Below are positions 1 to 64,000 of a stretch of 64,000 nt of DNA, piece by piece. The notes below the pieces were generated by a model, which was given only the letters and a program-made list of their open reading frames with translations, was not told the DNA's origin and made no database searches. Positions within the stretch are counted from its first letter, which is position 1. Every line of letters starts with the position of its first letter. The position numbers were made by a program, and so were the translations under genes. The stretch comes from a virus (Duplodnaviria; Heunggongvirae; Uroviricota; Caudoviricetes), in the IMG/VR virus record IMGVR_UViG_2879469214_000007, positions 1-64,000 of that record; one strand, 5' to 3'.

Positions 1-318
1 ATGAAAAATCATTATACAATCTGCCATAGAAATATTAACGGAGGTAGCGGTCCTATTCTTAAAGAAACGATTGCTTTGCCTAATGTCCGTTCACTGGCAA
101 AATACTTAAATAAATTCAAGAAGAAGAACCCGAAAACCACAGTTATCGTTGCTTATGTATCTGACAGTAGGGGTAAATGTTTGAACAACGTCAAATTCCT
201 GCCCATCGAATATAAAGCTCAAAAGTGGTTAGTCGGCAATAAAGAAAGATTGCTTCTAAACGCAGTTGAGCAAGGCTACGAGCTGAAATGGAACCATGGT
301 CTTAAGCCAATTGGCTAG
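1..318 (+). CDS. hypothetical protein (ORF reaches window edge, 5' end may be truncated)
   Basis: Six-frame ORF of 105 aa starting at the window edge. No recognisable motif. Confidence 0.3.
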   Translation: MKNHYTICHRNINGGSGPILKETIALPNVRSLAKYLNKFKKKNPKTTVIVAYVSDSRGKCLNNVKFLPIEYKAQKWLVGNKERLLLNAVEQGYELKWNHGLKPIG

Positions 319-348
319 CTAAATTTATCAGGAGAGGGTGTAGGCAAG

Positions 349-630
349 ATGTTAAAAAGAGGGTATCAAAACGGTGAGCGAGTCATTGAGATTATTGAAG
401 GAAATGTGGATTTGGTTCTATATAACGATAAGGGAACCAGCTTCTATTTCTACCGCTTCCCGCCCGAAGTCGTGTTCAAGGAAACTATTCCAGCAGGGTT
501 GAATGTTATTAGTCAAATTCAGATTAGGGAAATGCTTGAGCGTAATGGAATTACGGATTACAAGGGACTGCTTAACAGATTGCTTGAACAAGCTTGGGAA
601 GATGAATTGGAAGCGCGATACGAGATGTAG
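349..630 (+). CDS. hypothetical protein
   Basis: 93-aa ORF with an SD-like GGAGAGGG upstream. It lies in a co-directional array of small early genes. Confidence 0.35.
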   Translation: MLKRGYQNGERVIEIIEGNVDLVLYNDKGTSFYFYRFPPEVVFKETIPAGLNVISQIQIREMLERNGITDYKGLLNRLLEQAWEDELEARYEM

Positions 631-673
631 GACTTATAATATAATAATATATCAACAGGGAAGGAAGTAGGAT

Positions 674-997
674 ATGTTTTCTTTGGGAAGAACACAATAT
701 GGCTCATTGGTCTATAGTATGCCTGATGACGACACAAGGCTTTGCCTGAAAAAATTCAAGAGCAAGTATTGGGGGAATGTTGATGCTGAAACATGGGCAT
801 CAAACGATGCGGCAACGTTTGAGGGAACTGGGGAGATTAAAGCACTTTATATTTTGGAAGATGGGAAAGAAGTGCATGTCACCCGAACAGCCGATAGCAG
901 ATACACACTAGTCGGTTCAAGCGAAGATACCCAGCAGTTCATGGAGCAATTGAGCAACAGACCAAGACGCAGAAGCCCCTTTGAGCTTTTTGCCTAA
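674..997 (+). CDS. hypothetical protein
   Basis: 107-aa ORF with SD GGAAGGAAG upstream. The preceding spacer carries TATAATATAATAATATA. Confidence 0.35.
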   Translation: MFSLGRTQYGSLVYSMPDDDTRLCLKKFKSKYWGNVDAETWASNDAATFEGTGEIKALYILEDGKEVHVTRTADSRYTLVGSSEDTQQFMEQLSNRPRRRSPFELFA

Positions 998-1012
998 AGC
1001 GGGTGACATGCT

Positions 1013-1630
1013 ATGAATAGAGAAAGAGCAATAGAGATTGTTCAAAAGTGTATTGCTCTTTCCGGTAATAACCCAAGTATAGAGGAAGCAAAGACTGCAA
1101 TCCTTATGGCACAGCGGTTAATGGCTGAGCATAATATCAGTGACAATGATATCGAGGTAAGCAATGAGCAGAAAGAAGTAGCTCATAATGTCGTTGTTGA
1201 TTGGGGTAGGAATCCATTATGGAAAAGGATTCTTGCTTCGATAATTGCAGAGAGTTTCCGGTGTTTTTGGTATGTTCGTTCGGACAACGGGAAAACACAA
1301 ATCATTATTATGGGGCTGGTTGCCGATGCCGAAATAGCTAGGGAACTGTACTCGTTTGCAATACAATGCTTAGCCAAGGAATTAGCAAAACATAAATACA
1401 ATTCATCGTTGAAAAACGATTTTATATATGGATTTATTGACGGGATTCGACTAAAGCTATCGCAACAGACAGATAGTAATGCTAATACATTATCGCTAGG
1501 ACTACCGGTTGAGGTTAGAAAAGAAGTGGACAGACTAGGTTTTGTTTACACGACTAGCCGAGGTGTGGGTTCTAATGATGACAAGACAGCATATAATATT
1601 GGATTACAGCAAGTCGAAAACTATTTCTGA
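1013..1630 (+). CDS. DUF2786-like protein
   Basis: The N-terminus (RERAIEIVQKCIALSGNNPSIEEAKTAILMAQRLMAEHNI) matches the DUF2786 signature found in many phage and plasmid proteins. Confidence 0.4.
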   Translation: MNRERAIEIVQKCIALSGNNPSIEEAKTAILMAQRLMAEHNISDNDIEVSNEQKEVAHNVVVDWGRNPLWKRILASIIAESFRCFWYVRSDNGKTQIIIMGLVADAEIARELYSFAIQCLAKELAKHKYNSSLKNDFIYGFIDGIRLKLSQQTDSNANTLSLGLPVEVRKEVDRLGFVYTTSRGVGSNDDKTAYNIGLQQVENYF

Positions 1631-1745
1631 AAAGAAATTTGCTATAAAAATTGTGTTCCCTGATAGGCTGTGCTATAATCACACCATAAGAATAGCTACC
1701 ATGGAGACGTGGTTACATATATAAATACAAATACTATTCAGGAGG

Positions 1746-2300
1746 GTGATTATTATGCCAACTAAGGCTGAACAGGAAGCGGAAAAAAAGAAGCAAGAGG
1801 AAGAGGAAGCTCGAAAAGCGGCTGAACAGGAGAATGACAAAGGAAACACACCAGAGGGTAGCCCTGCAATGGCTTCCTTGAGCTTAAAAAGAACCTATGC
1901 TAAGCGATTGGTTAATGCCATTGCCAGCCTAAACAACATTGAGGTTGAAGAACACGAGGATTGCTATTTGATTGCATCGCCATTTATTCGGGTGAATAGG
2001 AGCGATGTTGAGCATGTGGCTGGGAAAATGTCAGATGCGAAGTGGCGTATGCTTTTCGTCAACCGCTCAGGAGAAATTCGTGAGTTTACCAATGAGCGAT
2101 TCATTATGGGTACTCCTGTACAAGCTACGCAAGCAGAAGATGAAAAGGATGTCGTTCAAATTAATGTCCGTATCGACTCTCTTGTTAAAGCAGATGTAGA
2201 CAAGTACCGTTCAAAAGACTTCCTAGACCTTACTCAAAATGCTTTTGTTGAAGAAGCACTGAGAGAGTTCATCGTTAATATTAAAAAAGACTTGCTATAA
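1746..2300 (+). CDS. hypothetical protein with K/E-rich N-terminus
   Basis: 184-aa ORF with a strong SD AGGAGGG. The N-terminus (AEQEAEKKKQEEEEARKAAEQ) is low-complexity and charged. Confidence 0.4.
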   Translation: MIIMPTKAEQEAEKKKQEEEEARKAAEQENDKGNTPEGSPAMASLSLKRTYAKRLVNAIASLNNIEVEEHEDCYLIASPFIRVNRSDVEHVAGKMSDAKWRMLFVNRSGEIREFTNERFIMGTPVQATQAEDEKDVVQINVRIDSLVKADVDKYRSKDFLDLTQNAFVEEALREFIVNIKKDLL

Positions 2301-2313
2301 AAGGAGGATTTTT

Positions 2314-2565
2314 ATGCAAATACCGGAACTAGTCATTGGTAAGTCGGCTATTTATTTCGACCGTGACAAAGTTCCTCATGCCATAAGAGTAATGGTGACA
2401 AAACACATTGATGGAGACGAGTATATAGTTTCTGACTTCGATAATCCAAGTGTGTTTTATAAAACAGGCGGTTGGCACTTCACGATTGAAAAAGAGAAGG
2501 ACCAGCCAGATGAAACCGCCCATGCTGTTTATCTTAGCGCGTATGAGGATGCAATCGGGGCTTAA
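2314..2565 (+). CDS. hypothetical protein
   Basis: 83-aa ORF with SD AAGGAGG 7 nt upstream. Confidence 0.4.
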   Translation: MQIPELVIGKSAIYFDRDKVPHAIRVMVTKHIDGDEYIVSDFDNPSVFYKTGGWHFTIEKEKDQPDETAHAVYLSAYEDAIGA

Positions 2566-2626
2566 TTAGCCCCTTGTTTTTCTCATAACGTTATAATATA
2601 ATTATAATACAATAAGGAGGGATGTT

Positions 2627-2869
2627 ATGCGCTTCTTCATGCAAATTGATGGGGATGGTATTTATGAAATCAATACGAGTGAAATGGAAATGGAAAAGGA
2701 ATTTATAGAAGCACTTAATGCACGTAAGAAAAGCGGGGAGAACATTACCTTTGACATCACAGGTCTTGGGATTCTTCAAGTGGACGATATGAAGTTGGCG
2801 TATAAGAAAAGGACAGTCCATATCTTCTGCACTCTAATATTAGATTACAGGGAGTATCTTGTACTATGA
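2627..2869 (+). CDS. hypothetical small protein
   Basis: SD AAGGAGGG upstream. It is preceded by a TATAATATAATTATAATA promoter-like motif, and its stop overlaps the next start. Confidence 0.4.
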   Translation: MRFFMQIDGDGIYEINTSEMEMEKEFIEALNARKKSGENITFDITGLGILQVDDMKLAYKKRTVHIFCTLILDYREYLVL

Positions 2870-3192
2870 TTTCACTGGAAAATGAAGTTAGGGAACTCAT
2901 AAAACGTAGACGGAATCAGGTTTTAATCCATTCAATCATTTACTACCGCTATGGGACTTCGGTAATTGATGATAAGAAGTTTGATGAATGGGCTTACCAG
3001 CTTGCCGCACTTCAATTACAATATCCTGAGATTTCGGAGCAATGTCCATATGCACAAGAGTTCAAAGGATTTGATGGAACAACCGGGTATCATCTGCCAA
3101 TGTACGATAGCGGATTGCTTAGCAAAGCATTGTACATTATTCAGATAAGCCAACAGTTCAATAAAGAGCAACCGGGAGGACACGCAGGATGA
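2866..3192 (+). CDS. hypothetical protein
   Basis: 108-aa ORF translationally coupled to its neighbours by ATGA overlaps. Confidence 0.35.
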   Translation: MISLENEVRELIKRRRNQVLIHSIIYYRYGTSVIDDKKFDEWAYQLAALQLQYPEISEQCPYAQEFKGFDGTTGYHLPMYDSGLLSKALYIIQISQQFNKEQPGGHAG

Positions 3193-3422
3193 AAAGTAAA
3201 ATGAGCCTTTGGAATGCAATGATGATTTACAGGGATAATGTAGAGCAACTTGAAAGGATAAAAAAACAGCTCTATGTCGCGGCAATGAATAATCATAATA
3301 TGGAAGTGAATAGATTGCGCCCAATCATTCGAACGTATGAGCATGATATCGAAGTTTTTGAACAACAGATTATTGAGTTTGACATGATTCAAAGTAGTTC
3401 ACCAAAGGAGGGGCAACAATGA
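3189..3422 (+). CDS. hypothetical small protein
   Basis: 77-aa ORF whose start and stop are both coupled to neighbouring genes. Confidence 0.35.
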   Translation: MKSKMSLWNAMMIYRDNVEQLERIKKQLYVAAMNNHNMEVNRLRPIIRTYEHDIEVFEQQIIEFDMIQSSSPKEGQQ

Positions 3423-3805
3423 ATAAGCAGGAGTATGAAGCTTTGACTGGCGTTAGTGAAATCCCGAATATCATTCAGGCTTTTGACTTGACGAACCAAG
3501 AAGACCGGACATTGCTGTATGGCTATACGTGTGACAGAGAAACATGGCATGTGTATTTAAAAGGTCTTGAAATCCATACCTACGTATATGGGGGCTATAA
3601 TAGCAGTGAAGGCTATGAGGTTTTTCCGACCCATAATAATCATTTCGTGCCGGACAAGAGACTGTATCCAGAACGCTGTGACTTTGAGTTCTGCAAGCTT
3701 CTTAAGATGCAAGGAGTGAATTTAACGTTTACCAGTTGGTCCGATGATGTAACCCAGCGTAAATATTATGGCGAGATTATTAAGGCAGAGGGGGATGACC
3801 AATGA
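3419..3805 (+). CDS. hypothetical protein
   Basis: 128-aa ORF with SD AAGGAGGGG upstream. Coupled to the next gene. Confidence 0.4.
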   Translation: MNKQEYEALTGVSEIPNIIQAFDLTNQEDRTLLYGYTCDRETWHVYLKGLEIHTYVYGGYNSSEGYEVFPTHNNHFVPDKRLYPERCDFEFCKLLKMQGVNLTFTSWSDDVTQRKYYGEIIKAEGDDQ

Positions 3806-4011
3806 CAAGCGAATACCTCGAAACTCATACAAGCAGTTGGCACTTGGAGAAAGAGAAGGGTCGTGCCGCGTTATGGAGCTTCTTCGATAGGGTAGATTGG
3901 AAGCATAAACACGCTATCAAAGTGGATGGTGAGGTTAAGTCTGTGTTTGATACAAATGAACATGAGCTTGACCAGCATGAAGTTTTGCGGATTGTGTCTG
4001 AGTGCCTATGA
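3802..4011 (+). CDS. hypothetical small protein
   Basis: 69-aa coupled ORF. Confidence 0.3.
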   Translation: MTSEYLETHTSSWHLEKEKGRAALWSFFDRVDWKHKHAIKVDGEVKSVFDTNEHELDQHEVLRIVSECL

Positions 4012-4259
4012 AAAATATATTTTTAGATGTTACTGTTGTCATCCCTGTATTAACATTGATAAAAGGCGAAAAAGACCATAAGTTGGAGTGTCATAAGGTA
4101 GCCAATCTTAACACCCCTGCTGTTCAGAATATACTATTCTACCTTGAGGAAGGTCATTTGCTCAAGATTAAGAACCTTGGATTGCTCTCTGTTAAGTCAG
4201 TAGATTACACTGCTGGCGGCGGTCTTACGCTGGTTTGCAAGAGGTTGAGAAAAGGGTAA
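4002..4259 (+). CDS. hypothetical protein
   Basis: 85-aa ORF that is the last member of the coupled array. Confidence 0.3.
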   Translation: MPMKNIFLDVTVVIPVLTLIKGEKDHKLECHKVANLNTPAVQNILFYLEEGHLLKIKNLGLLSVKSVDYTAGGGLTLVCKRLRKG

Positions 4260-4267
4260 AAACAATC

Positions 4268-4320
4268 CGTTGTTTGTCCTTGTCAATACGCAAGTCAAAC
4301 ACTTATAATATAAATATAAG
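4268..4320 (+). promoter_or_regulatory. conserved phage promoter element (TTTGTCCTTGTCAA ... TTATAATATAAATATAAG)
   Basis: A copy of the repeated bipartite intergenic motif, placed directly upstream of the small-TM plus SPFH gene pair. Confidence 0.5.
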
Positions 4321-4334
4321 ATAACGAAAGGTTG

Positions 4335-4508
4335 ATGCGATTGATTGGTTTAATGTTTATCATCACGTTAGCTGTGGCTGGCATCATCTATCTGGCTCTG
4401 GCTCGTGTGGGGTTCTTCACAATAGTCGGGGGCTGGATGGAGAAGGCAACCAAGCCCTTCAAAGAGGGCGACAAGGTAAGGGAAAAATTAAAAGGAGATG
4501 GTAAGTAG
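4335..4508 (+). CDS. small membrane protein (57 aa) upstream of the SPFH gene, possible NfeD-like partner
   Basis: ATG at 4335 reads MRLIGLMFIITLAVAGIIYLALARVGFFTIVGGW... The ORF is not in the supplied track because it is under 60 aa. It has one TM helix and its stop overlaps the start of the SPFH gene. Confidence 0.35.
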   Translation: MRLIGLMFIITLAVAGIIYLALARVGFFTIVGGWMEKATKPFKEGDKVREKLKGDGK

Positions 4509-5397
4509 AATGAGTAAGTTTTCTAAAGGTGCAGTAGCAACAGGGATTGTAGCAGTATTGGTTGTAGGTGGATTCTTCGCTTTCACTACGAAGGTTAATA
4601 CAGGGAATGCGGGACTAGTAATCAATTTAAATGGTGGTTTGGAAGACAAGGTTCTGGGACAAGGATTAAAACCGGTTGCTCCTTGGAAAAAGGTTGTGGA
4701 ATATCCGATTTCAACAGAAACGGTATATATTGACGAGGAACACGGCTCGGCTCCGTTCCCAACGACCACGAATGAAGGCAAGCAAGTCCCGGTTGACGCT
4801 CGATATTCATACCACATGGATGTTAAGCGCCTACCAGATATTTATGCTAAGTTCAAAGGTGTAAGCAATACAGTTATTGAGAACGGCTGGATTAAAACCG
4901 AATTGCAAAAGACGGTTCGCTCTGTAACCTCTCAGTACACAGTATTTGAACTGAATGGAGCAAAGATTTCTGAAATCAACGGTAAGGTTCTTGAGCAATT
5001 GACTGCTGACCTAGCGAAAGATGGAATCGTTCTTGAAGACTTCTCCATTGGCGCGATTCATCCAGATGCAAAAACTCAGGAATCTATCCAAGCCAATGTA
5101 GACGCTCAACTTGCCCTGCAAAAGCTAGAAATGGAGAAAAAGCAAAAGGAAATCGAAGCTGAGAAAGCTCGCATTGAAGCCAAAGGTAAAGCTGACGCGG
5201 CTACTATCGAAGCGCAAGGTACTGCTGATGCCAATAAGTTGCTTGAGAAATCAATCACGCCGCAACTCATTCAGTTGAAAGAGCTTGATGTTCAAATGGA
5301 GATTGCTAAGAACCAAAACCTTCCACGCATTTTGATGGGCGGCAACGGTGACACAGGTAGCGCAATTCTTAACATCCCAAGTGAGTTTACAAAGTAA
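4498..5397 (+). CDS. SPFH/band-7 (prohibitin/flotillin-like) membrane protein
   Basis: An N-terminal TM segment (VATGIVAVLVVGGFFAF) is followed by a band-7 core (GNAGLVINLNGG...VYIDEEHG). The C-terminus is a coiled coil with EKKQKEIEAEKARIEAKGKADA heptads. Confidence 0.7.
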   Translation: MVSRMSKFSKGAVATGIVAVLVVGGFFAFTTKVNTGNAGLVINLNGGLEDKVLGQGLKPVAPWKKVVEYPISTETVYIDEEHGSAPFPTTTNEGKQVPVDARYSYHMDVKRLPDIYAKFKGVSNTVIENGWIKTELQKTVRSVTSQYTVFELNGAKISEINGKVLEQLTADLAKDGIVLEDFSIGAIHPDAKTQESIQANVDAQLALQKLEMEKKQKEIEAEKARIEAKGKADAATIEAQGTADANKLLEKSITPQLIQLKELDVQMEIAKNQNLPRILMGGNGDTGSAILNIPSEFTK

Positions 5398-5464
5398 TTA
5401 TATTATAAATATAATATTATACTGGAGCTGAAAAGCTCCTTTCTAATTATAAGGGGGTGAAAAA

Positions 5465-5728
5465 ATGGAAGTTATTCAAAATCCAGAGGAAAATGCGAAC
5501 AAAAATGCGAACACTAATGAGGATATCGTGAATATTATCCTTGCAGGGTACTACAGTTTAATAGAAGCGATTGAAAAAGAAAACGGAATAATGGATGAAA
5601 CTGATAAGGTAATTTTGTTCAATGGATATATTGCTGGTATAACATTGATAGCACCGGGGTTAGCAAATGTTATCAATGAAGATATACTAAGCAAGGTTAA
5701 TCTAACTGTAGTCAATCATAAAATCTAA
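5465..5728 (+). CDS. hypothetical protein
   Basis: 87-aa ORF with SD AAGGGGGTG upstream. Confidence 0.35.
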   Translation: MEVIQNPEENANKNANTNEDIVNIILAGYYSLIEAIEKENGIMDETDKVILFNGYIAGITLIAPGLANVINEDILSKVNLTVVNHKI

Positions 5729-5744
5729 TATTAGATAGTAATTT

Positions 5745-5935
5745 TAGTAATTGGTGACTAGCTAATTCGATGTTTTTTGCGCAAGGAAGAAAAAGGAAAT
5801 CCCTGAAATTACGCGCAAAATCACGAATTAAGTCGATTTTTGTCGAAATAAAGTGGCTTTAGTCACCTGATTATAGTTCGAACTATGTATATACCCGCAT
5901 TACGACAGGGTTAAACAAAAAAATAAAAATTTTTT
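5745..5935. other. ORF-free structured intergenic region with nested inverted repeats
   Basis: Outer inverted repeat GGTGACTA ... TAGTCACC. Inner inverted repeat TTTTGCGC ... GCGCAAAA. It also shares the motif AGTCGA(T/A)TTT with the 10.53-10.68 kb spacer. Confidence 0.3.
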
Positions 5936-5937
5936 TG

Positions 5938-5990
5938 GGTTTGTCCTTGCCAACTTCTTCCGTCGTAATTATAATATAAATATAAAACAA
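5938..5990 (+). promoter_or_regulatory. conserved phage promoter element (TTTGTCCTTGCCAA-N-TAATTATAATATAAATATAA)
   Basis: Canonical copy of the bipartite motif, 40 nt upstream of the amidoligase pair. Confidence 0.55.
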
Positions 5991-6025
5991 ACAGAGACTA
6001 TTCAAGAAGGAGATAGAACGCACTT

Positions 6026-6916
6026 ATGAATAATGAATTAGCTGTACGCCGCAAAGTTGGAATTGAGATGGAAGGCTATATTGAAAACTACCCCGAGGAC
6101 GTTGAGTTGGTCGGAGTGAAGATTAAGCAAGACGGCAGTTTAGATAACTGCGACTGGGATTATCTCAATGAACCATTCGGCGTTGAGCTTTGCACGGAAC
6201 CCATGACAGACATATCTCTCCTTCGTGAAGTCTGGAAAGACATGAAGCATAACAACTGGACGGTTGATGATAGAGCAGGAACTCACATCCACGTAGACGT
6301 ATCGGATTTCAGCGTGGAAGAGAAGGTTAAGCTGTTGCGCTTCGGTAAAGGAATCGAACGAATTATCTTCCTGTTCGTGGACGACTACCGTAACAATAAT
6401 GAATACTGCTATCCGCTCCATAAGGAATGGAGAAAGGTTTTCCGTGGAGATAACAAGTACGCGGATATCGACTGGAACTCCATCACAGATGACGAATTTG
6501 AGGGTGTGAACGAATACCTGTACCAGCGTTTCCGCAATCCAGACCGCTACTACTCTGACCGAGAGCAAGTTATCTGGAACGGCAAGTACCAATGGATGAA
6601 TATCTTTGGAAGCCGATATCCAACGGTTGAGTATCGTCTGTATCAAGCAGTGGAAGACGTAGAGGTTCTGATTCAACAAGCGCTCATGTCGGAAGCTATC
6701 GTAAACCTTGTGAAGAACCACAGCTTGGCACAATTGGAATACATTATCAGGGAACTCTACAAGCAGGAAACAGTTGACGCTACTGTAGAGATGTTTTTCG
6801 AGACATTGGGACTGGACTTCAAACTTGAAGTTCGCGGGGAAAGAGCACAGAAATACTTGGCTGGTAAGCTGGCGGCTAAAAATGCAGTAAGTGAAGTTGT
6901 AGAACAAGGGGCGTAA
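6026..6916 (+). CDS. amidoligase / GCS2-like carboxylate-amine ligase (glutamine-synthetase fold), paralog 1
   Basis: VGIEMEGYIEN gives an E-x-E metal/ATP motif, AGTHIHVDV gives the His pair, and TVEYRLYQAV gives the E-[FY]-R motif. All three are typical of the GCS2/YbdK and phage amidoligase family. Confidence 0.55.
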   Translation: MNNELAVRRKVGIEMEGYIENYPEDVELVGVKIKQDGSLDNCDWDYLNEPFGVELCTEPMTDISLLREVWKDMKHNNWTVDDRAGTHIHVDVSDFSVEEKVKLLRFGKGIERIIFLFVDDYRNNNEYCYPLHKEWRKVFRGDNKYADIDWNSITDDEFEGVNEYLYQRFRNPDRYYSDREQVIWNGKYQWMNIFGSRYPTVEYRLYQAVEDVEVLIQQALMSEAIVNLVKNHSLAQLEYIIRELYKQETVDATVEMFFETLGLDFKLEVRGERAQKYLAGKLAAKNAVSEVVEQGA

Positions 6917-7881
6917 TGCCCCTTTTTAACAAGGAGGGTTGCGCTGTGGCGGCGCTGTATAGAAAGTTTGGGATTGAAATGGAAGGCTACATAAACACAC
7001 ATCCAGATTATTTAGGCATCAGAGACGCTAAGGCAAAGCGAGATGGAAGTTTGCGGAACAATCATTGGCACAGAAGTATGGACGAATTTGGCGTTGAAAT
7101 AGCAACAGACCCCCTAACTGACTTCTCCAAGGTAGAGCGTATCTTCGAGAGAATGAGGGTGGCAGGATGGCATGTAGACAACCATGCTGGGACACACGTA
7201 CACATCGAGATAGCCGACTTTTCGGAGCAAGATAAGGCAAAGCTACTTCGATTCTGCAAAGGCATAGAACGTATTATATTCATGTTCGTGAAGGATTATC
7301 GTAATGGTAATCACTACTGCAAGAAATTATCGGATGATTTCCGAAAGATATTCAAGCCGAAAGAGAATAAGCTTCGACGACGAAGTTCTTCTGGTCAAAT
7401 ATTATACCAGACGGTTATGGAATCCAGACGCTATACTGATGTTCCAAGGGACGGATTGATTGGGGCATTGCAACGGAACGGTTTTAGTGTAGACAACAGC
7501 AAATACTACTGGCTCAACGTATATGGCAGTCGTTACAAAACAGCGGAGTTTCGTATATTCCATGCTGTAGAGAGCCTTGAGGATATCCGATTCTTTGTTA
7601 CAATGGCACATAACATCGTAGAGCTTGTAAAGCATGTATCCGTAGAACAGTTGGAGTTCATTATTCTCAGCCTATATGAATCGAGGGATGCACAGACAAT
7701 GGCGGCAAACTTTCTTCAATTGCTGGGAATGGATGGAGAGTTTAATATTATATTTAATGGTCCAAAGGCTTGCGCCTACATTGAGGAAAAGCTCAAGAAA
7801 AAGCATCTTAAGCGTAAGCAAGAAGCTAGTGAGCTTATGGAGCGAGTGAATCGGGAACGAATCGCATCATTGAGGGCTTAA
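6916..7881 (+). CDS. amidoligase / GCS2-like carboxylate-amine ligase, paralog 2
   Basis: It shares all the motifs of the upstream gene (GIEMEGYIN, AGTHVHIEI, KLLRFCKGIERIIFMFVKDYRNGNHYC, TAEFRIFHAVE). It is a tandem paralog whose start overlaps the previous stop. Confidence 0.55.
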   Translation: MPLFNKEGCAVAALYRKFGIEMEGYINTHPDYLGIRDAKAKRDGSLRNNHWHRSMDEFGVEIATDPLTDFSKVERIFERMRVAGWHVDNHAGTHVHIEIADFSEQDKAKLLRFCKGIERIIFMFVKDYRNGNHYCKKLSDDFRKIFKPKENKLRRRSSSGQILYQTVMESRRYTDVPRDGLIGALQRNGFSVDNSKYYWLNVYGSRYKTAEFRIFHAVESLEDIRFFVTMAHNIVELVKHVSVEQLEFIILSLYESRDAQTMAANFLQLLGMDGEFNIIFNGPKACAYIEEKLKKKHLKRKQEASELMERVNRERIASLRA

Positions 7882-8175
7882 AGATGAATTGGATAAACAG
7901 CATTCAGTATGGATATCATTTGTACAAATACTACAAGTCGAAAATCCTTTCCAAAACCATTAAGCAATGATATAATATAAATATAATATAAGCGGTGGTG
8001 ATGGAATGGCAACAAGTGCGGCAAAAAAGAAGCTACTGCACGCTCTCAGGCAAAAGGGAAAAGGCGCTCATGACCCTAGAGCAAGCCGAGGAAGCTGGGG
8101 TAATGTAAAACCTGTGGTTCGAATCAAAGAGAGTAAGCGCAAGGAGATTTCTAAAGAGGATTGGAGCTGAGGTAG

Positions 8176-8616
8176 ATGTTTGTTTTAAAAAAAAGCAATC
8201 AGTATATGCGATTCTTACGCGGTCGGCTTCGGGATGATAATCATTTTGTTGTGCTAGGTGCTTTGTGGACAGAAGATTTGCAGGAAGCCAAGGTTCTTCA
8301 AATAAGACATGTTTCCCTTACCGAAGATATCAATATATTTTTAGAACAAGTGAGGAAGAGATATGGGCAAGATGTTGAACCCGTGGACATCAGGTATGTA
8401 GAGCTAAGGCATATGACTGAGCCAAAAATCATGCAAACCATCAATGGTTGGAGACTATGGGAGAATGATTTCAAGGGTTTCCCGGCAACCAAAAAATATG
8501 TGACATTTCACCAAATTTACGATGGGCACTATTGGGAACAACACGACACATTAGAGGAAGTAATTAGCTTCTGCACTCCTGAACGTTATGAAGAGTGGCA
8601 CAATGAATTAGAATAA
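8176..8616 (+). CDS. hypothetical protein
   Basis: 146-aa ORF with no recognised domain. Confidence 0.4.
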   Translation: MFVLKKSNQYMRFLRGRLRDDNHFVVLGALWTEDLQEAKVLQIRHVSLTEDINIFLEQVRKRYGQDVEPVDIRYVELRHMTEPKIMQTINGWRLWENDFKGFPATKKYVTFHQIYDGHYWEQHDTLEEVISFCTPERYEEWHNELE

Positions 8617-8671
8617 GGAGTATACTCTAAGAGTATATTTATAGAGTATAATCTATGCGGGAGGTGAAGCG

Positions 8672-8932
8672 ATGAATTTCAAAAATTGGTCAGGCGTGGC
8701 TGGGACTGTTCTGATAGTCTTGATTGTATTCGGCTCATTTGTTGCTGGGTGCCGGGAGCAAGAAGAAACAAAACGCGAGACAATTGAGTTGCAAACTGAA
8801 CAAGCTAAGCTTGATAACGAACTAGCTAAACTTGAAAATGAACGAACTAAGCTCGAAAATAAAAAAGTACAGCTATATATGATACGAGAAATGAATGCAC
8901 ATTCTGAGAAGATGGAGAAGGAGTTAAAATGA
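8672..8932 (+). CDS. membrane-anchored coiled-coil protein
   Basis: An N-terminal TM segment (GVAGTVLIVLIVFGSFVAG) is followed by ELQTEQAKLDNELAKLENERTKLENKK heptads. Confidence 0.45.
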   Translation: MNFKNWSGVAGTVLIVLIVFGSFVAGCREQEETKRETIELQTEQAKLDNELAKLENERTKLENKKVQLYMIREMNAHSEKMEKELK

Positions 8933-9150
8933 GAAAGCCAAGGGGAATAAAGCTTAATGGGCATCGTTCCATGGATATGTGCCCCGGTTGCTACGCGTTT
9001 AACTGCGATTCAATGGCTATGTCGCAAAGATTCCAAGACATGATAAGAAAGAGGATGAAGCTTGGCTTATGTCCTGCTTGTGGGGCAAAACCGGTTCAAA
9101 AAAATGGGATGGATATTTGCAAATGCAAAGGGAAGAGGGGAATTAGATGA
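8929..9150 (+). CDS. Cys-rich small protein (putative zinc ribbon)
   Basis: The sequence carries CPGCYAFNCDS...CPACG...CKCKG. Its start and stop overlap the neighbouring genes. Confidence 0.4.
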   Translation: MRKPRGIKLNGHRSMDMCPGCYAFNCDSMAMSQRFQDMIRKRMKLGLCPACGAKPVQKNGMDICKCKGKRGIR

Positions 9151-9602
9151 TTACAATTGTTGAGGGAAACTTGCTCGATGCAAAGGAAAACATTATCGGA
9201 CATCAGGTGAATTGCCAAGGAGTTATGGGAAGCGGTGTGGCTAAAGCTATTCGTGCGAAATACCCGGTTGTCTATGAGAGATACGTAAATCATTGTAATG
9301 CAATGTCACCTCAGCTATTGCTTGGGGATATGCAAATCATTAAATTGGGCGTTGATAAATATGTGGCGAACATTTATGGTCAGCTAACATACGGACGAGA
9401 CAAAAATGTTTTGTACACCAGTTATAGTGCCCTAACAGAATCACTTATTAAGCTCAAGCATCAGGCAAGAAGATACGAAATGTCGGTAGCACTGCCATAC
9501 GGAATCGGTTGCGGCTTTGGTAATGGCGACTGGGATAATGAAGTGTATCCGATGCTGAAATGTCTTTTCTCCGATTGGGATTTAACGCTATATAAATTAT
9601 AA
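9147..9602 (+). CDS. macro domain protein (ADP-ribose binding / ADP-ribosyl hydrolase)
   Basis: MITIVEGNLLDAKENIIGHQVNCQGVMGSGVAKAIRAKYP matches the macro domain N-terminal signature (ITxxxGDI...NxxNxxLxxGGGV). Confidence 0.7.
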   Translation: MITIVEGNLLDAKENIIGHQVNCQGVMGSGVAKAIRAKYPVVYERYVNHCNAMSPQLLLGDMQIIKLGVDKYVANIYGQLTYGRDKNVLYTSYSALTESLIKLKHQARRYEMSVALPYGIGCGFGNGDWDNEVYPMLKCLFSDWDLTLYKL

Positions 9603-9669
9603 TATTTCATTATATGAAAAATTCACAATAATGCTAAATCAACAAATCTGAGAAAGGAAGGGTTTTTCC

Positions 9670-10002
9670 ATGGAGATGTCAAGAGCGGAATTTGCGGAAA
9701 AGAAGAGTATTAGAGATTATCTGTTTTCAACCTTATTGCCGACCGGAATGCACATGTCTGACCTCTGTTTTAAAGAAGGGAATGCCTATAGATTCTCAAG
9801 AGGATATGGACCATGGAATGACGACTATTACTTGCTATCATCTGATACTAAGCCAGTGGAGAAGTATCGTTTACTGGCGAAGCTCGATAAGGAACTATCG
9901 GATGGACGGTCACATGAACGAAAGCTTGAAACCGAAGAAATGGATATCAAGATTAGCCGATTAATCAAAAATTATACTGCTAATGAACTTTCAATGGAGT
10001 AG
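9670..10002 (+). CDS. hypothetical protein
   Basis: 110-aa ORF with SD GAAAGGAAGGG upstream. Confidence 0.35.
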   Translation: MEMSRAEFAEKKSIRDYLFSTLLPTGMHMSDLCFKEGNAYRFSRGYGPWNDDYYLLSSDTKPVEKYRLLAKLDKELSDGRSHERKLETEEMDIKISRLIKNYTANELSME

Positions 10003-10249
10003 GTGGAAAATGATGCTGTTTCTAACATTGTATCTCTTGGTGGGAATCGTTCTTCTGACTCTGACCCGTGGCTACCTTTATATCCCGCCACCATCAAGAT
10101 TCGTAGAAATCAAGGAAAAGCCGGGAACCTATATAATCAAAGAATATATTCCAATGCCAACTTGGATATGGTGGATTCTCCTGACTATATTATGGCTACC
10201 TATTATCATTCTTGTTATCTGGCAAGTGAGTAAAGAGTTCAAGCTATAA
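9983..10249 (+). CDS. small integral membrane protein
   Basis: Two hydrophobic helices (LFLTLYLLVGIVLLTL and WIWWILLTILWLPIIILVIW). The true start may be the internal MML codon. Confidence 0.35.
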   Translation: MNFQWSRWKMMLFLTLYLLVGIVLLTLTRGYLYIPPPSRFVEIKEKPGTYIIKEYIPMPTWIWWILLTILWLPIIILVIWQVSKEFKL

Positions 10250-10281
10250 ATTAAAATCACAGGGAAGCGGGTAAGGGAACA

Positions 10282-10506
10282 ATGGAAGTTGGGGAATTGC
10301 TCAAGAAAGTTAAAGACGTAGTGGTAAAAATCGAAAATCAGTATAACCCGGAATACGGAGCCTATACAGAGGAACGCTCCGAAGGGAACTCAATGGATGT
10401 GTTCCAAGATGGTCTAACATCAGGATATAACGAAGCGCTCTACGATATTGGTAAAATGCTGGGCTTGAAGCTGGAGACACCTGAAACACCAGAGATGGAT
10501 TCTTAA
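10282..10506 (+). CDS. hypothetical protein
   Basis: 74-aa acidic ORF. Confidence 0.35.
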   Translation: MEVGELLKKVKDVVVKIENQYNPEYGAYTEERSEGNSMDVFQDGLTSGYNEALYDIGKMLGLKLETPETPEMDS

Positions 10507-10687
10507 AGTCGCACATTATAATATAATTAAACGATAACATGGGTAATTTTAGTCGAAAAACGCGTCGATTTAAAGCAATTTTAATGACCAGTTACCCATT
10601 TAACATAAATAAAATCGCTTAAAACAAAAACTGCGTATAGTTATAGTTATACGCATATGGAAGAGAAATGGAAAGCAGGGAGATAGC

Positions 10688-11260
10688 ATGAATTATATCA
10701 TATTTGACCTAGAAGCAACTTGCGGCAAAGAAATTCCAGACGGAGAAAGCGAAATTATTGAAATTGGTGCGGTTAAATTAAACGATAAGCTTGAGATAGT
10801 GGACGAGTTTCAATCTTTTATTAGACCAGTTCTTCATCCGCAAATCACCTACTTCTGTGAAGAGTTGACTTCAATAACACAGGCAGACGTAAACAATGCT
10901 CCATCATTTGAAGATGCGTACCATGAGTTTATACGCTGGTGCGGAGTTATCGAATCGCCTACAGGACCAATTAAGAACGCGCCGTTTACTCTATGTTCAT
11001 GGGGCTACTATGACAAGAAAATGCTCAAGACAGACTGTAACCGCTGGGGCGTTCCGCATAATGAATTTACTAACCATATTAGCGTGAAGCACCAACATGG
11101 TCCCTTGATTGGAATTAAACACGGTGTTGGAATGGCATCTGCTCTCCAGAAGCTTGGTATCCCTCTTGACGGCACGCATCACAGAGGAATTGATGATGCC
11201 CGGAACATAGCTAAAATATTTGTAAATATATTTCCGAATCTAAAATTTGATACTAAATAG
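10688..11260 (+). CDS. DEDDh 3'-5' exonuclease (DnaQ/ERI-1-like)
   Basis: Exo motif I is FDLEATC, Exo II is SWGYYD and Exo III is HRGIDDARNIAKIF. Confidence 0.7.
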   Translation: MNYIIFDLEATCGKEIPDGESEIIEIGAVKLNDKLEIVDEFQSFIRPVLHPQITYFCEELTSITQADVNNAPSFEDAYHEFIRWCGVIESPTGPIKNAPFTLCSWGYYDKKMLKTDCNRWGVPHNEFTNHISVKHQHGPLIGIKHGVGMASALQKLGIPLDGTHHRGIDDARNIAKIFVNIFPNLKFDTK

Positions 11261-11424
11261 GTGGTGGGAGATATGGGATTAATAATGTGTCAAGGAATTT
11301 GCACATCCCAATTAGATGATTACTGCGGAATGCATCTAATAGGTGAAGAGTGTATAGCTTGTACGCATACTTGGAACCAAGCACATATTGAAAATGCTGA
11401 GTTTGACAAGACAGGAGAAGAGAT

Positions 11425-11994
11425 ATGAAGATAATCAAATTTTGGACACCAAAGGGTTTCAACGGATTCATGAGCAACTTCTATGAAGCGCCGTTCATGT
11501 TGAATGGTGTGATTTACCCAACAAATGAACACTTCTTCCAGTCTCAAAAGTTCACTGGAACCAGAGCAGAGCAGTACATTTTGATGCTTCCAACGGCGGC
11601 TGAAACAGCTAAGGAAGGAAAGAGTAGAGCACTCCCACTTCGTAAGGACTGGGAGGAAGTCAAAGAAACAGTAATGTTGACTGGATTGAGAGCAAAGTTC
11701 GCACAGAACGAAGAGATTCGCAAGAAACTTCTTAATACTGGCGATGCTGTATTGATTGAAAACTCTCCATATGATTACTATTGGGGATGCGGTAGAGATG
11801 GCTCAGGAAAGAATCGCCTTGGCATACTTCTTATGCAAATCAGAAAAGAGCTTCTTATAGAGAAAGATACCCGGTATATCAATGATGCATTTAATGAAAT
11901 GAGAAGCCTTGGTTTTACCGCAAAAGAAATTATCGAAACATTGGACGAAGATGAAAACATTAATCACAAATTGTTAAAATCATTAACATTATAA
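11425..11994 (+). CDS. NADAR (YbiA/DUF1768) family protein
   Basis: FWTPKGFNGFMSNFYEAPFMLNGVIYPTNEHFFQSQKF together with the DYYWGCG core matches the NADAR/YbiA-like family. Confidence 0.65.
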   Translation: MKIIKFWTPKGFNGFMSNFYEAPFMLNGVIYPTNEHFFQSQKFTGTRAEQYILMLPTAAETAKEGKSRALPLRKDWEEVKETVMLTGLRAKFAQNEEIRKKLLNTGDAVLIENSPYDYYWGCGRDGSGKNRLGILLMQIRKELLIEKDTRYINDAFNEMRSLGFTAKEIIETLDEDENINHKLLKSLTL

Positions 11995-12025
11995 TATAAT
12001 TAAATTATAAAAGGGGATATCATCT

Positions 12026-12889
12026 ATGATTTACTTGAATGGTACAAAATTAAACTTTGACGTTTTCCCAAATGGTGAAACAAAGGTAGATACTAAACAG
12101 GTTCTTTCTGTAGTGAAAGATACCGGATATAACAATGTGGGATTCAAGTTTACAGATGATTCGGATTTGATTAAGCTTCTGTTCCTTAAGAGCTACTTGG
12201 ACACTACGGATGCACGCAATACCAAAATCACTTTGCGTATTCTCTATATGCCTTATAGCCGCATGGACCGAATCGAAGGGCAGTCTGCATTTACCCTGAA
12301 ATACATCTCTAACTTCATTAACAGTCTAAAATTCTACGAGGTAGAGGTTGTTGAGCCGCATTCGGATGTCTCGCTGGCACTTCTGGATAACAGCCATGCA
12401 GATTATGTGACCCACTTCTTGCTGGAATCTGTTATGAGCGAGATTAGCTTTAACCCTGATGAAGATTATCTTTTCTTTCCTGATGCTGGGGCACAGAAAC
12501 GATACCACGACCTTAAGGGCTATAAGAGTGCAGTTGGAAATAAGAATCGGGACTTTCAAACGGGAAGAATCACGAGCCTTGAAGTAAATGGGAATATTGA
12601 AGATTTGTACGGGAAAAAAGTAATAATTTTGGATGACCTATGCTCATACGGAGGAACGTTTAAAATGAGCGCTGGAAAACTCAAAGACCTTGGAGCAACT
12701 GAGGTATATCTACTTGTTGCCCATGCAGAAGAAGCTATTTTTGCTGGTGGTTTGTTCGATGCGAAGTATGAACCCAATGAAGAAAGCTACAAGGAGACGC
12801 TTATAAGCAAAGTGTTTACTACCAATAGCATTATCGAAGATAACTATGGTCTTGATAATAGACTCCGTATCTACGACATCATCAACTAG
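12026..12889 (+). CDS. ribose-phosphate pyrophosphokinase homolog (Prs-like; candidate ADPR-PP synthetase Adps of NARP1)
   Basis: FPNGETKVD aligns with Prs FSDGEIQVQ. ITLRILYMPYSRMDR aligns with the Prs catalytic loop IPYFGYARQDR. KKVIILDDLCSYGGT is the PRPP-binding loop. The protein is divergent from housekeeping Prs. Confidence 0.6.
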   Translation: MIYLNGTKLNFDVFPNGETKVDTKQVLSVVKDTGYNNVGFKFTDDSDLIKLLFLKSYLDTTDARNTKITLRILYMPYSRMDRIEGQSAFTLKYISNFINSLKFYEVEVVEPHSDVSLALLDNSHADYVTHFLLESVMSEISFNPDEDYLFFPDAGAQKRYHDLKGYKSAVGNKNRDFQTGRITSLEVNGNIEDLYGKKVIILDDLCSYGGTFKMSAGKLKDLGATEVYLLVAHAEEAIFAGGLFDAKYEPNEESYKETLISKVFTTNSIIEDNYGLDNRLRIYDIIN

Positions 12890-12900
12890 GGGAGTGCAGG

Positions 12901-13104
12901 ATGGCATTCTATACTTGTCCTAAATGCGGAAGTAATAAGGTGGAGAACGTGCCACTGAACACGGAGAACGGATACCCGACCGATGGAACATACCAGGGTT
13001 TATGCCTAGATTGCTGGTACGAAGAACCCTATGCCTACAACGAAAAAGGCTGGTATTACCTTATTAGTGAAAATCAAAATCTAAAATTAAATTTAAAGGG
13101 GTAA
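12901..13104 (+). CDS. small zinc-ribbon protein
   Basis: The sequence is CPKCGSN...CLDCW. It sits between the Prs-like and NAMPT-like genes. Confidence 0.35.
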   Translation: MAFYTCPKCGSNKVENVPLNTENGYPTDGTYQGLCLDCWYEEPYAYNEKGWYYLISENQNLKLNLKG

Positions 13105-13110
13105 TTATAT

Positions 13111-14826
13111 ATGAAAACAAAAACTATCTATCCAGCTAGCTTGATTGCAGACTTCTATAAGGTTGCTCACCGTATGCAGTATCCCGATGGAACTGAGTTC
13201 GTCTATAGCAACTGGACACCACGCTCCACCTACATGAAGGGCGCTAAGGGAGTAATCGCATTCGGATTGCAAGCTTTCACAAAAAAATATCTGATTGAAT
13301 ACTTTAACACTCACTTTTTCAGCCGCACAAAAGAGGAAGTTGTTGCTGAGTATGTCCACTACATTAAGCACACGCTGTTTGTAGAAGAAGTAGACGCGAC
13401 ACACATCGCTGATTTGCACGAGCTTGGGTATCTGCCACTTCACATTAAAGCCGTCAAAGAAGGAACATTCGTGCCGCTGAAAGTGCCAATGGCAACGGTA
13501 GTAAATACGAATGCTAAATTCTTTTGGGTCACAAATTATATTGAAACTATTTTCTCTTCGGAGAACTGGTTGCCTTCTACGAGCGCAACAATCGCTCATG
13601 AGTATAAAAAGCTTATGACAAAATACGCTAAAGAAACGGGCGGAGATTTGGGGGATATTCAGTTCCAAGGACATGACTTCTCGATGCGTGGAATGGTTCT
13701 GGAAGCCGCTATTCTGAGTGGAGCTGGTCATCTTACATCCTTCTATGGAACAGACACCATTCCAGCTATTCCGTTCCTTGAGGAATACTATAATGCTGAT
13801 GTAACGAAGGGAATTGTGGGTACATCCGTTAATGCGACTGAGCACAGTGTTATGTGCGCCGGAGGACAAGAGAATGAATATGACACCTATGAGCGCCTTA
13901 TTACAAAGGTACACCCAACAGGCATCCTCTCCATCGTATCTGACACTTGGGATTTGTGGAATGTGCTGACGGTGACACTTGCTAAGCTTAAGGGTTCAAT
14001 CATTACTCGTGACGGTAAAGTTGTTGTTCGCCCGGATTCCGGCAATCCTGTTGAAATCCTCTGTGGTAAGAAGTTCGAGGTTATTGATTCACCTGACGAA
14101 GCATATGACGCTTTCAGAGACATTATCCATGATACTGCTTCTGAGGTTACTGGGGAGCACCAAACGGGGCTAGAGAGCTATACTATCCGCTACAAGGCTG
14201 GTGATAAATACTACAAGGCAAAATTCAGCGTTGATTACAACCGATATGACAAACGCTACTATTATGTTGACGGTATTAAGCTTGTGTCCAATGTTGAATA
14301 TACGCCTGAGCCATCTGACCTTGGAGTAATTGAAATCCTATGGAACATCTTTGGCGGCACAATCAATGAAAAGGGCTATAAGGTTCTTGACCCGCATATT
14401 GGGGCTATCTACGGTGATTCCATCACTCTTGAGCGTGCAGAAGCAATCTGCAAAGGTCTAAAGGAGAAAGGGTTCTGCTCCACAAATGTCGTGTTCGGTA
14501 TTGGCTCCTTTACTTATCAATACCAAACGCGTGATACCTTTGGATTTGCAATGAAGGCTACTCATGTCGTGATTAACGGAGAAGAACGCAATATTCAAAA
14601 AGACCCTGCCACTGATACAAACAAAGGCAAAAAATCGGCTACAGGTCGCCTAATTGTTTATCGTGATGCTGAGACAGGGGAGATTACACTTGCTGATGGG
14701 CTTACTATCGACCAGCAAGAGCTTTACAGTGAAGTCGATATCCTTGAGGATGTATTTATTGACGGCAAACTGGTTCGTGACGAAACACTGGAAGAAATCC
14801 GTGAGCGAATCCAATCACTAATCTAA
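13111..14826 (+). CDS. nicotinamide phosphoribosyltransferase homolog (NAMPT/NadV-like; candidate Namat of NARP1)
   Basis: The N-terminus (YPASLIADFYKVAHRMQYPDGTEFVYSNWTPRS) and internal GTDTIPAIPFLEEYY match the NAMPT family. At 571 aa it is about 80 aa longer than bacterial NadV, suggesting an insertion. Confidence 0.7.
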   Translation: MKTKTIYPASLIADFYKVAHRMQYPDGTEFVYSNWTPRSTYMKGAKGVIAFGLQAFTKKYLIEYFNTHFFSRTKEEVVAEYVHYIKHTLFVEEVDATHIADLHELGYLPLHIKAVKEGTFVPLKVPMATVVNTNAKFFWVTNYIETIFSSENWLPSTSATIAHEYKKLMTKYAKETGGDLGDIQFQGHDFSMRGMVLEAAILSGAGHLTSFYGTDTIPAIPFLEEYYNADVTKGIVGTSVNATEHSVMCAGGQENEYDTYERLITKVHPTGILSIVSDTWDLWNVLTVTLAKLKGSIITRDGKVVVRPDSGNPVEILCGKKFEVIDSPDEAYDAFRDIIHDTASEVTGEHQTGLESYTIRYKAGDKYYKAKFSVDYNRYDKRYYYVDGIKLVSNVEYTPEPSDLGVIEILWNIFGGTINEKGYKVLDPHIGAIYGDSITLERAEAICKGLKEKGFCSTNVVFGIGSFTYQYQTRDTFGFAMKATHVVINGEERNIQKDPATDTNKGKKSATGRLIVYRDAETGEITLADGLTIDQQELYSEVDILEDVFIDGKLVRDETLEEIRERIQSLI

Positions 14827-14844
14827 ATATATAATTAGATTTTA

Positions 14845-14870
14845 AGGCGCACTTCCGGGTGCGTCTTTTT
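14845..14870 (+). terminator. rho-independent terminator after the NAMPT-like gene
   Basis: GGCGCAC-TTCCGG-GTGCGTC stem-loop followed by TTTTT. Confidence 0.6.
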
Positions 14871-14908
14871 CTATATTGAAATTAAGTGAAATATATTGCA
14901 CTTTTTAT

Positions 14909-14943
14909 TTGACAATTAGATAAGCCGCTGTTATATTATAATT
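14909..14943 (+). promoter_or_regulatory. sigma-A-like promoter (TTGACA-17-TATATTATAAT)
   Basis: TTGACA at 14909, a 17-nt spacer, then TATATT/TATAAT. Confidence 0.5.
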
Positions 14944-14983
14944 ATCAAATAACAAATTATTTGAAAAAAGCGAGGGAAGCCAA

Positions 14984-15190
14984 ATGCAAATAACACACGT
15001 TAATCAATACACAAAACGAGGGAATAAGAAATTTTTCTCCATGTGGATTAACGAAGTATTCATCAAAGTTTCTTTTCAATTCGGTGTTCTTGGCTTCATT
15101 TATGCCGACAGGGACTTGAGTGAGGTTGAAGTTGACGCAGTAAGAGAAGAAGTAAAAAAGTACGCGAATGGAGGGGTGTCACATGGCTAA
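14984..15190 (+). CDS. hypothetical protein
   Basis: 68-aa ORF with SD GAGGGAAG upstream. Confidence 0.3.
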   Translation: MQITHVNQYTKRGNKKFFSMWINEVFIKVSFQFGVLGFIYADRDLSEVEVDAVREEVKKYANGGVSHG

Positions 15191-15352
15191 GAGCTACATA
15201 TTAATTGAGTTCGACAACAGATACAGTATTAATCCTAAATGGGTAGCTAATAAGACGAAAACATATGTTGAGTCATTAGAAGATGATATCGAAAACGTGA
15301 AAGTTACTGTTCTTGAAAATCCAATCATTATCAATAAATAAGGAGCGTGTTG

Positions 15353-16288
15353 AAAATGCCAGCAAACGTTGAAGAGATGTTCTCAGTTAGAGTTGCCCCT
15401 TGGCATGGATTAGGGAAGATTGTAAAGGAAGCACCTGATAGTGCGGCGGCAATCAAGTTGGCGGGACTCGATTGGGATGTTATCCAAAGTCCTGTGTACG
15501 TGGATGACCAGAAGGTGGACAACTACTTTGCAAACAAACGCTCAGATAATAATGAAGTTCTTGGGATTGTGACCGGACGCTATTCTATCGTACAAAACAG
15601 CGAAGCATTCGCCTTTACCGATAGCCTTATCAAAGAGGGTGAAGTGAAGTACGAAACTGCTGGAAGCCTTAAAGACGGTCGCCAAGTTTGGATGCTGGCT
15701 AAGATGGAACAGGAATACAGCATTCTTGGGGATAAGTTCGACCCATATATGTGCTTCATCAACTCTCACGATGGAACCGGAGCGGTTCGGGTGCTTATGA
15801 CACCTATTCGGGTAGTTTGCCAGAACACATTGAATGCGGCTCTTGCCGGAGCAAAACGCGCTTGGAGTACCACACACGTAGGCAACATGGCGGACAAGCT
15901 TGAGGATGCTAAAAACACCCTGATGTACGCCGGACATTACATGAACAAACTGGAAGAAGATGCTCACCGCCTTACAGACATCAAACTTACGGCGGAGAAA
16001 TATGGCGAGATAATCAATGAGATTCTTCCGATTACAGTTAAGACTTCCGAACGTCAAGCTAAAGTAATTCAATTGAGACGAGACGCTATCCTTCACGCAA
16101 TGAAGGCAGACGACATCCGCAAGTTCGCAGGGACAGGATGGGGATTCATGAATGCAATCAGCGACTACACAACACATGCTGAGCCGGTTCGTAAGACCGA
16201 AACATTCAGAGACAATCAATTTTCGCGAGTTGTTTCAGGAGATAAACTGTTTGACCTTGCCTATACAGTGCTGAATAAAGTAGCATAA
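15353..16288 (+). CDS. DUF932 (phage/plasmid-like TIGR03299) family protein
   Basis: MPANVEEMFSVRVAPWHGLGKIV...AIKLAGLDWDV is the DUF932 N-terminal hallmark. The start is taken at ATG 15353 rather than TTG 15347. Confidence 0.55.
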   Translation, partial: KMPANVEEMFSVRVAPWHGLGKIVKEAPDSAAAIKLAGLDWDVIQSPVYVDDQKVDNYFANKRSDNNEVLGIVTGRYSIVQNSEAFAFTDSLIKEGEVKYETAGSLKDGRQVWMLAKMEQEYSILGDKFDPYMCFINSHDGTGAVRVLMTPIRVVCQNTLNAALAGAKRAWSTTHVGNMADKLEDAKNTLMYAGHYMNKLEEDAHRLTDIKLTAEKYGEIINEILPITVKTSERQAKVIQLRRDAILHAMKADDIRKFAGTGWGFMNAISDYTTHAEPVRKTETFRDNQFSRVVSGDKLFDLAYTVLNKVA

Positions 16289-16291
16289 TAC

Positions 16292-16684
16292 ATGGGGGCG
16301 CTAGTCGCCCCTCCTTTAAGGAGCGTTAGAGTGGGAAATGTTGATTGGTATAAAAATAGATTCATATCTGGCAATCTTTCTTGGGAAGACATTGAAGACC
16401 TTATCGAAGCGGCGGGAGTGCCTGATACTAATGACGTTCCTGAGCTGTCTGACAAGAGGAAAGAGTTATTAGAAATGGTACATAAGATTGACTCTAAAAT
16501 AGGGAGCATCCAAAAGAAGTGCTCTCATGATAATGCAGAAATAGGGGAAGACTACGAGGTTTTGTATACTCTTCCGGAAATACGTGAGCGTTGGATTATA
16601 TGCAAAGACTGTCAGCATTCTTGGCATGAGCAGAAATTCGCAGTTGATGAACACTTCCCTTATGACTTGGGAGAGAGGAGTTAA
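16292..16684 (+). CDS. hypothetical zinc-finger protein
   Basis: CSHDN...CKDCQHSWHE supplies the Cys/His ligands. Confidence 0.35.
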   Translation: MGALVAPPLRSVRVGNVDWYKNRFISGNLSWEDIEDLIEAAGVPDTNDVPELSDKRKELLEMVHKIDSKIGSIQKKCSHDNAEIGEDYEVLYTLPEIRERWIICKDCQHSWHEQKFAVDEHFPYDLGERS

Positions 16685-16686
16685 CA

Positions 16687-17319
16687 ATGGAAACAGCGGT
16701 TGTTTCAGTGTACGGGAAAAGAGCAACGGTAAACAAAAAGAATCCGTCTTTCAATACTTGGACGGGAGAAGAAAATTCTTATGTGCTGGTTCAGGCTATT
16801 TGTGGCGATGAAACAGGGGAATGGAGAGAGCAGTTTAAGGTAACTTCTCTTGCGGTAGCGGAAGAACAAATTCGTGAAGTCATTCAATTCTTCAATGATA
16901 CACGAGTTTATCCCGATAAGGAGCGAGAACGGCACTTTGTTTCTCTTTATGCTGAGGATGAAGAGGTTAGACGCTACAGAGATGATGGTGGTTTGTCTGG
17001 TTGGCTAGACCCTAATGGAACTTTCCATCCTTGCGGGTTTGGGGAACACGTTAAATATGCTCTTGATTTCGCAGAAAAAGCCGGAGAAGAGTTCCGGGTT
17101 ATGGGAAGTGAAGATATTGAAAAGCTAAACGCCAATCAGCATATCCCAATGAGTCTTAATGGTCAAAGCGCAAGTTCATTTATTGGAATACTTGCGGATT
17201 TAACCGCGCCACAAATTGAATGGTTCAATCGCTTTTTCTTTAAGCTTGCTCCAATGCAACGCTCTGTTGTTTGCAAGAAAGCAAAAGAGCAGGGAGTTAA
17301 ATTAAAATATCAATGGTAG
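16687..17319 (+). CDS. hypothetical protein
   Basis: 210-aa ORF coupled to the upstream gene. Confidence 0.4.
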   Translation: METAVVSVYGKRATVNKKNPSFNTWTGEENSYVLVQAICGDETGEWREQFKVTSLAVAEEQIREVIQFFNDTRVYPDKERERHFVSLYAEDEEVRRYRDDGGLSGWLDPNGTFHPCGFGEHVKYALDFAEKAGEEFRVMGSEDIEKLNANQHIPMSLNGQSASSFIGILADLTAPQIEWFNRFFFKLAPMQRSVVCKKAKEQGVKLKYQW

Positions 17320-17571
17320 GTGACGAGTATGAGTGAGCTGGAATTATTGCTTCTAAAGATGTGGGCAGAAAACGGCATAGCGGAAGTCTACAAATATAAA
17401 AACACCATCAGGGTTTTTAGAAGAGAAGGACTGGTTCGCTACGAACTGTTTTGTGACCTGACCTATAAGATGTTTTCTGATTTGGAAGACACCGCAAATC
17501 GGGACGATGCATACGCCGAAGACTGCAAGGCTAGCGTCAAAGATTTGATTAAAAGTAGGGAGGGGTTGTAG
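17320..17571 (+). CDS. hypothetical protein
   Basis: 83-aa ORF. Confidence 0.3.
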   Translation: MTSMSELELLLLKMWAENGIAEVYKYKNTIRVFRREGLVRYELFCDLTYKMFSDLEDTANRDDAYAEDCKASVKDLIKSREGL

Positions 17572-17981
17572 TGGAGATTCAATACTGCAAATGCGGTAGC
17601 CCAATGTCTGCCTATGAGGTTGAAAAGTTTAAGCAATGCGGAGGTTGCCACGAGAAAGACATAGCAGATAAGAGAGCGTTCTTTCTGGAATCCGAGCGGC
17701 TTAAGAAGCTGGAAGAAGAAAGGCACAAGAAAGAGCAGGAACAGATTCGTATAGACCGGTTCAACGCCAAGCTCAAAGAGCTAGAGGGCAAGGTCATATC
17801 AAGTGCTGTTGTGACCGAGTGGAAGGATGCCATGGGAATTGAGCCAAAGCAAGTGCTAATTGAGTGTGAAGATGGAACCAAAGTCTTTTTTACTCAAGAG
17901 GAATGCTCCAATGGTTGCCGGGGAAGTTACGACTACTATCAGTATCTTGAGGTAGATATGGCAGGAGAAATAATCAATTAA
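17571..17981 (+). CDS. zinc-ribbon / coiled-coil protein
   Basis: CKCGSP...CGGCHEKD is followed by a K/E-rich coiled coil. Confidence 0.35.
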   Translation: MEIQYCKCGSPMSAYEVEKFKQCGGCHEKDIADKRAFFLESERLKKLEEERHKKEQEQIRIDRFNAKLKELEGKVISSAVVTEWKDAMGIEPKQVLIECEDGTKVFFTQEECSNGCRGSYDYYQYLEVDMAGEIIN

Positions 17982-18020
17982 GCATTATAATATAATTATA
18001 TACTAAAGGGGAAAATTAAA

Positions 18021-18506
18021 ATGATTAAAGAACAATTGACTATCGACATGAAAGAAGCAATGAAAAACGACAAGGCGGCACTGCCTACAATTCGCATGAT
18101 TAAGGCGGCTATTCAGCGTAAAGAACAGGACATGAAGGATGAAGCTATCCGTAAAGGGACTGACATCGAATTGCTTTCAGATGAAGGTGTAGTGGCTGTG
18201 ATTCAGACCTTCAAGAAGCAAACTGAGGAAGAAATTGCCGCATTCGAAAAGGCAGGAAATACTGAGCGTGTTGCGGAACTCAATGAAAGCCTGAAACGCA
18301 TTGTGAAGTATCTTCCTGCTCAAATGAGCAAAGAAGATGTTGTTAGTGCAGTGTGGGGAATCTTTGACGAGATGGTGAAACAAGCTGGATTCAGCGCCCC
18401 TGAGATTGGAAAGGGTGATATGATGAAGGAAGCAATGCAACAACTAAAAGGCAAAGCAGAGAATCGCATGATTAGTGAAGCTGTGAATGAACTATTTAAA
18501 AGATAA
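18021..18506 (+). CDS. GatB/YqeY domain protein
   Basis: IKEQLTIDMKEAMKNDKAALPTIRMIKAAIQRKEQD matches the YqeY/GatB C-terminal-like domain family. Confidence 0.55.
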   Translation: MIKEQLTIDMKEAMKNDKAALPTIRMIKAAIQRKEQDMKDEAIRKGTDIELLSDEGVVAVIQTFKKQTEEEIAAFEKAGNTERVAELNESLKRIVKYLPAQMSKEDVVSAVWGIFDEMVKQAGFSAPEIGKGDMMKEAMQQLKGKAENRMISEAVNELFKR

Positions 18507-18522
18507 TGACGGAGGGGTTTGG

Positions 18523-18840
18523 ATGAATCGGGTTTATTTCGGAGTTCGTAAAGAAGGCAGGACTATTGTAACGGTAGAGAAGGATTTGAAGGTAAATATC
18601 TTGCCGGGTGCTACACAACAATCCCCTACTGGTTATGACTGGGGGTACAATGGAAGTGCTCCTGCTGACTTAGCCCATTCCATCCTGACCGATGCCGTTG
18701 GCACAGAACTGGCAGAGGAATACTACCAAGAGTTTGTTGACATCATTGCCGGATTCCAGAAAGATGAATGGTCGCTTAGCAAGCGTCAAATATTAGACTG
18801 GTTCAATAAAAAGGGCGTGGATGTTGGTGCTAACGGATGA
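18523..18840 (+). CDS. hypothetical protein
   Basis: Start taken at ATG 18523 (MNRVYFG), which has SD GGAGGGG upstream. Confidence 0.35.
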   Translation: MNRVYFGVRKEGRTIVTVEKDLKVNILPGATQQSPTGYDWGYNGSAPADLAHSILTDAVGTELAEEYYQEFVDIIAGFQKDEWSLSKRQILDWFNKKGVDVGANG

Positions 18841-18977
18841 AAGGGAGAAAATCAGGATAGAGGTATATACTGTATTGGCTAATTTAGGTTACACTAGTAA
18901 GGGACATGACTTTGTTCAAGAGCTTCTTATGAGTAGAGACAAATGCGGTTCAATTAAAAATAACAGTGAGGTTCCTG

Positions 18978-19598
18978 ATGAAATTTAACATCGAAAATAC
19001 TGAATATGAAATAGGAAGCCATATGTTCCCGGTCGCTGATTCTAGCGACTTAAGGGCGTATGACTATTCAAATACAGAATCATTTAGTAATGATGATTTA
19101 AGTAGAATAATAGACATTAACGATTTTGAAATCGGTCATTGCTACACGAATGCAGAAAAAATACGCATGATTTGCGAACGGTTTGAGATTCCTGTTGAAT
19201 ACTTTGCCGGATGGATTTTTGTTCCTAATCAAGAGATGCCGCTTCACCATGCATGGGCAGTAATAGATAACAAGTACCTAATTGATATGGGCTTTAGTGA
19301 GCGTGACTTGAAGTTCCAGAAGAAGATTCAGGGCGACCCTAATTGGAGAGAGCGATTTGCAGAGGAAACAGCACGCCGCAGAGCGACTATCCGCAGAAGC
19401 AAAGATTGTGTAATGGGTAAGGTGCCGGGAGGTCTGCTATATGTGGGTTCTCCTGATGAAGTAGAGAATGCACGAAAAATTTTCAGGGACTTAATCAAGA
19501 AGTATCCTAAGCACATCTCCTACAGAAGAAAAGGCATGGACCCAACAGGCGCTTCTCCAATACAGAAGATGGTTTGGCGTATGGAAGGCGAGATATAA
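18978..19598 (+). CDS. transglutaminase-like (papain-fold Cys-His-Asp) protein, paralog A
   Basis: Cys in IGHCYTNAE, His in LHHAWAVID and Asp in YLIDMGF follow the order of a transglutaminase-like triad. It is a paralog of the 22920-23357 gene. Confidence 0.35.
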   Translation: MKFNIENTEYEIGSHMFPVADSSDLRAYDYSNTESFSNDDLSRIIDINDFEIGHCYTNAEKIRMICERFEIPVEYFAGWIFVPNQEMPLHHAWAVIDNKYLIDMGFSERDLKFQKKIQGDPNWRERFAEETARRRATIRRSKDCVMGKVPGGLLYVGSPDEVENARKIFRDLIKKYPKHISYRRKGMDPTGASPIQKMVWRMEGEI

Positions 19599-19603
19599 TA
19601 ATT

Positions 19604-19638
19604 GACTTTATCCGTTCATTCGGGTAAGGTCTTTTTTT
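19604..19638 (+). terminator. rho-independent terminator
   Basis: 11-bp stem GACTTTATCCG/CGGGTAAGGTC with two G-U pairs, loop TTCATT, then T7. Confidence 0.6.
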
Positions 19639-19826
19639 CATTTTAGGGCGCATAAGAATGATGGGTAAGAGAAAAAGTAACTAAGTGTTAGCATATAATA
19701 ATCTATTGTGAAATATTCATATAGTGCAAGATTCATATATAATAATATTTAAGAACATTTGTTCCTCTACGGTGCTGGAAGTGGTATATTATTATACGAT
19801 AATCTCATATGATGGAGGACTAACTA

Positions 19827-20017
19827 TGCCCAAGACTCTGCCGCAATTCAAGTCTTTAGATGAAGCCATCGCTTATTACAAAATGTATGGAGAGCTGAAA
19901 TACTTCGGGCGTGCCGGAGAAAGATATGAATATTGCGTTTACAACTACCATGTCAGAGATGGTCGTACACTTGGAATCAACATATATGATGATGGTAAGG
20001 TTGAATTACGTAATTAA
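19827..20017 (+). CDS. hypothetical small protein
   Basis: ATG at 19827 with SD GGAGGAC upstream (MPKTLPQF...). The longer track ORF starting at 19724 is unlikely. Confidence 0.4.
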
Positions 20018-20091
20018 TAGCGCCTAAAAATATAATATTTGACTCTTGATTTTAAAACTTAAAAAAGTTACAATATTTAGTCATTTCTTAA

Positions 20092-20120
20092 TTGACCAAT
20101 GGAATATTTAGGAATATAAT
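20092..20120 (+). promoter_or_regulatory. sigma-A-type promoter TTGACC-17-TATAAT
   Basis: Near-consensus -35 and -10 boxes, 25 nt upstream of the SD/GTG start of the 279-aa gene. Confidence 0.55.
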
Positions 20121-20152
20121 GGATATAAAATTGGAATAAGGAGGAATGGCTA

Positions 20153-20992
20153 GTGGGGGACTTACAAATTCAAAATATCACCAACTTGGACTACCTTGTG
20201 CAAATGACACAGATGGCTTATAAAACAGAGCAGTTCGAGCGAGTCATACATATTGCCGAACACCTCTACTCATGTGCCCATGATACGTATAAACAGGTGC
20301 AGTTTCTTAAGGCAAAAAACAAGAAAAAGCGGCTCAATATTAACAGACCGCTTGTATACTATTTTGGCATATCTCACTTGCTCAAAGGTCTTGCCTTACA
20401 AAAGCTAGAGCGCTACCATGAGTCCCTAGAGTGCATTGATAAGTACCAAGAACTTGGCTGGTTCATTGGTCTGGATGCTGATGGTCAAGTTGTAGTAGAC
20501 GATTTTCGAATGTTTGCACAAGCAAACAGATATTCTGTTCATATTCTGATGGGTAACAAAGAGGTATTAGATGAATATATTACTTTCCTACTAGACCATC
20601 CCGAAGAAATCATTCCAGAGTGCATAACTATCTTGGAAGCCGCAATAGCACATGGCTGGCAAATAGACGAGTACCTTGAGAAGATACTTCCCTATAACGA
20701 ATCATTCGCCTTGCTTGAAGAAGCTGAGAATGTAAGCTTATTTGTGCATTACATGTATTGCCTTGCTTTATATAGAATGCCTTTGTGTAAAAGTGATGCA
20801 ATAGATGCATTAATTAGAGGTATTGCAGTTTCCTGTAAAATAGAGCTTGAAGCCGGTTTCCGGAAATGCTGTGCGCTTTTTGAGTCACTTAGGGATTCCG
20901 CCACAGAGAACCAGGTTGTCCAGTATAAAAATATATTAAAAGGAGTGATATCCAATGAAAAAAACTATGCTTATATTAGCTGTCATGTGTAG
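20153..20992 (+). CDS. helical (TPR/RNPP-like?) putative peptide-sensing regulator
   Basis: 279-aa protein predicted to be mostly helical and rich in L/Y/E/K. It has a GTG start with SD AAGGAGG. A signal-peptide micro-ORF overlaps its 3' end, which is the typical RNPP receptor/peptide layout. Confidence 0.35.
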   Translation: MGDLQIQNITNLDYLVQMTQMAYKTEQFERVIHIAEHLYSCAHDTYKQVQFLKAKNKKKRLNINRPLVYYFGISHLLKGLALQKLERYHESLECIDKYQELGWFIGLDADGQVVVDDFRMFAQANRYSVHILMGNKEVLDEYITFLLDHPEEIIPECITILEAAIAHGWQIDEYLEKILPYNESFALLEEAENVSLFVHYMYCLALYRMPLCKSDAIDALIRGIAVSCKIELEAGFRKCCALFESLRDSATENQVVQYKNILKGVISNEKNYAYISCHV

Positions 20993-21068
20993 CTTTGCTT
21001 TCATCTCCTTTGTAGGTACAAGCACGACGACTACTTATACTACGAGTAACCACGGTTCAGGCTACTAA
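20955..21068 (+). CDS. secreted pro-peptide (37 aa), candidate signalling peptide
   Basis: MKKTMLILAVMCSFAFISFVG is a signal peptide, followed by TSTTTTYTTSNHGSGY. SD AGGAG lies 9 nt upstream. It overlaps the receptor gene by 38 nt. It is absent from the ORF track because it is under 60 aa. Confidence 0.45.
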   Translation: MKKTMLILAVMCSFAFISFVGTSTTTTYTTSNHGSGY

Positions 21069-21072
21069 AGAT

Positions 21073-21100
21073 TGACTTGTTTAATCCTACATGTTAATAT
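21073..21100 (+). promoter_or_regulatory. sigma-A-type promoter TTGACT-16-TAATAT immediately downstream of the peptide gene
   Basis: The -35 box TTGACT is at 21073 and the -10 box TAATAT is at 21095. Confidence 0.45.
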
Positions 21101-21148
21101 GATTTTGCTTGCTGTTGGGGGCGTATATTTATATACCCGCAACGGACC

Positions 21149-21176
21149 AATCCCCTGAAATATGGGGATTTTTTAT
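21149..21176 (+). terminator. intrinsic terminator / attenuator in the leader of the 21207 gene
   Basis: AATCCCC-TGAAATAT-GGGGATT followed by T6. It lies only about 50 nt downstream of the predicted transcription start. Confidence 0.5.
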
Positions 21177-21206
21177 TTTAATCTACACGTCTCAGGAGGG
21201 GTTATT

Positions 21207-21425
21207 ATGTTCGAAGAAGAAGATGAAGTCAGGTATTGCCCTGTGTGCGAAGATGACCAAGAGCTAGATGAAATAGAAGAAGATGTTTTTGCTTGTGCTG
21301 TTTGCGGATACATCAGCGATTCTGATTTCAATCCTATGAGCGACTATGACCCTAATATTGAAGACCCTGAAGAGTTAGCTGAGAAGATTGCTAGAGATGC
21401 AGAGAAAGCCGCAGATAGATGGTGA
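21207..21425 (+). CDS. acidic zinc-ribbon protein
   Basis: ATG at 21207 with SD AGGAGGGG upstream. The sequence carries CPVCEDD...CAVCGY, and the protein is very acidic. Confidence 0.45.
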   Translation: MFEEEDEVRYCPVCEDDQELDEIEEDVFACAVCGYISDSDFNPMSDYDPNIEDPEELAEKIARDAEKAADRW

Positions 21426-21454
21426 TATATATATGAAAAATCATGGAGCACCGA

Positions 21455-21490
21455 CCACCAGAAGATAAAAAATCTTCCGGTGGTTTTTTA
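21455..21490 (+). terminator. rho-independent terminator
   Basis: CCACCAGAAG...CTTCCGGTGG stem followed by T6. Confidence 0.6.
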
Positions 21491-21635
21491 TTAATTAATA
21501 AGACCTAATTTTTGGACTATTTCACAAAGATAGGATTTTGTACATATGTATTGTGTAAAATTTAATTGTACACAATGTAATTTTTGGCGTAAAAAAAGAA
21601 CCGCCATCATCGTAAATACGATAGCGATTTCTTTC

Positions 21636-21965
21636 TTACTCTTCTTTGTTTTTTACATCATAGACAACTTGGATGCCCCTTGCATTCCCATTTAAGTATC
21701 CTTGTTCATAGAAATCAATTCCATCAGGAGTTATTGTGACCGCTACAGCTTCGCTGTCATTATCGACTGGCTTAGCTACTATATATTTTCTTTCTAACAA
21801 ATATGCTATCGCCCTATGTTTTTCTATGTGTTCTGTTTGGTAAAATGCGCTTTTAGGAGCAATTACAGAAGCAGTTTTTTCAAACCATGATGAATAAATT
21901 TCTGCAATAATATCGTAACGCTCTTGTATTCTTTCTTTTATGCTTATTTCCAGCTTGTCAATCAT
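21636..21965 (-). CDS. hypothetical protein
   Basis: 109-aa ORF with SD GGAGGAAATC upstream on the minus strand. Confidence 0.4.
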   Translation of the reverse strand: MIDKLEISIKERIQERYDIIAEIYSSWFEKTASVIAPKSAFYQTEHIEKHRAIAYLLERKYIVAKPVDNDSEAVAVTITPDGIDFYEQGYLNGNARGIQVVYDVKNKEE

Positions 21966-22024
21966 TCTGATTTCCTCCTTTAATTAACCAAAGGAAGCCT
22001 TGTGGAAAAGGCTTCCTAAATTTA

Positions 22025-22612
22025 TTATTTCACTTCCGGTTCATCGGATATGATTACTCCTCCACCATCATAACCTTTTTGCGCCGAAGTGAGCAAATGA
22101 GCAATATGTGTTCCACTGCCGCTAGTGCCACCTAAGTATGTTACCGTACCTGTTACTTTGATACGATATTGCCCCTTTTCAGAGATACGGAATGTTTTTT
22201 CATCCCCTGCTTGACTACCTAAACCACCTGAATAAACGAAAGGGTGGCTATCAATAGTCTCCCAAGTAAAGTCAAGGAAACTTGTTCTGTATTGAAGCTC
22301 CATATTTAAATTAATAAAGCTAACCATTTTACCGGGATTTGAATAGTTCCAACTACCAGTAACAGCTCCAAAGCGCGGGTCAGAGATATCAACAGTAAAA
22401 GGGCTAGTTGCCTGTATTTCTACATTGTCATTCCCCGGAGCGGCTGTGACTGCCGGTACCTGACCGCTTTCATTTACTGAGATAATTGGTGATTGGTAAT
22501 CAATACTAGGAACTCGGCTCTCGTCTACTGTTGATGCTGACGCTAATCCTGTAGGAATTAGTAAAAATACCAACATCATTGCCATGAGTAAACCTGTAAG
22601 TCTTTTTTTCAT
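22025..22612 (-). CDS. secreted protein with signal peptide
   Basis: MKKRLTGLLMAMMLVFLLIPTGLASAS is a signal peptide. The mature part is Gly/Ser/Thr-rich. Confidence 0.5.
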   Translation of the reverse strand: MKKRLTGLLMAMMLVFLLIPTGLASASTVDESRVPSIDYQSPIISVNESGQVPAVTAAPGNDNVEIQATSPFTVDISDPRFGAVTGSWNYSNPGKMVSFINLNMELQYRTSFLDFTWETIDSHPFVYSGGLGSQAGDEKTFRISEKGQYRIKVTGTVTYLGGTSGSGTHIAHLLTSAQKGYDGGGVIISDEPEVK

Positions 22613-22919
22613 TTTTGACTTGCACCTCTTTCTTGGATTTATGAGATAACTATATTTGGATTTTTATAGAAGTTCAATACATTTTAATCCTTATAAGGAA
22701 AAATGATTCTTTGGGTAAAATATAAGACAAATTCATCTAGGTTTCGACATTTTATTTATTGATTATTTCGTCGATTACTGTAAGTTAGTAATGTATTGTT
22801 GATGTTTGAGTCGATTTTTAGATTCTAAAGACAAAAAAATAGCCTACCCCTGACTGTAAGGGATAGACTCATTGGCATAAAATAATGTCGAATTAATCTC
22901 ATACTAGCATGTATATGTG

Positions 22920-23357
22920 TTAGCCTACAAGTATCATGTGATTAGACCTTGCCCACTCCTGCATTGCTTTTTCCTTTTCTCGAAGCGGTTTCTCAAGGTC
23001 TGGAATAAACTTGTTTTTCTCAACCCATCGCGCATATCGGGTAATGTCATTAAATATATAAAAAGACGTGTGCTCCTTAACGTCTCCTGAGTATAAGTTG
23101 TCATGCGTAAAGTACGTTGGGTCGATTGCTTCCCCATCAGCATTAACAATAAAGCAGTGACGAGCCATAAGGTTCGCTTCTGGCGAAATGCGAATATACC
23201 CATAAGCGACTTTCCACTCTTTGCCGTGGAACTTCTCCGCGAACTCAACCGCTGTATAATAAATATTTGTGTAGCATTCTTTTGGTTTAAGCATATCTTG
23301 GCACTCGTTATACACCTCAAGTGACAAATCATGATTAAACGGATGTTGCTTAATCAT
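22920..23357 (-). CDS. transglutaminase-like (Cys-His-Asp) protein, paralog B
   Basis: Cys in KECYTNIYY, His in MARHCFIVN and Asp in ADGEAIDPT follow the same order as in the 18978 gene. Confidence 0.35.
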   Translation of the reverse strand: MIKQHPFNHDLSLEVYNECQDMLKPKECYTNIYYTAVEFAEKFHGKEWKVAYGYIRISPEANLMARHCFIVNADGEAIDPTYFTHDNLYSGDVKEHTSFYIFNDITRYARWVEKNKFIPDLEKPLREKEKAMQEWARSNHMILVG

Positions 23358-23428
23358 CCCACAGCCCCCTGTTTTTCTAAATTTTCCCCTGTTGAAGTAA
23401 TTTTAATACATTAAGAAATTCCCCTAAT

Positions 23429-23764
23429 TTAGCGAAAAAATTCTCTGTATTTTTCACAACATGGGAGCTGTTCAGAAACGCCTTTGCAAGCTCCTACTCG
23501 AACAGCATCGCTTAAGTCTTCTGGAACAGAACTTATATCGTGAGGATATATCAATTCCCATCCTTTATTATTTCGAATATAATAAAAAAGTGTATAATCA
23601 TCGTTTTGTTCGTCGCCAAAATAGATACGAAACGACATTTTATTATTAGTGAAGGTATTACCTCGCTCTGTTCTCGCACTATTATAGGAAGTACAATTAT
23701 TACACATGGGCAAGATTGTCTCCTTTTCAATAAAACCAGACCGCCACAAGTAACAGTCTAACAA
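23429..23764 (-). CDS. Cys-rich hypothetical protein
   Basis: 111-aa ORF with seven Cys residues. Confidence 0.3.
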   Translation of the reverse strand: MLDCYLWRSGFIEKETILPMCNNCTSYNSARTERGNTFTNNKMSFRIYFGDEQNDDYTLFYYIRNNKGWELIYPHDISSVPEDLSDAVRVGACKGVSEQLPCCEKYREFFR

Positions 23765-23781
23765 TTGATTATAATTTTAAA

Positions 23782-23886
23782 TTAGTGCTTATTCTTCTGT
23801 TTAATAAGGTAAATTAATACCCCGGACACAGCGCCACACACAAACCAGTATGAGTTAAGGAAGGCTTCCGTTGCTTCTGAAACCAT
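23782..23886 (-). CDS. small hydrophobic peptide (34 aa) with basic C-terminus
   Basis: MVSEATEAFLNSYWFVCGAVSGVLIYLIKQKNKH. It is not in the ORF track because it is under 60 aa. Confidence 0.25.
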   Translation of the reverse strand: MVSEATEAFLNSYWFVCGAVSGVLIYLIKQKNKH

Positions 23887-23904
23887 AGTTCCGAACGGTT
23901 GCAA

Positions 23905-23934
23905 TTGACTTCACCCTCCCCCTGTTGGTATAAT
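23905..23934 (+). promoter_or_regulatory. sigma-A promoter TTGACT-18-TATAAT
   Basis: Consensus -35 and -10 boxes. With the terminator at 24151-24186 it defines a roughly 240-nt transcript antisense to a tiny toxin-like ORF. Confidence 0.45.
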
Positions 23935-24046
23935 TAAGCCATAATCGTTATATGATAAAGGCAAGGGACAAGTACATAGCCCGTTGGGTTGTTACTTCGT
24001 CACTAACAGCGGAAGTAATCCATCAACTTGTCAGGGTTGGGGTGGA

Positions 24047-24148
24047 TTACTTCTTTTTTGCGTTCATATCTTTAAGGATTTTAGCTAACACTTTCATTAG
24101 CGTAACCGTAAAGGTTGCTCCTGCAATAAAGTAAGTCACTTTATCCAT
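24047..24148 (-). CDS. small hydrophobic peptide (33 aa), type-I-toxin-like
   Basis: MDKVTYFIAGATFTVTLMKVLAKILKDMNAKKK. SD GGGGGTGAGAG lies 4 nt upstream of the ATG. A plus-strand transcript runs fully antisense to it. Confidence 0.3.
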   Translation of the reverse strand: MDKVTYFIAGATFTVTLMKVLAKILKDMNAKKK

Positions 24149-24150
24149 AT

Positions 24151-24186
24151 ACTCTCACCCCCTTGCCCGTAGAGTGAGAGTTTTCC
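24151..24186 (+). terminator. rho-independent terminator
   Basis: ACTCTCAC...GTGAGAGT stem followed by TTTT. Confidence 0.5.
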
Positions 24187-24262
24187 CCAACACTATGTAC
24201 TTGTCTTACTGAATATTATACAATGAAGATAGCATATTTGTCCAAGAGGAGTTGCAAATTCA

Positions 24263-25606
24263 ATGGCACGATTAACAAAAGATGAACTTAGAAAGTCGCG
24301 TTGTAGAAACGGAGCGCATGGTACTATTGCTAGAGTCGAAAATTATACTCCAGAAGATATTATAATAAATACCTATCTACATACTGATAATGAGGTAGCA
24401 TTGGAGCTAGCAAAGAAATATGAATACATGCTTCTCACTGCTAAGTTACAACCTAAAAAATATATCAAGGAAAGAGATAATCTATTTTTAGACTTAGCGA
24501 AGTGGATTCATGATAACAAGCTGTACCGTGAATGGGTTGATTTTGTTTATTTCGTCCACTCTCGCGGTAGCCGACTCATTGAAATCCTCTCAAGTGCCTA
24601 TATGTCTGAAATGATGGAGTCTTGGAACTACTTAACCGGATATGATGGCACCAACATTATCGGTCTTACATCTCAAAACGAGTTGATTATAGCGCCAGAA
24701 TACTACGGCGACTGGGATATAGAGCTTCATGAGATGTATAAAAAGCTTGAAAAAAATAAAATAAGCAAAGAAAAGTACGCCGAGTTCTTTTTCGGACCCA
24801 ACGGGCAAAAGAATTTTAGCACTGAGCGGAACGAAAGTCTTGCCGACATCGCTATTTTTGGTATGATTCCGTACATTAATGAGCGCACGACGAATATTGT
24901 TCCAAAGGACTTCTATCCTCATGCGGAAGCTGATAGGCTTACCCCAGCCCGTAAGTGGAAACCCACGGAGTTTTATAAAGAGCAACTTCAATCAAGGAAG
25001 TATCTTATAGACCGCAAGGGTATAAAATTATACTTGAAGAATGCGGGGAACTGGTCAGAGGCTATGCTTATGGAGGACGTGACCAAGAGCGGACAAATTG
25101 TAATGCTCTATCGTCTATCTAATCCAGAGGGCAGTACCTATGGATTCTATAACCTACAGGATGACTATTTCTTTTCCTGCTATAAATACTCAGATGGACC
25201 TCAGCTCCACTTAGAAATCGAAAATTTGATTCTTGAGCTGTACACAGAGGTTGTTTGCGGCTTAGAAATAGATGTTAAGCGTGCCTATGGCATTCAGGAA
25301 GTTGAAGATATCTCTAATACCGAAGGGCACCGCTCCACTCGCCTATTCGTCCAGTATCAGCAATATAACGAGAAAACTGATTCGGCTGAGCTAAAAGGCA
25401 AGCGTAAAGGTGGGCACACTCAGCGACCTCATGAGCGGCGCTATGCGCTTCGTAAGCTATCAGGTAATCGTGTTGCTTCTGATGAAGCTATTGAGCGCGC
25501 AAAAGAGCTAGGTATCGAGCTACAGGAAGGCTACACCTTCGTTCAATCGTACAGCGTTGGTGGACTTAAAGACATTCGTAAAGAAATCAAGGGCGGCTCC
25601 AAGTGA
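24263..25606 (+). CDS. hypothetical protein (447 aa)
   Basis: Long ORF with SD AGGAG upstream. No recognised motif. Confidence 0.45.
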   Translation: MARLTKDELRKSRCRNGAHGTIARVENYTPEDIIINTYLHTDNEVALELAKKYEYMLLTAKLQPKKYIKERDNLFLDLAKWIHDNKLYREWVDFVYFVHSRGSRLIEILSSAYMSEMMESWNYLTGYDGTNIIGLTSQNELIIAPEYYGDWDIELHEMYKKLEKNKISKEKYAEFFFGPNGQKNFSTERNESLADIAIFGMIPYINERTTNIVPKDFYPHAEADRLTPARKWKPTEFYKEQLQSRKYLIDRKGIKLYLKNAGNWSEAMLMEDVTKSGQIVMLYRLSNPEGSTYGFYNLQDDYFFSCYKYSDGPQLHLEIENLILELYTEVVCGLEIDVKRAYGIQEVEDISNTEGHRSTRLFVQYQQYNEKTDSAELKGKRKGGHTQRPHERRYALRKLSGNRVASDEAIERAKELGIELQEGYTFVQSYSVGGLKDIRKEIKGGSK

Positions 25607-25791
25607 GCCGTCTTTACTTTTGTCTATATAGAAGATATTGCCTTTGACTTTAGAGCCATATAAATATATTATTACACCCTATTTAGGGATTTCACATTTA
25701 TTCATACATAGCGTTAAAAAAGCTGAGTGTTTGTCCGAAATACAACAAAACTCGAAAGTATCAACGAAGTCCAACCTACGAATAAGCAGAG

Positions 25792-26109
25792 GTGGTCAGA
25801 GTAGAGATTATTATGAGATTTAACACCATATTATTCTTGAAGTATGATGGGAACAGGCGTGGTGTATTAATTACTTCCTATAAAGGAACAGCATTTCGTC
25901 CGGGTAGCTTTAATTTTTGGGTTACGAAACTTAAGGAGGAACACTCTTTCAGCCTTGAAAAAGCTGACAGGAACATAGCTGTCAATATAGATGAAATACA
26001 GGAGGTTAAAGTTGAACGATTTAAAATAGTTGTCAAATTTAAAGATGAGCTAGAGTGCCCTATATCAGAGACTTTTCACAGACACCTAAAAAGAATAGGT
26101 AAAGCATAA
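25792..26109 (+). CDS. hypothetical protein, possible LytTR-like DNA-binding domain
   Basis: The C-terminal part (FSLEKADRNIAVNIDEIQEV) resembles the LytTR F-x-R-x-H-R-S-x-IVN-x-x-I core. The match is weak. Confidence 0.25.
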   Translation: MVRVEIIMRFNTILFLKYDGNRRGVLITSYKGTAFRPGSFNFWVTKLKEEHSFSLEKADRNIAVNIDEIQEVKVERFKIVVKFKDELECPISETFHRHLKRIGKA

Positions 26110-26137
26110 AAGCCCAGCTTCCTAGTTGGGCTTTATG
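26109..26137. terminator. bidirectional terminator between convergent genes
   Basis: AGCCCAGC-TTCCTAG-TTGGGCTTT hairpin with T-runs on both sides. Confidence 0.45.
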
Positions 26138-26271
26138 TCTCTGATTTAATTATCATTACATATAGTATTTGTCAATACAATATCAGGTCAATGAAAGCGT
26201 TTGCTTGTGTACCGCAAATTAATTTTACATTCAGTTTACTAAACCTCATAATGGTAGTAAGAATTAAAGAA

Positions 26272-26727
26272 TTAACCCTTAGCTTGATATAGCTCGACTA
26301 ATCTATTCAACTCTCTAATGTGATGCATAAACTTTGACGAAAGAACACCTAAGTCATGAGAGTTACCATCTTTAGAGGTCCGTACAACCTCACGAGCATA
26401 ATCCTGAAAGAACTTTAGCTCTGTTAGCATTTCCTCATGGCGTTCTTCCCAGCCAGCAACAGGTTGTATCTCACTGAACTGCTCATAGGTGTCAGTGAAT
26501 GTATCGTAATCCTTCTGTGCCGGTTCTGCCATTTGAGTATATTTAGAATTGTCTTTGGTAAATATACTCACGTTGTCCATCATATTATCAACGGTATCCA
26601 ATGTATCTGCTACTGCTTCGTTTGTTTGTTGAAAATACTCTTCATCAGTGAGTGCTTTCTTTTCACCACATCCGGCTAGCACTGTAACTAACAAAACGAG
26701 TGTAATCAAATATTTGATTTTAAGCAT
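26272..26727 (-). CDS. lipoprotein
   Basis: MLKIKYLITLVLLVTVLAGC contains a lipobox (LAGC). Confidence 0.55.
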   Translation of the reverse strand: MLKIKYLITLVLLVTVLAGCGEKKALTDEEYFQQTNEAVADTLDTVDNMMDNVSIFTKDNSKYTQMAEPAQKDYDTFTDTYEQFSEIQPVAGWEERHEEMLTELKFFQDYAREVVRTSKDGNSHDLGVLSSKFMHHIRELNRLVELYQAKG

Positions 26728-26817
26728 TTTGGGTATCTCCCTTTATGTATTTTTTCGATTCCGTATATATTATTATACCATATTACTCCAATTTCAGTAT
26801 ATAAAAAAAGACACCCA

Positions 26818-27165
26818 TTATAGGATGTCTTTCTCTCGTAGCTCTTGTTTCAGACTAGCAAGGTCAATCGCAAGTCCATAAACCATTTGTAGCCCCTCAA
26901 CTGCTTTTGCGGCTTTGATTTGTAAGAATCGGCTAACCCAAAAGTTAATGAACATGTGAAGCATTGAGATTAATAAGGAAGCTCCCATTGCTTCAAGTAT
27001 GCCAATCTCCTTTGTGCTAGGCATTAGCCATATAAAGAAGAAGTTATACACGAATGCCAGAGACAAACCAATCAATGCTACAATAGCTAGAAATATAATT
27101 ATGTCTACTAGAAAAATACCTAGTTTCCTAATTCGTTTCATAGTTACCCTCCTATAAGAATACAA
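26818..27165 (-). CDS. integral membrane protein
   Basis: Three predicted TM helices. The start overlaps the upstream gene. Confidence 0.4.
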   Translation of the reverse strand: MYSYRRVTMKRIRKLGIFLVDIIIFLAIVALIGLSLAFVYNFFFIWLMPSTKEIGILEAMGASLLISMLHMFINFWVSRFLQIKAAKAVEGLQMVYGLAIDLASLKQELREKDIL

Positions 27166-28237
27166 CCTTTGATTCGTTGAATATAATATTAGATTGTTCG
27201 TCGATATTAATAACTGAGTATGCTCTTGTCCACTTCGTTCTTGAGAACTTAGAGCCGTGATGATAGTCCATGTCGTAACATAAGCAACCTGTTTCCATTA
27301 GCAACACCTCGCCGCTAACAATACTACCTGCTCTATGTGTGTGACCAATTACGCAAGCTCGATGCCAAACATTTTCGATGATTGAGAAATACTCGCTTGT
27401 ATTTTGAACTGTCTTCAAGTTTGCATTGGTATAGTTATCAGGATGTGCAAAGATAGTATCAAACAACTTAACCCACCAGCTACCTACAACATGTACATTT
27501 GCTAGCTTTTGTTTCCCCAATACTTCTCCATTAACAAGAATTTGTAAGATATCTTGAGGGAATAAGAACTGTAGGTCTGTTGGAATAACTGCTTTAATAA
27601 AGGATTTAAGTCGGCGCTCGTGATTGCCTTCCGTGATAACTACATCCTTAAATCGTTTTGCGATAAATTCAACAAGCTCTCTGCCTTCACTTAGCTCTCG
27701 GCGCATTGCCACTTCTTTATCTTTTGCAAATTTTGATACTGCAAAAAGGTCTAGTAAGTCACCGTTAATCACAACGATATCGGCATCCCTATGTTCATTA
27801 ACAATGCTTGTTACTGCATCATACATAGTAAATGGAACATGGAGGTCAGATAGATAAAGAATTTTTGCCTTTTTACCCTTATATTTTCGAGCAATCAAAT
27901 CTGAAATTGCTTCCCTGCGAAGGTCGCCTTCTTCATGACGGAACAAAGATTTATCTTTGCTGAACGGGAAAGTAAATTCTTCGCTAACCTCCCCTCCAAA
28001 ATACTCTTCTTCAATTCCTAATTTACTTTTCGAAGTGCTGTTCCCTAAAATCTCATTAGCACTAATAGTCCCACCAATAGTCCCAGTGTTTTTCACAGAA
28101 TTTTTCCCTCTGTCTCCATTCGCCGCTAGACGACGCTTCACTTGTCGCTCTGTTAAACCAAGTCTTTCTGCAATTTCCTTACGTGAAAATCCTTTTTCTT
28201 TTAGTTGCAAACATGCATGTTTTTCATTTAGGTTCAT
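27152..28237 (-). CDS. HTH-containing calcineurin-like metallophosphoesterase
   Basis: N-terminal HTH (GFSRKEIAERLGLTERQVKRRL). Metallophosphatase motifs are D-x-H (ILYLSDLHVPF), GDLLD, GNHE and GHTH. Confidence 0.65.
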   Translation of the reverse strand: MNLNEKHACLQLKEKGFSRKEIAERLGLTERQVKRRLAANGDRGKNSVKNTGTIGGTISANEILGNSTSKSKLGIEEEYFGGEVSEEFTFPFSKDKSLFRHEEGDLRREAISDLIARKYKGKKAKILYLSDLHVPFTMYDAVTSIVNEHRDADIVVINGDLLDLFAVSKFAKDKEVAMRRELSEGRELVEFIAKRFKDVVITEGNHERRLKSFIKAVIPTDLQFLFPQDILQILVNGEVLGKQKLANVHVVGSWWVKLFDTIFAHPDNYTNANLKTVQNTSEYFSIIENVWHRACVIGHTHRAGSIVSGEVLLMETGCLCYDMDYHHGSKFSRTKWTRAYSVINIDEQSNIIFNESKVVFL

Positions 28238-28242
28238 TTAAT

Positions 28243-28488
28243 TCATCCTTCTGTAGTGTAGTTAATTGCTATGATTTGTTGAAAGAAACTGTATTCCGTT
28301 TCAAGAATTATCTTTGCGGCAGTCTGTTCAGACATCACCTTTTCATTTACCAGTGCAACCATTGATTCTTTAAATTGACTAATTGCATCTTTGTAATCCT
28401 CAATATTCTCGAAGACTATTTTCTTTTGACTCACTGCTGGCGTACCATTAAATAAAATTGATTTTTGTTCATTCTGTTCCACGTTCAT
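28243..28488 (-). CDS. hypothetical protein
   Basis: 81-aa ORF with SD AGGAGGATG upstream. Confidence 0.35.
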   Translation of the reverse strand: MNVEQNEQKSILFNGTPAVSQKKIVFENIEDYKDAISQFKESMVALVNEKVMSEQTAAKIILETEYSFFQQIIAINYTTEG

Positions 28489-28559
28489 CCTCCTTTATAT
28501 TATATTTATATTATAAGTTTTAGTGAAACATATGGGGGCACTAAGCCCCCTGTTCCGAA

Positions 28560-28790
28560 TCACTTTATGTCGGCAGACATTTCAAATAGAATTTCTTGTG
28601 CAGGGTCAAGAACATCGACCAATCGCATCAATTTTTCATAAGCATCAATTTCAATTTTACCCTCAGACAGCGAATGTTCAAGGAAATTTACTACTTGATT
28701 CTTATGTATGGCTTGAGAGATTCTAGCTGTGACCATTCGCTGTTCCCCTTTGTCTACCGTATTTCGCCTTACAATTATATTATAACACAT
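28560..28790 (-). CDS. hypothetical protein
   Basis: 76-aa ORF. Confidence 0.3.
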   Translation of the reverse strand: MCYNIIVRRNTVDKGEQRMVTARISQAIHKNQVVNFLEHSLSEGKIEIDAYEKLMRLVDVLDPAQEILFEMSADIK

Positions 28791-28946
28791 GGACGCAATA
28801 CGGACAAGGAAAAACTATGAATTATATCACATATTTGGTGCAAAAATAAAGAGGGATTTCAAATATGTAACTACTGAATAATAGTCAAAAAAATAATCGA
28901 AATTTTTAAAAGGATTTCATAAATAAATAAATTTTAAAGTATAATA

Positions 28947-29396
28947 TTATATTTCATCATCATCACTGTCATTATCATCTTTTTTAAAGTTTTTATCATT
29001 ATCTTGATATTCTCTTAGTTTTTGAGCAATTACATTACGTTCACCAGTTATTTTGTTTATTTCATTTCTTAGCTTTTCTATTTCATCATTTTGTGTTTGT
29101 ACTAAACCAGTTAAATATTCTATACGACCTTCTTTTGATTGTTCAACATTAAAATCCTGTATATCTCTTTTATAAATATAAGTTATTGCAAATCTTCTCG
29201 AAGTTGGTTTTATAATATCTATAACATTTTGTTTTTTTAGTTCTTTTATGGCTCTATGTGCTGTCGCAAGAGCTACCCCTGAGCCTTCTGCTATTTCAAC
29301 AACCGTTGCTTCGAATTGATTGGTGCCAACTTCCCGCACCTTCTGAACAAAGAAGGCTTCTACTTTCAACATATTCTCTTCCGACACATGATACAT
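28947..29396 (-). CDS. winged-helix DNA-binding protein with coiled-coil and acidic tail
   Basis: The likely start is Met-42 of the track ORF, at coordinate 29396, because GGAGGAC lies 9 nt upstream. The wH region is IAEGSGVALATAHRAIKELKKQNVI. The C-terminus is DDNDSDDDEI. Confidence 0.4.
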   Translation of the reverse strand: MYHVSEENMLKVEAFFVQKVREVGTNQFEATVVEIAEGSGVALATAHRAIKELKKQNVIDIIKPTSRRFAITYIYKRDIQDFNVEQSKEGRIEYLTGLVQTQNDEIEKLRNEINKITGERNVIAQKLREYQDNDKNFKKDDNDSDDDEI

Positions 29397-29585
29397 TTTA
29401 AATGTCCTCCATCTCTTTATCCACTGATTGTAATTAGGTTGAGTATAACACCTGTATAATATAAATGCAATACAAGTCCAACCAAAATGTGCTAATAAAT
29501 TGGATGAACTTGCTATCACACTTATAATATAACCATAATTTTAACACTGTAACCTTAATATCAGGTGACGATTAAATGAATATTT

Positions 29586-30302
29586 TTAGGACAATTTTAG
29601 CTTCTGAGCCTGCATAAAGCGAACATGGGTTCCTATATCGAGCCAGTTTGTACGCGAATGAGAACATATGTGCGCATGTATCATACCAGCTTGAGCGTAC
29701 CTCGGAAATATATCATGTTCGAGCATAATATATGTTTTATCTTGAATTGAATATAGCAGATTTCTATTGATACAATATATCCCAGCGTTTATTGTATTAC
29801 CATAACTGCTATCATCTGATGGCTTTTCGATAAATCCAGTTACTCTTCCGCTGGTTGCGCTATATTGCACAATCCCAAATCCGGTTGGGTCATCTACTTC
29901 AACAAGCGACATCGTTATTGGCATTTTATATTTCATATGTGTGCTTATTAAACTGCTTAAATCCATATCTGTTAAGACATCGCCATTCATCACTAACAAC
30001 TCTTCGGAATCCGATATATCCAAGCAGTTCCTCAATGCTCCGGCTGTTCCAAGTGGTATCACTCCGTCTTCTTTGTACTGAATACGAACTCCGAAATTCT
30101 CGCCATTACCAAAGTATTCTTCGATTTTCTCGTGCAAGTACCCTGTACTAAAGACAATATCTGTTATCCCGTGTTTCTTTAAAAGTCTAATTTGATACTC
30201 TAAATGAGGTACGCCATTTATAGGCAACATGGGTTTTGGTGTATCAAGAGTGAGGGGGTGGAGCCTAGTTCCCTTTCCCCCACTTAGAATTATTGCTTGC
30301 AT
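29586..30302 (-). CDS. sugar-1-phosphate nucleotidyltransferase
   Basis: MQAIILSGGKGTRLHPLTLDTPKPMLPI is the GxGxR nucleotidyltransferase signature of GlmU, RmlA and GMPP enzymes. Confidence 0.7.
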   Translation of the reverse strand: MQAIILSGGKGTRLHPLTLDTPKPMLPINGVPHLEYQIRLLKKHGITDIVFSTGYLHEKIEEYFGNGENFGVRIQYKEDGVIPLGTAGALRNCLDISDSEELLVMNGDVLTDMDLSSLISTHMKYKMPITMSLVEVDDPTGFGIVQYSATSGRVTGFIEKPSDDSSYGNTINAGIYCINRNLLYSIQDKTYIMLEHDIFPRYAQAGMIHAHICSHSRTNWLDIGTHVRFMQAQKLKLS

Positions 30303-31462
30303 ACTTCTTCAATAACTTCCTTAAGAATTTCACCTGATTTATCCCATGTCATTTGCTCCATTTGTTGTCTGCCAGCTTTACCTTTAGCTTCAACTAACTG
30401 AGGATTTTCATACGCTTTTCTCATTTCTTTTTTTAGACTTTCAAGGTTTGGTTCTGCCCATTTCATGTCCGGCGTGAACAAATTATTAAAGTGTGGAGAA
30501 ATACCTTTCTCAACCCCGTAATCAGTTGAAACCAAGTCATAATCCACTAAGAAAGAGTTCTCGTTGGTTAAGAAATCCATAGAACCTCCCCATGCAGTAG
30601 CAATGACCGGAACACCGCTGGACAGGGATTCAATGTAAGGAAGCCCTACTCCCTCACCTCTTGTTGGGAGAACAAAAACATCTCCAAGAACATATAGCCC
30701 TTTAAGGTCATCATCATCAAACATACTGGTTGAAACATAAACTGGTGCAGTATTAGAAAATCCAAGATGCTCTTTGTATCCAGCAATTTGCTTGATAATT
30801 ATTCGAGACTCTTCTTTGCTTACATTATGTCCCCAATAGGTCTTGAGAACCAAAGAAACATTGTCCTTGTCAGTAAATTCTTCCCAAAAAGCTCGAAGAA
30901 GAATTTCAGGTGCTTTTCTATGTTGCCATTGAAACACCGAAAGAAAATTGAAACTATTCTGTACATTTGCCAATGGGAGAACAGTATTATCAGGGCTATA
31001 TGTATTTACATCAGCACCGTGCGGCACTACATAAATAGGCGATATAACCCCACTGTCACTCAATGCATCTTTATTCTGAGTTGTGGGAATAATTACTGCA
31101 TCGGCTTCATTAGAGCTTTCTAGCCAATTACTAGGTATTTTCGTGGTTTCCCAGACCGTCAAGATAATTACTTTATCGAAAGTATTCTTCTCTACAAGTG
31201 GTTTTACTCCATTTGGCTGAGCATGATAAATCAATACCTTCTTCTTATCTTGAGCATATGGCTTGTTAATCAATTCTTTAAGTCTGGATATCTGCTCCTG
31301 ACTTATTTCTGCTGTGAAAATTGTGCTTCCTTGTGCCATTGGCTCGATTTTAACGTCTACCCCAAGACGGTCAATTGCGAGAAGATATTCCCTGCTTGCT
31401 CTGTCGTAACCTGTTGAGCCGCCAACATATCCTCTCCAAACAACTTGGTAATCATTGTTCAT
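30290..31462 (-). CDS. GT-B glycosyltransferase (group 1 / GT4-like)
   Basis: C-terminal EGVGLPYIESLSSGVPVIATAWGGSMDFL is the GT1 E-x7-E sugar-donor motif. Confidence 0.65.
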   Translation of the reverse strand: MNNDYQVVWRGYVGGSTGYDRASREYLLAIDRLGVDVKIEPMAQGSTIFTAEISQEQISRLKELINKPYAQDKKKVLIYHAQPNGVKPLVEKNTFDKVIILTVWETTKIPSNWLESSNEADAVIIPTTQNKDALSDSGVISPIYVVPHGADVNTYSPDNTVLPLANVQNSFNFLSVFQWQHRKAPEILLRAFWEEFTDKDNVSLVLKTYWGHNVSKEESRIIIKQIAGYKEHLGFSNTAPVYVSTSMFDDDDLKGLYVLGDVFVLPTRGEGVGLPYIESLSSGVPVIATAWGGSMDFLTNENSFLVDYDLVSTDYGVEKGISPHFNNLFTPDMKWAEPNLESLKKEMRKAYENPQLVEAKGKAGRQQMEQMTWDKSGEILKEVIEEVCKQ

Positions 31463-31670
31463 CGTGTTCCTCCTTAATTACTTTAAAGTGCTGTCTATAT
31501 TCTTTGTCTTTCATGAAAAGCTCTCTAAGACAACCGTTCTCGTCTTTTACCATCAAATATTCTACTCCGTTCTTATATTTGGCTTCCTTCACCACAGGGT
31601 ACTCAACGCCCCCATGGAAAAGGATGTTACCTCCATAATCAGCTACGGGTAGTTTGCAAAATACCTTCAT
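31452..31670 (-). CDS. hypothetical small protein
   Basis: 72-aa ORF coupled between the two glycosyltransferases. Confidence 0.3.
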   Translation of the reverse strand: MKVFCKLPVADYGGNILFHGGVEYPVVKEAKYKNGVEYLMVKDENGCLRELFMKDKEYRQHFKVIKEEHDEQ

Positions 31671-31682
31671 GATGCTTCCCCC

Positions 31683-32867
31683 CTAGATGGATACGAATGT
31701 AGGATAAATTCTTTTATTTCTACTTATAGCGCTCGGTTCGACATGTTTTAGAAGAGAAATAAAGTCTTTACTAATCTTTTCCCAGTCGTAGTTCTCCGCA
31801 AGCTTTCTGCCTTCTGTAGAGTAATAAGTTAGTTTCTTCTTATCTTTCTTCTTCCAATCGTTATAGAAGAACTCAAGTTTTCTCACAATATCTTCTACAT
31901 CTACAACAGCTTGTTCTATGTTTCTGCCCATGATAAGAGTGTCTTTTACTTTAAGTAGTTCTTGGCGGTCTACAACCAGCTCAGAACAAGCTGAGAAGTC
32001 TGTTACTAAGACAGGTACGCCGCAAGACTGCGCTTCAAGAATTGGCAAACCAAACCCTTCTGCCATTGTAGGAAGTACAAAGATGTCGAATGTGTTGTAA
32101 ATCTGAACAAGTTCTTCGTCTTTAACTCCCTCTAAAGCATTAAATCCTGTTGTAGTAAATGCTTTTTCATCAAGATTGTAACGCCCTACAAGTTCATCTA
32201 TATTCCAACCTACATCTCTTACCTGAGTATGCATGTACAAGATTGTATCTTCCTTGTTAGCCGCAAAAATACTGAATGCTTTTATAAGAGCCGGTAGGTT
32301 TTTTCTTGGCTGATTTCTTGCTACAGTTCCTACAACGAATTTATCTGGAACACCAAACTCAGTCTTTACTTCTTCTTTATCCAGCGGCATGAAGATTTTT
32401 GTATCTACACCGTGAGGAATGAACAGTGGTGCTTTTTGGTTAGGCAAAGTGTTTCTGATTAATTCATAGGCATACTTGCTAAACACTACCGGAACATCCG
32501 CACTCGTAATCCACTGGTGCCAGTTCTTCGGAATAGGATGACCATCCAGAGGGAAGTAGCTTATCCAAGTGACTGCATTTCGTTCATCCATATTGGGTAC
32601 AAAGTCTAGCATCCATGGGTCGCCCAAAGTGAATAAGATATCAGGTTTCTCGATGCGGATATAGTTTGCAAGCATATTCTCTCCAAATCTATCATTTTGA
32701 GATGCTGGTAGAATATTATACGGTAGGCTATGCGGTTCCCCGCCGTAGCCCCAACCGATAACTTCTACTTGGTGTCCAGCATTTAAGAAAGATTGCGCGA
32801 GAGTCTTAATGACTCGCCCATACCCTGTTGGGAGAGTTGGGCTATCAGACATCATGATTATTTTCAT
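31683..32867 (-). CDS. GT-B glycosyltransferase (group 1)
   Basis: EGFGLPILEAQSCGVPVLVTDFSACSELV is the GT1 motif. Confidence 0.65.
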   Translation of the reverse strand: MKIIMMSDSPTLPTGYGRVIKTLAQSFLNAGHQVEVIGWGYGGEPHSLPYNILPASQNDRFGENMLANYIRIEKPDILFTLGDPWMLDFVPNMDERNAVTWISYFPLDGHPIPKNWHQWITSADVPVVFSKYAYELIRNTLPNQKAPLFIPHGVDTKIFMPLDKEEVKTEFGVPDKFVVGTVARNQPRKNLPALIKAFSIFAANKEDTILYMHTQVRDVGWNIDELVGRYNLDEKAFTTTGFNALEGVKDEELVQIYNTFDIFVLPTMAEGFGLPILEAQSCGVPVLVTDFSACSELVVDRQELLKVKDTLIMGRNIEQAVVDVEDIVRKLEFFYNDWKKKDKKKLTYYSTEGRKLAENYDWEKISKDFISLLKHVEPSAISRNKRIYPTFVSI

Positions 32868-33327
32868 TGGCGTACTCCTTTACAATAAGCTCAACAAAAG
32901 GCATTAGACCTTCATATGGAGCAATCAAAATCTCAAGTCTTTCTTCTTCCTTCGTTTCACAAAACACTCGTTCACCGATAATGAGTTGGAAATACTTATC
33001 ATCTTCAATACCAGTCTTGCAAATCTGAATCTCATTTTTGCCGCGTTTGATAGTTTTACCATGGTCAATACTGTCTTGAATTGCTTTGAAACAGTTATCG
33101 ACATCAATATGTCTCTTACCGTATTGGTAAATTCTTACGTAGATACAATGATATCCAGTTAATACATGTGGGATAGCTTTACTCGCTATTCCTCCGATAG
33201 TAAGTTCATATTCTTCTAGTTCTTTAGTTGTATATATAATCCCTCGCTTACCTATTACTCGAACCCCATACATGTTAGATTTCGCAATAGGACGACCGGG
33301 AACAACCAGCTTATAAAATTCTGTCAA
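32845..33327 (-). CDS. rusA: RusA-like Holliday junction resolvase
   Basis: The N-terminus is PGRPIAKSNMY. The catalytic region is HIDVDNCFKAIQDSI...EDDKYF, which fits the RusA D-x-D-N...K...D pattern. Confidence 0.5.
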   Translation of the reverse strand: MTEFYKLVVPGRPIAKSNMYGVRVIGKRGIIYTTKELEEYELTIGGIASKAIPHVLTGYHCIYVRIYQYGKRHIDVDNCFKAIQDSIDHGKTIKRGKNEIQICKTGIEDDKYFQLIIGERVFCETKEEERLEILIAPYEGLMPFVELIVKEYANENNHDV

Positions 33328-33343
33328 TTATTCATCTACCTTT

Positions 33344-33568
33344 TCATATGTCTCTTTGAAGATATCTGGCTTGGTAAATCTCACCTTTGATTCCTTTAAT
33401 GATGTAATCACCGCGCTCAGCTCTCATAGTTCCTTCTAATGTGTAAATATAGAGTTGTCCTTGGTTATAGTTGACTTGATAGGCTCCCGAGAACTCTCCG
33501 ATTTCTGCAATGTTGGTGCCTTTAAATCTGATGGCTTCAACTTCAACTGGCTTCTTTCTGTATTTCAA
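33344..33568 (-). CDS. hypothetical protein
   Basis: 74-aa ORF. Confidence 0.3.
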   Translation of the reverse strand: MKYRKKPVEVEAIRFKGTNIAEIGEFSGAYQVNYNQGQLYIYTLEGTMRAERGDYIIKGIKGEIYQARYLQRDI

Positions 33569-33619
33569 GATTCGCGCTCCTTAGAGTATAGTAAAGGGGG
33601 CTGAACGCCCCCCATGGAA

Positions 33620-34438
33620 TTACTTCCTCATTTCACCGTTGATTACAACTACGACTTCCTTGCCTTGCTCGAATGTCAATTCTTCGAGTGCAGACTTTCC
33701 ATATCGTGTTACAATCGCACCTACGAACTCGTCTTTATTCAAATCTGGTTTCTTGCGAACAAGGATGTTCAACATGTTACCAATAGCTTTGATTTGATTC
33801 TCATTGATAGGCTCTGCTGTGTCCGAAGCTGTCCCTGTTGCAGTTGCGCTTGCTCCGGCTGGTTCATTAGTCCCTGTTGCTTGTTCGTCAAACGGCAGAC
33901 CGTCAGAAGATGGTTGAGTAGCATTGGTTTCTGCCGCTCTCTTTTCTGCTACCTTAGCTTGAGCACGAGCACGAGCTTCTTCGCGTGCATTTGGAGCTGG
34001 TGTAGCTGGTGCAGAAGGTGTTGTCGCGCCTTCATCATCAAGTTCTGGAAGGTCTTCGCCAGCATAGATGTACAATCCAAGACCGTGGAGCGCAATTGCT
34101 TTAACAAGGCATCGTTGGATGCTTGTATTGATTTGGAATGCATTAGGCTGTGCAATTGGACGGTTATTGTTGTCCAGAACCGGATGGATTTGCGAGTGTG
34201 TAATGCCCTCTACTGTTACCGCAACCTCTACGAAGAATCCACATTCAGTCTTGAAGAACGGCTGTCCTTTTTCATCGCGCTTTGTCTCCCAAGTCGCGTC
34301 TGGATGTGCTTTCTTCAATGTTTGAATCGCATAAGTCCAAGACAGGTAGCTGAACTTTCCTTTCTTCTCTACATACTTGCTTACGTCATTCTTTGCTAGT
34401 TCCGCAAAGTAGTTCATTTCTGCTGTTGCTGTTGTCAT
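33620..34438 (-). CDS. Rad52/Sak-type single-strand annealing protein with low-complexity linker
   Basis: KFSYLSWTYAIQTLKKAHPDATWE and RCLVKAIALHGLGLYIYAGEDLP match Rad52-like SSAP motifs. The middle is an Ala/Thr/Pro-rich linker. Confidence 0.55.
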   Translation of the reverse strand: MTTATAEMNYFAELAKNDVSKYVEKKGKFSYLSWTYAIQTLKKAHPDATWETKRDEKGQPFFKTECGFFVEVAVTVEGITHSQIHPVLDNNNRPIAQPNAFQINTSIQRCLVKAIALHGLGLYIYAGEDLPELDDEGATTPSAPATPAPNAREEARARAQAKVAEKRAAETNATQPSSDGLPFDEQATGTNEPAGASATATGTASDTAEPINENQIKAIGNMLNILVRKKPDLNKDEFVGAIVTRYGKSALEELTFEQGKEVVVVINGEMRK

Positions 34439-34681
34439 ATATGTTAATCACCTTTCGATTTTAAGTTTTATATTATATTTATATTATATTACAAGAGTGC
34501 CATAAGAGACTCCGACAAAACGATAGGTTGTTCCTCGCTATGGAACTGTGCAAGCATGTTTACCATTGGAGAGTTCTCGTATGCTTCAACAGATGTATCA
34601 TATTGGATTTCCTTTTCCATTCCATTTTCTTGAACTGTGATTGTCTTTTTCATTTTGTCGTTCCCCCTGAATAATATAATA

Positions 34682-35554
34682 TTAGATTGCTAGATTACTT
34701 AACGATTCCCTTATAAGGGGCAATTTTTCTTTCCCAGCCACATATCCTCTAGTAAAACATTCTTCTAATCTTTCAAAATCAAGAATATTGACATCATCTA
34801 AAGGAAGTCTTAGCGTCATATCGTGATATCTTGCATCTATGTCAACATTTCGCTTTGTAACGATATCTACTGTTTGTCTAAGGATAGAGGGAATGCCTTC
34901 TAGCTTATAGTTGCTCTCATAGCTCGACAGGGCAATCGTAACCACTCTATCAGCTCCCATTGCGAAAGCTATATCAGAAGGAAGGTTGTTTGTCAGTCCT
35001 CCATCTACAAGCGTTCTGTAGTCAAGCTGTTTAGGCAAAAATACTGCTGGCAAGGAACATGAAGCCCTAACGATTTCACTGAGGTTTAAATCTCCCCAGC
35101 TATTCCATTCTGTATAGGCGTACTCAATCTTGCTCCAATCGTATTGCGTTTCATTTGTAAAGATTAACTGACTGCCATCAATCAAATTCGTCGTAGCGAT
35201 ACCCAATGGTTTCTTAATCTCACCTATTCGCTTACCGTCAAATATTTGATTAAGAGATTTTTCGAGTCGTTTCCCTTTGAACAATCCTTGAATCATCTTT
35301 TCCTTACTGGTCATCCCGGCAATAATGTGAACGAAAGCGATATCCAAGACATTTCTTGTTACCTTGAATTTCTCAAAAGCTTTTATGGGTTCATATCCCA
35401 AAGCTAAGAGCGATGCGGCTATTGAGCCACCGCTTGTTCCGGCGTATATCTCCGGTACAATGCCGTCTTCCAGTAAAGCTTGTACGACTCCCAATTGTGC
35501 GGCTGACCTTACTCCGCCGCCACCCAAGGCTATACCAAGCTTCAAATGTGTCAC
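34682..35554 (-). CDS. patatin-like phospholipase
   Basis: GIALGGGGVRSAAQLG is the oxyanion GGGxR motif. GTSGGS is the GxSxG nucleophile. A DGG catalytic Asp is also present. Confidence 0.7.
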   Translation of the reverse strand: MTHLKLGIALGGGGVRSAAQLGVVQALLEDGIVPEIYAGTSGGSIAASLLALGYEPIKAFEKFKVTRNVLDIAFVHIIAGMTSKEKMIQGLFKGKRLEKSLNQIFDGKRIGEIKKPLGIATTNLIDGSQLIFTNETQYDWSKIEYAYTEWNSWGDLNLSEIVRASCSLPAVFLPKQLDYRTLVDGGLTNNLPSDIAFAMGADRVVTIALSSYESNYKLEGIPSILRQTVDIVTKRNVDIDARYHDMTLRLPLDDVNILDFERLEECFTRGYVAGKEKLPLIRESLSNLAI

Positions 35555-36141
35555 TCCTTAATGTATTTCTTATCAAGCAAACTGTAGTCCCTTTGAATAG
35601 GACTGAACTTTTCCCAGTTGAACAAATCAACATTACATCTATATGTTTCTTTCCCGTAAACGCGTTCGGCTTCAATGCCCATATTCATGATTTGGTTTGG
35701 TGTAACCAAGATGAATTTTGGAGAATCCGTCGATATTCCCATAACGAATAGAATCACTACATTATCCAGTTCATCATATTGCTCAAGCTGTTTTTTCTTG
35801 AAGTAGGCAAATTTAGAATGTGGATTGCAAACCTTAACCTCAACTAAATTACAGCGGATACGGCGGTGTTTTTTGTATTTAAGTAGGTAGTCAGGGAAAA
35901 TATCGACATTGGCGACATTCCCATCTTCGTAGATTACTACTCCCTCTTCTTCGGAGCCGACATAGATGACCTCTGGTTTCTCGACCACGCTTGTCTTGAG
36001 AATTTCTCTAAAAATGTTGATTGCGTGGACTTCCTTTTTCAATCCATCTTGTAAATCCTTGATGAATTGCTCTTTGGTTCTATCGTCGAATTTGTAATCA
36101 TTCACATTGTATTTCTCTGCTGTCATTTCAACCTGTGTCAC
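35551..36141 (-). CDS. hypothetical protein, possible PD-(D/E)XK fold
   Basis: VDIFPD...NLVEVKV is compatible with a D...E-x-K nuclease core. Its stop overlaps the patatin start. The assignment is tentative. Confidence 0.25.
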   Translation of the reverse strand: MTQVEMTAEKYNVNDYKFDDRTKEQFIKDLQDGLKKEVHAINIFREILKTSVVEKPEVIYVGSEEEGVVIYEDGNVANVDIFPDYLLKYKKHRRIRCNLVEVKVCNPHSKFAYFKKKQLEQYDELDNVVILFVMGISTDSPKFILVTPNQIMNMGIEAERVYGKETYRCNVDLFNWEKFSPIQRDYSLLDKKYIKE

Positions 36142-36550
36142 TCCCGATGAATAAATTTTGTTCTACCCACAGCCAGTCGATTTCCTTAATGAAGTTTGCT
36201 CTGTCGTCGATATAGACATCTGCGAACACCTTCCGGCTGTTATCAGGGAACATCTCCCTGCCATCTGATAAGTTGTCATTAAATGCTTCGAACTTGATTC
36301 CTGCGCTCACAAGCATTGCTTTCACTTTCTCTGCTTGGTCGCCTGTTCTGCATGTCCAGATGATAATCTTGCCGCCATGGTCAATAATCTTCTTTAGGAC
36401 CCGTTCGGCATGTGGTTTGAAGCCCCCGATTTCTGGATAATCTTCATACGCAATAGTTCCGTCAAAATCAATCGCTATGGTTTGATACTTCAATTTCAAG
36501 AAACTACACATCCTTTGACAGTTTAATTGCGAGTGGCAAGAGCCACGCAT
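36128..36550 (-). CDS. HAD-superfamily phosphatase (nucleotidase-like)
   Basis: Motif I is IAIDFDGTIA. Motif II is the Thr in IIIWTCRTG. Motif IV is VYIDDRANF. Confidence 0.55.
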   Translation of the reverse strand: MRGSCHSQLNCQRMCSFLKLKYQTIAIDFDGTIAYEDYPEIGGFKPHAERVLKKIIDHGGKIIIWTCRTGDQAEKVKAMLVSAGIKFEAFNDNLSDGREMFPDNSRKVFADVYIDDRANFIKEIDWLWVEQNLFIGSDTG

Positions 36551-36941
36551 GAACCGGAGAATCTAATTCCGGCTGGTACTCAGGGAACGGGCTGTGAAAC
36601 CCAAGCTGTCGCTCCACCAAGAACATGATATTTGCGAATGCTTCCCTGCCGATTTTCGGCATCAAGTCATTTAGCATGATTCGTGTTGCTAATGGGTACA
36701 TTGGTGTGCCGTCATAGGCAATGTAATGCACGAGACTTGCTACGGTAACGATGTCTCTTACAGGGTCATCAGCGTCAACCACTTCACAGAAAGCTTGAGT
36801 GTGTTGGACAACCTTCTTGATATAATCAATGTCTCTCTCAGTAAAGGAGTCCGGGTCCATCTTGGAGATGGCTTCAACGGCAAACTCTCTGAGATTATCG
36901 TCACCAATCAATTCAAATTCGTCTTGAAAGTTATGAATCAT
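36504..36941 (-). CDS. hypothetical protein
   Basis: 145-aa ORF with no confident motif. Confidence 0.35.
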   Translation of the reverse strand: MIHNFQDEFELIGDDNLREFAVEAISKMDPDSFTERDIDYIKKVVQHTQAFCEVVDADDPVRDIVTVASLVHYIAYDGTPMYPLATRIMLNDLMPKIGREAFANIMFLVERQLGFHSPFPEYQPELDSPVHAWLLPLAIKLSKDV

Positions 36942-37489
36942 AGAATGACACCCTCTGCTCTCAAAATCTCTTTGATGGTTTCGATTGTTTTTTCAAAGTC
37001 GCCGTTTGGATTCTCAACCACATAGTCATAGAAAGACATGTTGTTCAGTTCATCCGTGAATGTACTCAGGCGCTTTGCAACACTTGCGTCTGCATCTCCG
37101 CGATTTACCATTCGTCCCTTGGCTTCTTCTCCACTTGTGTAAACGAAGATAGAAACCGTGTTTTCCCAAAGTCTTTCTAACTGTTCTTTTCCGTCGATAT
37201 TAACAATTGCAAAAGCATTCCCTCTAGCTATTTTGTTGCTGAACTCTTCGGCTGTAATTCCATAGCTTTCATCGCCATAGGTGGCGAACTCAGCTAGCCC
37301 ATCGTTCTTAAGCAACTCTTCGAATGTGTTCTTGTCGATGTATGTATAATCGACTCCCTCCACTTCGCCGGGGCGTGGTGCCCTTGTCGTAAAACTCACG
37401 ACTTCATTGCTCATTATTCTTCGCATAAGGGATGTCTTTCCTGAGCCTGACGGACCAGACACAAGAATTAAGGTGTTGTTATAAGACAA
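36938..37489 (-). CDS. gmk: guanylate kinase-like (d)NMP kinase
   Basis: The P-loop is LILVSGPSGSGKTSL. SFTTRAPRPGEVEGVDYTYIDK matches the guanylate kinase TTRxPRxGExxGxDYxFV motif. Confidence 0.7.
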   Translation of the reverse strand: MSYNNTLILVSGPSGSGKTSLMRRIMSNEVVSFTTRAPRPGEVEGVDYTYIDKNTFEELLKNDGLAEFATYGDESYGITAEEFSNKIARGNAFAIVNIDGKEQLERLWENTVSIFVYTSGEEAKGRMVNRGDADASVAKRLSTFTDELNNMSFYDYVVENPNGDFEKTIETIKEILRAEGVIL

Positions 37490-37540
37490 GTAAATTTCCC
37501 CTTCTTGTTATGTTTCAATTATATTATAAGTGTTGATATA

Positions 37541-37831
37541 CTATATAACGAGTTTGTAGATTGCTACATTGCGGTTCGTGTCTTCATCCTTACGTTTTCC
37601 CACAACCTCAACTGCCTTCATACTGACAAGCTCATTCAGTCGTGGGTGAACGTAGTTACGATTGAATACTGGCGTTTTCCCTTGTGCATGTAACAATTTA
37701 GCCAGTTGATTAGCTGTTGCTTCCCCATTGAGCTGTGCAAGACCTTCAAGGCATTGCTTATGTCGTTCAGCTACCGTTTCCATCATTCGGTTATAACTTT
37801 CAGACCGGGTTTCCAAAGTAATGTTGCTCAT
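37541..37831 (-). CDS. winged-helix transcription regulator
   Basis: GEATANQLAKLLHAQG...PRLNELVSMKAVEVVGKRKDE gives a MarR-like wH region. Confidence 0.35.
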   Translation of the reverse strand: MSNITLETRSESYNRMMETVAERHKQCLEGLAQLNGEATANQLAKLLHAQGKTPVFNRNYVHPRLNELVSMKAVEVVGKRKDEDTNRNVAIYKLVI

Positions 37832-37988
37832 TTAAGAAGCACGCTCCCTTACATTCGTTTAGATTTATTGTCCAGCAATTTGATTTCGTAAATCGCTCTT
37901 TTTACCACATATACTGTGCCTGTGCATATCAATGCCGCCAAACAGAGGATAAGGACACCTAGCAAGAGAGTTCCTAAAAAACTTGCCA

Positions 37989-38234
37989 TTATACTCCGCC
38001 CTCAATAAAGGATTTCAGGTTCTTTTGAACGTTAACATTCGCGACAATACCTTGCTTTGCTTCTTCGGCATGACGAAGGAGTTGTTCTGCTTTAGCCTGT
38101 GCGTCATCTGCAACCTTACCAAGAACTTCATTCGCGCTATCTAGCTCGTCGTGCGCTCTTTGGAACATCCCCATAGCTCCTTTTGCTCGCTTGGATGCTC
38201 GTAGAATCTGCTTGCTGTGGTTCTTTTTAAACAA
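37989..38234 (-). CDS. hypothetical protein
   Basis: 81-aa ORF with SD AGGGAGGAAAAATC upstream. It is preceded by a conserved promoter element. Confidence 0.35.
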   Translation of the reverse strand: MFKKNHSKQILRASKRAKGAMGMFQRAHDELDSANEVLGKVADDAQAKAEQLLRHAEEAKQGIVANVNVQKNLKSFIEGGV

Positions 38235-38275
38235 TGATTTTTCCTCCCTGTGATTAATGTCATTGTATTGCTTTG

Positions 38276-38326
38276 TATTATACTTATATTATAACTGAAA
38301 GACAAAAGATTTGGCAAGGACGAACA
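38276..38326 (-). promoter_or_regulatory. conserved phage promoter element (minus-strand copy)
   Basis: The reverse complement reads TCGTCCTTGCCAAATC...TTATAATATAAG. Confidence 0.5.
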
Positions 38327-38358
38327 TCAATTATTATTCGTCCTATTATTTGCCATTT

Positions 38359-39534
38359 TTATTTCTTCTTTTTCCTGAGCGTGTGACTCTGAATTTGCTT
38401 GCTAGCCGAAGCTTCCAGCATGTTTTTCAGGTCAGTGTCTTTTCCTACGAGCTTATCAACTTCACCCTTATTTACTGAAAGCAAGTTGTGATAATGCTCA
38501 GGGAACAGCTCCATAACCGTATCAATGCTGTAGTGCGTTCTCAGGTTCGGAGTTAGGAATCGTTCTCCATTCTTCGTATGGATTGGAGAGTTATCGGACT
38601 TCTTAAGTGTTGTCTTGAAGTGTGTTTCAATTTCCTTCTTACGACCATCCAGAATCTTAAGATGGATATTGATTTTCTCAAGCTGTTCATCTAATTCATC
38701 ATTAGATAATCCATTGAGGGTAAAATCCTCTTCCGCTTCTCCATTGATAAGATTGTTGTAGCTTTCACAAAGATGTTTCGCATCGCACCAGCCACAGAAT
38801 TTATTCAGGGTAGCAACATGAGTGTTGTCTTCTCGAATCTTATAAAAGACGCTAATCAACCACTTCTTGAATGTCTCTCTTTCTGCATCTGTTCTGGATG
38901 TTCTGACCGGAACGCCCAAGCGTACATATTGAAGCTCCTGTGTGACCGTTTTAAAGTCTGGAAACAGCAAGTGAGATACAAGGTCATACATACTCATTTG
39001 GATGTCGCTATCGGCTTCTGATTGCGTCATAGCCATTCGTGATGTCTTATAGTCCACTACGCGAAGAATGTCCCTCTCAGCATCATATTCTAATCGGTCG
39101 ATGAAGCCGAAGATAATCGGAGCATCTTCATCCTCAAGAGATTTCAAGAACTCCCTTACTTCCTCGCTTTTTTCCCAGTTTACTGCATTCGTATCGTAAA
39201 TCTTCCCTGTTGCAATATTGATGGCAAATGGTAACTCAAATCCCATTGGCACATGTTCATCCTTGTTGTTCATCATAAGGAAGTTGTTGATAATTTCGAA
39301 CCCATCCCTGAAAAACTCCGGGTCCATGATATCCGCCTTATTCCACTCTTCCTCATATAACTGCTGGATGTCTGTGTCTTCTTGGTAATAGCGCTCAAAG
39401 ACGCTGTGCATCAGCGTACCGAATGTAAGGTGAAGCGCACCGCCCCTTACTTTGTTCTCATATGTCTGATGATAAGACTCCGCACACTGCAAGTATTTCT
39501 TAATACGCGATGCGGACATTGTGTATATAATCAA
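38359..39534 (-). CDS. PD-(D/E)XK nuclease with Fe-S Cys cluster (Cas4/RecB-family exonuclease-like)
   Basis: Cys near the N-terminus (YLQCAESY) plus a C-terminal CGWCDAKHLCES gives the 1+3 Cys cluster seen in Cas4/AddB. RVVDYKTS is the D-x-K motif. Confidence 0.5.
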   Translation of the reverse strand: MIIYTMSASRIKKYLQCAESYHQTYENKVRGGALHLTFGTLMHSVFERYYQEDTDIQQLYEEEWNKADIMDPEFFRDGFEIINNFLMMNNKDEHVPMGFELPFAINIATGKIYDTNAVNWEKSEEVREFLKSLEDEDAPIIFGFIDRLEYDAERDILRVVDYKTSRMAMTQSEADSDIQMSMYDLVSHLLFPDFKTVTQELQYVRLGVPVRTSRTDAERETFKKWLISVFYKIREDNTHVATLNKFCGWCDAKHLCESYNNLINGEAEEDFTLNGLSNDELDEQLEKINIHLKILDGRKKEIETHFKTTLKKSDNSPIHTKNGERFLTPNLRTHYSIDTVMELFPEHYHNLLSVNKGEVDKLVGKDTDLKNMLEASASKQIQSHTLRKKKK

Positions 39535-39539
39535 ATATT

Positions 39540-39842
39540 CTACTCCTTGTCTTTTTTGATTAAGCCGCCGTACTTCGCCAGCTCATAACCTTCCGGCATA
39601 TCAACTGTTTCCCAATCTTCCGAATACGACGATGCTGGGAACCCAAGCGTTTTAACCAAACCGTTTAGTTCTTCATTCCACATATGAATAGATACTCCAA
39701 ATGAAGAAAAATGAACTGTGCCATATTCCCCAGTAGTCTTATTCCGAACAATATCTCCAACTTTAATCATAGAGTTTCTTCCTCCACCTCTACATACAGT
39801 AGGTCTTGCTTGCCAACTTGCGCCGATTTTCTTACCGTCCAC
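39540..39842 (-). CDS. hypothetical protein
   Basis: 100-aa ORF. Confidence 0.3.
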   Translation of the reverse strand: MDGKKIGASWQARPTVCRGGGRNSMIKVGDIVRNKTTGEYGTVHFSSFGVSIHMWNEELNGLVKTLGFPASSYSEDWETVDMPEGYELAKYGGLIKKDKE

Positions 39843-40048
39843 TCGATTCGACCAAAGGAATCTATATACTGAACCCCGTCATCGAATATCTGGAACTTGT
39901 CGCCTTTTTGAAGCTCGTCGAAAGGTTTAACAACCCATGCTCCATTTTGAAAAACTCTGACTACTCGATTTACCTCTTTGCTTTTCATGTTGTAACCCTC
40001 CATTATATGATATTTATAATATAATATTAGAGGGGAATAACCCCTCAT
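39767..40048 (-). CDS. hypothetical protein
   Basis: 93-aa ORF with SD GGAGGGTTAC upstream. It partially overlaps the downstream ORF. Confidence 0.3.
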   Translation of the reverse strand: MRGYSPLILYYKYHIMEGYNMKSKEVNRVVRVFQNGAWVVKPFDELQKGDKFQIFDDGVQYIDSFGRIEWTVRKSAQVGKQDLLYVEVEEETL

Positions 40049-40051
40049 TTA

Positions 40052-40552
40052 TTAGCGCTCGTAGACTTCAAACCTGTAGGTGTATTCACTGTTCAAATCT
40101 GTTTGTGGTAGAGTTGTAACGCTTCTCCAAAGTCTGCCGCCCTCAATCTCTCCGATTGGGAAATAGGTGTCTGCTTCAAACTCAGCGTCTACTCTCGTGA
40201 GGTACATCAGGTCAGCTATAGCTAAGAAATTCTTATACATTTCGCCGCCGCCAGCTACATACAGGTTGCTGACATTGTTTTTGTAGCAATACTCCATGAC
40301 CTCTCCGATAGTATTCATAACTTGATAGCCAGGAATCTCAATGTCATAATTCTGTTTTGTGGTTACGACAATCACAGTTCGATTACGCAATGGTTTCTTA
40401 ATAGATTCAAATGTCTTGCGACCCATAACCAGCACATTACCCTCTGTCATCGTTCGGAAGTATTTCAAATCCTCTGGAATCTTCCAAGGCAAGTCTCCAT
40501 TCAACCCAAGTTCACCGTTTTTGCCAATAGCGGCAATCAATGCAATTTTCAT
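40052..40552 (-). CDS. folA: dihydrofolate reductase
   Basis: [51 protein letters not shown] is the canonical DHFR N-terminus. Confidence 0.85.
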
Positions 40553-41439
40553 ACACTTACCTCTCCTTTAATCGCTGGATGGAATACATAATCAACCAGC
40601 TCGAAATCTTCATACTGGAAGTCAAAAATACCCTGCCCTCTGTCTTTGATTTTCATTGTTGGTAATGGCAATGGCTCTCTGCTCAGTTGCAGTTTTACTT
40701 GTTCTACATGATTATTGTAAATGTGCAAATCCCCAAAGGAATGAATGAACTCTCCCGGTTCCAATCCGCACGCTTTAGCCATTATCATAACAAGCAAAGC
40801 ATATGAAGCAATATTAAAGGGAACACCAAGGAAGCTGTCTGCACTGCGTTGTGTGAGCATACAAGATAGCTTTCCATCCGCTACATAGAACTGGAAGAAG
40901 CAATGGCACGGTGGTAGCGTCATTTCGTCAATCAGCGCCACATTCCATGCTGACACAATCAATCTTCGTGAATCAGGATTGTTCTTGATTTGCTCTACAA
41001 TATTAGCAATCTGGTCAATCTTCTCTCCGTTCAGACCTTCCCAACTACGCCACTGTTTTCCGTACACCGGTCCAAGGTCGCCATGCTTTTCAGCGAACTC
41101 AGCATCGCTCATAATACTTCCCACAAAACCATCCATAGATAGCGGTTCTATATTGTTCTGAGAACACCATTTTTTATATTCTCGGTACGCGTCTGCATTC
41201 CAAATCTTCACTTCATTATCCAATAACGTCTTAATATTGGTGTCACCAGATAGGAACCAGAGTAATTCATAAATGATTCCCTTAAGGTAGGTTCTTTTGG
41301 TTGTTACCAGCGGAAACCCTTCGGACAGGTCATATCGGTTTTGATAGCCGAAACAGGAAATGGTTCCTGTCCCGGTTCTATCGCCTTTTTGAGTACCGTT
41401 GTCCATAATATGCTGTAACATCTGTAGGTACTGTTTCAT
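40549..41439 (-). CDS. thyA: thymidylate synthase (ThyA type)
   Basis: DRTGTGTIS..., the LPPCH catalytic Cys, [20 protein letters not shown] with the dUMP-specific Asn, and the stop overlapping the DHFR start together indicate ThyA. Confidence 0.85.
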
Positions 41440-41442
41440 TTA

Positions 41443-41706
41443 TTACTTTCCTTTCAAACGAGCGAATAGTGCTGTGTCGATTACCATGTCAAAGTATCGA
41501 GCACCGTAATCAGCGTACATCTTACCTTTGAGGGCATCGTCTGTATTTACTAGCTGGACGAACTCTGTGCCATCCTTACGACGACCAATCATGACCATTT
41601 CAGCCACATCATCCAAGCTAAATTCAGTTGCTACTTGCTCTACCGGCTCGGTTTCTTGCACTACTTCGTACTCAGCTTCTTTAATAATTTTCTCCATTTT
41701 ACTCAA
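41443..41706 (-). CDS. hypothetical protein
   Basis: 87-aa acidic ORF. Confidence 0.35.
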   Translation of the reverse strand: MSKMEKIIKEAEYEVVQETEPVEQVATEFSLDDVAEMVMIGRRKDGTEFVQLVNTDDALKGKMYADYGARYFDMVIDTALFARLKGK

Positions 41707-41744
41707 TCTGTTTACCTCCTATTGTATTATAATTATATTATAAG

Positions 41745-42347
41745 TTATTCGTTTTTGTCAAGGACGTAGCGGCTTGCATACTCCTTCTTAATCTTCTGAG
41801 TGCCGCGTTCGATTATCTTGTGAACATGCTTGTAATTCAAGCGTGTTTCGCTGGCAATATCACAAACCTTCATATCCTGCATAATGTGCATTCTAATGAT
41901 TTGTGCTTTCTTCTCGTCAAAGCAGTCATCTATTATTAGATTTAACTGTTCCCTAAAGTCACTTAAAAAAACGGTTTGAGAAAGGTCGTCTGAGTATATA
42001 AAATCATCGGAATCTCCCATTTCTACTTCCCTATTTTCGAATACATTTCTCTTCCCCTGATTGTAGTATTCAATCTCACGCCAATAGGCACGTAAGATAA
42101 CCAGTTTCGCATAATCAAGGAATGATGGGTTCTCGGCTTTAAAACTCTGACAAGCCTTATATAGCGCCAGTAGCCCCACCGAATAGAAATCATCGAACTC
42201 AAATTTATGATGATAGCTTGAGAATCTATTTGCCAATGATACCAGCAGAGGTTCAGCCACTCCGACCAGCTCTCCAAAGGCAATGTTGTCACCATGGCTA
42301 GCTGATAGCGCTAGCATGGATACTTCTTCTTTTGTTTTTAATGTCAT
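41745..42347 (-). CDS. phage-encoded sigma-70-family sigma factor
   Basis: The region-2-like segment is LLALYKACQSF...YAKLVILRAYWREIEYY. The region 4.2 HTH is MKVCDIASETRLNYKHVHKIIERGTQKIKKE. Confidence 0.5.
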   Translation of the reverse strand: MTLKTKEEVSMLALSASHGDNIAFGELVGVAEPLLVSLANRFSSYHHKFEFDDFYSVGLLALYKACQSFKAENPSFLDYAKLVILRAYWREIEYYNQGKRNVFENREVEMGDSDDFIYSDDLSQTVFLSDFREQLNLIIDDCFDEKKAQIIRMHIMQDMKVCDIASETRLNYKHVHKIIERGTQKIKKEYASRYVLDKNE

Positions 42348-45300
42348 GCAACAGCTTCCTTATTAGTCAGTTTATGAAGTTCGTCTCGTTTGTCATATAA
42401 ACTTAGAAGTTCTTCACATACTGCGCTAATCATATCCGCATTGTCGAATCCAATAACCTCTATAGTTTCCTCTGCCAGTTCAATTAGCTCTTGTACTTCT
42501 TGAAGTTCTTTCTCTATATCGCGTGCTGGCTCATAGCGGCTAGCGACATCGGGGCTAATCTCTTTGGCTTCGTTGACATTAACTTGTGCGTTCTCTCGAT
42601 AGTAATCAACTTTACCTTTGATGAAGATAACATTACCTTCACGAATCGTATTTCTAAAGCGGCTGTATCCCTCAGCAAAGATTGTGCATTTGATATCGCC
42701 TTGATATGCATCCTCAAGAATAAAGGTTGCCATCTCTTTCCCTTTACTTCTCCCGCTTTTAATTGGAATAGCTTTTAATTGTTTTACAACTCCGCCAGTG
42801 ATAACAGTTTGTCCGGCTGGTAGTGGTCTGTACATAGGCTCAGTTGGGTCTAATTCTTGACTATAAAGATATCTGAACTGCTCATCTGTCTCCAAGTCAT
42901 ACCCGTTCATGAGCACCCCTTTGTTAATTTCAAGGGAAGTGTAGGTTGATTTGCTACGGATGTACTCCACAAAGCCATCAAGCGGATGGTGAGCCATATA
43001 GAACCCTGTAAGCTCCTTCTCCATGTCGCACAGCTCTCTAGGAGAGAACTCCGGCAAGGATGGTGCTTTGTAGTCCCATAGCGGTTGATAGAACACGCTG
43101 ATATCGGCTACAGGCGTTTTGCGCTTAGCATTAGAAGTAATCCTTTGCTTAATCTTAGAATTGATTGCTATCAAGTCCTCTGCCGTCTGCAATAATGTTC
43201 TGCGGTTCAGCCCCAAGAAGTCGAATGCTCCTGCTTTAATCAGGGATGATACAACCGTTTTATTAACACTGGAACCCGTAAGTGTCATGAAGTCAATCAA
43301 GCTGTTAATAGCATGATTAATTTTAACCTCAAGGATATTTGCTACTGCCTTCGCCCCTACGCCTTTGATACCTGTAAGCCCAAAGTGAATACCTGTTTGG
43401 TCTACAGATGGCTCAAATTTGCTAGAAGAGTGGTTTACATCCGGTGCCAAGATACCAATGTCCATTCTGCGGCACTCGTTCAGGTACGGAACCATTTCCT
43501 CAATTTTTCCGCCCATCCAAGATGTCAGAACAGAAGCCATGAAGTGTACAGGATAATGTACTTTCAGATACATAGAGCGATAAGCCAAGTCAGCATACGC
43601 ACATGCATGGGCTTTGTTAAAGCCGTAACGAGCAAATGTTTCAATCTGCTTCCAGATATGTTCGGCAACATCCTCTGCTTTCTGGTCGCCACTTCCGGCA
43701 ACGAACTCAGAATTACTCAGGCATCCTCTAATAAACTTATCGTGCTGTGCTGGCATCTTATCCAATAGTTTCTTACCTACGATTTTACGAAGTTCGTCTG
43801 ATTCCGGCAGTGTAAATCCTGCAAGGACTACTGAGCCATTCATGACTTGCTCCTGATAGACGAATACCCCGAAGGTATTACCCAATACTTGCTCAAGCAA
43901 TGGATGGTCATATTCAACTGGTGCTTGTCCAGAAGCACGCTCTGAATAGATGTCTACCATTGTCTTTCCATAGTGAGGGCTGTTTTCATCTGTTACCTTC
44001 ATATCAAGTGGACCCGGACGGTACAATGCGTTAAGTGCTGTCAAATCCTCTATAGAGTTTGGCTTATTCTTTTTAAGCAAGGCTTGCATTCCGGGGGATT
44101 CAAATTGGAAGACTCCAAGAGAGTTGCCTTTATGGAACTCGGCATAGGTAGCTTCATCATCAAGCGGTATCTTGTCGATATCCAGCACTTCTCCTGTATG
44201 TCGCTCAATGCTGTTTAGCGTGTTTTTCACTACAGACAATGTGCGAAGTTTCAGGAAGTCCATTTTAACCAAACCAATAAGCTCTACATCGCCCATTTCC
44301 CATTGGGAGGTTAGGTCGCCATGGTCGCCCTTAAGTGCGGCAATCTCTGTCAATGGGATTGGAGAGATAAGCAATCCAGCGGCGTGCTGAGATGTATGGC
44401 GTTGCAATCCTTCCAGACGCTTACTTACATCAATGATTCGTTTGAACTCAGGCTCTACATCGTATGCATTTGCAAACTCAGGATAGCTCTCCATGATTTT
44501 CTCAATGGTGATGCCGATATCCTGAACCTGTCTGGTCATCGCGTTAATCTTTTCAAATGGGTAATCAAGAACCCTTGCCACATCTTTCATTACTGCTTTC
44601 GCGCCCAATGTTCCGAATGTGCCGATTTTAGCCACATACTCATGACCATATTTCTCTTTAATGTAATCAATAACTTCCTCGATGCGGTCGTAGTCGAAGT
44701 CCATATCAACGTCCGGAAGGGAAATACGAGATGGATTCAAGAAACGCTCAAAGATTAGACTGTAAGGCATTGGGTCAATGTCTGTGATTCGAAGCGAATA
44801 CAGAACCAATGAGCCAGCCCCGGAGCCGCGTCCTTTACCGACAGGAATATCATTTTCACGACAGAAGCGTACAGCGTCCCAAAGAATTAAGAAGTAAGTC
44901 GGGAATCCCATGTTAAGGATTACGCTAACCTCATATTCCATACGCTCAATATATTCTTCGAATGAAGCCATGCCCCATTCAAGTCCCAAAAGCTCTTTAT
45001 TTTGTTTCCTTTCCTCAATCCCATCTTTAACAAGACGCTTGAAATATTCTTCAATGCTTGCGTATGGTGCTGGAACTGGGAAGTCAGGGAATAGGTATTC
45101 CTTCGGACCCCAACTATGTTTTACCTTATCTTCGGATTCCTTGCGCTCATAAACGAGTGCATCAATTGTAACGTTACACTTGTCAGCCACTTGCAGAGTG
45201 TTCAATAATGCCTGAAAAGCTTTACCGGGTGCAATGTATTCCTCCAAGGCGCTAGCCATTTCGAACATCTCTTCATCAGACTTTACATAGAACTCGTCAC

Positions 45301-46285
45301 AATCCTTGAATCCCTCAAAGTCACTATTCATAAACTCGCTGAGCGTTTTACCGATACCATTTGACATGTGGATTCGGTGAGGTTCAGCATCAGTTCTCCA
45401 TGTGTAGTGAGAGTCATTAGTCATGACAAGTGGAATGTCGTAGGTTTCTGCAAGCTCAGCAACCACTGGGCTTACTTGTTCTTCAATTGAAAGGTCATGA
45501 TATTGCACCTCTAAATAGAAGTCGTCTCCGAAAACCTCTTTGTATTGTTGAACCAGCTCATTCGCTCTAATGCGTTCTTTCTCTGCATACTCGGCTTTCT
45601 GTTCTGCAATCACTTCATCAATGGTTGCATCGCCATATGGCTCCATCAACACGCTTAGATGTTTGTCGTTACAGTACAGCTCTGGATTCTCCGTTAACTC
45701 TTTCTCAAGCTCTGCTGAACTCTTGAAATCGAACAGGAACATGATTTGTTTTTCTAACAAGCTCACTGGGTTGCACATACGCTCAGCGGCTCTTGCCACT
45801 GCTGTTCCAACGTGACCCTCGATAGCAATAACGCCTTTGCTGTGTTTCTTAAGTAAATCAAAATCAATGGTTGGCTTTTTATAGAAGCCATCTGTGAACC
45901 CTAAAGTAGTCAGCTTAAGTAGATTTTTATATCCTTCGTTATCTTTCGCCAAAAGGACTAAGTGATTTTGTAAACGCACGAAATCATCTCCCGTGCGCTC
46001 CACTTCTGCTTCAATATCTGACTTGCTTTGTAGGGTGTGATTATGAGATACATATGCTTCAAAACCAAGAATTGGCTTAATGTCATTTTCAATGCAAGCT
46101 CTATAAAACTTAAGAACATTGTGCATGTTACCGTGGTCAGTAATCGCACAAGCATTGTGACCGATTTCCTTAAGGCGTTTCATTAGCCTTGGAATATCAT
46201 TTAGCCCGTCAAGGTGGGAAGCGTCTGTGTGCAGATGAAGGTTTACATACCCGCACGCATTATCTAGTACCTTAAATTGTGACAT
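42344..46285 (-). CDS. dnaE: DNA polymerase III alpha subunit (DnaE-type, PHP + polymerase core)
   Basis: N-terminal PHP motif VNLHLHTDASHLDG...ITDHGNMHN. The polymerase core motifs are GRGSGAGSLVLYSL and PDVDMDFD. Total length is 1313 aa. Confidence 0.85.
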   Translation of the reverse strand: MSQFKVLDNACGYVNLHLHTDASHLDGLNDIPRLMKRLKEIGHNACAITDHGNMHNVLKFYRACIENDIKPILGFEAYVSHNHTLQSKSDIEAEVERTGDDFVRLQNHLVLLAKDNEGYKNLLKLTTLGFTDGFYKKPTIDFDLLKKHSKGVIAIEGHVGTAVARAAERMCNPVSLLEKQIMFLFDFKSSAELEKELTENPELYCNDKHLSVLMEPYGDATIDEVIAEQKAEYAEKERIRANELVQQYKEVFGDDFYLEVQYHDLSIEEQVSPVVAELAETYDIPLVMTNDSHYTWRTDAEPHRIHMSNGIGKTLSEFMNSDFEGFKDCDEFYVKSDEEMFEMASALEEYIAPGKAFQALLNTLQVADKCNVTIDALVYERKESEDKVKHSWGPKEYLFPDFPVPAPYASIEEYFKRLVKDGIEERKQNKELLGLEWGMASFEEYIERMEYEVSVILNMGFPTYFLILWDAVRFCRENDIPVGKGRGSGAGSLVLYSLRITDIDPMPYSLIFERFLNPSRISLPDVDMDFDYDRIEEVIDYIKEKYGHEYVAKIGTFGTLGAKAVMKDVARVLDYPFEKINAMTRQVQDIGITIEKIMESYPEFANAYDVEPEFKRIIDVSKRLEGLQRHTSQHAAGLLISPIPLTEIAALKGDHGDLTSQWEMGDVELIGLVKMDFLKLRTLSVVKNTLNSIERHTGEVLDIDKIPLDDEATYAEFHKGNSLGVFQFESPGMQALLKKNKPNSIEDLTALNALYRPGPLDMKVTDENSPHYGKTMVDIYSERASGQAPVEYDHPLLEQVLGNTFGVFVYQEQVMNGSVVLAGFTLPESDELRKIVGKKLLDKMPAQHDKFIRGCLSNSEFVAGSGDQKAEDVAEHIWKQIETFARYGFNKAHACAYADLAYRSMYLKVHYPVHFMASVLTSWMGGKIEEMVPYLNECRRMDIGILAPDVNHSSSKFEPSVDQTGIHFGLTGIKGVGAKAVANILEVKINHAINSLIDFMTLTGSSVNKTVVSSLIKAGAFDFLGLNRRTLLQTAEDLIAINSKIKQRITSNAKRKTPVADISVFYQPLWDYKAPSLPEFSPRELCDMEKELTGFYMAHHPLDGFVEYIRSKSTYTSLEINKGVLMNGYDLETDEQFRYLYSQELDPTEPMYRPLPAGQTVITGGVVKQLKAIPIKSGRSKGKEMATFILEDAYQGDIKCTIFAEGYSRFRNTIREGNVIFIKGKVDYYRENAQVNVNEAKEISPDVASRYEPARDIEKELQEVQELIELAEETIEVIGFDNADMISAVCEELLSLYDKRDELHKLTNKEAVA

Positions 46286-46289
46286 AACC

Positions 46290-46817
46290 TTACGCCCCCA
46301 AATTCTGTTTAGTAAATGTAATTACAATGCCTAGCCCTTCTACGGAATCTTTGTACATTTGTAGTTCTGCTAGGTACTTCTCTGTATCAAATCCGGCTAA
46401 CCCCTGATAGTCCGATGTAGGGACAGGAGTATCACCTTCGCTAGCTTTTCTTAGGAATGTCTCCATGCTAGTAACACGATTTTGCATCCAGTTATAAAGA
46501 CGCTCCCATATAACAACTGGGATAGTATCAATCGCATTGTCATGCAGTGATTTTGTGACATCCGTATCCCCATTTTTAAAACGGGAGATTAATTCTAATC
46601 CATGGGCGATATTCCCAAGCATTTCGCTTCGCCCTTTAAGCTGAGCAGTATCAATAATGAGGTATGGGTTGTAATCTACATGACCGACTGGATTGGCTAT
46701 AAAGCCATCCAAATTCCTCTTCTCGTTCTGCATCCAGCTAAGCAAGACATCAATCATCTCAACAGATATTTTCCCTGCCGCTTCATCTCTTTCTTCTCTT
46801 TCAATCATTCCAAGCAC
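46290..46817 (-). CDS. hypothetical protein
   Basis: 175-aa ORF. Confidence 0.4.
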   Translation of the reverse strand: MLGMIEREERDEAAGKISVEMIDVLLSWMQNEKRNLDGFIANPVGHVDYNPYLIIDTAQLKGRSEMLGNIAHGLELISRFKNGDTDVTKSLHDNAIDTIPVVIWERLYNWMQNRVTSMETFLRKASEGDTPVPTSDYQGLAGFDTEKYLAELQMYKDSVEGLGIVITFTKQNLGA

Positions 46818-46829
46818 TCCTTGCTCTGC

Positions 46830-47477
46830 TTATAGAACCTCTGCCGCAATTTGCGACCAGCTCTCAAGCTTGCTATGCACTTCTGGCTTCATTAGGTCAG
46901 TGATTGATAACCAAAAACCCTCAAGCTGTTCTGGTTCATTCACTTCGACAGTTACATCTTCCTCGATGTCGATTACAACCAGTACACCGATATGAACCTT
47001 ACTTACTTCTTGAGAATCGTCATTAATAAGACCGATAATCTCTGTTTCTCTTGCTCCCGGTCCAATCTCAAGTTCCTCGCTCAACTCACGCTCAAGATTG
47101 TCAGTTAGAAGCGTGTAAAAAGAGAAGTCTTCAATCAGTGCTTTTTCTTCTTCCGGCATGTCATTCATATGACCACCTACGCCGATAGACAGCTTATCGT
47201 GCAGACGAGTTTCGCCGCCGCCAGCCAAGCGTTTATAAACGAAGATTTTGTCACCGCGTCTGATTACTGCATAAGGAATTGGCTGTTTAAAATCTACATC
47301 CACTTCCGCATCCCCTCGACGCATCGTACCGTAATGGTTCTCCATGTTATTGATGATTTCCATTCCTTGGCTTACGCTCTCTCCGTCATTCAAAAGCGTT
47401 CCTTGGAAGGCAAGCTTTTCGTTTTTGAATAGCTCGTTACGTGGAACCACCACAATAATTTCATCCATTTTGTTCAC
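46830..47477 (-). CDS. hypothetical protein
   Basis: 215-aa acidic ORF, preceded by a conserved promoter element. Confidence 0.4.
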   Translation of the reverse strand: MNKMDEIIVVVPRNELFKNEKLAFQGTLLNDGESVSQGMEIINNMENHYGTMRRGDAEVDVDFKQPIPYAVIRRGDKIFVYKRLAGGGETRLHDKLSIGVGGHMNDMPEEEKALIEDFSFYTLLTDNLERELSEELEIGPGARETEIIGLINDDSQEVSKVHIGVLVVIDIEEDVTVEVNEPEQLEGFWLSITDLMKPEVHSKLESWSQIAAEVL

Positions 47478-47483
47478 TTGTTT

Positions 47484-47530
47484 TATGTCTCTCCTTTGTT
47501 GTCTTATAATTATATTATAATTGAATTATA
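47484..47530 (-). promoter_or_regulatory. conserved phage promoter element (minus-strand copy)
   Basis: The reverse complement reads TCCTTGCCAAATTCG TTATAATTCAATTATAATATAATTATAAG, giving a TTGCCA -35 box, a 17-18 nt spacer and a TATAAT -10 box. Confidence 0.55.
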
Positions 47531-47571
47531 ACGAATTTGGCAAGGATGAATACAAATAAAAAAACAGGGGG

Positions 47572-47835
47572 TTAACCCTGTTTATAAGTGTCAATTAAGC
47601 TATCCAGTTGTGATTGGTTAAAGCCGCTTACACGAGCTAGCTCATTATTGTCATCGCTCATAAGGACCGTTACCGGAACACTCATGATATTAAAATCAAA
47701 GGCGGTATCCGGGTCATCAAAGATGTTTACATTCTCAACATCCACAATGCCTTTAGTGCTCAGATAAGTTGCTACCGAATTACATGGAGCACATCCATTT
47801 TTATAAAATTTGATAATTCTCATTGTATCCTCCAA
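47572..47835 (-). CDS. nrdH: NrdH-like glutaredoxin/thioredoxin-fold redoxin
   Basis: MRIIKFYKNGCAPCNSV contains the CxxC redox motif. The gene is adjacent to nrdF. Confidence 0.6.
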   Translation of the reverse strand: MEDTMRIIKFYKNGCAPCNSVATYLSTKGIVDVENVNIFDDPDTAFDFNIMSVPVTVLMSDDNNELARVSGFNQSQLDSLIDTYKQG

Positions 47836-47839
47836 TATA

Positions 47840-48829
47840 TTAATTGACTATAAATTCGTCTTCGTAATTCATATTAAAGTCCTCATCACGCAATGGCTCT
47901 ACAATACCACTCACATAGAATCCTTTGGTTGAGAAGAAGTCGTGAGTGCTAAGCGTATTCAGACCGTTCTCTACAATTGGGTTAATCTCTTCATTATCAT
48001 AATAAGGTTCCATGCCCAAGTTCATCAGGGCTTTATTCGCGTTGTAGCGCAAGAAGCGTTTTACTTCTGTATCTAAAGAAATCTGTGCGTATATCTCTTC
48101 TGTGTACAGATATTCGTTATCCATTAAGTCAAATAATAGACGATAAGTTTCGTCAGTAACTTCTTTTTTATCTGCTTCGGAAAGTGTTGTATAAATCTCT
48201 TGCGCAATCATTCCGACATACAAGCCGTGTATTGCTTCATCCCTCAAGATTAGGTTAATAATTTCACCACTATGAACCATGCGACCCGGAGCTTGACCAG
48301 CCAAATACAACGGGAAGAAGAATCCGCTGTAGAACAAGAATGATTCCAGCAAAACGGATGCAACCATTGCCATATACAAATCTTTTGGTGTGTCGGTCTT
48401 TTTATAGTAGCGAGTAACTACCTCTGCTTTATATTGCAGATATTTATTTTCCTTTACCCACTCGAAAACTTCGTCGATTTCCTCTTTAACTAACAATGTT
48501 GTAAAGATAGTCGAATAACTTTTCGCGTGCATCGACTCCATCATTCCCATAAAGCTTAGCACAGCCTTGCGCTGTAACTCTGGTACTGCATAGGCAATAC
48601 TTGGCATACCGATAATGCTTTGCTCTGTATCAAGGAGGGTTAGACCTCCAAGGACTTTCTTATAAACGTCCCTTTCTTCCGGCGACATGCTTCTCCAAAC
48701 TTTAGAATCTTTGCCGGGGCTAAACTCAGTATCTTTCCACATTTGAAGCCAGTTCTGGTCCCAAAATGCTTGAGTGAAAGTGTCGATTTGTTCGTTCCAG
48801 TTTATTGCTTCGTGAATCCTTGTTACCAT
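47840..48829 (-). CDS. nrdF: ribonucleotide reductase class Ib beta subunit
   Basis: Di-metal carboxylate/His motifs are ESMHAKSY and DEAIHGLYVGMIAQE. It is adjacent to nrdE and nrdI. Confidence 0.8.
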   Translation of the reverse strand: MVTRIHEAINWNEQIDTFTQAFWDQNWLQMWKDTEFSPGKDSKVWRSMSPEERDVYKKVLGGLTLLDTEQSIIGMPSIAYAVPELQRKAVLSFMGMMESMHAKSYSTIFTTLLVKEEIDEVFEWVKENKYLQYKAEVVTRYYKKTDTPKDLYMAMVASVLLESFLFYSGFFFPLYLAGQAPGRMVHSGEIINLILRDEAIHGLYVGMIAQEIYTTLSEADKKEVTDETYRLLFDLMDNEYLYTEEIYAQISLDTEVKRFLRYNANKALMNLGMEPYYDNEEINPIVENGLNTLSTHDFFSTKGFYVSGIVEPLRDEDFNMNYEDEFIVN

Positions 48830-48893
48830 TTACATTCTCCTTTTTATTATATAGGGGAAAGGAGCCGAAGCCCCTTCCTCGCTATGGAACCAA

Positions 48894-50984
48894 TCAGACA
48901 CTACACGACAAGCATTCATCAACCGAAAGCAGTTTTGTTCTTGTATAGTAAAGCCCTCTCAAACCTTTTCCACGGGCATAGGTGAAGTATTGTGACAAGT
49001 CCCTTGTTGTTTTATCGCTACTTACATACAGGATAGTGGAAATACCTTGGTCTACATGTTGCTGAATAACTGCTACCAAGTCGATATACTTGAACATATC
49101 CATGTCGTAAGCTTCCTTGTAATAAGGAAGATTTTCATTTGTCATGTAAGGCATCGGGTAATGCGTGGTGCTATCCCCGTACTTCCTTGTTTCTACTTGC
49201 TCAGTGATTGGCGCGATACTGGCAGTTGCTCCTTGTACATACGAGATACTACCCGTAGGTGCGATTGCCATTCTATAGGAGTGCGCTAGACCGTTCTTCT
49301 GAATAGCTACTGCAAGTTCCGCCCAGTCTTCTGGCGTTGGAACATATATGTTTTCAAATAGCTTTTTAACCTTGTCTGTTCTCGGGCTAAAGCTATTGTT
49401 GGTATATTTATTAAAGTAGTTGCCGTTTGCGTACTCCGATTTCTCGAAGCCGTAGAAAATGAATCCCTCTTCGACAGCAATTTCCATTGAGCGCTTTAGA
49501 CTATAAAAATTGACCATCATGAAGAATGTATTTGCAAAGTCCTTTGCTTCTCTACTTTCGTAGGCAATGCGGTTCTTAGCTAGATATCCGTGAAGGTTCA
49601 TAGCACCCAAACCGACTGAACGCATTAGGTCATTCGCATTCTTCACAGAAGGAACAACATCAATAGATGTTTGTTTTGCCACCGTGTTAAGAGCATCCAT
49701 AGCAAGCGATACACTTTCATCAATCAAGCCGCTTTCCATCACATTTGCGATGTTCAGGGAGCCAAGGTTACAGGAAATATCCATTCCATATTGGCTTTCC
49801 AAGTTGCGAGATTTGATTTCAGATGGAGTTTGAATCTGATAGATTTCATTACAGAGGTTCGACATGATGATTCTGCCGACACCCTTGAGTGCGTTATACT
49901 TGTTTGCATTGTCAACAAACATGAAGTACGGGTATCCGCTCTCTTGCTGAATTTGAGCAATCTTTGTAAGCATTTGTCTTGCATCCAGCTTCTTCTTGCG
50001 GACATTTGGATTGTCTATGAGCCTGTCATACCATTCCGTCATATCCATATCGTCCATGCAGATGCCATATTCTTTTTCTACACTGTGAGGGTAGAATACA
50101 AAATACGGTTTGTCTTGCTCTGCTAGCTCGAAGAACTTGTCAGGAGCAATAACGCCAATGGACAGGGTTTTCAGCCTTACATTTTCGTCTGCATTAATTT
50201 TCTTAGTATCCAAGAAGCTCTCAATGTCAGCATGGAAGATGTTTAGGTATGCTACCCCGGAGCCGTTTCTTTGCCCAAGCTGATTGAAGTGGTTGAATGT
50301 ATTCTCAAGAATCTTCGCCACACCAATCGGGCTACTTGCGGCACCCTCTACATCTTTAATGGCTTCACCCTCAGCACGAAGCTTGGAAAGGTTAATCCCT
50401 ACACCGCCACCAAAGCGGCTAAGCTGTGAGCTGGCTTCTACAACATACATAATTCCTTCTGTTGTATCTGGAGTATCCAATAGGAAGCAGGATACTAGCT
50501 CACCTGACCTTTCGCGCCCAACATTCAAGAAGGTTGGAGTTGCTGGTTGATAACGCTGACCGATTAAGTTGTCAATGTGCCTTTTTGCTTTATTGAAGTC
50601 TCCTTCTCCAAAGAACAAAGCGTTGATAGCAACGCGGTCTTCATAGCGCTCTAAGTATTTGGAGCCATCGTCCGTTTTGAGCGCATAGTTGTTGTAAAAC
50701 TTGAAAGCACTCATGTATGATTGGAATCTGAACTTCTTAGCATAGGCTAGCTTGAATGCCGCCTTGATTTGTTGGAATGTATACTGGTCAAAGATGGCTT
50801 TGCTGTAGTATTTATTCTCAATCAGGAAGTCCAGCTTCTCTTTAAGGTTATGGAAGAAAACAGTATTTTGATTTACATGGTCAATGAAATAGCTTCGTAC
50901 TGCTTCCTTATCTTTCTCGAATTGATACCTGTCGTCTTTTTTTATCTTAACTTGGTTGTTAAGTTCAATATATCTTTCTGCCAC
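48894..50984 (-). CDS. nrdE: ribonucleotide reductase class Ib alpha subunit
   Basis: The active-site motif is MSNLCNEI. A C-terminal Cys pair (LSCS) is present. The 696-aa length is typical for NrdE. Confidence 0.85.
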   Translation of the reverse strand: MAERYIELNNQVKIKKDDRYQFEKDKEAVRSYFIDHVNQNTVFFHNLKEKLDFLIENKYYSKAIFDQYTFQQIKAAFKLAYAKKFRFQSYMSAFKFYNNYALKTDDGSKYLERYEDRVAINALFFGEGDFNKAKRHIDNLIGQRYQPATPTFLNVGRERSGELVSCFLLDTPDTTEGIMYVVEASSQLSRFGGGVGINLSKLRAEGEAIKDVEGAASSPIGVAKILENTFNHFNQLGQRNGSGVAYLNIFHADIESFLDTKKINADENVRLKTLSIGVIAPDKFFELAEQDKPYFVFYPHSVEKEYGICMDDMDMTEWYDRLIDNPNVRKKKLDARQMLTKIAQIQQESGYPYFMFVDNANKYNALKGVGRIIMSNLCNEIYQIQTPSEIKSRNLESQYGMDISCNLGSLNIANVMESGLIDESVSLAMDALNTVAKQTSIDVVPSVKNANDLMRSVGLGAMNLHGYLAKNRIAYESREAKDFANTFFMMVNFYSLKRSMEIAVEEGFIFYGFEKSEYANGNYFNKYTNNSFSPRTDKVKKLFENIYVPTPEDWAELAVAIQKNGLAHSYRMAIAPTGSISYVQGATASIAPITEQVETRKYGDSTTHYPMPYMTNENLPYYKEAYDMDMFKYIDLVAVIQQHVDQGISTILYVSSDKTTRDLSQYFTYARGKGLRGLYYTRTKLLSVDECLSCSV

Positions 50985-51004
50985 TTACATTATCTTCTCC
51001 TATA

Positions 51005-51364
51005 TCAGTCTAAACGCAAATTGTCCAAGGCTTGCTTAAAGCTCTTGATGTCGTTGTCAGTTCCGAACAATTCAAATTTTAGAAGAATAGGCACACCATA
51101 CATTACCGAAATTATCTCTGCACTTTTTGCAAAATTATTGCCCCAGTTGCGATTGCCGCTTGAAGCAACACCTACTAAGTTCTTATGATTTTTCTCTAGG
51201 AAGTCTAGGGTTTTCTGTGGAACCATACCCATTCCAGTCGTGTAGGTGATTAATGCGAAAGGCTCGTCAGCATAATCAATTTCGCTTATATTAAAAGCAT
51301 CCATCTCTAATTTGCCGACAAACCTTTTCACATTCCCCGTTCTACTATCAAAAGCAATTTTCAT
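51005..51364 (-). CDS. nrdI: NrdI flavodoxin-like protein
   Basis: MKIAFDSRTGNVKRFV is the NrdI N-terminal signature. It lies immediately upstream of nrdE. Confidence 0.8.
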   Translation of the reverse strand: MKIAFDSRTGNVKRFVGKLEMDAFNISEIDYADEPFALITYTTGMGMVPQKTLDFLEKNHKNLVGVASSGNRNWGNNFAKSAEIISVMYGVPILLKFELFGTDNDIKSFKQALDNLRLD

Positions 51365-51615
51365 TACTTGGAGGATTTGCTGTTTGCCATTGCCTTGCGT
51401 TTTGCCGCATTCTTCGTCAGAGTGCTACCGGCTTTGCTAGAACCCTTAGCCAAGTAAACACCATCCAGCTTTACACGCTCACGCTTCGCAATGCGTTCTG
51501 CTTGGTTAACCGCTCCAACACGGCTTGTTTCAGTTAGCGGGAGCATCACACTTACATAGCTCACAACGCCATCTTTACCTTTAACTCGCTTAGTCCCTGT
51601 ACCGTAGAATTTCAT
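51364..51615 (-). CDS. small basic hypothetical protein
   Basis: 83-aa ORF rich in K/R with a basic C-terminal tail. Confidence 0.3.
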   Translation of the reverse strand: MKFYGTGTKRVKGKDGVVSYVSVMLPLTETSRVGAVNQAERIAKRERVKLDGVYLAKGSSKAGSTLTKNAAKRKAMANSKSSK

Positions 51616-51666
51616 ATAAAAACCTCTCCCTAAATCAATTTTTAGATTATATTTATAATATAAGTG

Positions 51667-51960
51667 TTACTTGATGATTTCCCAGTCTTCCGCCAAAACA
51701 TCGGCTTGAGACGCTATCCATCCCGGTTGCCATTGCCCTGCCGCTGTCCACATTGCGATATAAGGTTGTGAATCTAACGCAACACCTTCTCCAATGTGCT
51801 TACTGGTACGACCATTTACAACCCCTGCTTCAAGATACAGAGCTGGCATAAGAGCAACCCACATGCCCTTACCATTCCATCCTTGACGAGCAACTTTATT
51901 CCCAGCTTTTAAAGCTTCAATTGCTTTCCCAAAATCCAAATTTCTGCCCTCCTTATCCAA
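51667..51960 (-). CDS. DUF2829 family protein (Tad2-like, candidate anti-Thoeris gcADPR sponge)
   Basis: LDFGKAIEALKAGNKVARQGWNGKGMWVAL...DVLAEDWEII matches the DUF2829 hallmarks. The anti-Thoeris protein Tad2 is the reference member of DUF2829. Confidence 0.55.
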   Translation of the reverse strand: MDKEGRNLDFGKAIEALKAGNKVARQGWNGKGMWVALMPALYLEAGVVNGRTSKHIGEGVALDSQPYIAMWTAAGQWQPGWIASQADVLAEDWEIIK

Positions 51961-52270
51961 TAGAAACTACTTCGTCAACAGTCAAAACAGGATACCATTT
52001 TTCATCCTTACCTTTACGCTGACCGTAAGCCCCTTTAATGTGAACCTCTGCGCCTTCTACTACACCAGCCATTTGCTCAGCGACTTCTCCGAACGCTTGG
52101 ATGTCCATGCGGTTAGTGATTTCTGCTGTACCGCGTGTTTCTGTAGCTTCTACACGACAGCCATTGAAGTAGGCTGTGCCACTTTGACCGTAGTCGAACG
52201 TAATTGGAAAACGCTCATGGATGTTCTTTGCTGTACCCTTAATTTCCATACGAATAAATTGTTCTGACAT
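51953..52270 (-). CDS. hypothetical protein (possible OB-fold ssDNA-binding protein)
   Basis: 105-aa ORF in the replication cluster. The fold assignment is a guess. Confidence 0.25.
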   Translation of the reverse strand: MSEQFIRMEIKGTAKNIHERFPITFDYGQSGTAYFNGCRVEATETRGTAEITNRMDIQAFGEVAEQMAGVVEGAEVHIKGAYGQRKGKDEKWYPVLTVDEVVSIG

Positions 52271-52383
52271 TTTGTAAATCTCTCCTTAGTTGTTTTCTTT
52301 GTTGTTATCTTATATTTATATTATAACACATGATATTCATGTGCCACAAGGATAAAACCTATATGAAACTTGCAAGGCAAGTG

Positions 52384-53550
52384 TTATTGAGAAACATATC
52401 TTTTGGCTGAGCTGATTGATTCCCAAGCTTCATCAAAAGTTAATTCATCAGGGTCTTTCCCGTTCGGTGCTTCAATCGTATATACGTCGACATAACGCTT
52501 CAATTGTTCGCAAACTCTTCTGGCACCAGACTTCCCGGCTCCGTCTGCATCAAGGAATACTTTTACCTTGAACGCTGAGGATATAGCTAATGAAAGCTGT
52601 TCAGGTGTTAGGGATGACCCCATGACTGCTACTACATTATAAATCCCATATGACCATAGACGAGCTACGTCCCAAGGTCCCTCAACCAATATCAGTTCTT
52701 TTTCTTCCCTGATAAAAGGGAGAGCATTATTGTAATTATATAGTACGAAACCTTTGTCAAAATCAAGTTTATGCATCCATTTATTATAACGCTTAATAAG
52801 CGATGAATTATCAGTGGCTAGCCGACCACTCCATCCAACTAAGCTTCCGGTACTATCCCTGACTGGGAAAATAACTCGTCCGGGGAAGTCTTTGAACTTA
52901 AGCCGATATGGTTCGTCTACGCCTTCATGTGAATAGCCAATTTCAAAGAAATCTAATATATAATCATCGAATTGCCGAGTTGAAACATATTCGCACAATG
53001 GAAGCATTGCCTTAAACATCTCAATCTCAGATTCGTCAAATACCTCAAGTTCTACCTGTTGATTAACCTTTGCCATAGTTCGCATCCACTTCTGATTATC
53101 CAACTTATCAATCATATCCTTGTTATAGGCTGATGTGGATTCATCCAGCGGGATACCCGCAATTTCAGATGCGATTCGAAGTGCCTTTGTAAAGGAGCAC
53201 GCCCATTTACTTAGGTTTTGCTCTTTAGCTTTCTGTTCCTCCATCAACTTGATGAAAAGAAATAGGTCACGCGGAATTGGGGTTCCGTCCTTCGGAACAA
53301 AGAACCATTCATGTGACTGTTCCCCGCAATGATGTGTAAAACATGTGAATTGCTTGGTGTTCAGGTCAAAGGAGAAAGCTGTTGGGTTATCTCCGCCGTG
53401 TAAAGGACAAGCGCACCTTACCTTGTCGTATCTATAATTTCTGTCTGCGATATCAACACCGTAATACTCTAAGAGCAACACGGGGTCAATCTTTTCCCTT
53501 ATCAGTTCCTTTACTACAGAAAAATCCATTGTACTGCTCCCTCCACTCAA
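52384..53550 (-). CDS. dnaG: DNA primase (DnaG-like: CHC2 zinc finger + TOPRIM)
   Basis: The zinc finger is CACPLHGGDNPTAFSF...CFTHHC. The TOPRIM region is LILVEGPWDV...VFLDADGAG. Confidence 0.75.
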   Translation of the reverse strand: MSGGSSTMDFSVVKELIREKIDPVLLLEYYGVDIADRNYRYDKVRCACPLHGGDNPTAFSFDLNTKQFTCFTHHCGEQSHEWFFVPKDGTPIPRDLFLFIKLMEEQKAKEQNLSKWACSFTKALRIASEIAGIPLDESTSAYNKDMIDKLDNQKWMRTMAKVNQQVELEVFDESEIEMFKAMLPLCEYVSTRQFDDYILDFFEIGYSHEGVDEPYRLKFKDFPGRVIFPVRDSTGSLVGWSGRLATDNSSLIKRYNKWMHKLDFDKGFVLYNYNNALPFIREEKELILVEGPWDVARLWSYGIYNVVAVMGSSLTPEQLSLAISSAFKVKVFLDADGAGKSGARRVCEQLKRYVDVYTIEAPNGKDPDELTFDEAWESISSAKRYVSQ

Positions 53551-53577
53551 CCTAATCCACTCCTTGAAAATCTAAAA

Positions 53578-54363
53578 TTATACGAATGATACCAATAGCT
53601 GGTCAACATGCTCTCTTGAGAACAAATTATCAATCGTGTCTTGATGAACTTGCCCTTCTCCATCCATCGTGAAGAATCGGGAGCCTTTCTTATCCTGATA
53701 AAACTTCATCAGTTCCTTAAGCGGCTCGAAATCATCACCAAGGCAGGACGGGTTTAGCTCATACGAAATAGCTTTAATCTTGCCCTGCTCAATCTTGTTT
53801 GCCATACCAAGGAATGCCTGATATTCTCCACCTTCGATATCCATTTTAATGAAGTCAATAACCTCTTCATGCGCCAAGTGTTCATCAATACTAACAGTAT
53901 CAACACTGTAGCTTGCTAGATTGTCAAAAGGAGCAAGGGTTAAAAACGATTTTGCCATTGTAGGATTCGTACCGCCGCTACCGCGAAATCTTTCTGGCTC
54001 ATAGAAGGTGATTTTCCCTTCCTCGGAGCTGACAGCCTTATTATAAATTTCCGTATTCCCAAGATAGTTCATGTGGATGTTCTGCATAAGAAAACGGAAG
54101 TTCTTTTCCCCAGCTTCATATCCGTATGTCTTCTTGGAATACTTGCCTAACAGGACTGTTGTGTATCCAATATTTGCTCCGATATCTACCGTCACCATGC
54201 TCTTGTCGATAGCCTTCATGACAAAGTTTGTAAAGGCTATATCAAAGCATCCGTCGATTAATAGGTCTGGTGTAAGGCTAATATCATCAGATGGTGCATA
54301 TAGCTTCCCTCTCCATATTGGAGAAATAAGAACTCGACCATCGCCAACATAAGTTCCGTGCAA
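53578..54363 (-). CDS. FkbM-family SAM-dependent methyltransferase
   Basis: VTVDIGANIGYTTVLL and FIKMDIEGGE match Methyltransf_21 (FkbM). Confidence 0.55.
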   Translation of the reverse strand: MHGTYVGDGRVLISPIWRGKLYAPSDDISLTPDLLIDGCFDIAFTNFVMKAIDKSMVTVDIGANIGYTTVLLGKYSKKTYGYEAGEKNFRFLMQNIHMNYLGNTEIYNKAVSSEEGKITFYEPERFRGSGGTNPTMAKSFLTLAPFDNLASYSVDTVSIDEHLAHEEVIDFIKMDIEGGEYQAFLGMANKIEQGKIKAISYELNPSCLGDDFEPLKELMKFYQDKKGSRFFTMDGEGQVHQDTIDNLFSREHVDQLLVSFV

Positions 54364-54393
54364 ATTAAGCGCCCCTTTTTCTATATTATATTT

Positions 54394-54912
54394 TTACTTA
54401 TAATTCCTTGGGTCTATCACAATCATCTTTCTGTTCTTCTCGCGAGCATACTCAACTGTGTGCCCTGTGCCGGAGCGACCCAAGTCTCCGTTCCAGACTG
54501 CCATGACTAAGCCAGATTCATCCACCATTGCCTTGTCTCTCACAATCATTTTCCATGCGGCGTATCCCGGTTCACACACATTGACAACCTTATTGCATCT
54601 TTCCATGATGCTGAAATATCGCTTCTTGGATTCCTCGAACCACTTTACCTCTTGCCCCTCAAAAGGAGCGAATAGCTCAAGCGTGATATCAAGACCGACT
54701 TCATCACGGAAATATAGCACTTCTTCTGCCGCCCATGTATCAACCCCTAATGCACCACCAGCAATGAATCTGGTGTATCCTCCATGTAGGATTGCATTAA
54801 GGATTTCAGCATTTAATTGGTCTTTTACATATTTGGCAATTGGATTGTTTTCATCGTAGCCGCCAAGCTTGTTTGGACGATGACCTGTGAAACAAATCGT
54901 TTTATCAATCAA
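54394..54912 (-). CDS. YpsA/DUF1273 (SLOG superfamily) protein
   Basis: KTICFTGHRPNKL is the TGHRP signature. The glycine-rich segment IAGGALGVDTWAAE is typical of SLOG/YpsA. Confidence 0.55.
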   Translation of the reverse strand: MIDKTICFTGHRPNKLGGYDENNPIAKYVKDQLNAEILNAILHGGYTRFIAGGALGVDTWAAEEVLYFRDEVGLDITLELFAPFEGQEVKWFEESKKRYFSIMERCNKVVNVCEPGYAAWKMIVRDKAMVDESGLVMAVWNGDLGRSGTGHTVEYAREKNRKMIVIDPRNYK

Positions 54913-54952
54913 AGAACACCCTCCATATTATAATTTAATTATATTATAAGTG

Positions 54953-56485
54953 TCAACCAGCTAGACTTACATTTCGTACTTCAATCATACGGGTGACTCC
55001 CTGCCTTATTGTGTAATCAATCCATCCGGTATAGGCACCACCATTACGGCTTTCACCCATCTTCCAGATAAGGTTTCCATTCTCCCTACCGTCTGCCGCA
55101 ATCTCGTCCTCAGCCTTTTTATAGAGGAAGGAAAGCTCGTTAACATACATTACGATTCGGTTCGAACCGGACATGTGGGAGCTGTTTACATCGCTCAATC
55201 CGTGCGCTGTTCTTGGGTTCAACTGAGCGTAAGCAAGAACTGGAATGTTCAACAAGCCAGCGGTTTTGTTCTTAAGCATGTTGGTAATAGCACCCAATAC
55301 TTGGTATTCATTAACATTCGCATTCTTAGAAGATTCATCCGGCATCTTGATGTAGTCAAATATCAGAAGGAACTGATTCTCGTATCCGTTCCATTCAACA
55401 CCATGCTGACGCTGGAATTTACGAGCCAGATTGTGTACTTTTTCTGGCGTAAAGTCAGGCATATATACATGATAGAATGGGGAGTTTTTAATCAGGTCTT
55501 TCGCAATATCTACAGCTTCGCTCATTGCCTGATTATTCTTGAACAATCCTTTTGTAACCGCGCTCTCAGGGACAACCGTTCCTGTGATTTCAGTAGCAAG
55601 TATAGAAATCAAACGGTCAATTTGTTCTTCTGTCGGCATCTCTGTATCAATATACAGAACCGGAATGCCAGCATGAATAGCCACATTTTTAGCTACATTT
55701 AGTGCATGGGCGGATTTCCCTGTTTTTGCTGTTGCCGCCACTACTTTTAATCGTCCCGGTACATATCCGCCAGATTGACGGTCATACTCTGCAAAGCCAG
55801 AAGGCATTCCCAAAATCTCACGAACATTGTTTTGGCGCTTTTCTACGACGACATCCACCAGACTACCTACGTGGACGATTTCATCAGAGCCATTGCTACG
55901 CATTACGATATCAAGAAACTTTTCTTCTTGTCGTGCAACAAAACTGTCTGTGTCCTCATCTTCATTCTCTACCGCTTCATCCATTACGGTTGCCGCCTTC
56001 ATGAATGCTTCACGGCGGACAGCGGCTTGTTTCACCTTGCCAACAAAGAATTTAAGATTCTCTTCCCCGGCTTCTGTGCGATGCAGGGTTTCCAAATAGT
56101 GAAATCCCCCGATGTCGTCAAAAATGCCTGAGCTTTGTGCAATACTTCCGATTACAGTAGGGTTAACTTGACTGATGTTGCTATACTTATTGTCTAAGAC
56201 ACCTAGCATGATTTCATAAATACATCTATTTGAGAAGTTGGAGAATGATTCAGGTTCCAGCTCCGTACAAATATCAAATAGTGTTTCTGGATTCCTCATG
56301 CCGATACTTATTACTGCACGCTCTGACCCGACATGGGCAATACTATCATATTTCCTTTGCAATTCCTCATTTAATACAGGCATTGTTACTTGTTCCCCCT
56401 TGCTGTTATTGAAAGGGAAGCAATTAGCTTCCCCCATCGGTGTACTTATGAATGTTGCGGTTTCTGCCTTCCATTCGTCGGTCAT
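54953..56485 (-). CDS. dnaB: replicative DNA helicase (DnaB family)
   Basis: Walker A is AATAKTGKSAHALNVA. The RecA-like core is LLIFDYIKMP. The 510-aa length fits the family. Confidence 0.75.
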   Translation of the reverse strand: MTDEWKAETATFISTPMGEANCFPFNNSKGEQVTMPVLNEELQRKYDSIAHVGSERAVISIGMRNPETLFDICTELEPESFSNFSNRCIYEIMLGVLDNKYSNISQVNPTVIGSIAQSSGIFDDIGGFHYLETLHRTEAGEENLKFFVGKVKQAAVRREAFMKAATVMDEAVENEDEDTDSFVARQEEKFLDIVMRSNGSDEIVHVGSLVDVVVEKRQNNVREILGMPSGFAEYDRQSGGYVPGRLKVVAATAKTGKSAHALNVAKNVAIHAGIPVLYIDTEMPTEEQIDRLISILATEITGTVVPESAVTKGLFKNNQAMSEAVDIAKDLIKNSPFYHVYMPDFTPEKVHNLARKFQRQHGVEWNGYENQFLLIFDYIKMPDESSKNANVNEYQVLGAITNMLKNKTAGLLNIPVLAYAQLNPRTAHGLSDVNSSHMSGSNRIVMYVNELSFLYKKAEDEIAADGRENGNLIWKMGESRNGGAYTGWIDYTIRQGVTRMIEVRNVSLAG

Positions 56486-56915
56486 CGTAAATCTTTTTCA
56501 AGACATTCAGTTTCTCAACGACTGGTTCAGACAGGTCTTTCTTTAGAGTTGCGTCAATAACAGCCCTTTGCCAAGCATCGAATTTCATCTTAAGCTCAGG
56601 ACTTAAGGAAGAAGCAAAGAGCCAGCGTTCTTCAACAGAACGAATCTTCGCACCGATTACCGATGGCAAAGCTTCCATTTTAAAATCATTGGCTAGCTCT
56701 ATCTCTCTTGCAACGGCAATGTTGCATTCTTGCTGTATATAGTAGACTTGCTGTGCGAGTAGCCCCAAATATGATTCAAGTGTTGATATGTCCAGACCGT
56801 AATAATCCAGCTCGTCCATATTGATTACCTTGCTAATTGCATCGGGTTCTACTCGTGTTGCAATAAACATCCCTTGAGCCTTTAGCTCCTGAACCTGTCT
56901 GGTGACGAAACTCAT
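56424..56915 (-). CDS. hypothetical protein
   Basis: 163-aa ORF that overlaps the helicase start. Confidence 0.35.
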   Translation of the reverse strand: MSFVTRQVQELKAQGMFIATRVEPDAISKVINMDELDYYGLDISTLESYLGLLAQQVYYIQQECNIAVAREIELANDFKMEALPSVIGAKIRSVEERWLFASSLSPELKMKFDAWQRAVIDATLKKDLSEPVVEKLNVLKKIYDDRRMEGRNRNIHKYTDGGS

Positions 56916-58048
56916 GACGCTTCGCCTACCTCTTCATGCTCGTTCTGCATTTCTTTTTCTTCTTCCGCCAGTAATCCGTCCGGAAGCTCCCCAAGCTCAG
57001 GTTCTTCGATAATTTCATCTTCGGTAAACGGTGAGTTCATAACCGTAATCAACTCGTTCAGCTCAGCCATAACTTCTGGATGTGATTCGAGAGCTTCTTT
57101 CATCTTGGAGCGACCGTTTTCCTTGATAATATCTTTGTAGCTGTACCAGTTCCCGCTTTTATTGATAAGCCCTAAATCAGAACCAATGTCAATAATCTCA
57201 CCAGCTCTTGAAATCCCTTTTCCGAACTCAATATCAACTAGGATTTTTTGGTGAGGGGATGATACTTTGGTTTTGATAATAGTGATTTGTGTCTCCCTTG
57301 AAACAGGCATATCGCCCTGTTTGATAATGTCCTTCGGACGAATATCCAAGCGAACCGATGCGTAGAATTTCAATGCTCGACCACCCGGAGTCGTCTCAGG
57401 ATTACCAAACATTACGCCGACTTTTTCACGAAGTTGGTTAATGAAAATACCAATTGTTCCAGTCCTATATGTCAGCCTTGCGATTTTCCTTAATCCCTGC
57501 GACATCAATCGTGCCAATAGACCGACATGATTATCACCAATGTTGCCTTCAAGCTCTGCCTTTGGAATCATTGCGGCTACGGAATCCAGCACATACATGC
57601 TAATAACGTCTTGTTCAAGCCATAGCTCAATAATTTGAAGGGCTTGTTCCCCTGTGTCCGGCTGTGCCAGAATCAGTCTGCTTAGGTCAACCCCAAGCGC
57701 TTGCGCATATACAATATCTAAAGCGTGCTCTGAATCGACATAGAGTACATATCTTTCAGGGTCAGCTTTCTGTGCTTCTGCTACGGCGTGAAGCGATACC
57801 GTAGTCTTACCAGACGATTCAGGACCGATTATTTCAGTGATACGTCCCTTTGGATATCCTCCACCCAAGATATCGTTTAAATAATGTGAGCCAGAATCAA
57901 CACGGGCGATTGGAACGGGCTTCGCGCCTTTACCCAAAATAGATACCGTACCTAATCCGAACTGCTTTTCCGTCTGTGCCATCGCCAGCCTAACTCGGTT
58001 TTCCAAGTCTCCGCCAGTAACGAGTGGCTCTCTTTTCTTATTTGCCAA
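56912..58048 (-). CDS. recA: RecA-family recombinase
   Basis: SGSHYLNDILGGGYPKGRITEIIGPESSGKTTVSL matches the RecA N-terminal region and P-loop. The C-terminus is acidic. Confidence 0.8.
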   Translation of the reverse strand: MANKKREPLVTGGDLENRVRLAMAQTEKQFGLGTVSILGKGAKPVPIARVDSGSHYLNDILGGGYPKGRITEIIGPESSGKTTVSLHAVAEAQKADPERYVLYVDSEHALDIVYAQALGVDLSRLILAQPDTGEQALQIIELWLEQDVISMYVLDSVAAMIPKAELEGNIGDNHVGLLARLMSQGLRKIARLTYRTGTIGIFINQLREKVGVMFGNPETTPGGRALKFYASVRLDIRPKDIIKQGDMPVSRETQITIIKTKVSSPHQKILVDIEFGKGISRAGEIIDIGSDLGLINKSGNWYSYKDIIKENGRSKMKEALESHPEVMAELNELITVMNSPFTEDEIIEEPELGELPDGLLAEEEKEMQNEHEEVGEAS

Positions 58049-58067
58049 TTAATGACCTCCTTCATGT

Positions 58068-58108
58068 TTATATTATAATTGAATTATAAGTAGATTGGCA
58101 AGGACAAA
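58068..58108 (-). promoter_or_regulatory. conserved phage promoter element (minus-strand copy)
   Basis: The reverse complement reads TTTGTCCTTGCCAATCTAC TTATAATTCAATTATAATATAAA, located 20 nt upstream of the recA SD. Confidence 0.55.
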
Positions 58109-58801
58109 CTACATTGCTTCTTCAATCTTTCTTTTCACTAGACCAAAGCTTAGCTTCTCTGTGTCATCAAAACGAACGATTGCAATACCCATACTTTCGC
58201 ATAACTCCGACTTTCTGTAGTCCCGTACCTGTGCCTTGGCAAAGTCTGCCTTTGTCTCGTAGAAATGATTGTTAAACTCACGATGCTGGATTCCATCAAA
58301 TTCAAACCCTAGCGACACTCTCTGGATGTAGAAATCTAATCTTAGATTCCCAATCGGATACTCCGATGTAACGTTAGAGTAGGGAAATAGGTGTTCAAGT
58401 ATCTTACCCAATACATGATTTCCTCGTGAATACCCGAAATCTTGTTTGTTATATTCATCGTTCCACTGTTTAACAAGCTCCATCTCTTCGGGGGTATTAA
58501 CTATATTTACGAAGAACCCTTTGCTTTTCGACAGCCCCATACGGAAGGCAAAATGCTCAATCTCCATCTTACTTCTGTCAAATGCTCGTGCAAGCTCTGC
58601 ATTAGCAGTTGTGGCATAATGTGCGGTTAGGTAGTCTATCTCTCTCCTTGTCCATTCCCTCACGCTCTCTTTCTCAAGTCCTAATCCCTCAGCAACCTTT
58701 TTAACCATCCACAAGGATACTCCCAAAATCTTCGCTATGTCTGCATCATCCGTGTGCGGATACAGCTCCACAAGCTTTCTCTCTTTGTTCTTCGACAGCA
58801 T
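58109..58801 (-). CDS. HTH + DUF559/Vsr-like endonuclease domain protein
   Basis: N-terminal HTH (DADIAKILGVSLWMVKK). The C-terminal LRLDFYIQRVSLGFEFDGIQH...IAIVRF matches the DUF559 PD-(D/E)XK endonuclease core. Confidence 0.45.
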   Translation of the reverse strand: MLSKNKERKLVELYPHTDDADIAKILGVSLWMVKKVAEGLGLEKESVREWTRREIDYLTAHYATTANAELARAFDRSKMEIEHFAFRMGLSKSKGFFVNIVNTPEEMELVKQWNDEYNKQDFGYSRGNHVLGKILEHLFPYSNVTSEYPIGNLRLDFYIQRVSLGFEFDGIQHREFNNHFYETKADFAKAQVRDYRKSELCESMGIAIVRFDDTEKLSFGLVKRKIEEAM

Positions 58802-59793
58802 TACTTATCGCCAACTTTCTTGAATTTGTTCGCCAAATGACTGAATCTGTTCATGTAGCCATTAACAAAGTCTTCACTCGACATTTGCTCTACTTCCTGC
58901 TTCTCTTTATCCAAGCGCTCTTTTTCTTCCTGTTCCCGTTGAAGCTGTTCAGCACGCTTTTGCTCTACTTCTTCCCGGTTCATCTCATGCTCAATGGCAA
59001 GATACTGCTGTTTGCAGTAATCCAAAGCTTCCATGATGTTTGTCTTGATTGTGCCATCCTTCCCTTTCTTGCTCCATGACAAGAACTTAAGGCTCGTAAC
59101 TCCATTCTTAGGCGGATTGATTTTAGTCCAGTATCGAATAGCCGCTACTACCTGTTCTGTCCGGTATGCAACAAGTAGGTCTTTCATAAATCGCATTTGC
59201 ATAGCAAAGAATTGTGATGTTCCCCTTGTTGACAATGTAGGAGCAAATACTTCGTTCATAACTCGCCGTGCTAATACTCCTAGCTCTCTATCAGTCATGT
59301 AGATATTCATATTCACTGTAGACATAGAATTAATATCTTTTGTATATAAATTAATATCTTTAAAATCTATATTATTTATATTATTTATAATATCAGGATT
59401 TGCATCTGTGCTTTTCTTCTTACCCGCGACTGCTTTTTTGTAGGATTCATCAGGCTTTTCGGGCTTTTCATGCATGTCAATATTTTGCTTGGCAGTTTTT
59501 TGCTTGGCAGTTTTTTGCTTGGCAGAATTTTGACACTCCAAGATAATACGGAACCTAGCTTGTTCATTCTTGCTTTTGCTATTTACATGCTCGATGATGC
59601 CAAGTCTTTCAAGCTCTTTCACTGCAAATTTAGCCGTGTTTCTTGAGATACCAATGTCCTCCGCCAGCTTGCCAATGGGATACTCAAATACCTCTTCTTC
59701 CTGACCGTCTCTCATATCTAAAAAGGCGATTAGTGCATCAATAGCACTAACCGTCTTTAAGCCTTTGAGATGTCTAAGTATGTTCAAATCCAT
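58801..59793 (-). CDS. replication initiation protein (N-terminal winged helix + DnaD-like C-terminal domain)
   Basis: The wH region is IGKLAEDIGISRNTAKFAVKELERLGII. The C-terminus (VAAIRYWTKI...FLSWSKK) resembles a DnaD-like domain. A K/T/A/Q repeat linker lies between them. Confidence 0.45.
   Translation of the reverse strand: MDLNILRHLKGLKTVSAIDALIAFLDMRDGQEEEVFEYPIGKLAEDIGISRNTAKFAVKELERLGIIEHVNSKSKNEQARFRIILECQNSAKQKTAKQKTAKQNIDMHEKPEKPDESYKKAVAGKKKSTDANPDIINNINNIDFKDINLYTKDINSMSTVNMNIYMTDRELGVLARRVMNEVFAPTLSTRGTSQFFAMQMRFMKDLLVAYRTEQVVAAIRYWTKINPPKNGVTSLKFLSWSKKGKDGTIKTNIMEALDYCKQQYLAIEHEMNREEVEQKRAEQLQREQEEKERLDKEKQEVEQMSSEDFVNGYMNRFSHLANKFKKVGDK
59478..59535. repeat. 3 x 15-nt perfect tandem repeat inside the CDS (encodes KTAKQ x3)
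   Basis: TTTTGCTTGGCAGTT is repeated three times on the + strand. Confidence 0.8.
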
Positions 59794-59837
59794 ACTGTTT
59801 CCACCCCTTCTTGTAATATAAATATATTATAACAATA

Positions 59838-60638
59838 CTACAGACTGGTTCCCTTAAGCTGATTATAAATCGACCTTACTCCGCTTACCCAATGACCATT
59901 TAATCCGTTCGGGTCGTTATCCGCTCCCACCGGAGCGTACATGACGGATATCTCCTTGATGGTTTCACGCCCATTAGCAACATACTTCTCTTCAATCAGG
60001 TTGCTCATGTATTCGATAGAAGCATCTACTGAATCAAATCGCTTCAATCCGTTTCTTCCCATAAGACCGCCGACATTGTTCTTGTTGCGGATGGCTGACG
60101 ATGTTCCATTCCCGGTTTCATGCATTGCTATTGCGGCAATTAGATAAGGGTCTACATTATTGCTTTTCGCTGAGTTTGCGAATACTGAACCCTTGCCTTT
60201 AAGCTCTCCATCCAGATGGGTATCAAGCTTCTTTGCCACTGTTGATTTAGATGTTTCCTTCGCTTCGGCAGAAACCTTAACGACATTAACCTTTTGGTTC
60301 ACTAAATTAACCTTTTTCTCTTTGGCTTCGGCTTTTTCCTTAGCTTCCTGCGCTTCTTTTGCTTTCTTAGCTTGCGCCGCTTTTAACGCCGCCGCTTTCT
60401 TGGCTTTTACGACCTTTGCAACCCTTGCTTGCTCTGCCTTTTCCTTTTCCAGCCTTTCTAGCTCCGAAAATCTTTCTAGTAGAGTGTGATGGGGTTGTAG
60501 ACGAATTGTTTGAATAGTATTCAATGTACTCGGCTCCACTGTCTTACTCTCTTTCGGTTCTACCGTTTGTGACATGCAACCTGTCGCCACTGGCAGTATT
60601 AGCATAAGGGATAGGGATAGTTGGACTACCTTCTTCAT
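59838..60638 (-). CDS. lipoprotein with glucosaminidase (LytD/FlgJ-like N-acetylglucosaminidase) domain
   Basis: The lipobox is LPVATGC. A coiled-coil K/A/E linker follows. The C-terminal AIAMHETGNGTSSAI...NVGGL is the glucosaminidase motif. Confidence 0.6.
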   Translation of the reverse strand: MKKVVQLSLSLMLILPVATGCMSQTVEPKESKTVEPSTLNTIQTIRLQPHHTLLERFSELERLEKEKAEQARVAKVVKAKKAAALKAAQAKKAKEAQEAKEKAEAKEKKVNLVNQKVNVVKVSAEAKETSKSTVAKKLDTHLDGELKGKGSVFANSAKSNNVDPYLIAAIAMHETGNGTSSAIRNKNNVGGLMGRNGLKRFDSVDASIEYMSNLIEEKYVANGRETIKEISVMYAPVGADNDPNGLNGHWVSGVRSIYNQLKGTSL

Positions 60639-60663
60639 TACATTCCTCCTGTGAAATTGTTTT

Positions 60664-60716
60664 TAAATTATATTTGAATTATAAGTGTTAATTATTTATA
60701 AAGTCAAGGACAAACG
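60664..60716 (-). promoter_or_regulatory. conserved phage promoter element (minus-strand copy)
   Basis: The reverse complement reads TTTGTCCTTGACTTTATAAATAATTAACACTTATAATTCAAATATAA. Confidence 0.5.
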
Positions 60717-60831
60717 AAAACAAATTTATCCTCATTACTTGATACAATCAATTGAACCACCCCCTTTCAGAAAAGACAAAGCGCCCACACAATATATGAG
60801 CGCATTCGTTGATATATAATTATATTATAAA

Positions 60832-62241
60832 TTATTCGTAGAATGAAGATGCCCAAGCAGACAACTCAGAACGGAAATTAGAATCCAGTAGAATATAAGT
60901 TGAATTGGCATATCCAGTTTCATGGTGCCTTGCTCTATCTGCCCATACACGCAATCCGGTGTTTCCAGCGTCTAATCTTAGATTATCAATTTGTGATAAG
61001 TCACCCATAATGATGATTTTAGTGTCTTCACCAGCACGAGTTAAGAGCGTTTTGAGTGCATCAGAGCTAAAGTTTTGCGCTTCGTCGATAATGATAATGG
61101 TACGCGGAATACTGCGTCCACGCATATGCGTAACAACATCCAGCTCAATCCTAGCTTCAAGGTCGTACCCAAGCCCTCTATCGTTCGTCAGCTCGATGAT
61201 TGTATCGTTAAAGCTCTCGAAGAATGGGGCAAGCTTTTCTGACTTATCGCCCGGTAGGTAGCCTAAATCCTGACCATCTACAGAAACCATAGGTTTAATC
61301 ACAAGCAGTCTATCATAATGCCCGTCTTTCAATAACTTTAAACCACATGCAGTCGTTATAAAGTTCTTACCCGCACCCGCAACTCTTGATAGAACAAAGT
61401 GTAGGTGTTTATCTGGATTCAAGATGTCATGGGCAAGAAAAGCTTGTCGTGAATCGCGTGGTCTAACCGGGGATGAACCTTGCTGACCGCCGCCGATATT
61501 CCAGATGACATCTCCCCTCTTGTAGTCCGGCAGAAGAAGAATCTTGCCTTGTACCGCGTCCCATTGTGCTAATGCGGTATTCCCCTGCGGATTACTCTCT
61601 CCCTGTAGCATTAGATGCTCACCATTAAGGTACGGCAAATCATAATCAAGATAATTGTTTTTTCGGATGAAGCTCATTTCAACATCAGAAATGATAAGGT
61701 CTGTTACACCACTTAAAATATCATGCAAAGAGCTATCTATTTGTTCATAAGCCTTAGCCTTAAGTGGCAGTTGGCTTAGCAAGTCTGGAAAAGTATCTTT
61801 AGCTAATTGACGGGCAACCACACGAACATTCGTGTCATTACTATAGAGGGTTACAGTCTCTCCCTCTCCCCTATTCTTCGCATATCCAAGAGCAACTGAG
61901 ATAATCTTATTATCAGGCTTATCCGGCTCACTGGATTCAAACTCGGTCATGTATCCGCTTTCCACACGAATAAAGCTTCCGTTCTCAAGCGGGATATTAA
62001 TCTTGTCCTGATGTTCCTCGCTCAATCCATCAATCAGGTTGGATGCAAGTCTGGACATTCTGCGAACATTTCCGTCTTTACCAGTTTTTAATTTATCAAG
62101 TTCCTCTAAAACGATTCTTGGAATTACAACCAACGAATCTGGAAACTTTAATGGAGCTTTCGGGTCGTCAATTAAGACATTTGTATCGAATACAACTATT
62201 TCCATTGGCACATCTCCATATCTCATAATTTTCAATAACAA
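60832..62241 (-). CDS. phoH: PIN-domain + PhoH-like ATPase (YlaK-type)
   Basis: N-terminal PIN region IVVFDTNVLID. The C-terminal PhoH P-loop is VLSRVAGAGKNF, and IIIDEAQN is also present. Confidence 0.7.
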   Translation of the reverse strand: MLLKIMRYGDVPMEIVVFDTNVLIDDPKAPLKFPDSLVVIPRIVLEELDKLKTGKDGNVRRMSRLASNLIDGLSEEHQDKINIPLENGSFIRVESGYMTEFESSEPDKPDNKIISVALGYAKNRGEGETVTLYSNDTNVRVVARQLAKDTFPDLLSQLPLKAKAYEQIDSSLHDILSGVTDLIISDVEMSFIRKNNYLDYDLPYLNGEHLMLQGESNPQGNTALAQWDAVQGKILLLPDYKRGDVIWNIGGGQQGSSPVRPRDSRQAFLAHDILNPDKHLHFVLSRVAGAGKNFITTACGLKLLKDGHYDRLLVIKPMVSVDGQDLGYLPGDKSEKLAPFFESFNDTIIELTNDRGLGYDLEARIELDVVTHMRGRSIPRTIIIIDEAQNFSSDALKTLLTRAGEDTKIIIMGDLSQIDNLRLDAGNTGLRVWADRARHHETGYANSTYILLDSNFRSELSAWASSFYE

Positions 62242-62316
62242 CCTCGCAAGTCTATAGCGGGAGATGGTGTTACTGTTACTTATATTATACTTGTATTATA
62301 AGAAAAAGTCAAGGAA

Positions 62317-62643
62317 TTAACCCTTGACTTTGTGTGCTTCTATTATTTCTTTTACTTCATCGAACAATGATTGTACCAGCATAGTTAACACCTGCTTTGA
62401 TACGAACAGCTTCACAGCAGGTGGGAGTATGTCGTATACCTTATCTACAACGAATTGTAGCTTAGCATCGCCATTCTCAAGCACAAGAGATTCTGCTCCC
62501 TTTTCTGCCGCAAGCATCAATTGTTGAATCTGCTTCTTCGCAAAGCTCATTGCAACTTGTTTGTGAGTAAAGAAGTATACTCCGCCACCAACGATTACCG
62601 CAAGTATACCCCAATACTGAGAAAAAATATCCATGATGTTCAT
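62317..62643 (-). CDS. single-TM small protein, holin-like (Holin_LLH-like?)
   Basis: One N-terminal TM helix (WGILAVIVGGGVYFF) with a soluble C-terminus. It lies immediately downstream of the amidase. Confidence 0.3.
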   Translation of the reverse strand: MNIMDIFSQYWGILAVIVGGGVYFFTHKQVAMSFAKKQIQQLMLAAEKGAESLVLENGDAKLQFVVDKVYDILPPAVKLFVSKQVLTMLVQSLFDEVKEIIEAHKVKG

Positions 62644-62672
62644 TGATATGCTCCCCTTATTATATTATTATA

Positions 62673-63506
62673 TTATAACTTTCCAGCGCGGTCTAAGACT
62701 GTGATGATGCGATAGAAGTCGTATGAACCGCCTGTAGCGTTTTCCTTAGCCACAAAGCCCTTCTCTACAGCCTTATCGACTGATGCCTTTGCCCAAGAAG
62801 GGATTTCCTTCATTGCGTCTTTGGTTTTTAATGCATCAAGTTCTTTTTGCATTTTAGCAACTTGAGCTTGTAGTTCTTTTACCATCTTTTCTTCCTCCGG
62901 TGTCAGATTTTCGTCGTCTGTCACTACCAGACAAGCATTGTACTCTGTTACAACATCCTTAACCAACTGCTCAAAGGTCGTTCCCAGCGATGCTTTTAAA
63001 CCGCTCTTAGGGTCTGTTTTCCTATTAGGGTCAAGGATAAAGTGACCAGTGATTTTCTTTGCAGGGTCTAAGTTGTACTTGAAGCATGTGTATGCGAGTA
63101 CCCACACATAACGCTTATACGCTTCCCTCGCGTTGATATTGGTTCCGTAACAATATTCGATACCGATAGCGGCATCGTTCGCATCCTCACCAAAAAGGAT
63201 GTTGTCAGTTGGCACATTGTACAGAACATGCCACGCTTTTTCAGCATATTTGTTACCTACCAATCCAGCCGGGATACACTCAATGATATGCTTATCGTCT
63301 ACGAAAATATGGGCAGAAGCCGATTCTAAGTTCCTAGAGTTTTCATAGTAATTAACATTCCCTGTAGCAGTAGAGTTAGGGTTCCCGGTGTCATGGGCAA
63401 CAACGAAGCCCACTTTATTAATCAATCTACCCGGTCTACGCTTGGTGTGTGTCGTCAGGTATTGTGTCGTGATTTCATATTTCATCACGAATGAATATTT
63501 AGCCAC
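62673..63506 (-). CDS. N-acetylmuramoyl-L-alanine amidase endolysin (Amidase_2/PGRP domain)
   Basis: GFVVAHDTGNPNSTATGNVNYY...ASAHIFVDD is the Amidase_2 Zn-site region. A C-terminal coiled-coil and binding region follow. Confidence 0.75.
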   Translation of the reverse strand: MAKYSFVMKYEITTQYLTTHTKRRPGRLINKVGFVVAHDTGNPNSTATGNVNYYENSRNLESASAHIFVDDKHIIECIPAGLVGNKYAEKAWHVLYNVPTDNILFGEDANDAAIGIEYCYGTNINAREAYKRYVWVLAYTCFKYNLDPAKKITGHFILDPNRKTDPKSGLKASLGTTFEQLVKDVVTEYNACLVVTDDENLTPEEEKMVKELQAQVAKMQKELDALKTKDAMKEIPSWAKASVDKAVEKGFVAKENATGGSYDFYRIITVLDRAGKL

Positions 63507-63522
63507 ACTTTTTCCTCCTTTC

Positions 63523-63843
63523 TTACTTATAGTTCTTTCTTTCCGATTTCAGCTTTAGCAACATTAGAACTCCACTAATTGCTATAAAAATCTTAATTAC
63601 AAACAGCTTGTCTTCTTCTAAAAATAAAAGATAATTGTCTCCGCTATAGAAGATTCGAGCTATGTTTGCCACTAAGAAATAAGTGCTTTCAATGAATAAT
63701 GCCAATGATGCAAATGCTAATGGGACAAGAAGCCTTGGGGTGTCTGTCTTGTATTTAATACTTGCATAGGTGGCACGCACCATATCGAACAATACAAGAC
63801 CCCAAGCAACTACTGATACGATGTATGTCATTAAGATTAGCAA
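63523..63843 (-). CDS. multi-TM membrane protein, putative holin
   Basis: 106 aa with 3-4 TM helices. It lies immediately upstream of the amidase, in transcription order. Confidence 0.35.
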   Translation of the reverse strand: MLILMTYIVSVVAWGLVLFDMVRATYASIKYKTDTPRLLVPLAFASLALFIESTYFLVANIARIFYSGDNYLLFLEEDKLFVIKIFIAISGVLMLLKLKSERKNYK

Positions 63844-64000
63844 CTACTGCACCTCTCTCTACTTTTTTGTTAAATCTAAAAGGCTAATATTTAATTCTTT
63901 AATCATGTTGAGAGTTTCGTTGTAAGGTGCTGATTCCCTACTGGCAACTGCACGCATTCTTTGTTGTATCCTCTTTCGTCTTTGCCTGATATCAATCTCA

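Follow-up and report, generated by a model that had tools for sequence, protein, structure and literature searches.

The unit at positions 12026 to 14877 of the window (the whole 64-kb stretch of DNA analyzed) is very probably an operon for NAD+ reconstitution pathway 1 (NARP1), carried by a ~160-kb phage whose host is probably Paenibacillus, with predicted enzyme activities and a predicted role in counter-defense. As judged from its sequence, the adps and namat pair displays every NARP1 feature that can be sought at this level, and it is for this reason that we assign it to NARP1: homology to validated enzymes, retention of catalytic and specificity residues, predicted fold, gene arrangement, and a terminator. 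NARP1 is an established counter-defense that has been on record since 2024; it is common in phages, with a reported presence in 4.3% of those sequenced. The present locus is a further member with a few local extras, and another copy leaves the overall picture unchanged. Three NARP1 systems, those of SpbetaL1, FADO, and P. foliorum, have experimental validation, either from in vitro work or from phage genetics (bioRxiv 10.1101/2024.02.11.579819; PMC12774641). The first-pass annotation had called the pair a NARP1-type Adps and Namat, and this call is supported by homology to these three validated systems, the Adps lysine, the Namat core, the selectivity-clamp helix (SCH) signature, adjacency, and the terminator.

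[quoted passage not shown] Adps would then use ATP to pyrophosphorylate ADPR at ribose 1'', giving ADPR-PP, and Namat would replace the pyrophosphate of ADPR-PP with nicotinamide to give NAD+ directly. Both activities are predicted for the enzymes of this locus, with ADPR and ADPR-PP preferred over R5P and PRPP, and the operon would be expected to confer a counter-defense phenotype. An 83-aa insert in Namat and a 67-aa Zn-ribbon gene would be add-ons, presumably dispensable for the core chemistry, given that two-gene systems of the short form function in their absence. The features of the locus are collected in Table 1; the coordinates given for the three ORFs in the first-pass annotation proved exact.

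Table 1. Features of the NARP1 unit and its surroundings, in window coordinates
Feature	Position	Strand	Basis
Macro-domain gene, candidate Adpp/Poa1p-like ADPR-1''-phosphate phosphatase	9147..9602	+	Pfam Macro 2.7e-8; Poa1p 6lfq/6lft 2e-5
YbiA-family NADAR gene (predicted ADP-ribosyl N-glycosidase)	11425..11994	+	Pfam NADAR 1.7e-36; E. coli YbiA 2b3w 4.3e-36
Promoter-like candidate TTGTTA-18-TATAAT, just upstream of adps; overlaps the NADAR gene at its 3' end	11971..12000	+	
adps, predicted ADP-ribose pyrophosphokinase (Prs family, Adps clade), 287 aa	12026..12889	+	homology, motifs
Small Zn-ribbon ORF, 67 aa, CxxC...CxxC (Cys 6, 9, 35, 38)	12901..13104	+	own Shine-Dalgarno, conservation
namat, predicted nicotinamide ADP-ribose transferase (NAMPT fold), 571 aa, long form	13111..14826	+	homology, predicted structure
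83-aa insertion mini-domain in Namat, aa 321-403	14071..14319	+	one helix and three long beta-strands
Namat SCH signature GSFTYQYQTRD, aa 465-475	14503..14535	+	motif search, alignment
Intrinsic terminator at the end of the unit (U-tract following a hairpin at 14844-14867)	14844..14877	+	folding
Near-consensus promoter-like site TTGACA-17-TATATT with TG, past the terminator	14909-14937		

The product of adps carries the two motifs quoted for it in the first-pass annotation, YMPYSRMDR (aa 74-82) and ILDDLCSYGGT (aa 201-211), together with EPHSD (aa 110-114) and G-N-K173-N-R-D-F, which contains the active-site lysine. K173 aligns with K162 in the G-H-K-Q-R-N-F segment of SpbetaL1 Adps, whose K162A mutant is inactive (bioRxiv 10.1101/2024.02.11.579819). 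BLASTP identifies P. foliorum Adps (56% identity, 284 bits), SpbetaL1 Adps (45.5% identity, 226 bits), and FADO Adps (45% identity, 226 bits), compared with at best 51 bits to solved Prs structures and 27.7 bits to B. subtilis Prs; on these scores the protein appears to group with validated Adps and not with housekeeping Prs. Family searches returned PHROG 619 (1.7e-66) and TIGR01251 (4.7e-22). The TIGR01251 score of 78.3 bits is under the cut-off of 113 and lower still than the 89-106 bits of the three validated Adps, and the Prs equivalog models, with cut-offs of 296-536, all gave 30-66 bits. Like the validated Adps, the window protein falls under every NCBIfam Prs cut-off, which makes the earlier description of a divergent Prs homolog an accurate one and led us to reject assignment as a housekeeping Prs. 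With only 45-56% identity to the validated enzymes, which counts against reading NARP1 specificity directly from the matches, we infer the substrate specificity of Adps.

The namat product finds the crystal structures of SpbetaL1 Namat (PDB IDs: 9w5w and 9w5x) as its best phmmer match in the PDB (2e-192, 643 bits), ahead of HdNadV from H. ducreyi (472 bits) and human NAMPT (∼247-250 bits). An AF2 model (pLDDT 89.4) gave the same ranking in Foldseek, with the Namat crystals on top (TM score of 0.95-0.96 on target). Comparison of both proteins with published Adps and Namat and with Prs and NadV, a check that had been suggested with the original call, returned validated NARP1 enzymes as the best matches. 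At the family level the protein matches Pfam NAPRTase (7.9e-42), NAMPT_N (3.9e-8), and NF006629 (3.8e-167), the NCBIfam model for NadV/'nicotinate phosphoribosyltransferase'; the last of these cannot separate Namat from NadV, because the three validated Namats also pass its cut-off of 405 (582-594 bits, with 556.7 for the window protein). The catalytic core is kept as F190, D215, R307, and H245 (F189, D215, R306, and the catalytic His in SpbetaL1), and further window residues matching SpbetaL1 NAD-contact or catalytic residues are D14, Y16, S191, R193, A242, and D309 and, C-terminal to the insert, G435, D436, G465, S466, F467, Y471, T473, R474, and D475. The only exceptions among the residues checked are A362, which is Ser in the window protein (S437), and R40 of the clamp loop, where the window has Y41.

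Namat enzymes are distinguished by an adenine 'selectivity clamp', whose SCH consensus, GSX-phi1-X-phi2-X-phi3-TRD, has an aromatic residue at both position 3 and position 7 (PMC12774641). The window SCH fits this consensus, with F467 and Y471 as the aromatics, and is close to those of SpbetaL1 and FADO (GSFTYQYNTRD) and P. foliorum (GSYTYQYNTRD). The SCL loop following WTPR reads S-T-Y41-M in an alignment-dependent placement (the region is gapped and the loop varies in length), which puts Tyr at the third, stacking residue, for which Arg, Lys, or Tyr is described (PMC12774641); SpbetaL1 has Arg and FADO Lys-Tyr.

The window Namat was described in the first-pass annotation as about 80 aa longer than cellular NadV, which was taken to fit a change in substrate use. 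The extra length is real (571 aa versus 491-498 aa) and arises from the single insertion listed in Table 1, but it is not evidence for use of ADPR-PP, because the validated Namats compared lack it. The insert follows the RPDSGxP catalytic strand, takes the place of a loop of ∼11 residues (DPxSDNExER) in short-form Namats, and is missing from all three validated Namats compared, those of SpbetaL1, FADO, and P. foliorum, which are all short forms. We found no assay of an insert-bearing, long-form Namat in the literature. The insert is widespread, yet has no counterpart in the validated Namats compared, which poses the question of its role.

The two genes lie on one strand with a 204-nt ORF between them, separated by gaps of 11 nt and 6 nt, and a single terminator follows namat. 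Each of the three ORFs has a Shine-Dalgarno-like GGGG(A/T) 7-9 nt upstream. The intrinsic terminator, placed at 14845-14870 in the first-pass annotation, is borne out by folding: a 10-bp stem with five G-C pairs and a 4-nt loop is followed by TTTTTCTATATT, and the minimum free energy of -16.5 kcal/mol (z = -3.8) was equaled by 0 of 200 shuffles. Promoter-like sites are no more frequent in the region than in shuffled sequence, and the site upstream of adps is a candidate only. Across 84 related loci, Namat and Adps are neighbors in 81, and a Namat-Adps neighborhood of 97% has been reported (bioRxiv 10.1101/2024.02.11.579819).

Members of the Prs and NAMPT families can also serve classical salvage or nucleotide supply, in which case the Prs-like protein would make PRPP from R5P, the NAMPT-like protein NMN, and a host or phage NMN adenylyltransferase NAD+ (NARP2-like), or the PRPP would be used for nucleotide synthesis. 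We consider this very unlikely. The Pfam and NCBIfam domains of both proteins are those of Prs and NAMPT, public annotation names them so, and many of the genes in the window serve nucleotide metabolism (RNR, ThyA, and DHFR); however, SpbetaL1 Adps, to which the window protein is 45.5% identical, showed no Prs-type activity in vitro (bioRxiv 10.1101/2024.02.11.579819), and the window protein is further from the TIGR01251 Prs model than the validated Adps are. Namat enzymes do keep PRPP-to-NMN activity in vitro (PMC12774641; bioRxiv 10.1101/2024.02.11.579819), and by analogy the window Namat may produce some NMN, but the window protein has a complete adenine-clamp signature, the feature by which Namat differs from Nampt. 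Genes for NMNAT, NadR, or NadM-Nudix proteins, which would complete a salvage route, were not found in the window: a Pfam search of nearly all coding-strand ORFs of at least 60 aa (64 of ∼161 kb, less 1-4.3 kb and some small ORFs) returned no CTP_transf_like, NMNAT, or Nudix domain. NARP2 (Nampt with an NMN adenylyltransferase/Nudix protein) was accordingly rejected for want of a partner NMNAT in the 64-kb window, as was NARP3 (PnuC and NadR, as defined in PMC13464706), neither domain of which was found there. In the related case of Bas63, anti-defense activity persists in a pncC nadR double mutant host, which lacks NMN-to-NAD+ salvage. The NARP1 assignment itself leaves room for further components, and we speculated that the NADAR and Macro genes upstream could extend it, such that the genes between 9.1 and 14.9 kb would form a single ADPR-scavenging, NAD+-rebuilding module (a dispersed form resembling NARP1-AP). 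The Macro protein, as Adpp, would convert ADPR-1''-phosphate from aRES-type RES NADases to ADPR, NADAR would act on ADP-ribosylated guanine or soluble ADPR derivatives to free ADPR, and both would feed Adps and Namat. This is possible, but we think it less likely than not. The Macro gene lies on the same strand as adps and its product is a full-length homolog of Vibrio phage BBMuffin gp178 (32% identity, pairwise E 2e-19), whose gene sits between Adps and Namat, and it matches yeast Poa1p, the reference ADPR-1''-phosphate phosphatase; NARP1-AP makes up 15% of phage NARP1 loci (bioRxiv 10.64898/2026.01.28.702374). The Macro gene of the window is, however, 2.4 kb and five ORFs upstream of adps, beyond the 'within two genes' limit used for NARP1-AP in the same study, and we rejected that class for the locus; in FADO, Kirov, Tsamsa, and vB_BcoS-136, NARP1 and the homologous Macro gene are tens of kb apart, so the linkage is not general. 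Only 31 nt, containing no terminator, lie between the end of the NADAR gene and adps, and the two may be co-transcribed. NADAR also adjoins NARP1 in 4 of 84 other loci (at most 6 kb from Adps), phage NADAR-NadV neighborhoods have been noted (PMC9503650), and, in vitro, YbiA-family NADARs strip ADPR off DNA guanines (PMC11125620). The order Macro...Exo-NADAR-Adps-Zn-Namat is kept in three related ∼160-kb contigs, with the positions of both NADAR and Macro retained in the other two (L087 and L088), although the synteny of three close relatives may reflect shared descent alone. With RyDEP there is a known case of an accessory enzyme providing NARP1 with ADPR, but NADAR and Macro proteins have well-supported independent roles, in countering DarT and in the removal of ADPR-derived signals.

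As had been noted at first pass, a small Zn-ribbon ORF is the sole gene separating adps and namat, and it is a real, lineage-restricted gene. It is kept in the same slot of the two related ∼160-kb contigs (99% and 90% amino acid identity) under strong purifying selection (dN/dS 0.05 at dS 1.06). No family match was found in Pfam, NCBIfam, or PHROG, tblastn against phages gave no match, and a search of 5.8e9 proteins recovered its own cluster alone; exhaustive HMMER added one distant 43-aa homolog (P0132) in an unrelated context, with no NAD-related gene adjoining. One hypothesis is that the protein is a working part of this NARP1 variant and not a passenger, for example as a regulator or adaptor of Adps or Namat or as a small inhibitor of a host NADase. 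It is more constrained than its neighbors (90% identity versus 80-81% for Adps and Namat), and its tight spacing and own Shine-Dalgarno imply co-expression. The same slot holds Adpp in Vibrio phages, RyDEP in DyoEdafos, and two YorP-like ORFs in Kirov, and on two occasions, with Adpp and RyDEP, an accessory gene in precisely this place has proved to extend the pathway. We nevertheless regard a working role as unlikely: the protein has no homolog of known function, the validated NARP1 systems all work without it, small 'moron' ORFs are frequent between phage genes, and the slot is occupied by unrelated genes in different phages. An elaborated NARP1 of this small Paenibacillus-associated phage clade, in which the Zn-ribbon protein, the Namat insert, or both would add a function (regulation, Adps-Namat coupling, or NADase inhibition) and NADAR and Macro would widen the range of recyclable ADPR derivatives, seems similarly improbable. 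The role of so highly conserved a gene inside the operon is a question that the locus poses.

Compared with the NARP1 systems of SpbetaL1 and FADO (Osterman et al., bioRxiv 10.1101/2024.02.11.579819; structures 9W5W/9W5X, PMC12774641), the unit has the same enzymes in the same adps-namat order and is likewise closed by a terminator. Identity is 45-45.5% for Adps and 60-68% for Namat, with identical YMPYSRMDR, active-site lysine, Namat core, and SCH signature; the window alone has the intervening Zn-ribbon gene and the Namat mini-domain. The NARP1 of E. coli phage Bas63 belongs to the same group as these two (bioRxiv 10.1101/2024.02.11.579819), which were used for the comparison here. The pfAdps/pfNamat pair of P. 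foliorum (PMC12774641) shares these motifs, has the closest validated Adps, and comes from the likely host genus, but is found in a bacterial genome assembly and has a short-form Namat (495 aa) and no intervening ORF, whereas a phage-like contig of ∼161 kb carries the window copy. In NARP1-AP (Adps-Adpp(Macro)-Namat; Vibrio phage Gary, and also BBMuffin; bioRxiv 10.64898/2026.01.28.702374) the Macro gene is inside the operon; the window too encodes a Poa1p-like Macro protein near NARP1, but upstream of it, and has an unrelated ORF in the slot. The RyDEP NARP1 operon of mycobacteriophage DyoEdafos (bioRxiv 10.64898/2026.05.28.727677) also contains an accessory gene, but unlike RyDEP the inserted ORF of the window has neither an RyR/R12 domain nor any Pfam match. 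Cellular Prs with Nampt/NadV, phage NARP2 (Nampt with NMNAT-Nudix, such as that of KVP40), and NARP3 (PMC13464706) draw on the same superfamilies (Prs-like PRTase and NAMPT folds) and yield the same product, NAD+, but differ from the window pair in the Prs scores, in the adenine clamp, which Nampt lacks, and in the partner genes.

A Tad2-like anti-Thoeris gene elsewhere in the window is consistent with selection from NAD+/ADPR-based defenses, and the lineage would layer several NAD+/ADPR counter-measures with predicted roles: NARP1, an Adpp-like Macro protein, NADAR, and a Tad2-like sponge. No near-identical record of this phage was present among 50,697 phage genomes, and the ∼160-kb lineage is apparently unrepresented so far. 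The NARP1 unit is phage-borne, on a 161-kb contig that carries a phage replication module and has 160-170-kb Bacillus phages as its best matches.

The first-pass annotation read this locus as a NARP1-type pair, in which Adps would convert ADP-ribose (ADPR) to ADPR-PP and Namat would condense the latter with nicotinamide to NAD+, and we consider it very probably a genuine NARP1 operon. The three co-directional ORFs lie at exactly the coordinates first assigned to them (table), with intergenic gaps of 11 nt between adps and the Zn-ribbon ORF and 6 nt between the Zn-ribbon ORF and namat, and a GGGG(A/T)-type Shine-Dalgarno sequence stands 7 to 9 nt ahead of each. Both motifs quoted for the Prs-like protein were found, YMPYSRMDR at residues 74 to 82 and ILDDLCSYGGT at residues 201 to 211. 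The intrinsic terminator proposed 3' of namat proved real, a hairpin with a U-tract and a minimum free energy of -16.5 kcal/mol (z = -3.8; an equally good fold in 0/200 shuffles). A DUF932 gene (PHROG 1221; 15347-16288, +) follows NARP1 as a new transcription unit behind the near-consensus promoter-like site, a position kept in 3/3 related contigs.

Features of the NARP1 locus and of other NAD+/ADPR-related genes in the window
Feature	Position	Strand	Remarks
Macro gene, Poa1p/Adpp-like	9147-9602	+	2.4 kb upstream of NARP1
NADAR gene, YbiA-family	11425-11994	+	ends 31 nt 5' of adps
Promoter-like site, weaker	11971-12000	+	TTGTTA-18-TATAAT, immediately 5' of adps
adps (Prs-like)	12026-12889	+	ORF, 287 aa
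Zn-ribbon ORF	12901-13104	+	67 aa; Cys 6, 9, 35, 38
NCBI-called antisense ORF	13105-13914 (9995-10621 in comparison locus L005)	-	208 aa
namat (NAMPT-like)	13111-14826	+	ORF, 571 aa
Terminator hairpin	14844-14867	+	10-bp stem, five G-C pairs, 4-nt loop, then U-tract
Promoter-like site, near-consensus	14909-14937	+	3' of terminator
Tad2-like gene, Thoeris anti-defence	51667-51960	-	97 aa; PF11195, 1e-25
YpsA/SLOG gene	54394-54912	-	PF06908, 2.9e-25; adjoins DnaB helicase gene

The Prs-like protein was compared with published Adps and with Prs. BLASTP gave 56% identity (284 bits) to Adps of Paenibacillus foliorum, 45.5% (226 bits) to that of SpbetaL1 and 45% (226 bits) to that of FADO, against a top score of 51 bits among solved Prs structures and 27.7 bits for B. 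subtilis Prs. It falls below the curated cut-off of all NCBIfam Prs models (e.g. TIGR01251, 78.3 bits vs 113), as do the three validated Adps (89.5-106 bits). Lys173 (G-N-K-N-R-D-F) occupies the aligned position of Lys162 in SpbetaL1 Adps, substitution of which (K162A) impaired that enzyme (bioRxiv 10.1101/2024.02.11.579819); we regard the residue mapping as valid because the regular-expression positions reproduce the papers' own numbering (K162, G390). By sequence, the protein is thus placed as an Adps. The reference systems are experimentally characterized: SpbetaL1 Adps pyrophosphorylates ADPR in vitro, with nothing measurable formed in the Prs-type control, and FADO with NARP1 deleted becomes sensitive to DSR2 (both bioRxiv 10.1101/2024.02.11.579819), and the NARP1 of P. 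foliorum restored NAD+ in vitro and countered SPARSA (PMC12774641).

The NAMPT-like protein was likewise compared with published Namat and NadV. Its top solved-structure match by sequence is SpbetaL1 Namat (PDB IDs: 9W5W/9W5X; 2e-192, 643 bits), ahead of Haemophilus ducreyi NadV (472 bits) and human NAMPT (about 247 bits). This ranking was corroborated by a Foldseek search with an AlphaFold2 model (pLDDT 89.4, pTM 0.88, 50 homologs), which returned Namat (TM 0.95-0.96 on target, 52% identity) before HdNadV (42%) and human NAMPT (28%). The 20 nicotinamide/NAD+ contacts listed in PMC12774641 and the catalytic histidine are identical in the window protein except for two, A362 (Ser437 here) and clamp-loop R40. 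The selectivity-clamp helix signature is present as GSFTYQYQTRD (residues 465-475), and the third clamp-loop residue is Tyr41, an assignment that depends on the alignment of a variable loop; Namats have Arg, Lys or Tyr there (PMC12774641). The protein also passes the NCBIfam 'nicotinate phosphoribosyltransferase' equivalog model, which is uninformative either way because validated Namats pass it too. Homology and the predicted structure together identify the protein as a Namat.

Namat stands beside Adps in 81 of 84 related loci (80 obtained by scanning species-representative genomes and four from phages), in agreement with the 97% adjacency in the literature (bioRxiv 10.1101/2024.02.11.579819). 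Pfam searches covering almost every coding-strand ORF in the 64-kb window found neither the partners of NARP2 (Nampt and NMNAT) nor those of NARP3 (PnuC and NadR; PMC13464706). Given the identities of the two proteins, their arrangement and the lack of NARP2 and NARP3 partners among the ORFs searched, every defining feature of NARP1 that sequence can address is present, and we infer the enzyme activity and phenotype from these. NARP1 has been known since 2024 and occurs in 4.3% of phages, with crystal structures and variants already described, and this locus adds one more of a known kind. Elsewhere in the window, a 215-aa ORF (46830-47477, -) holds a Nudix-box-like stretch, …LERELSEELEIG…, and has no Pfam match at E <= 0.01.

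What interest remains lies in two features within the operon, the strongly constrained Zn-ribbon gene and the long form of Namat. The Zn-ribbon ORF is kept in the same slot in two related contigs (67 aa, 99% identity; 58 aa, 90%), with all four cysteines retained in both, and is better conserved than Adps (80%), Namat (81%), NADAR (80%) and Macro (78%). Comparison with the more distant of the two gave dS 1.06, dN 0.05 and dN/dS 0.05, a pattern of substitution indicating that the ORF is not noise. NCBI annotation of the source contig leaves this gene out and instead places a 208-aa antisense ORF opposite namat, probably a mis-annotation. Pfam, NCBIfam and PHROG gave no family assignment, and phage tblastn, a search of 5.8e9 proteins and HMMER gave no informative homolog. 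The adps-namat slot repeatedly takes inserted genes: Adpp (Macro) in Vibrio phages, two YorP-like ORFs in Kirov, and RyDEP in DyoEdafos (bioRxiv 10.64898/2026.05.28.727677). Because two of these inserts, Adpp and RyDEP, turned out to be functional extensions of NARP1, it is reasonable but unproven, by analogy, that the Zn-ribbon ORF is a candidate accessory factor.

The 83-aa insert of the long-form Namat (residues 321-403) is absent from every validated Namat compared. By tblastn, it was detected in only five of the 84 related loci (L003, L004, L019, L051 and L061); the short form is the majority among Namat copies in bacterial genomes, and among the closest homologs encoded on phage-size contigs of ~160 kb the long form is common. 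The two forms are interleaved in the core tree.

No terminator was found in the 31-nt gap between the NADAR gene and adps. The window NADAR has a ~45-aa C-terminal tail, missing in the 146-aa ortholog on a related contig (L088). In 4/84 other loci (L010, L012, L037 and L077) a NADAR gene is found no more than 6 kb from Adps, always downstream of Namat, and NADAR-NadV neighbourhoods were noted already in 2022 (PMC9503650). The Macro protein is homologous over its full length to the one whose gene Vibrio phage BBMuffin carries between Adps and Namat; the homolog directly adjoins Adps in BBMuffin and Vibrio phage K460, and in FADO, Kirov, Tsamsa and vB_BcoS-136 it lies tens of kb from NARP1. The embedded order of BBMuffin is the NARP1-AP arrangement, which was shown to turn ADPR-1''-phosphate from aRES NADases into ADPR (bioRxiv 10.64898/2026.01.28.702374). 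The order Macro...exonuclease-NADAR-Adps-Zn-Namat...DUF932 is kept in 3/3 related contigs. A functional, dispersed NARP1-AP island is plausible but unproven, and in our view less likely than not.

The Tad2-like gene, situated between the NrdI/RNR genes and primase, would be a second, independent anti-Thoeris measure of the same phage. The literature predicts that SLOG domains process derivatives of NAD+/ADPR, and the Tad2-like and YpsA/SLOG genes suggest a phage heavily invested against NAD+/ADPR-based immunity. An FkbM-type methyltransferase gene (53578-54363, -) stands beside the YpsA/SLOG gene.

The Namat protein is encoded on a 160,979-bp contig (RPHH01000009.1, GCA_003833245.1) and a 160,840-bp Logan contig, and its nearest relatives lie on contigs of 159,910 bp (96% identity; labelled Paenibacillus illinoisensis) and 161,800 bp (80%) from other assemblies. 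The window holds a phage-type replication and nucleotide module (DNA polymerase, RNR large and small subunits, NrdI, primase, DnaB, RecA, Sak annealing protein, ThyA, DHFR, guanylate kinase and PhoH), and several proteins find their best phage matches in Bacillus siphoviruses of 160-170 kb (e.g. vB_BcoS-136, Kirov and Tsamsa). No record among 50,697 phage genomes is near-identical at the DNA level. As the 64-kb window lacks structural genes, we infer rather than state that it comes from a large Paenibacillus phage, or at the very least from a phage-like replicon of that genus. Two tandem Amidoligase_2 (PF12224) genes (6026-6916 and 6916-7881, +), kept in both related ~160-kb contigs (L087 and L088), follow an SPFH/Band-7 gene (4498-5397). 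A sugar-nucleotidyltransferase gene (PF00483, 8e-44) and, after it, two group-1 glycosyltransferase genes, both also touching the 'GT4-conflict' model, may form a DNA or surface glycosylation module (29586-32867, -). Unusual cargo for a phage includes a patatin-like phospholipase (34682-35554, -; PF01734, 6e-32) and an N-terminal HTH fused to a calcineurin-like metallophosphoesterase (27152-28237, -).

Follow-up and report, generated by a model that had tools for sequence, protein, structure and literature searches.

A receptor and peptide gene pair of the Paenibacillus Alo family, with a receptor lacking the HTH domain, on a large phage-like element

A gene for a small helical protein that is overlapped at its 3′ end by a micro-ORF with the features of a secreted pro-peptide raises the question whether a phage-like element carries a peptide signalling system, to which family this system belongs and what it controls. 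The DNA studied here, a window of 64 kb, is part of a 161-kb phage-like contig from Paenibacillus xylanexedens. The first-pass annotation had read the locus as a pair of intracellular receptor and secreted pro-peptide of the RRNPP type, followed by a regulated transcript as in arbitrium. The first part of this reading is supported: the locus is a real receptor and secreted-peptide signalling pair (RRNPPA) and belongs to the known Alo family of Paenibacillus. The receptor gene with the same hexapeptide is also present in four further loci, namely L006, which is the closest relative of the window locus, and the chromosomal loci L003, L029 and L030. The features of the region are compiled in Table 1.

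Table 1. Positions of genes, signals and predicted elements in and around the aloR-aloP cassette, numbered from the first nucleotide of the window.
Feature	Position	Strand	Remarks
aloR promoter, TTGACC-17-TATAAT	20092..20120	+	11/12 positions matched; kept in window, L006, L003, L029
GGAATA direct repeats TGGAATATTTAGGAATA and TGGAATAAGGAGGAATG, possible operator	20100..20148	+	promoter spacer and 5′-UTR
aloR, short HTH-less AloR-family receptor, 279 aa	20153..20992	+	GTG start; WP_124118384.1
aloP SD, AAGGAG	20940..20945	+	within receptor coding sequence; 9 nt before ATG
aloP, pro-peptide gene, 37 aa	20955..21068	+	overlaps receptor gene by 38 nt
aloP, predicted signal peptide	20955-21017	+	begins MKK, then 17-residue hydrophobic core
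aloP, Thr-rich spacer	21018-21047	+	TSTTTTYTTS
aloP, predicted mature hexapeptide	21048-21065	+	NHGSGY
Promoter-like site, TTGACT-17-TAATAT with TG, probably not functional	21072..21100	+	9/12 positions
Stem-loop at end of aloR-aloP operon	21112-21145	+	fold z-score -2.2 for 21112..21179
Intrinsic terminator with T-run	21149-21170 (hairpin region to 21179)	+	stem kept in L006
Acidic Zn-ribbon ORFan, 72 aa	21207..21425	+	two CxxC pairs; very acidic
Putative winged-helix DNA-binding protein, 109 aa	21636..21965	-	travels with cassette
Predicted secreted protein, 195 aa, first gene of linked operon, candidate output	22025..22612	-	signal peptide MKKRLTGLLMAMMLVFLLIPTGLASAS
Regulatory region of 195-aa gene	22649..22774	-	conserved
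Promoter of 195-aa gene, TTGAAC-17-TATAGT	22677-22649	-	
Inverted repeat, TCGAC-N21-GTCGA	22744-22774	-	

The sigma-A promoter in front of the receptor gene is close to consensus, as annotated before, and in L003 the similarity to the window begins exactly at its -35 element. The GTG start codon is preceded at a distance of 8 nt by the SD sequence AAGGAGG, and upstream of it the reading frame stays open for 8 codons only, which leaves no space for an HTH. Regarding the GGAATA direct repeats, the first copy is kept in L003 and L029 and the second one includes the aloR SD. No further match occurs in the 64 kb, and the count of two is not significant (at least two in 27 of 100 shuffles); the repeat, being confined to the aloR promoter, was rejected as a regulon motif.

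An AlphaFold2 model of the 279-aa protein (pLDDT 82, pTM 0.76) is all-helical, in line with the annotation, and consists of 13 helices that form TPR-like hairpins only. The C-terminal TPR or TPR-like domain that belongs to the definition of the Alo family is thereby present, and an HTH is not. The comparison of the model with known structures by Foldseek gave LGN and miscellaneous TPR proteins as top matches. Members of RRNPPA were present, not on top, and receptors of this type cannot be told apart from generic TPR proteins by fold. The highest TM-score among the Foldseek matches listed was obtained for 6t3h (TMq 0.57), which we take to be the structure of the Rap of plasmid pLS20. None of the Pfam, NCBIfam and PHROG models matched the receptor, and searches of these libraries and of PADLOC yielded nothing significant for the peptide or the 195-aa, 109-aa and 63-aa proteins either.

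More information was obtained from profiles of the protein itself, which delivered 319 relatives in two forms, a short one of 263-293 aa and a long one of 441-488 aa. In an hhalign comparison, positions 7-280 of the short form were aligned to positions 192-469 of the long AloR-like form with a probability of 100% (E 5e-64), and the long form begins with an HTH of the XRE/SinR type. This shows that the receptor consists of the TPR-like sensor module at the C-terminal end of AloR and has neither the XRE-type HTH nor the N-terminal repeats. Against solved structures, the profile of the short form found no RRNPPA structure by sequence and that of the long form XRE HTH domains only, and AimR, NprR and Rap are thus undetectable by sequence. 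The receptor is 33% identical to Ga0124138_13185 (AloR17; BLASTP E 7e-50), and profile matches comprise Alo7 (P0021, E 7e-86) and a variant of Alo15 (P0024, E 1e-75). Among our loci, L021 carries the published gene of AloR17 and an identical AloP17, L023 is Alo7 and L028 is the Alo15 variant. Short and long forms share only 21-28% identity. In the tree, 50 of the 55 short representatives fall into one clade, so the short subfamily is mostly monophyletic, and it takes in the published clades Alo7, Alo15, Alo17 and Alo18. About 50 representative clusters (50% identity) of the same short length are found in this clade. The named close homologs are all from Paenibacillus and the phage homolog is from a Brevibacillus phage, in keeping with the restriction of Alo to Paenibacillaceae. 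The supplementary files of RRNPP_detector that were searched contained neither the receptor accessions nor NHGSGY.

For the carrier element the label "SPbeta-like" had been used earlier, and at the sequence level it is not supported. Its host is a Paenibacillus, a megablast of the locus against 50,697 phage records gave zero matches, and the DnaE-like polymerase of the element has at most 37% identity to any phage protein among the matches listed. A search with this polymerase as marker was pattern-based and hence uninformative; the contigs of L020 and L021 (~155 kb) were not retrieved by it.

The definition of Alo further comprises an ORF of 32-50 aa with a hydrophobic signal directly downstream of the receptor, and the 37-aa micro-ORF with its strong SD, its signal peptide and the overlap that had been annotated is such an ORF. 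Among 523 ATG-ORFs of 25-60 aa in the window it is the sole one that combines a basic and hydrophobic N-terminus with an SD. The sequence of the product can be divided into MKKTMLILAVMCSFAFISFVG/TSTTTTYTTS/NHGSGY. The gene is kept in the other four loci mentioned, and in all five the hexapeptide is invariant: its six codons vary only synonymously, whereas residue -1 is S, S, Y, N and N. The conserved part of AloP is the extreme C-terminal hexapeptide and not the hydrophobic segment or the spacer, and judging from the codons the C-terminus is under purifying selection. In every peptide-bearing locus of the short clade the peptide ORF overlaps the 3′ end of the receptor gene and has an internal SD (AAAGGAG, GAAAGGG or GGAAGGAG as equivalents), a signal peptide and an [N/Y]HG end, a motif common to the published AloP7, AloP15 and AloP17. 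The 37-aa ORF is the matching AloP of the window receptor. By analogy with other Alo systems, AloP is probably secreted and processed to a C-terminal peptide; for AloP15 it was demonstrated by mass spectrometry that the peptide is secreted and cut at S|NHG (PMC7425212), and for AloP13 an effect on transcription is supported by a reporter.

In the literature all AloRs are described as carrying an HTH (Voichek 2020, PMC7425212), and reviews name Rap as the sole group of RRNPPA without it. However, the domain is absent in every member of the short subfamily examined, including Alo7, the Alo15 variant, Alo17 and Alo18-like receptors, and the description does not hold for the Alo family as its authors listed it. 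In the window, the AloR HTH profile had zero matches among the ORFs, and neither a remnant of the AloR N-terminal region nor a second AloR was found in the 64 kb. At 279 aa the receptor is shorter than AimR or Rap, as noted at first sight, because the HTH and the N-terminal repeats are missing altogether. We file the locus under the short subfamily of Alo and not under canonical HTH-AloR. The suggestion of a "divergent or new member" is right in so far as the pherotype is new; no new family is involved, since the locus belongs to the published Alo family (Voichek 2020, PMC7425212).

A short receptor of this kind might be a decoy or eavesdropper, i.e. a peptide sponge or a dominant-negative partner of the long AloRs of the host that jams or rewires Alo signalling, for example sporulation linked to Spo0E. 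The short form keeps exactly the C-terminal part of the long AloRs, which in other RRNPPA receptors holds the peptide pocket and the dimer interface, but the low identity between the two forms makes specific heterodimers doubtful. Quorum-sensing systems of phages with a linkage to sporulation genes have been suggested in the literature; a Spo0E or AbrB gene was, however, not found near the window cassette. There are several long AloRs in P. xylanexedens genomes (Table S2, PMC7425212), cross-regulation among Alo systems has been reported (PMC7425212), and the HG core of the peptide recurs in long-clade peptides such as SHGRGG. Against this, the short subfamily is old and mostly monophyletic, is found largely in chromosomes and has a cognate peptide for each of its members, which argues for an autonomous circuit. 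We regard a decoy function as rather unlikely.

Still less probable is a switch like that of arbitrium, in which the receptor would bind DNA 3′ of aloP and, by way of a promoter or of read-through at the terminator, drive the Zn-ribbon gene as an aimX-like effector of the lysis-lysogeny decision. It is suggested by the gene order (receptor, peptide, terminator, small gene), by the phage-like carrier and by long Alo13, the target of which is the gene immediately downstream. However, the receptor has neither an HTH nor another DNA-binding domain, and without the HTH a direct control of the downstream promoter in the style of aimR-aimP-aimX is unlikely. The AimR model NF038310 does not match the 279-aa protein; the long Brevibacillus phage homolog has a weak N-terminal match (E 1e-3, far below the cut-off). 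The "second sigma-A promoter" that had been proposed as regulated is at chance level, with 13 sites of the 9/12 type observed in the region versus 12.0 +/- 3.8 from shuffles, and its -35 element TTGACT reads TCGATT in L006. The intrinsic terminator downstream of the peptide gene is real, and the stem-loop in front of it as well as the position of the Zn-ribbon gene behind it without an own promoter would also suit such a switch. An Rfam scan of 19600-23000 detected nothing relevant and no family at the hairpins in 21112-21179.

The Zn-ribbon gene itself, which had been annotated correctly, was rejected as a conserved output: its only homolog is in L006, and the gene is missing in L003, L029 and L030, where the same NHGSGY cassette is present. 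Its protein has only generic zinc-finger matches in family libraries. Between the window and L006, dS is 0.585 for the Zn-ribbon gene versus 0.121 for the receptor gene, and a recombination boundary is located after aloP. The gene is a neighbour outside the exchanged unit, with a divergence history unlike that of the cassette. An aimX-like regulated transcript is not supported, and the gene downstream is probably not switched on by the receptor in the way proposed earlier.

The search for an output leads to the opposite strand. In the window, L003, L029 and L030, aloR and aloP are linked to the genes of the 195-aa and the 109-aa protein; in the latter three loci the two gene pairs are divergent around a shared control region of ~250 bp, whereas in the window the second pair is convergent with aloR. 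The 195-aa protein is 81% identical in L003 and 60% identical in L029, L030 and L033, with no family matches. Approximately 150 nt upstream of its gene are kept in the window, L003 and L029, and in L033, a locus without aloR, the conservation does not extend to the part with the inverted repeat. The model of the 109-aa protein resembles winged-helix regulators. Its family also occurs without aloR (L031, L033), near immunity-type genes (SMI1_KNR4, Imm17), and the 195-aa and 109-aa genes might instead form a toxin/immunity-like module that only happens to lie beside the cassette. At this point, the 195-aa and 109-aa proteins are the best candidates for the output of the cassette. Small stand-alone HTH genes adjoin Alo17, Alo18, L020, L024 and L026, a possible enrichment of such neighbours.

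The same immunity-type genes, together with the hydrophobic N-terminus and the short polar tail of the micro-ORF, might point to a bacteriocin-like secreted or membrane-anchor peptide unconnected to the adjacent protein. This is very improbable in view of the overlap with the receptor gene in every peptide-bearing locus of the short clade and of the conservation at the C-terminal hexapeptide instead of the hydrophobic segment; moreover, experiments have demonstrated secretion and processing for AloP13 and AloP15 and, for AloP13, a function as signal. That the locus is a non-functional, decaying 3′ remnant of a full-length aloR with a leftover micro-ORF, as alignment to only the C-terminal 60% of the long AloRs and the NCBI name of the receptor, still 'DNA-binding protein', might suggest, is already contradicted by the conserved promoter, SD and GTG start of its own, a dN/dS of 0.05-0.10 (with saturated dS), the many clusters of the same length, the upstream region free of N-terminal remnants and the purifying selection on the AloP C-terminus.

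We consider it probable (about 60%) that the locus is an Alo-type (RRNPPA) quorum-sensing cassette, a self-contained unit from promoter to terminator on a phage-like element, the HTH-less receptor of which acts via a partner protein. The signals in the DNA indicate that aloR and aloP, with the aloP start codon lying within the 3′ end of aloR, are co-transcribed from the conserved sigma-A promoter up to the intrinsic terminator. According to what is known of the family, AloP would be exported by Sec and cut twice, behind the signal peptide and directly in front of Asn32, resulting in the hexapeptide NHGSGY, the level of which would rise with the density of cells carrying the element. The hexapeptide would presumably be re-imported by an oligopeptide permease and bind to the concave groove of the short AloR. 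A receptor that is unable to bind DNA would therefore act in a Rap-like manner, by contact with a separate small DNA-binding protein, and this contact is the most speculative step. In the clade of the window the partner may be the linked 109-aa putative winged-helix protein; for other clades of short AloRs, a small XRE-type HTH protein encoded next to the receptor is the candidate. Via the partner, the receptor might control the operon of the linked 195-aa secreted protein, with peptide binding switching the interaction. The Zn-ribbon gene would be an unrelated neighbour expressed by read-through.

With Alo7, Alo15 and Alo17 the cassette shares a homologous short receptor (285-297 aa in these systems), an aloP that overlaps the 3′ end of the receptor gene with its SD inside it, and a peptide of 35-45 aa with a Sec-type signal and an end containing [N/Y]HG. 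These three are systems of Paenibacillus polymyxa (Voichek et al. 2020, PMC7425212), and Alo17, like the window, lies on a contig classed as viral by IMG/VR (154 kb). Unlike them, the window has the new pherotype NHGSGY and a receptor only 33-40% identical to theirs, and it is linked to the 195-aa secreted and the 109-aa putative winged-helix genes, whereas an XRE gene is adjacent in Alo17 and Alo18. Alo13 (AloR13-AloP13-spo0E-like) is the sole Alo system tested functionally, with SHGRGG as validated hexapeptide (PMC7425212). Across the sensor domain its receptor is a member of the same protein family, receptor and peptide follow each other in the same order, and the mature hexapeptide has the same HG core. 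In contrast, AloR13 (467 aa) has an N-terminal HTH plus additional repeats and acts as a direct activator of the downstream spo0E-like promoter, and neither an HTH nor a spo0E-like neighbour is present in the case of the window receptor.

Arbitrium likewise combines a phage-borne RRNPPA receptor with a pro-peptide (~40 aa) and a C-terminal hexapeptide, which in the window is predicted, and a structure-based phylogeny places AloR and AimR as sister groups (clan C). However, NHGSGY is not of the xxxxGG/GA type, the window receptor lacks the HTH, a conserved aimX-like transcript was not found, and the cassette is also chromosomal, with no link to lysis-lysogeny. The PlcR-PapR and Rgg receptors (HTH and five TPRs, ~285 aa) are similar in length but have the HTH, whereas the window receptor is the counterpart of the C-terminal repeats in a receptor that has nine.

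In the Rap-Phr systems (Rap/Phr* of pLS20, the phage Raps of phi3T and phi105) an HTH-less TPR receptor on a mobile element is followed by a pro-peptide as well. In the case of pLS20, the repressor Rco is the binding partner of Rap, and Rap is released from it by Phr*. By analogy, the window receptor would be expected to act by binding another protein; the candidate partners are designated by linkage only, namely the 109-aa winged-helix-like gene and the small XRE genes elsewhere. Unlike Rap (~380 aa, 7 TPRs), the receptor has no Pfam match, lacks the N-terminal three-helix bundle and is ~100 aa shorter. The resemblance to Rap is one of fold, whereas the alignment to the C-terminal domain of AloR runs end to end, and the loss of the HTH occurred independently, within the clan of Alo and AimR and not in that of NprR and Rap. 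Tentatively, and with the odds against it, the short AloRs could be seen as a second, independent "Rap-like" invention within RRNPPA, derived by one HTH loss from an AloR/AimR ancestor with an HTH and nine TPRs and signalling via small XRE or winged-helix proteins; large Paenibacillus phages would have captured such a cassette to tie the expression of a secreted protein to the density of phage-carrying cells.

Peptide signalling of phages and plasmids times lysis, transfer or the manipulation of the host, and each pherotype is a private channel. The window cassette is a new pherotype of the known Alo family with an HTH-less architecture that was previously unrecognised. By this, the Alo family gains a phage-like carrier and the new predicted signal NHGSGY, and a gap in the literature is exposed, as the DNA-binding domain ascribed to the whole family is missing in four of its published clades. 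If partner proteins are indeed used, the short AloRs would be a compact natural example (~280 aa) of a transcription-factor receptor turned into a protein-protein switch.

The 279-aa gene (aloR) and the 37-aa micro-ORF (aloP) form a two-gene Alo cassette that extends from promoter to terminator, encodes a sensor without helix-turn-helix (HTH) domain and is under purifying selection. The ORFs described in the first-pass annotation, including the 72-aa acidic CxxC protein, are all present, and so are the near-consensus promoter before aloR and the intrinsic terminator after the micro-ORF. No Rfam family was matched in the intergenic hairpin region. Counting both strands, the window contains 523 ATG-ORFs of 25-60 aa, and aloP is the only one of them which combines a basic-plus-hydrophobic N-terminus with a Shine-Dalgarno sequence (SD).

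Features of the aloR-aloP locus and its surroundings in the window
Feature	Position	Strand	Remarks
Nicotinamide/nicotinate phosphoribosyltransferase gene	13111-14826	+	NAMPT/NAPRTase type, 571 aa
aloR promoter	20092-20120		TTGACC-17-TATAAT; 11/12 consensus positions (consensus scan)
aloR	20153-20992	+	279 aa; GTG start; AAGGAGG 8 nt 5'
aloP	20955-21068	+	37 aa, MKKTMLILAVMCSFAFISFVGTSTTTTYTTSNHGSGY; 38-nt overlap with aloR; AAGGAG 9 nt 5'
Promoter-like match	21072-21100		only 9/12 positions (consensus scan)
Stem-loop ahead of terminator	21112-21145		RNA fold of intergenic region; z = -2.2 together with terminator
Intrinsic terminator	21149-21170		with T-run; consensus scan
Zn-ribbon gene	21207-21425		72 aa, acidic; two CxxC pairs
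Palindrome	21550-21576		near-perfect; ATTGTGTAAAATT-A-AATTGTACACAAT
109-aa gene	21636-21965	-	accompanies aloR-aloP in the window, L003, L029, L030
195-aa gene	22025-22612	-	secreted protein; same four loci
Second inverted repeat	22743-22756 with 22879-22892		formed by two GTCGA/TCGAC copies
Inverted repeat TCGAC-N21-GTCGA	22744-22774		in conserved block 1 (the ~150 nt upstream of 195-aa gene), with promoter TTGAAC-17-TATAGT
GTCGA/TCGAC 5-mers	22744, 22770, 22810, 22887		four copies in 150 nt upstream of 195-aa gene
447-aa ORF	24263-25606	+	no family match
LytTR ORF	25813-26109	+	98 aa; PF04397, 27.8 bits (cut-off 22.6)

AloR-AloP systems of the Paenibacillaceae consist of an RRNPP-like receptor followed by a 32-50-aa ORF with signal sequence (Voichek et al. 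2020, PMC7425212). Alo peptides were found in supernatants by mass spectrometry, and the hexapeptide SHGRGG turns off the AloR13-dependent activation of a downstream spo0E-like gene (PMC7425212). Table S1 of that study lists Alo7 (receptor 285 aa, peptide end ...VFYHGANH), Alo15 (290-291 aa, ...PSNHGVFSYTA or ...SPENHGWN), Alo17 (293-297 aa, ...PNNHGANS) and Alo18 (275-294 aa, no peptide). Among the homologous loci compared here, L021 (P. polymyxa Mc5Re-14 scaffold Ga0124138_13, the 154-kb viral contig IMGVR_UViG_2690315748_000001) encodes a 293-aa homolog at 112380-113261 that is Ga0124138_13185, the AloR17 of Tables S1/S2, and its micro-ORF is identical to AloP17 letter for letter. AloP7 adjoins a 285-aa homolog in L023 and an AloP15 variant adjoins a 290-aa homolog in L028; polymyxa-group homologs without peptide (275-287 aa), all of which have a divergent 114-aa XRE gene as neighbour, are consistent with Alo18. 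Judged by sequence, the window cassette thus belongs to the published Alo family with its short clades Alo7, Alo15, Alo17 and Alo18. The proposal of a divergent or new member is correct for the NHGSGY pherotype and the phage-like carrier, but the kind of system is already known, because its closest published relatives Alo15, Alo17 and Alo7 share its architecture.

No Pfam, NCBIfam or PHROG model matched the receptor (TPR_1 reached E 0.089). With 15 homologs as input, AlphaFold2 gave a confident model (pLDDT 82.4, pTM 0.76) in which 13 helices form hairpins, in line with the all-helical protein described before. A profile search in 1.84 billion representative proteins delivered 319 relatives in two forms: short ones (263-293 aa) match the 279-aa profile end to end, whereas in long ones (441-488 aa) the match starts only at about residue 190 and the first ~75 residues match XRE/SinR-type HTH domains. 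In profile-profile comparison, short 7-280 corresponds to long 192-469 (probability 100%, E 5e-64). A search for an HTH in the aloR reading frame found the frame upstream of the GTG open for 8 codons only; all 62 long representatives matched the window at aloR alone and only by their C-terminal part, and an HMM of the long-form HTH matched none of the window ORFs. These results show that an HTH is missing from the short form. According to the text of PMC7425212, an N-terminal HTH is common to all Alo receptors, and later literature calls AloR 'HTH-9TPR' and Rap the sole RRNPPA group without HTH. As the Alo7, Alo15-variant, Alo17 and Alo18-like receptors checked correspond over their full length to the HTH-less sensor domain, these statements do not hold for the Alo7, Alo15, Alo17 and Alo18 clades.

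Going by the family, AloP would be a Sec-exported pro-peptide from which processing releases NHGSGY; this peptide would build up with cell density, be re-imported and bind the TPR-like groove of the receptor. Output through a partner DNA-binding protein is speculative; the best candidate would be the 109-aa winged-helix-like protein, acting on the 195-aa/109-aa operon. Such partner-protein output has parallels in Rap-Rco of pLS20 and Rap-ComA. Alternatively, the receptor might act as a decoy or in a dominant-negative manner on host AloRs, to which we assign a minor but real chance.

The 109-aa and 195-aa genes accompany the cassette in four loci of the NHGSGY clade, i.e. the loci with the same peptide C-terminus (the window, L006, L003, L029 and L030). 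In the chromosomal loci L003, L029 and L030, the pair and aloR point away from each other across a common control region of ~250 bp; in the window the module is rearranged and two blocks, one upstream of the 195-aa gene and the other the aloR promoter block, are separately conserved. L033 has the gene pair and no aloR, and there the stretch with the inverted repeat lacks conservation. The GTCGA sites at 22744-22891 are candidate binding sites of the linked winged-helix-like protein. In other short-AloR clades, small stand-alone HTH genes directly adjoin aloR: Alo17 (70-aa XRE protein, matching the AloR HTH profile at E 1e-6), Alo18 (114-aa XRE), L024 (56-aa TetR_N), L026 (63-aa HTH_Tnp_2) and L020 (63-aa, HTH-like by sequence alone and below the threshold of the AloR HTH profile). 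Members of the 109-aa family were also seen at loci that lack aloR: in L031 behind an SMI1_KNR4 gene, and in L033 together with a 189-aa gene alone. Immunity-type genes (Imm17, SMI1_KNR4) were seen near this family or the NHGSGY cassette in L029 (1793-2014), L030 (88-309) and L031/L032 (3416-3922), with Imm17 adjoining L029 and L030. Hence, the pair could belong to an island of immunity or toxin type and have no link with the cassette beyond its location.

The first-pass annotation had assumed direct control of the downstream gene by the receptor through a regulated promoter, as in aimR-aimP-aimX. We consider this improbable: the receptor has no HTH, and promoter sites with 9/12 matches occur no more often than shuffled sequence predicts (13 observed, 12.0 +/- 3.8 expected). 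In comparison with L006, the closest relative (receptor 97% identical), aloR-aloP is nearly identical and identity falls directly behind the stop codon of aloP. In L006, TCGATT stands in place of the putative promoter's -35, and the terminator stem is conserved. The receptor gene shows a synonymous divergence of 0.12 and the Zn-ribbon gene one of 0.59, evidence of a recombination boundary behind aloP. Among 5.8 billion proteins, the Zn-ribbon protein has one homolog only, and its gene is absent from L003, L029 and L030. Together, this counts against an aimX-like arrangement; in the simplest reading, the aloR-aloP operon ends at the hairpins and read-through accounts for expression of the Zn-ribbon ORFan. 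The palindrome, in the gap where the Zn-ribbon and 109-aa genes converge, may serve as operator or as recombination site.

That aloP encodes a secreted peptide unrelated to the receptor is very unlikely. In all peptide-bearing loci of the short clades the start of the micro-ORF lies 3-55 nt ahead of the receptor's stop codon (37-55 nt if the peptide ORF is complete), its SD lies inside the receptor gene, and the peptide has the layout MKK(x), hydrophobic core and an end x-[N/Y]-H-G-x-x-x. Besides NHGSGY, the C-termini are NHGVNG (L014, L016), NHGANY (L024), NHGMNH (L026), YHGANH (Alo7), NHGANS, repeated (Alo17), and NNHGVNMCL (L020). Within the NHGSGY clade, with receptors of 79-97% identity, the last six aloP codons vary only synonymously (window AAC CAC GGT TCA GGC TAC, L003 AAC CAC GGC TCC GGA TAT, L029 AAT CAC GGA TCA GGT TAC); the preceding residue (S/S/Y/N/N in the window, L006, L003, L029, L030) and the Thr-rich spacer are variable. 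Published mass spectrometry of AloP15 detected the secreted pro-peptide SVALP...VHPSNHGVFSFTA and a remnant SVALP...VHPS, which points to cleavage at S|NHG. By analogy, we infer NHGSGY as mature signal. The proposed secreted pro-peptide gene is backed by its uniqueness in the window and its conserved layout, while secretion and processing would follow from the family.

A dead remnant is the least credible reading and was rejected, since promoter, SD and GTG of aloR are kept in four loci (similarity to L003 starts exactly at the -35), receptor dN/dS is 0.05-0.10, and the neighbour-joining tree computed for the shared domain places 50 of 55 short representatives on one side, with 47 in a single pure clade.

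The cassette has been exchanged as a unit between phage-like element and chromosomes. The 279-aa protein corresponds to entry WP_124118384.1 from Paenibacillus xylanexedens, and the window carries phage-type replication and nucleotide-metabolism genes (DnaE-like polymerase, RNR, DnaB, primase, PhoH). Its nucleotide sequence had no match among 50,697 phage records and among the phage proteins listed as matches none exceeds 37% identity to its polymerase; a 57%-identical polymerase is located on a 146-kb IMG/VR contig. The window thus belongs to a large phage-like Paenibacillus element, which is not demonstrably SPbeta-like as had been suggested. Short AloR cassettes were seen on separate contigs of ~155-161 kb in three Paenibacillus assemblies, two of them in IMG/VR (window record 160,979 bp, L021 154,442 bp, L020 155,605 bp). 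The gene neighbourhoods around the cassette differ; the contigs may represent one family of large phages or phage-plasmids. Upstream of the window cassette, the phosphoribosyltransferase gene and genes for YqeY-like, DUF932 and DUF6166 proteins are auxiliary metabolic genes of the element. LytTR domains are usually found in AgrA/ComE-type quorum-sensing regulators, and the free-standing one behind the 447-aa ORF, 5 kb from the cassette, is therefore curious.

Further Alo loci were observed in other phages and genomes. In Brevibacillus phage SecTim467 (L001, KT151957.1, 1467-4926), a Spo0E-like gene is flanked by the genes of a long AloR-like protein (474 aa; named 'putative DNA-binding protein') and of an upstream 454-aa protein, whose N-terminus also matches the AloR HTH/N-terminal profile (E 7e-9); a 45-aa ORF overlapping the receptor end has no signal peptide. 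This arrangement fits the phage 'sporulation-hijacking' quorum-sensing loci proposed by Bernard et al. The published Alo17 lies on a contig classed as viral by IMG/VR, a phage context not mentioned in PMC7425212, with an upstream 70-aa XRE gene, a 248-aa secreted protein and an AbrB-like gene as neighbours and a full-length 472-aa AloR 2 kb downstream. In a Paenibacillus sp. chromosome (L026, GCA_050433705.1, 3501-6055), a 293-aa short AloR with peptide ...VVIFNHGMNH, followed by the 63-aa HTH-like gene, is located between spoIVB and spo0A; a signalling cassette placed immediately before the gene of the master sporulation regulator is suggestive.

The absence of a DNA-binding domain in the short subfamily has apparently been overlooked so far and conflicts with statements in the literature. 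The output mode of these receptors is the second point of real interest and easy to test.
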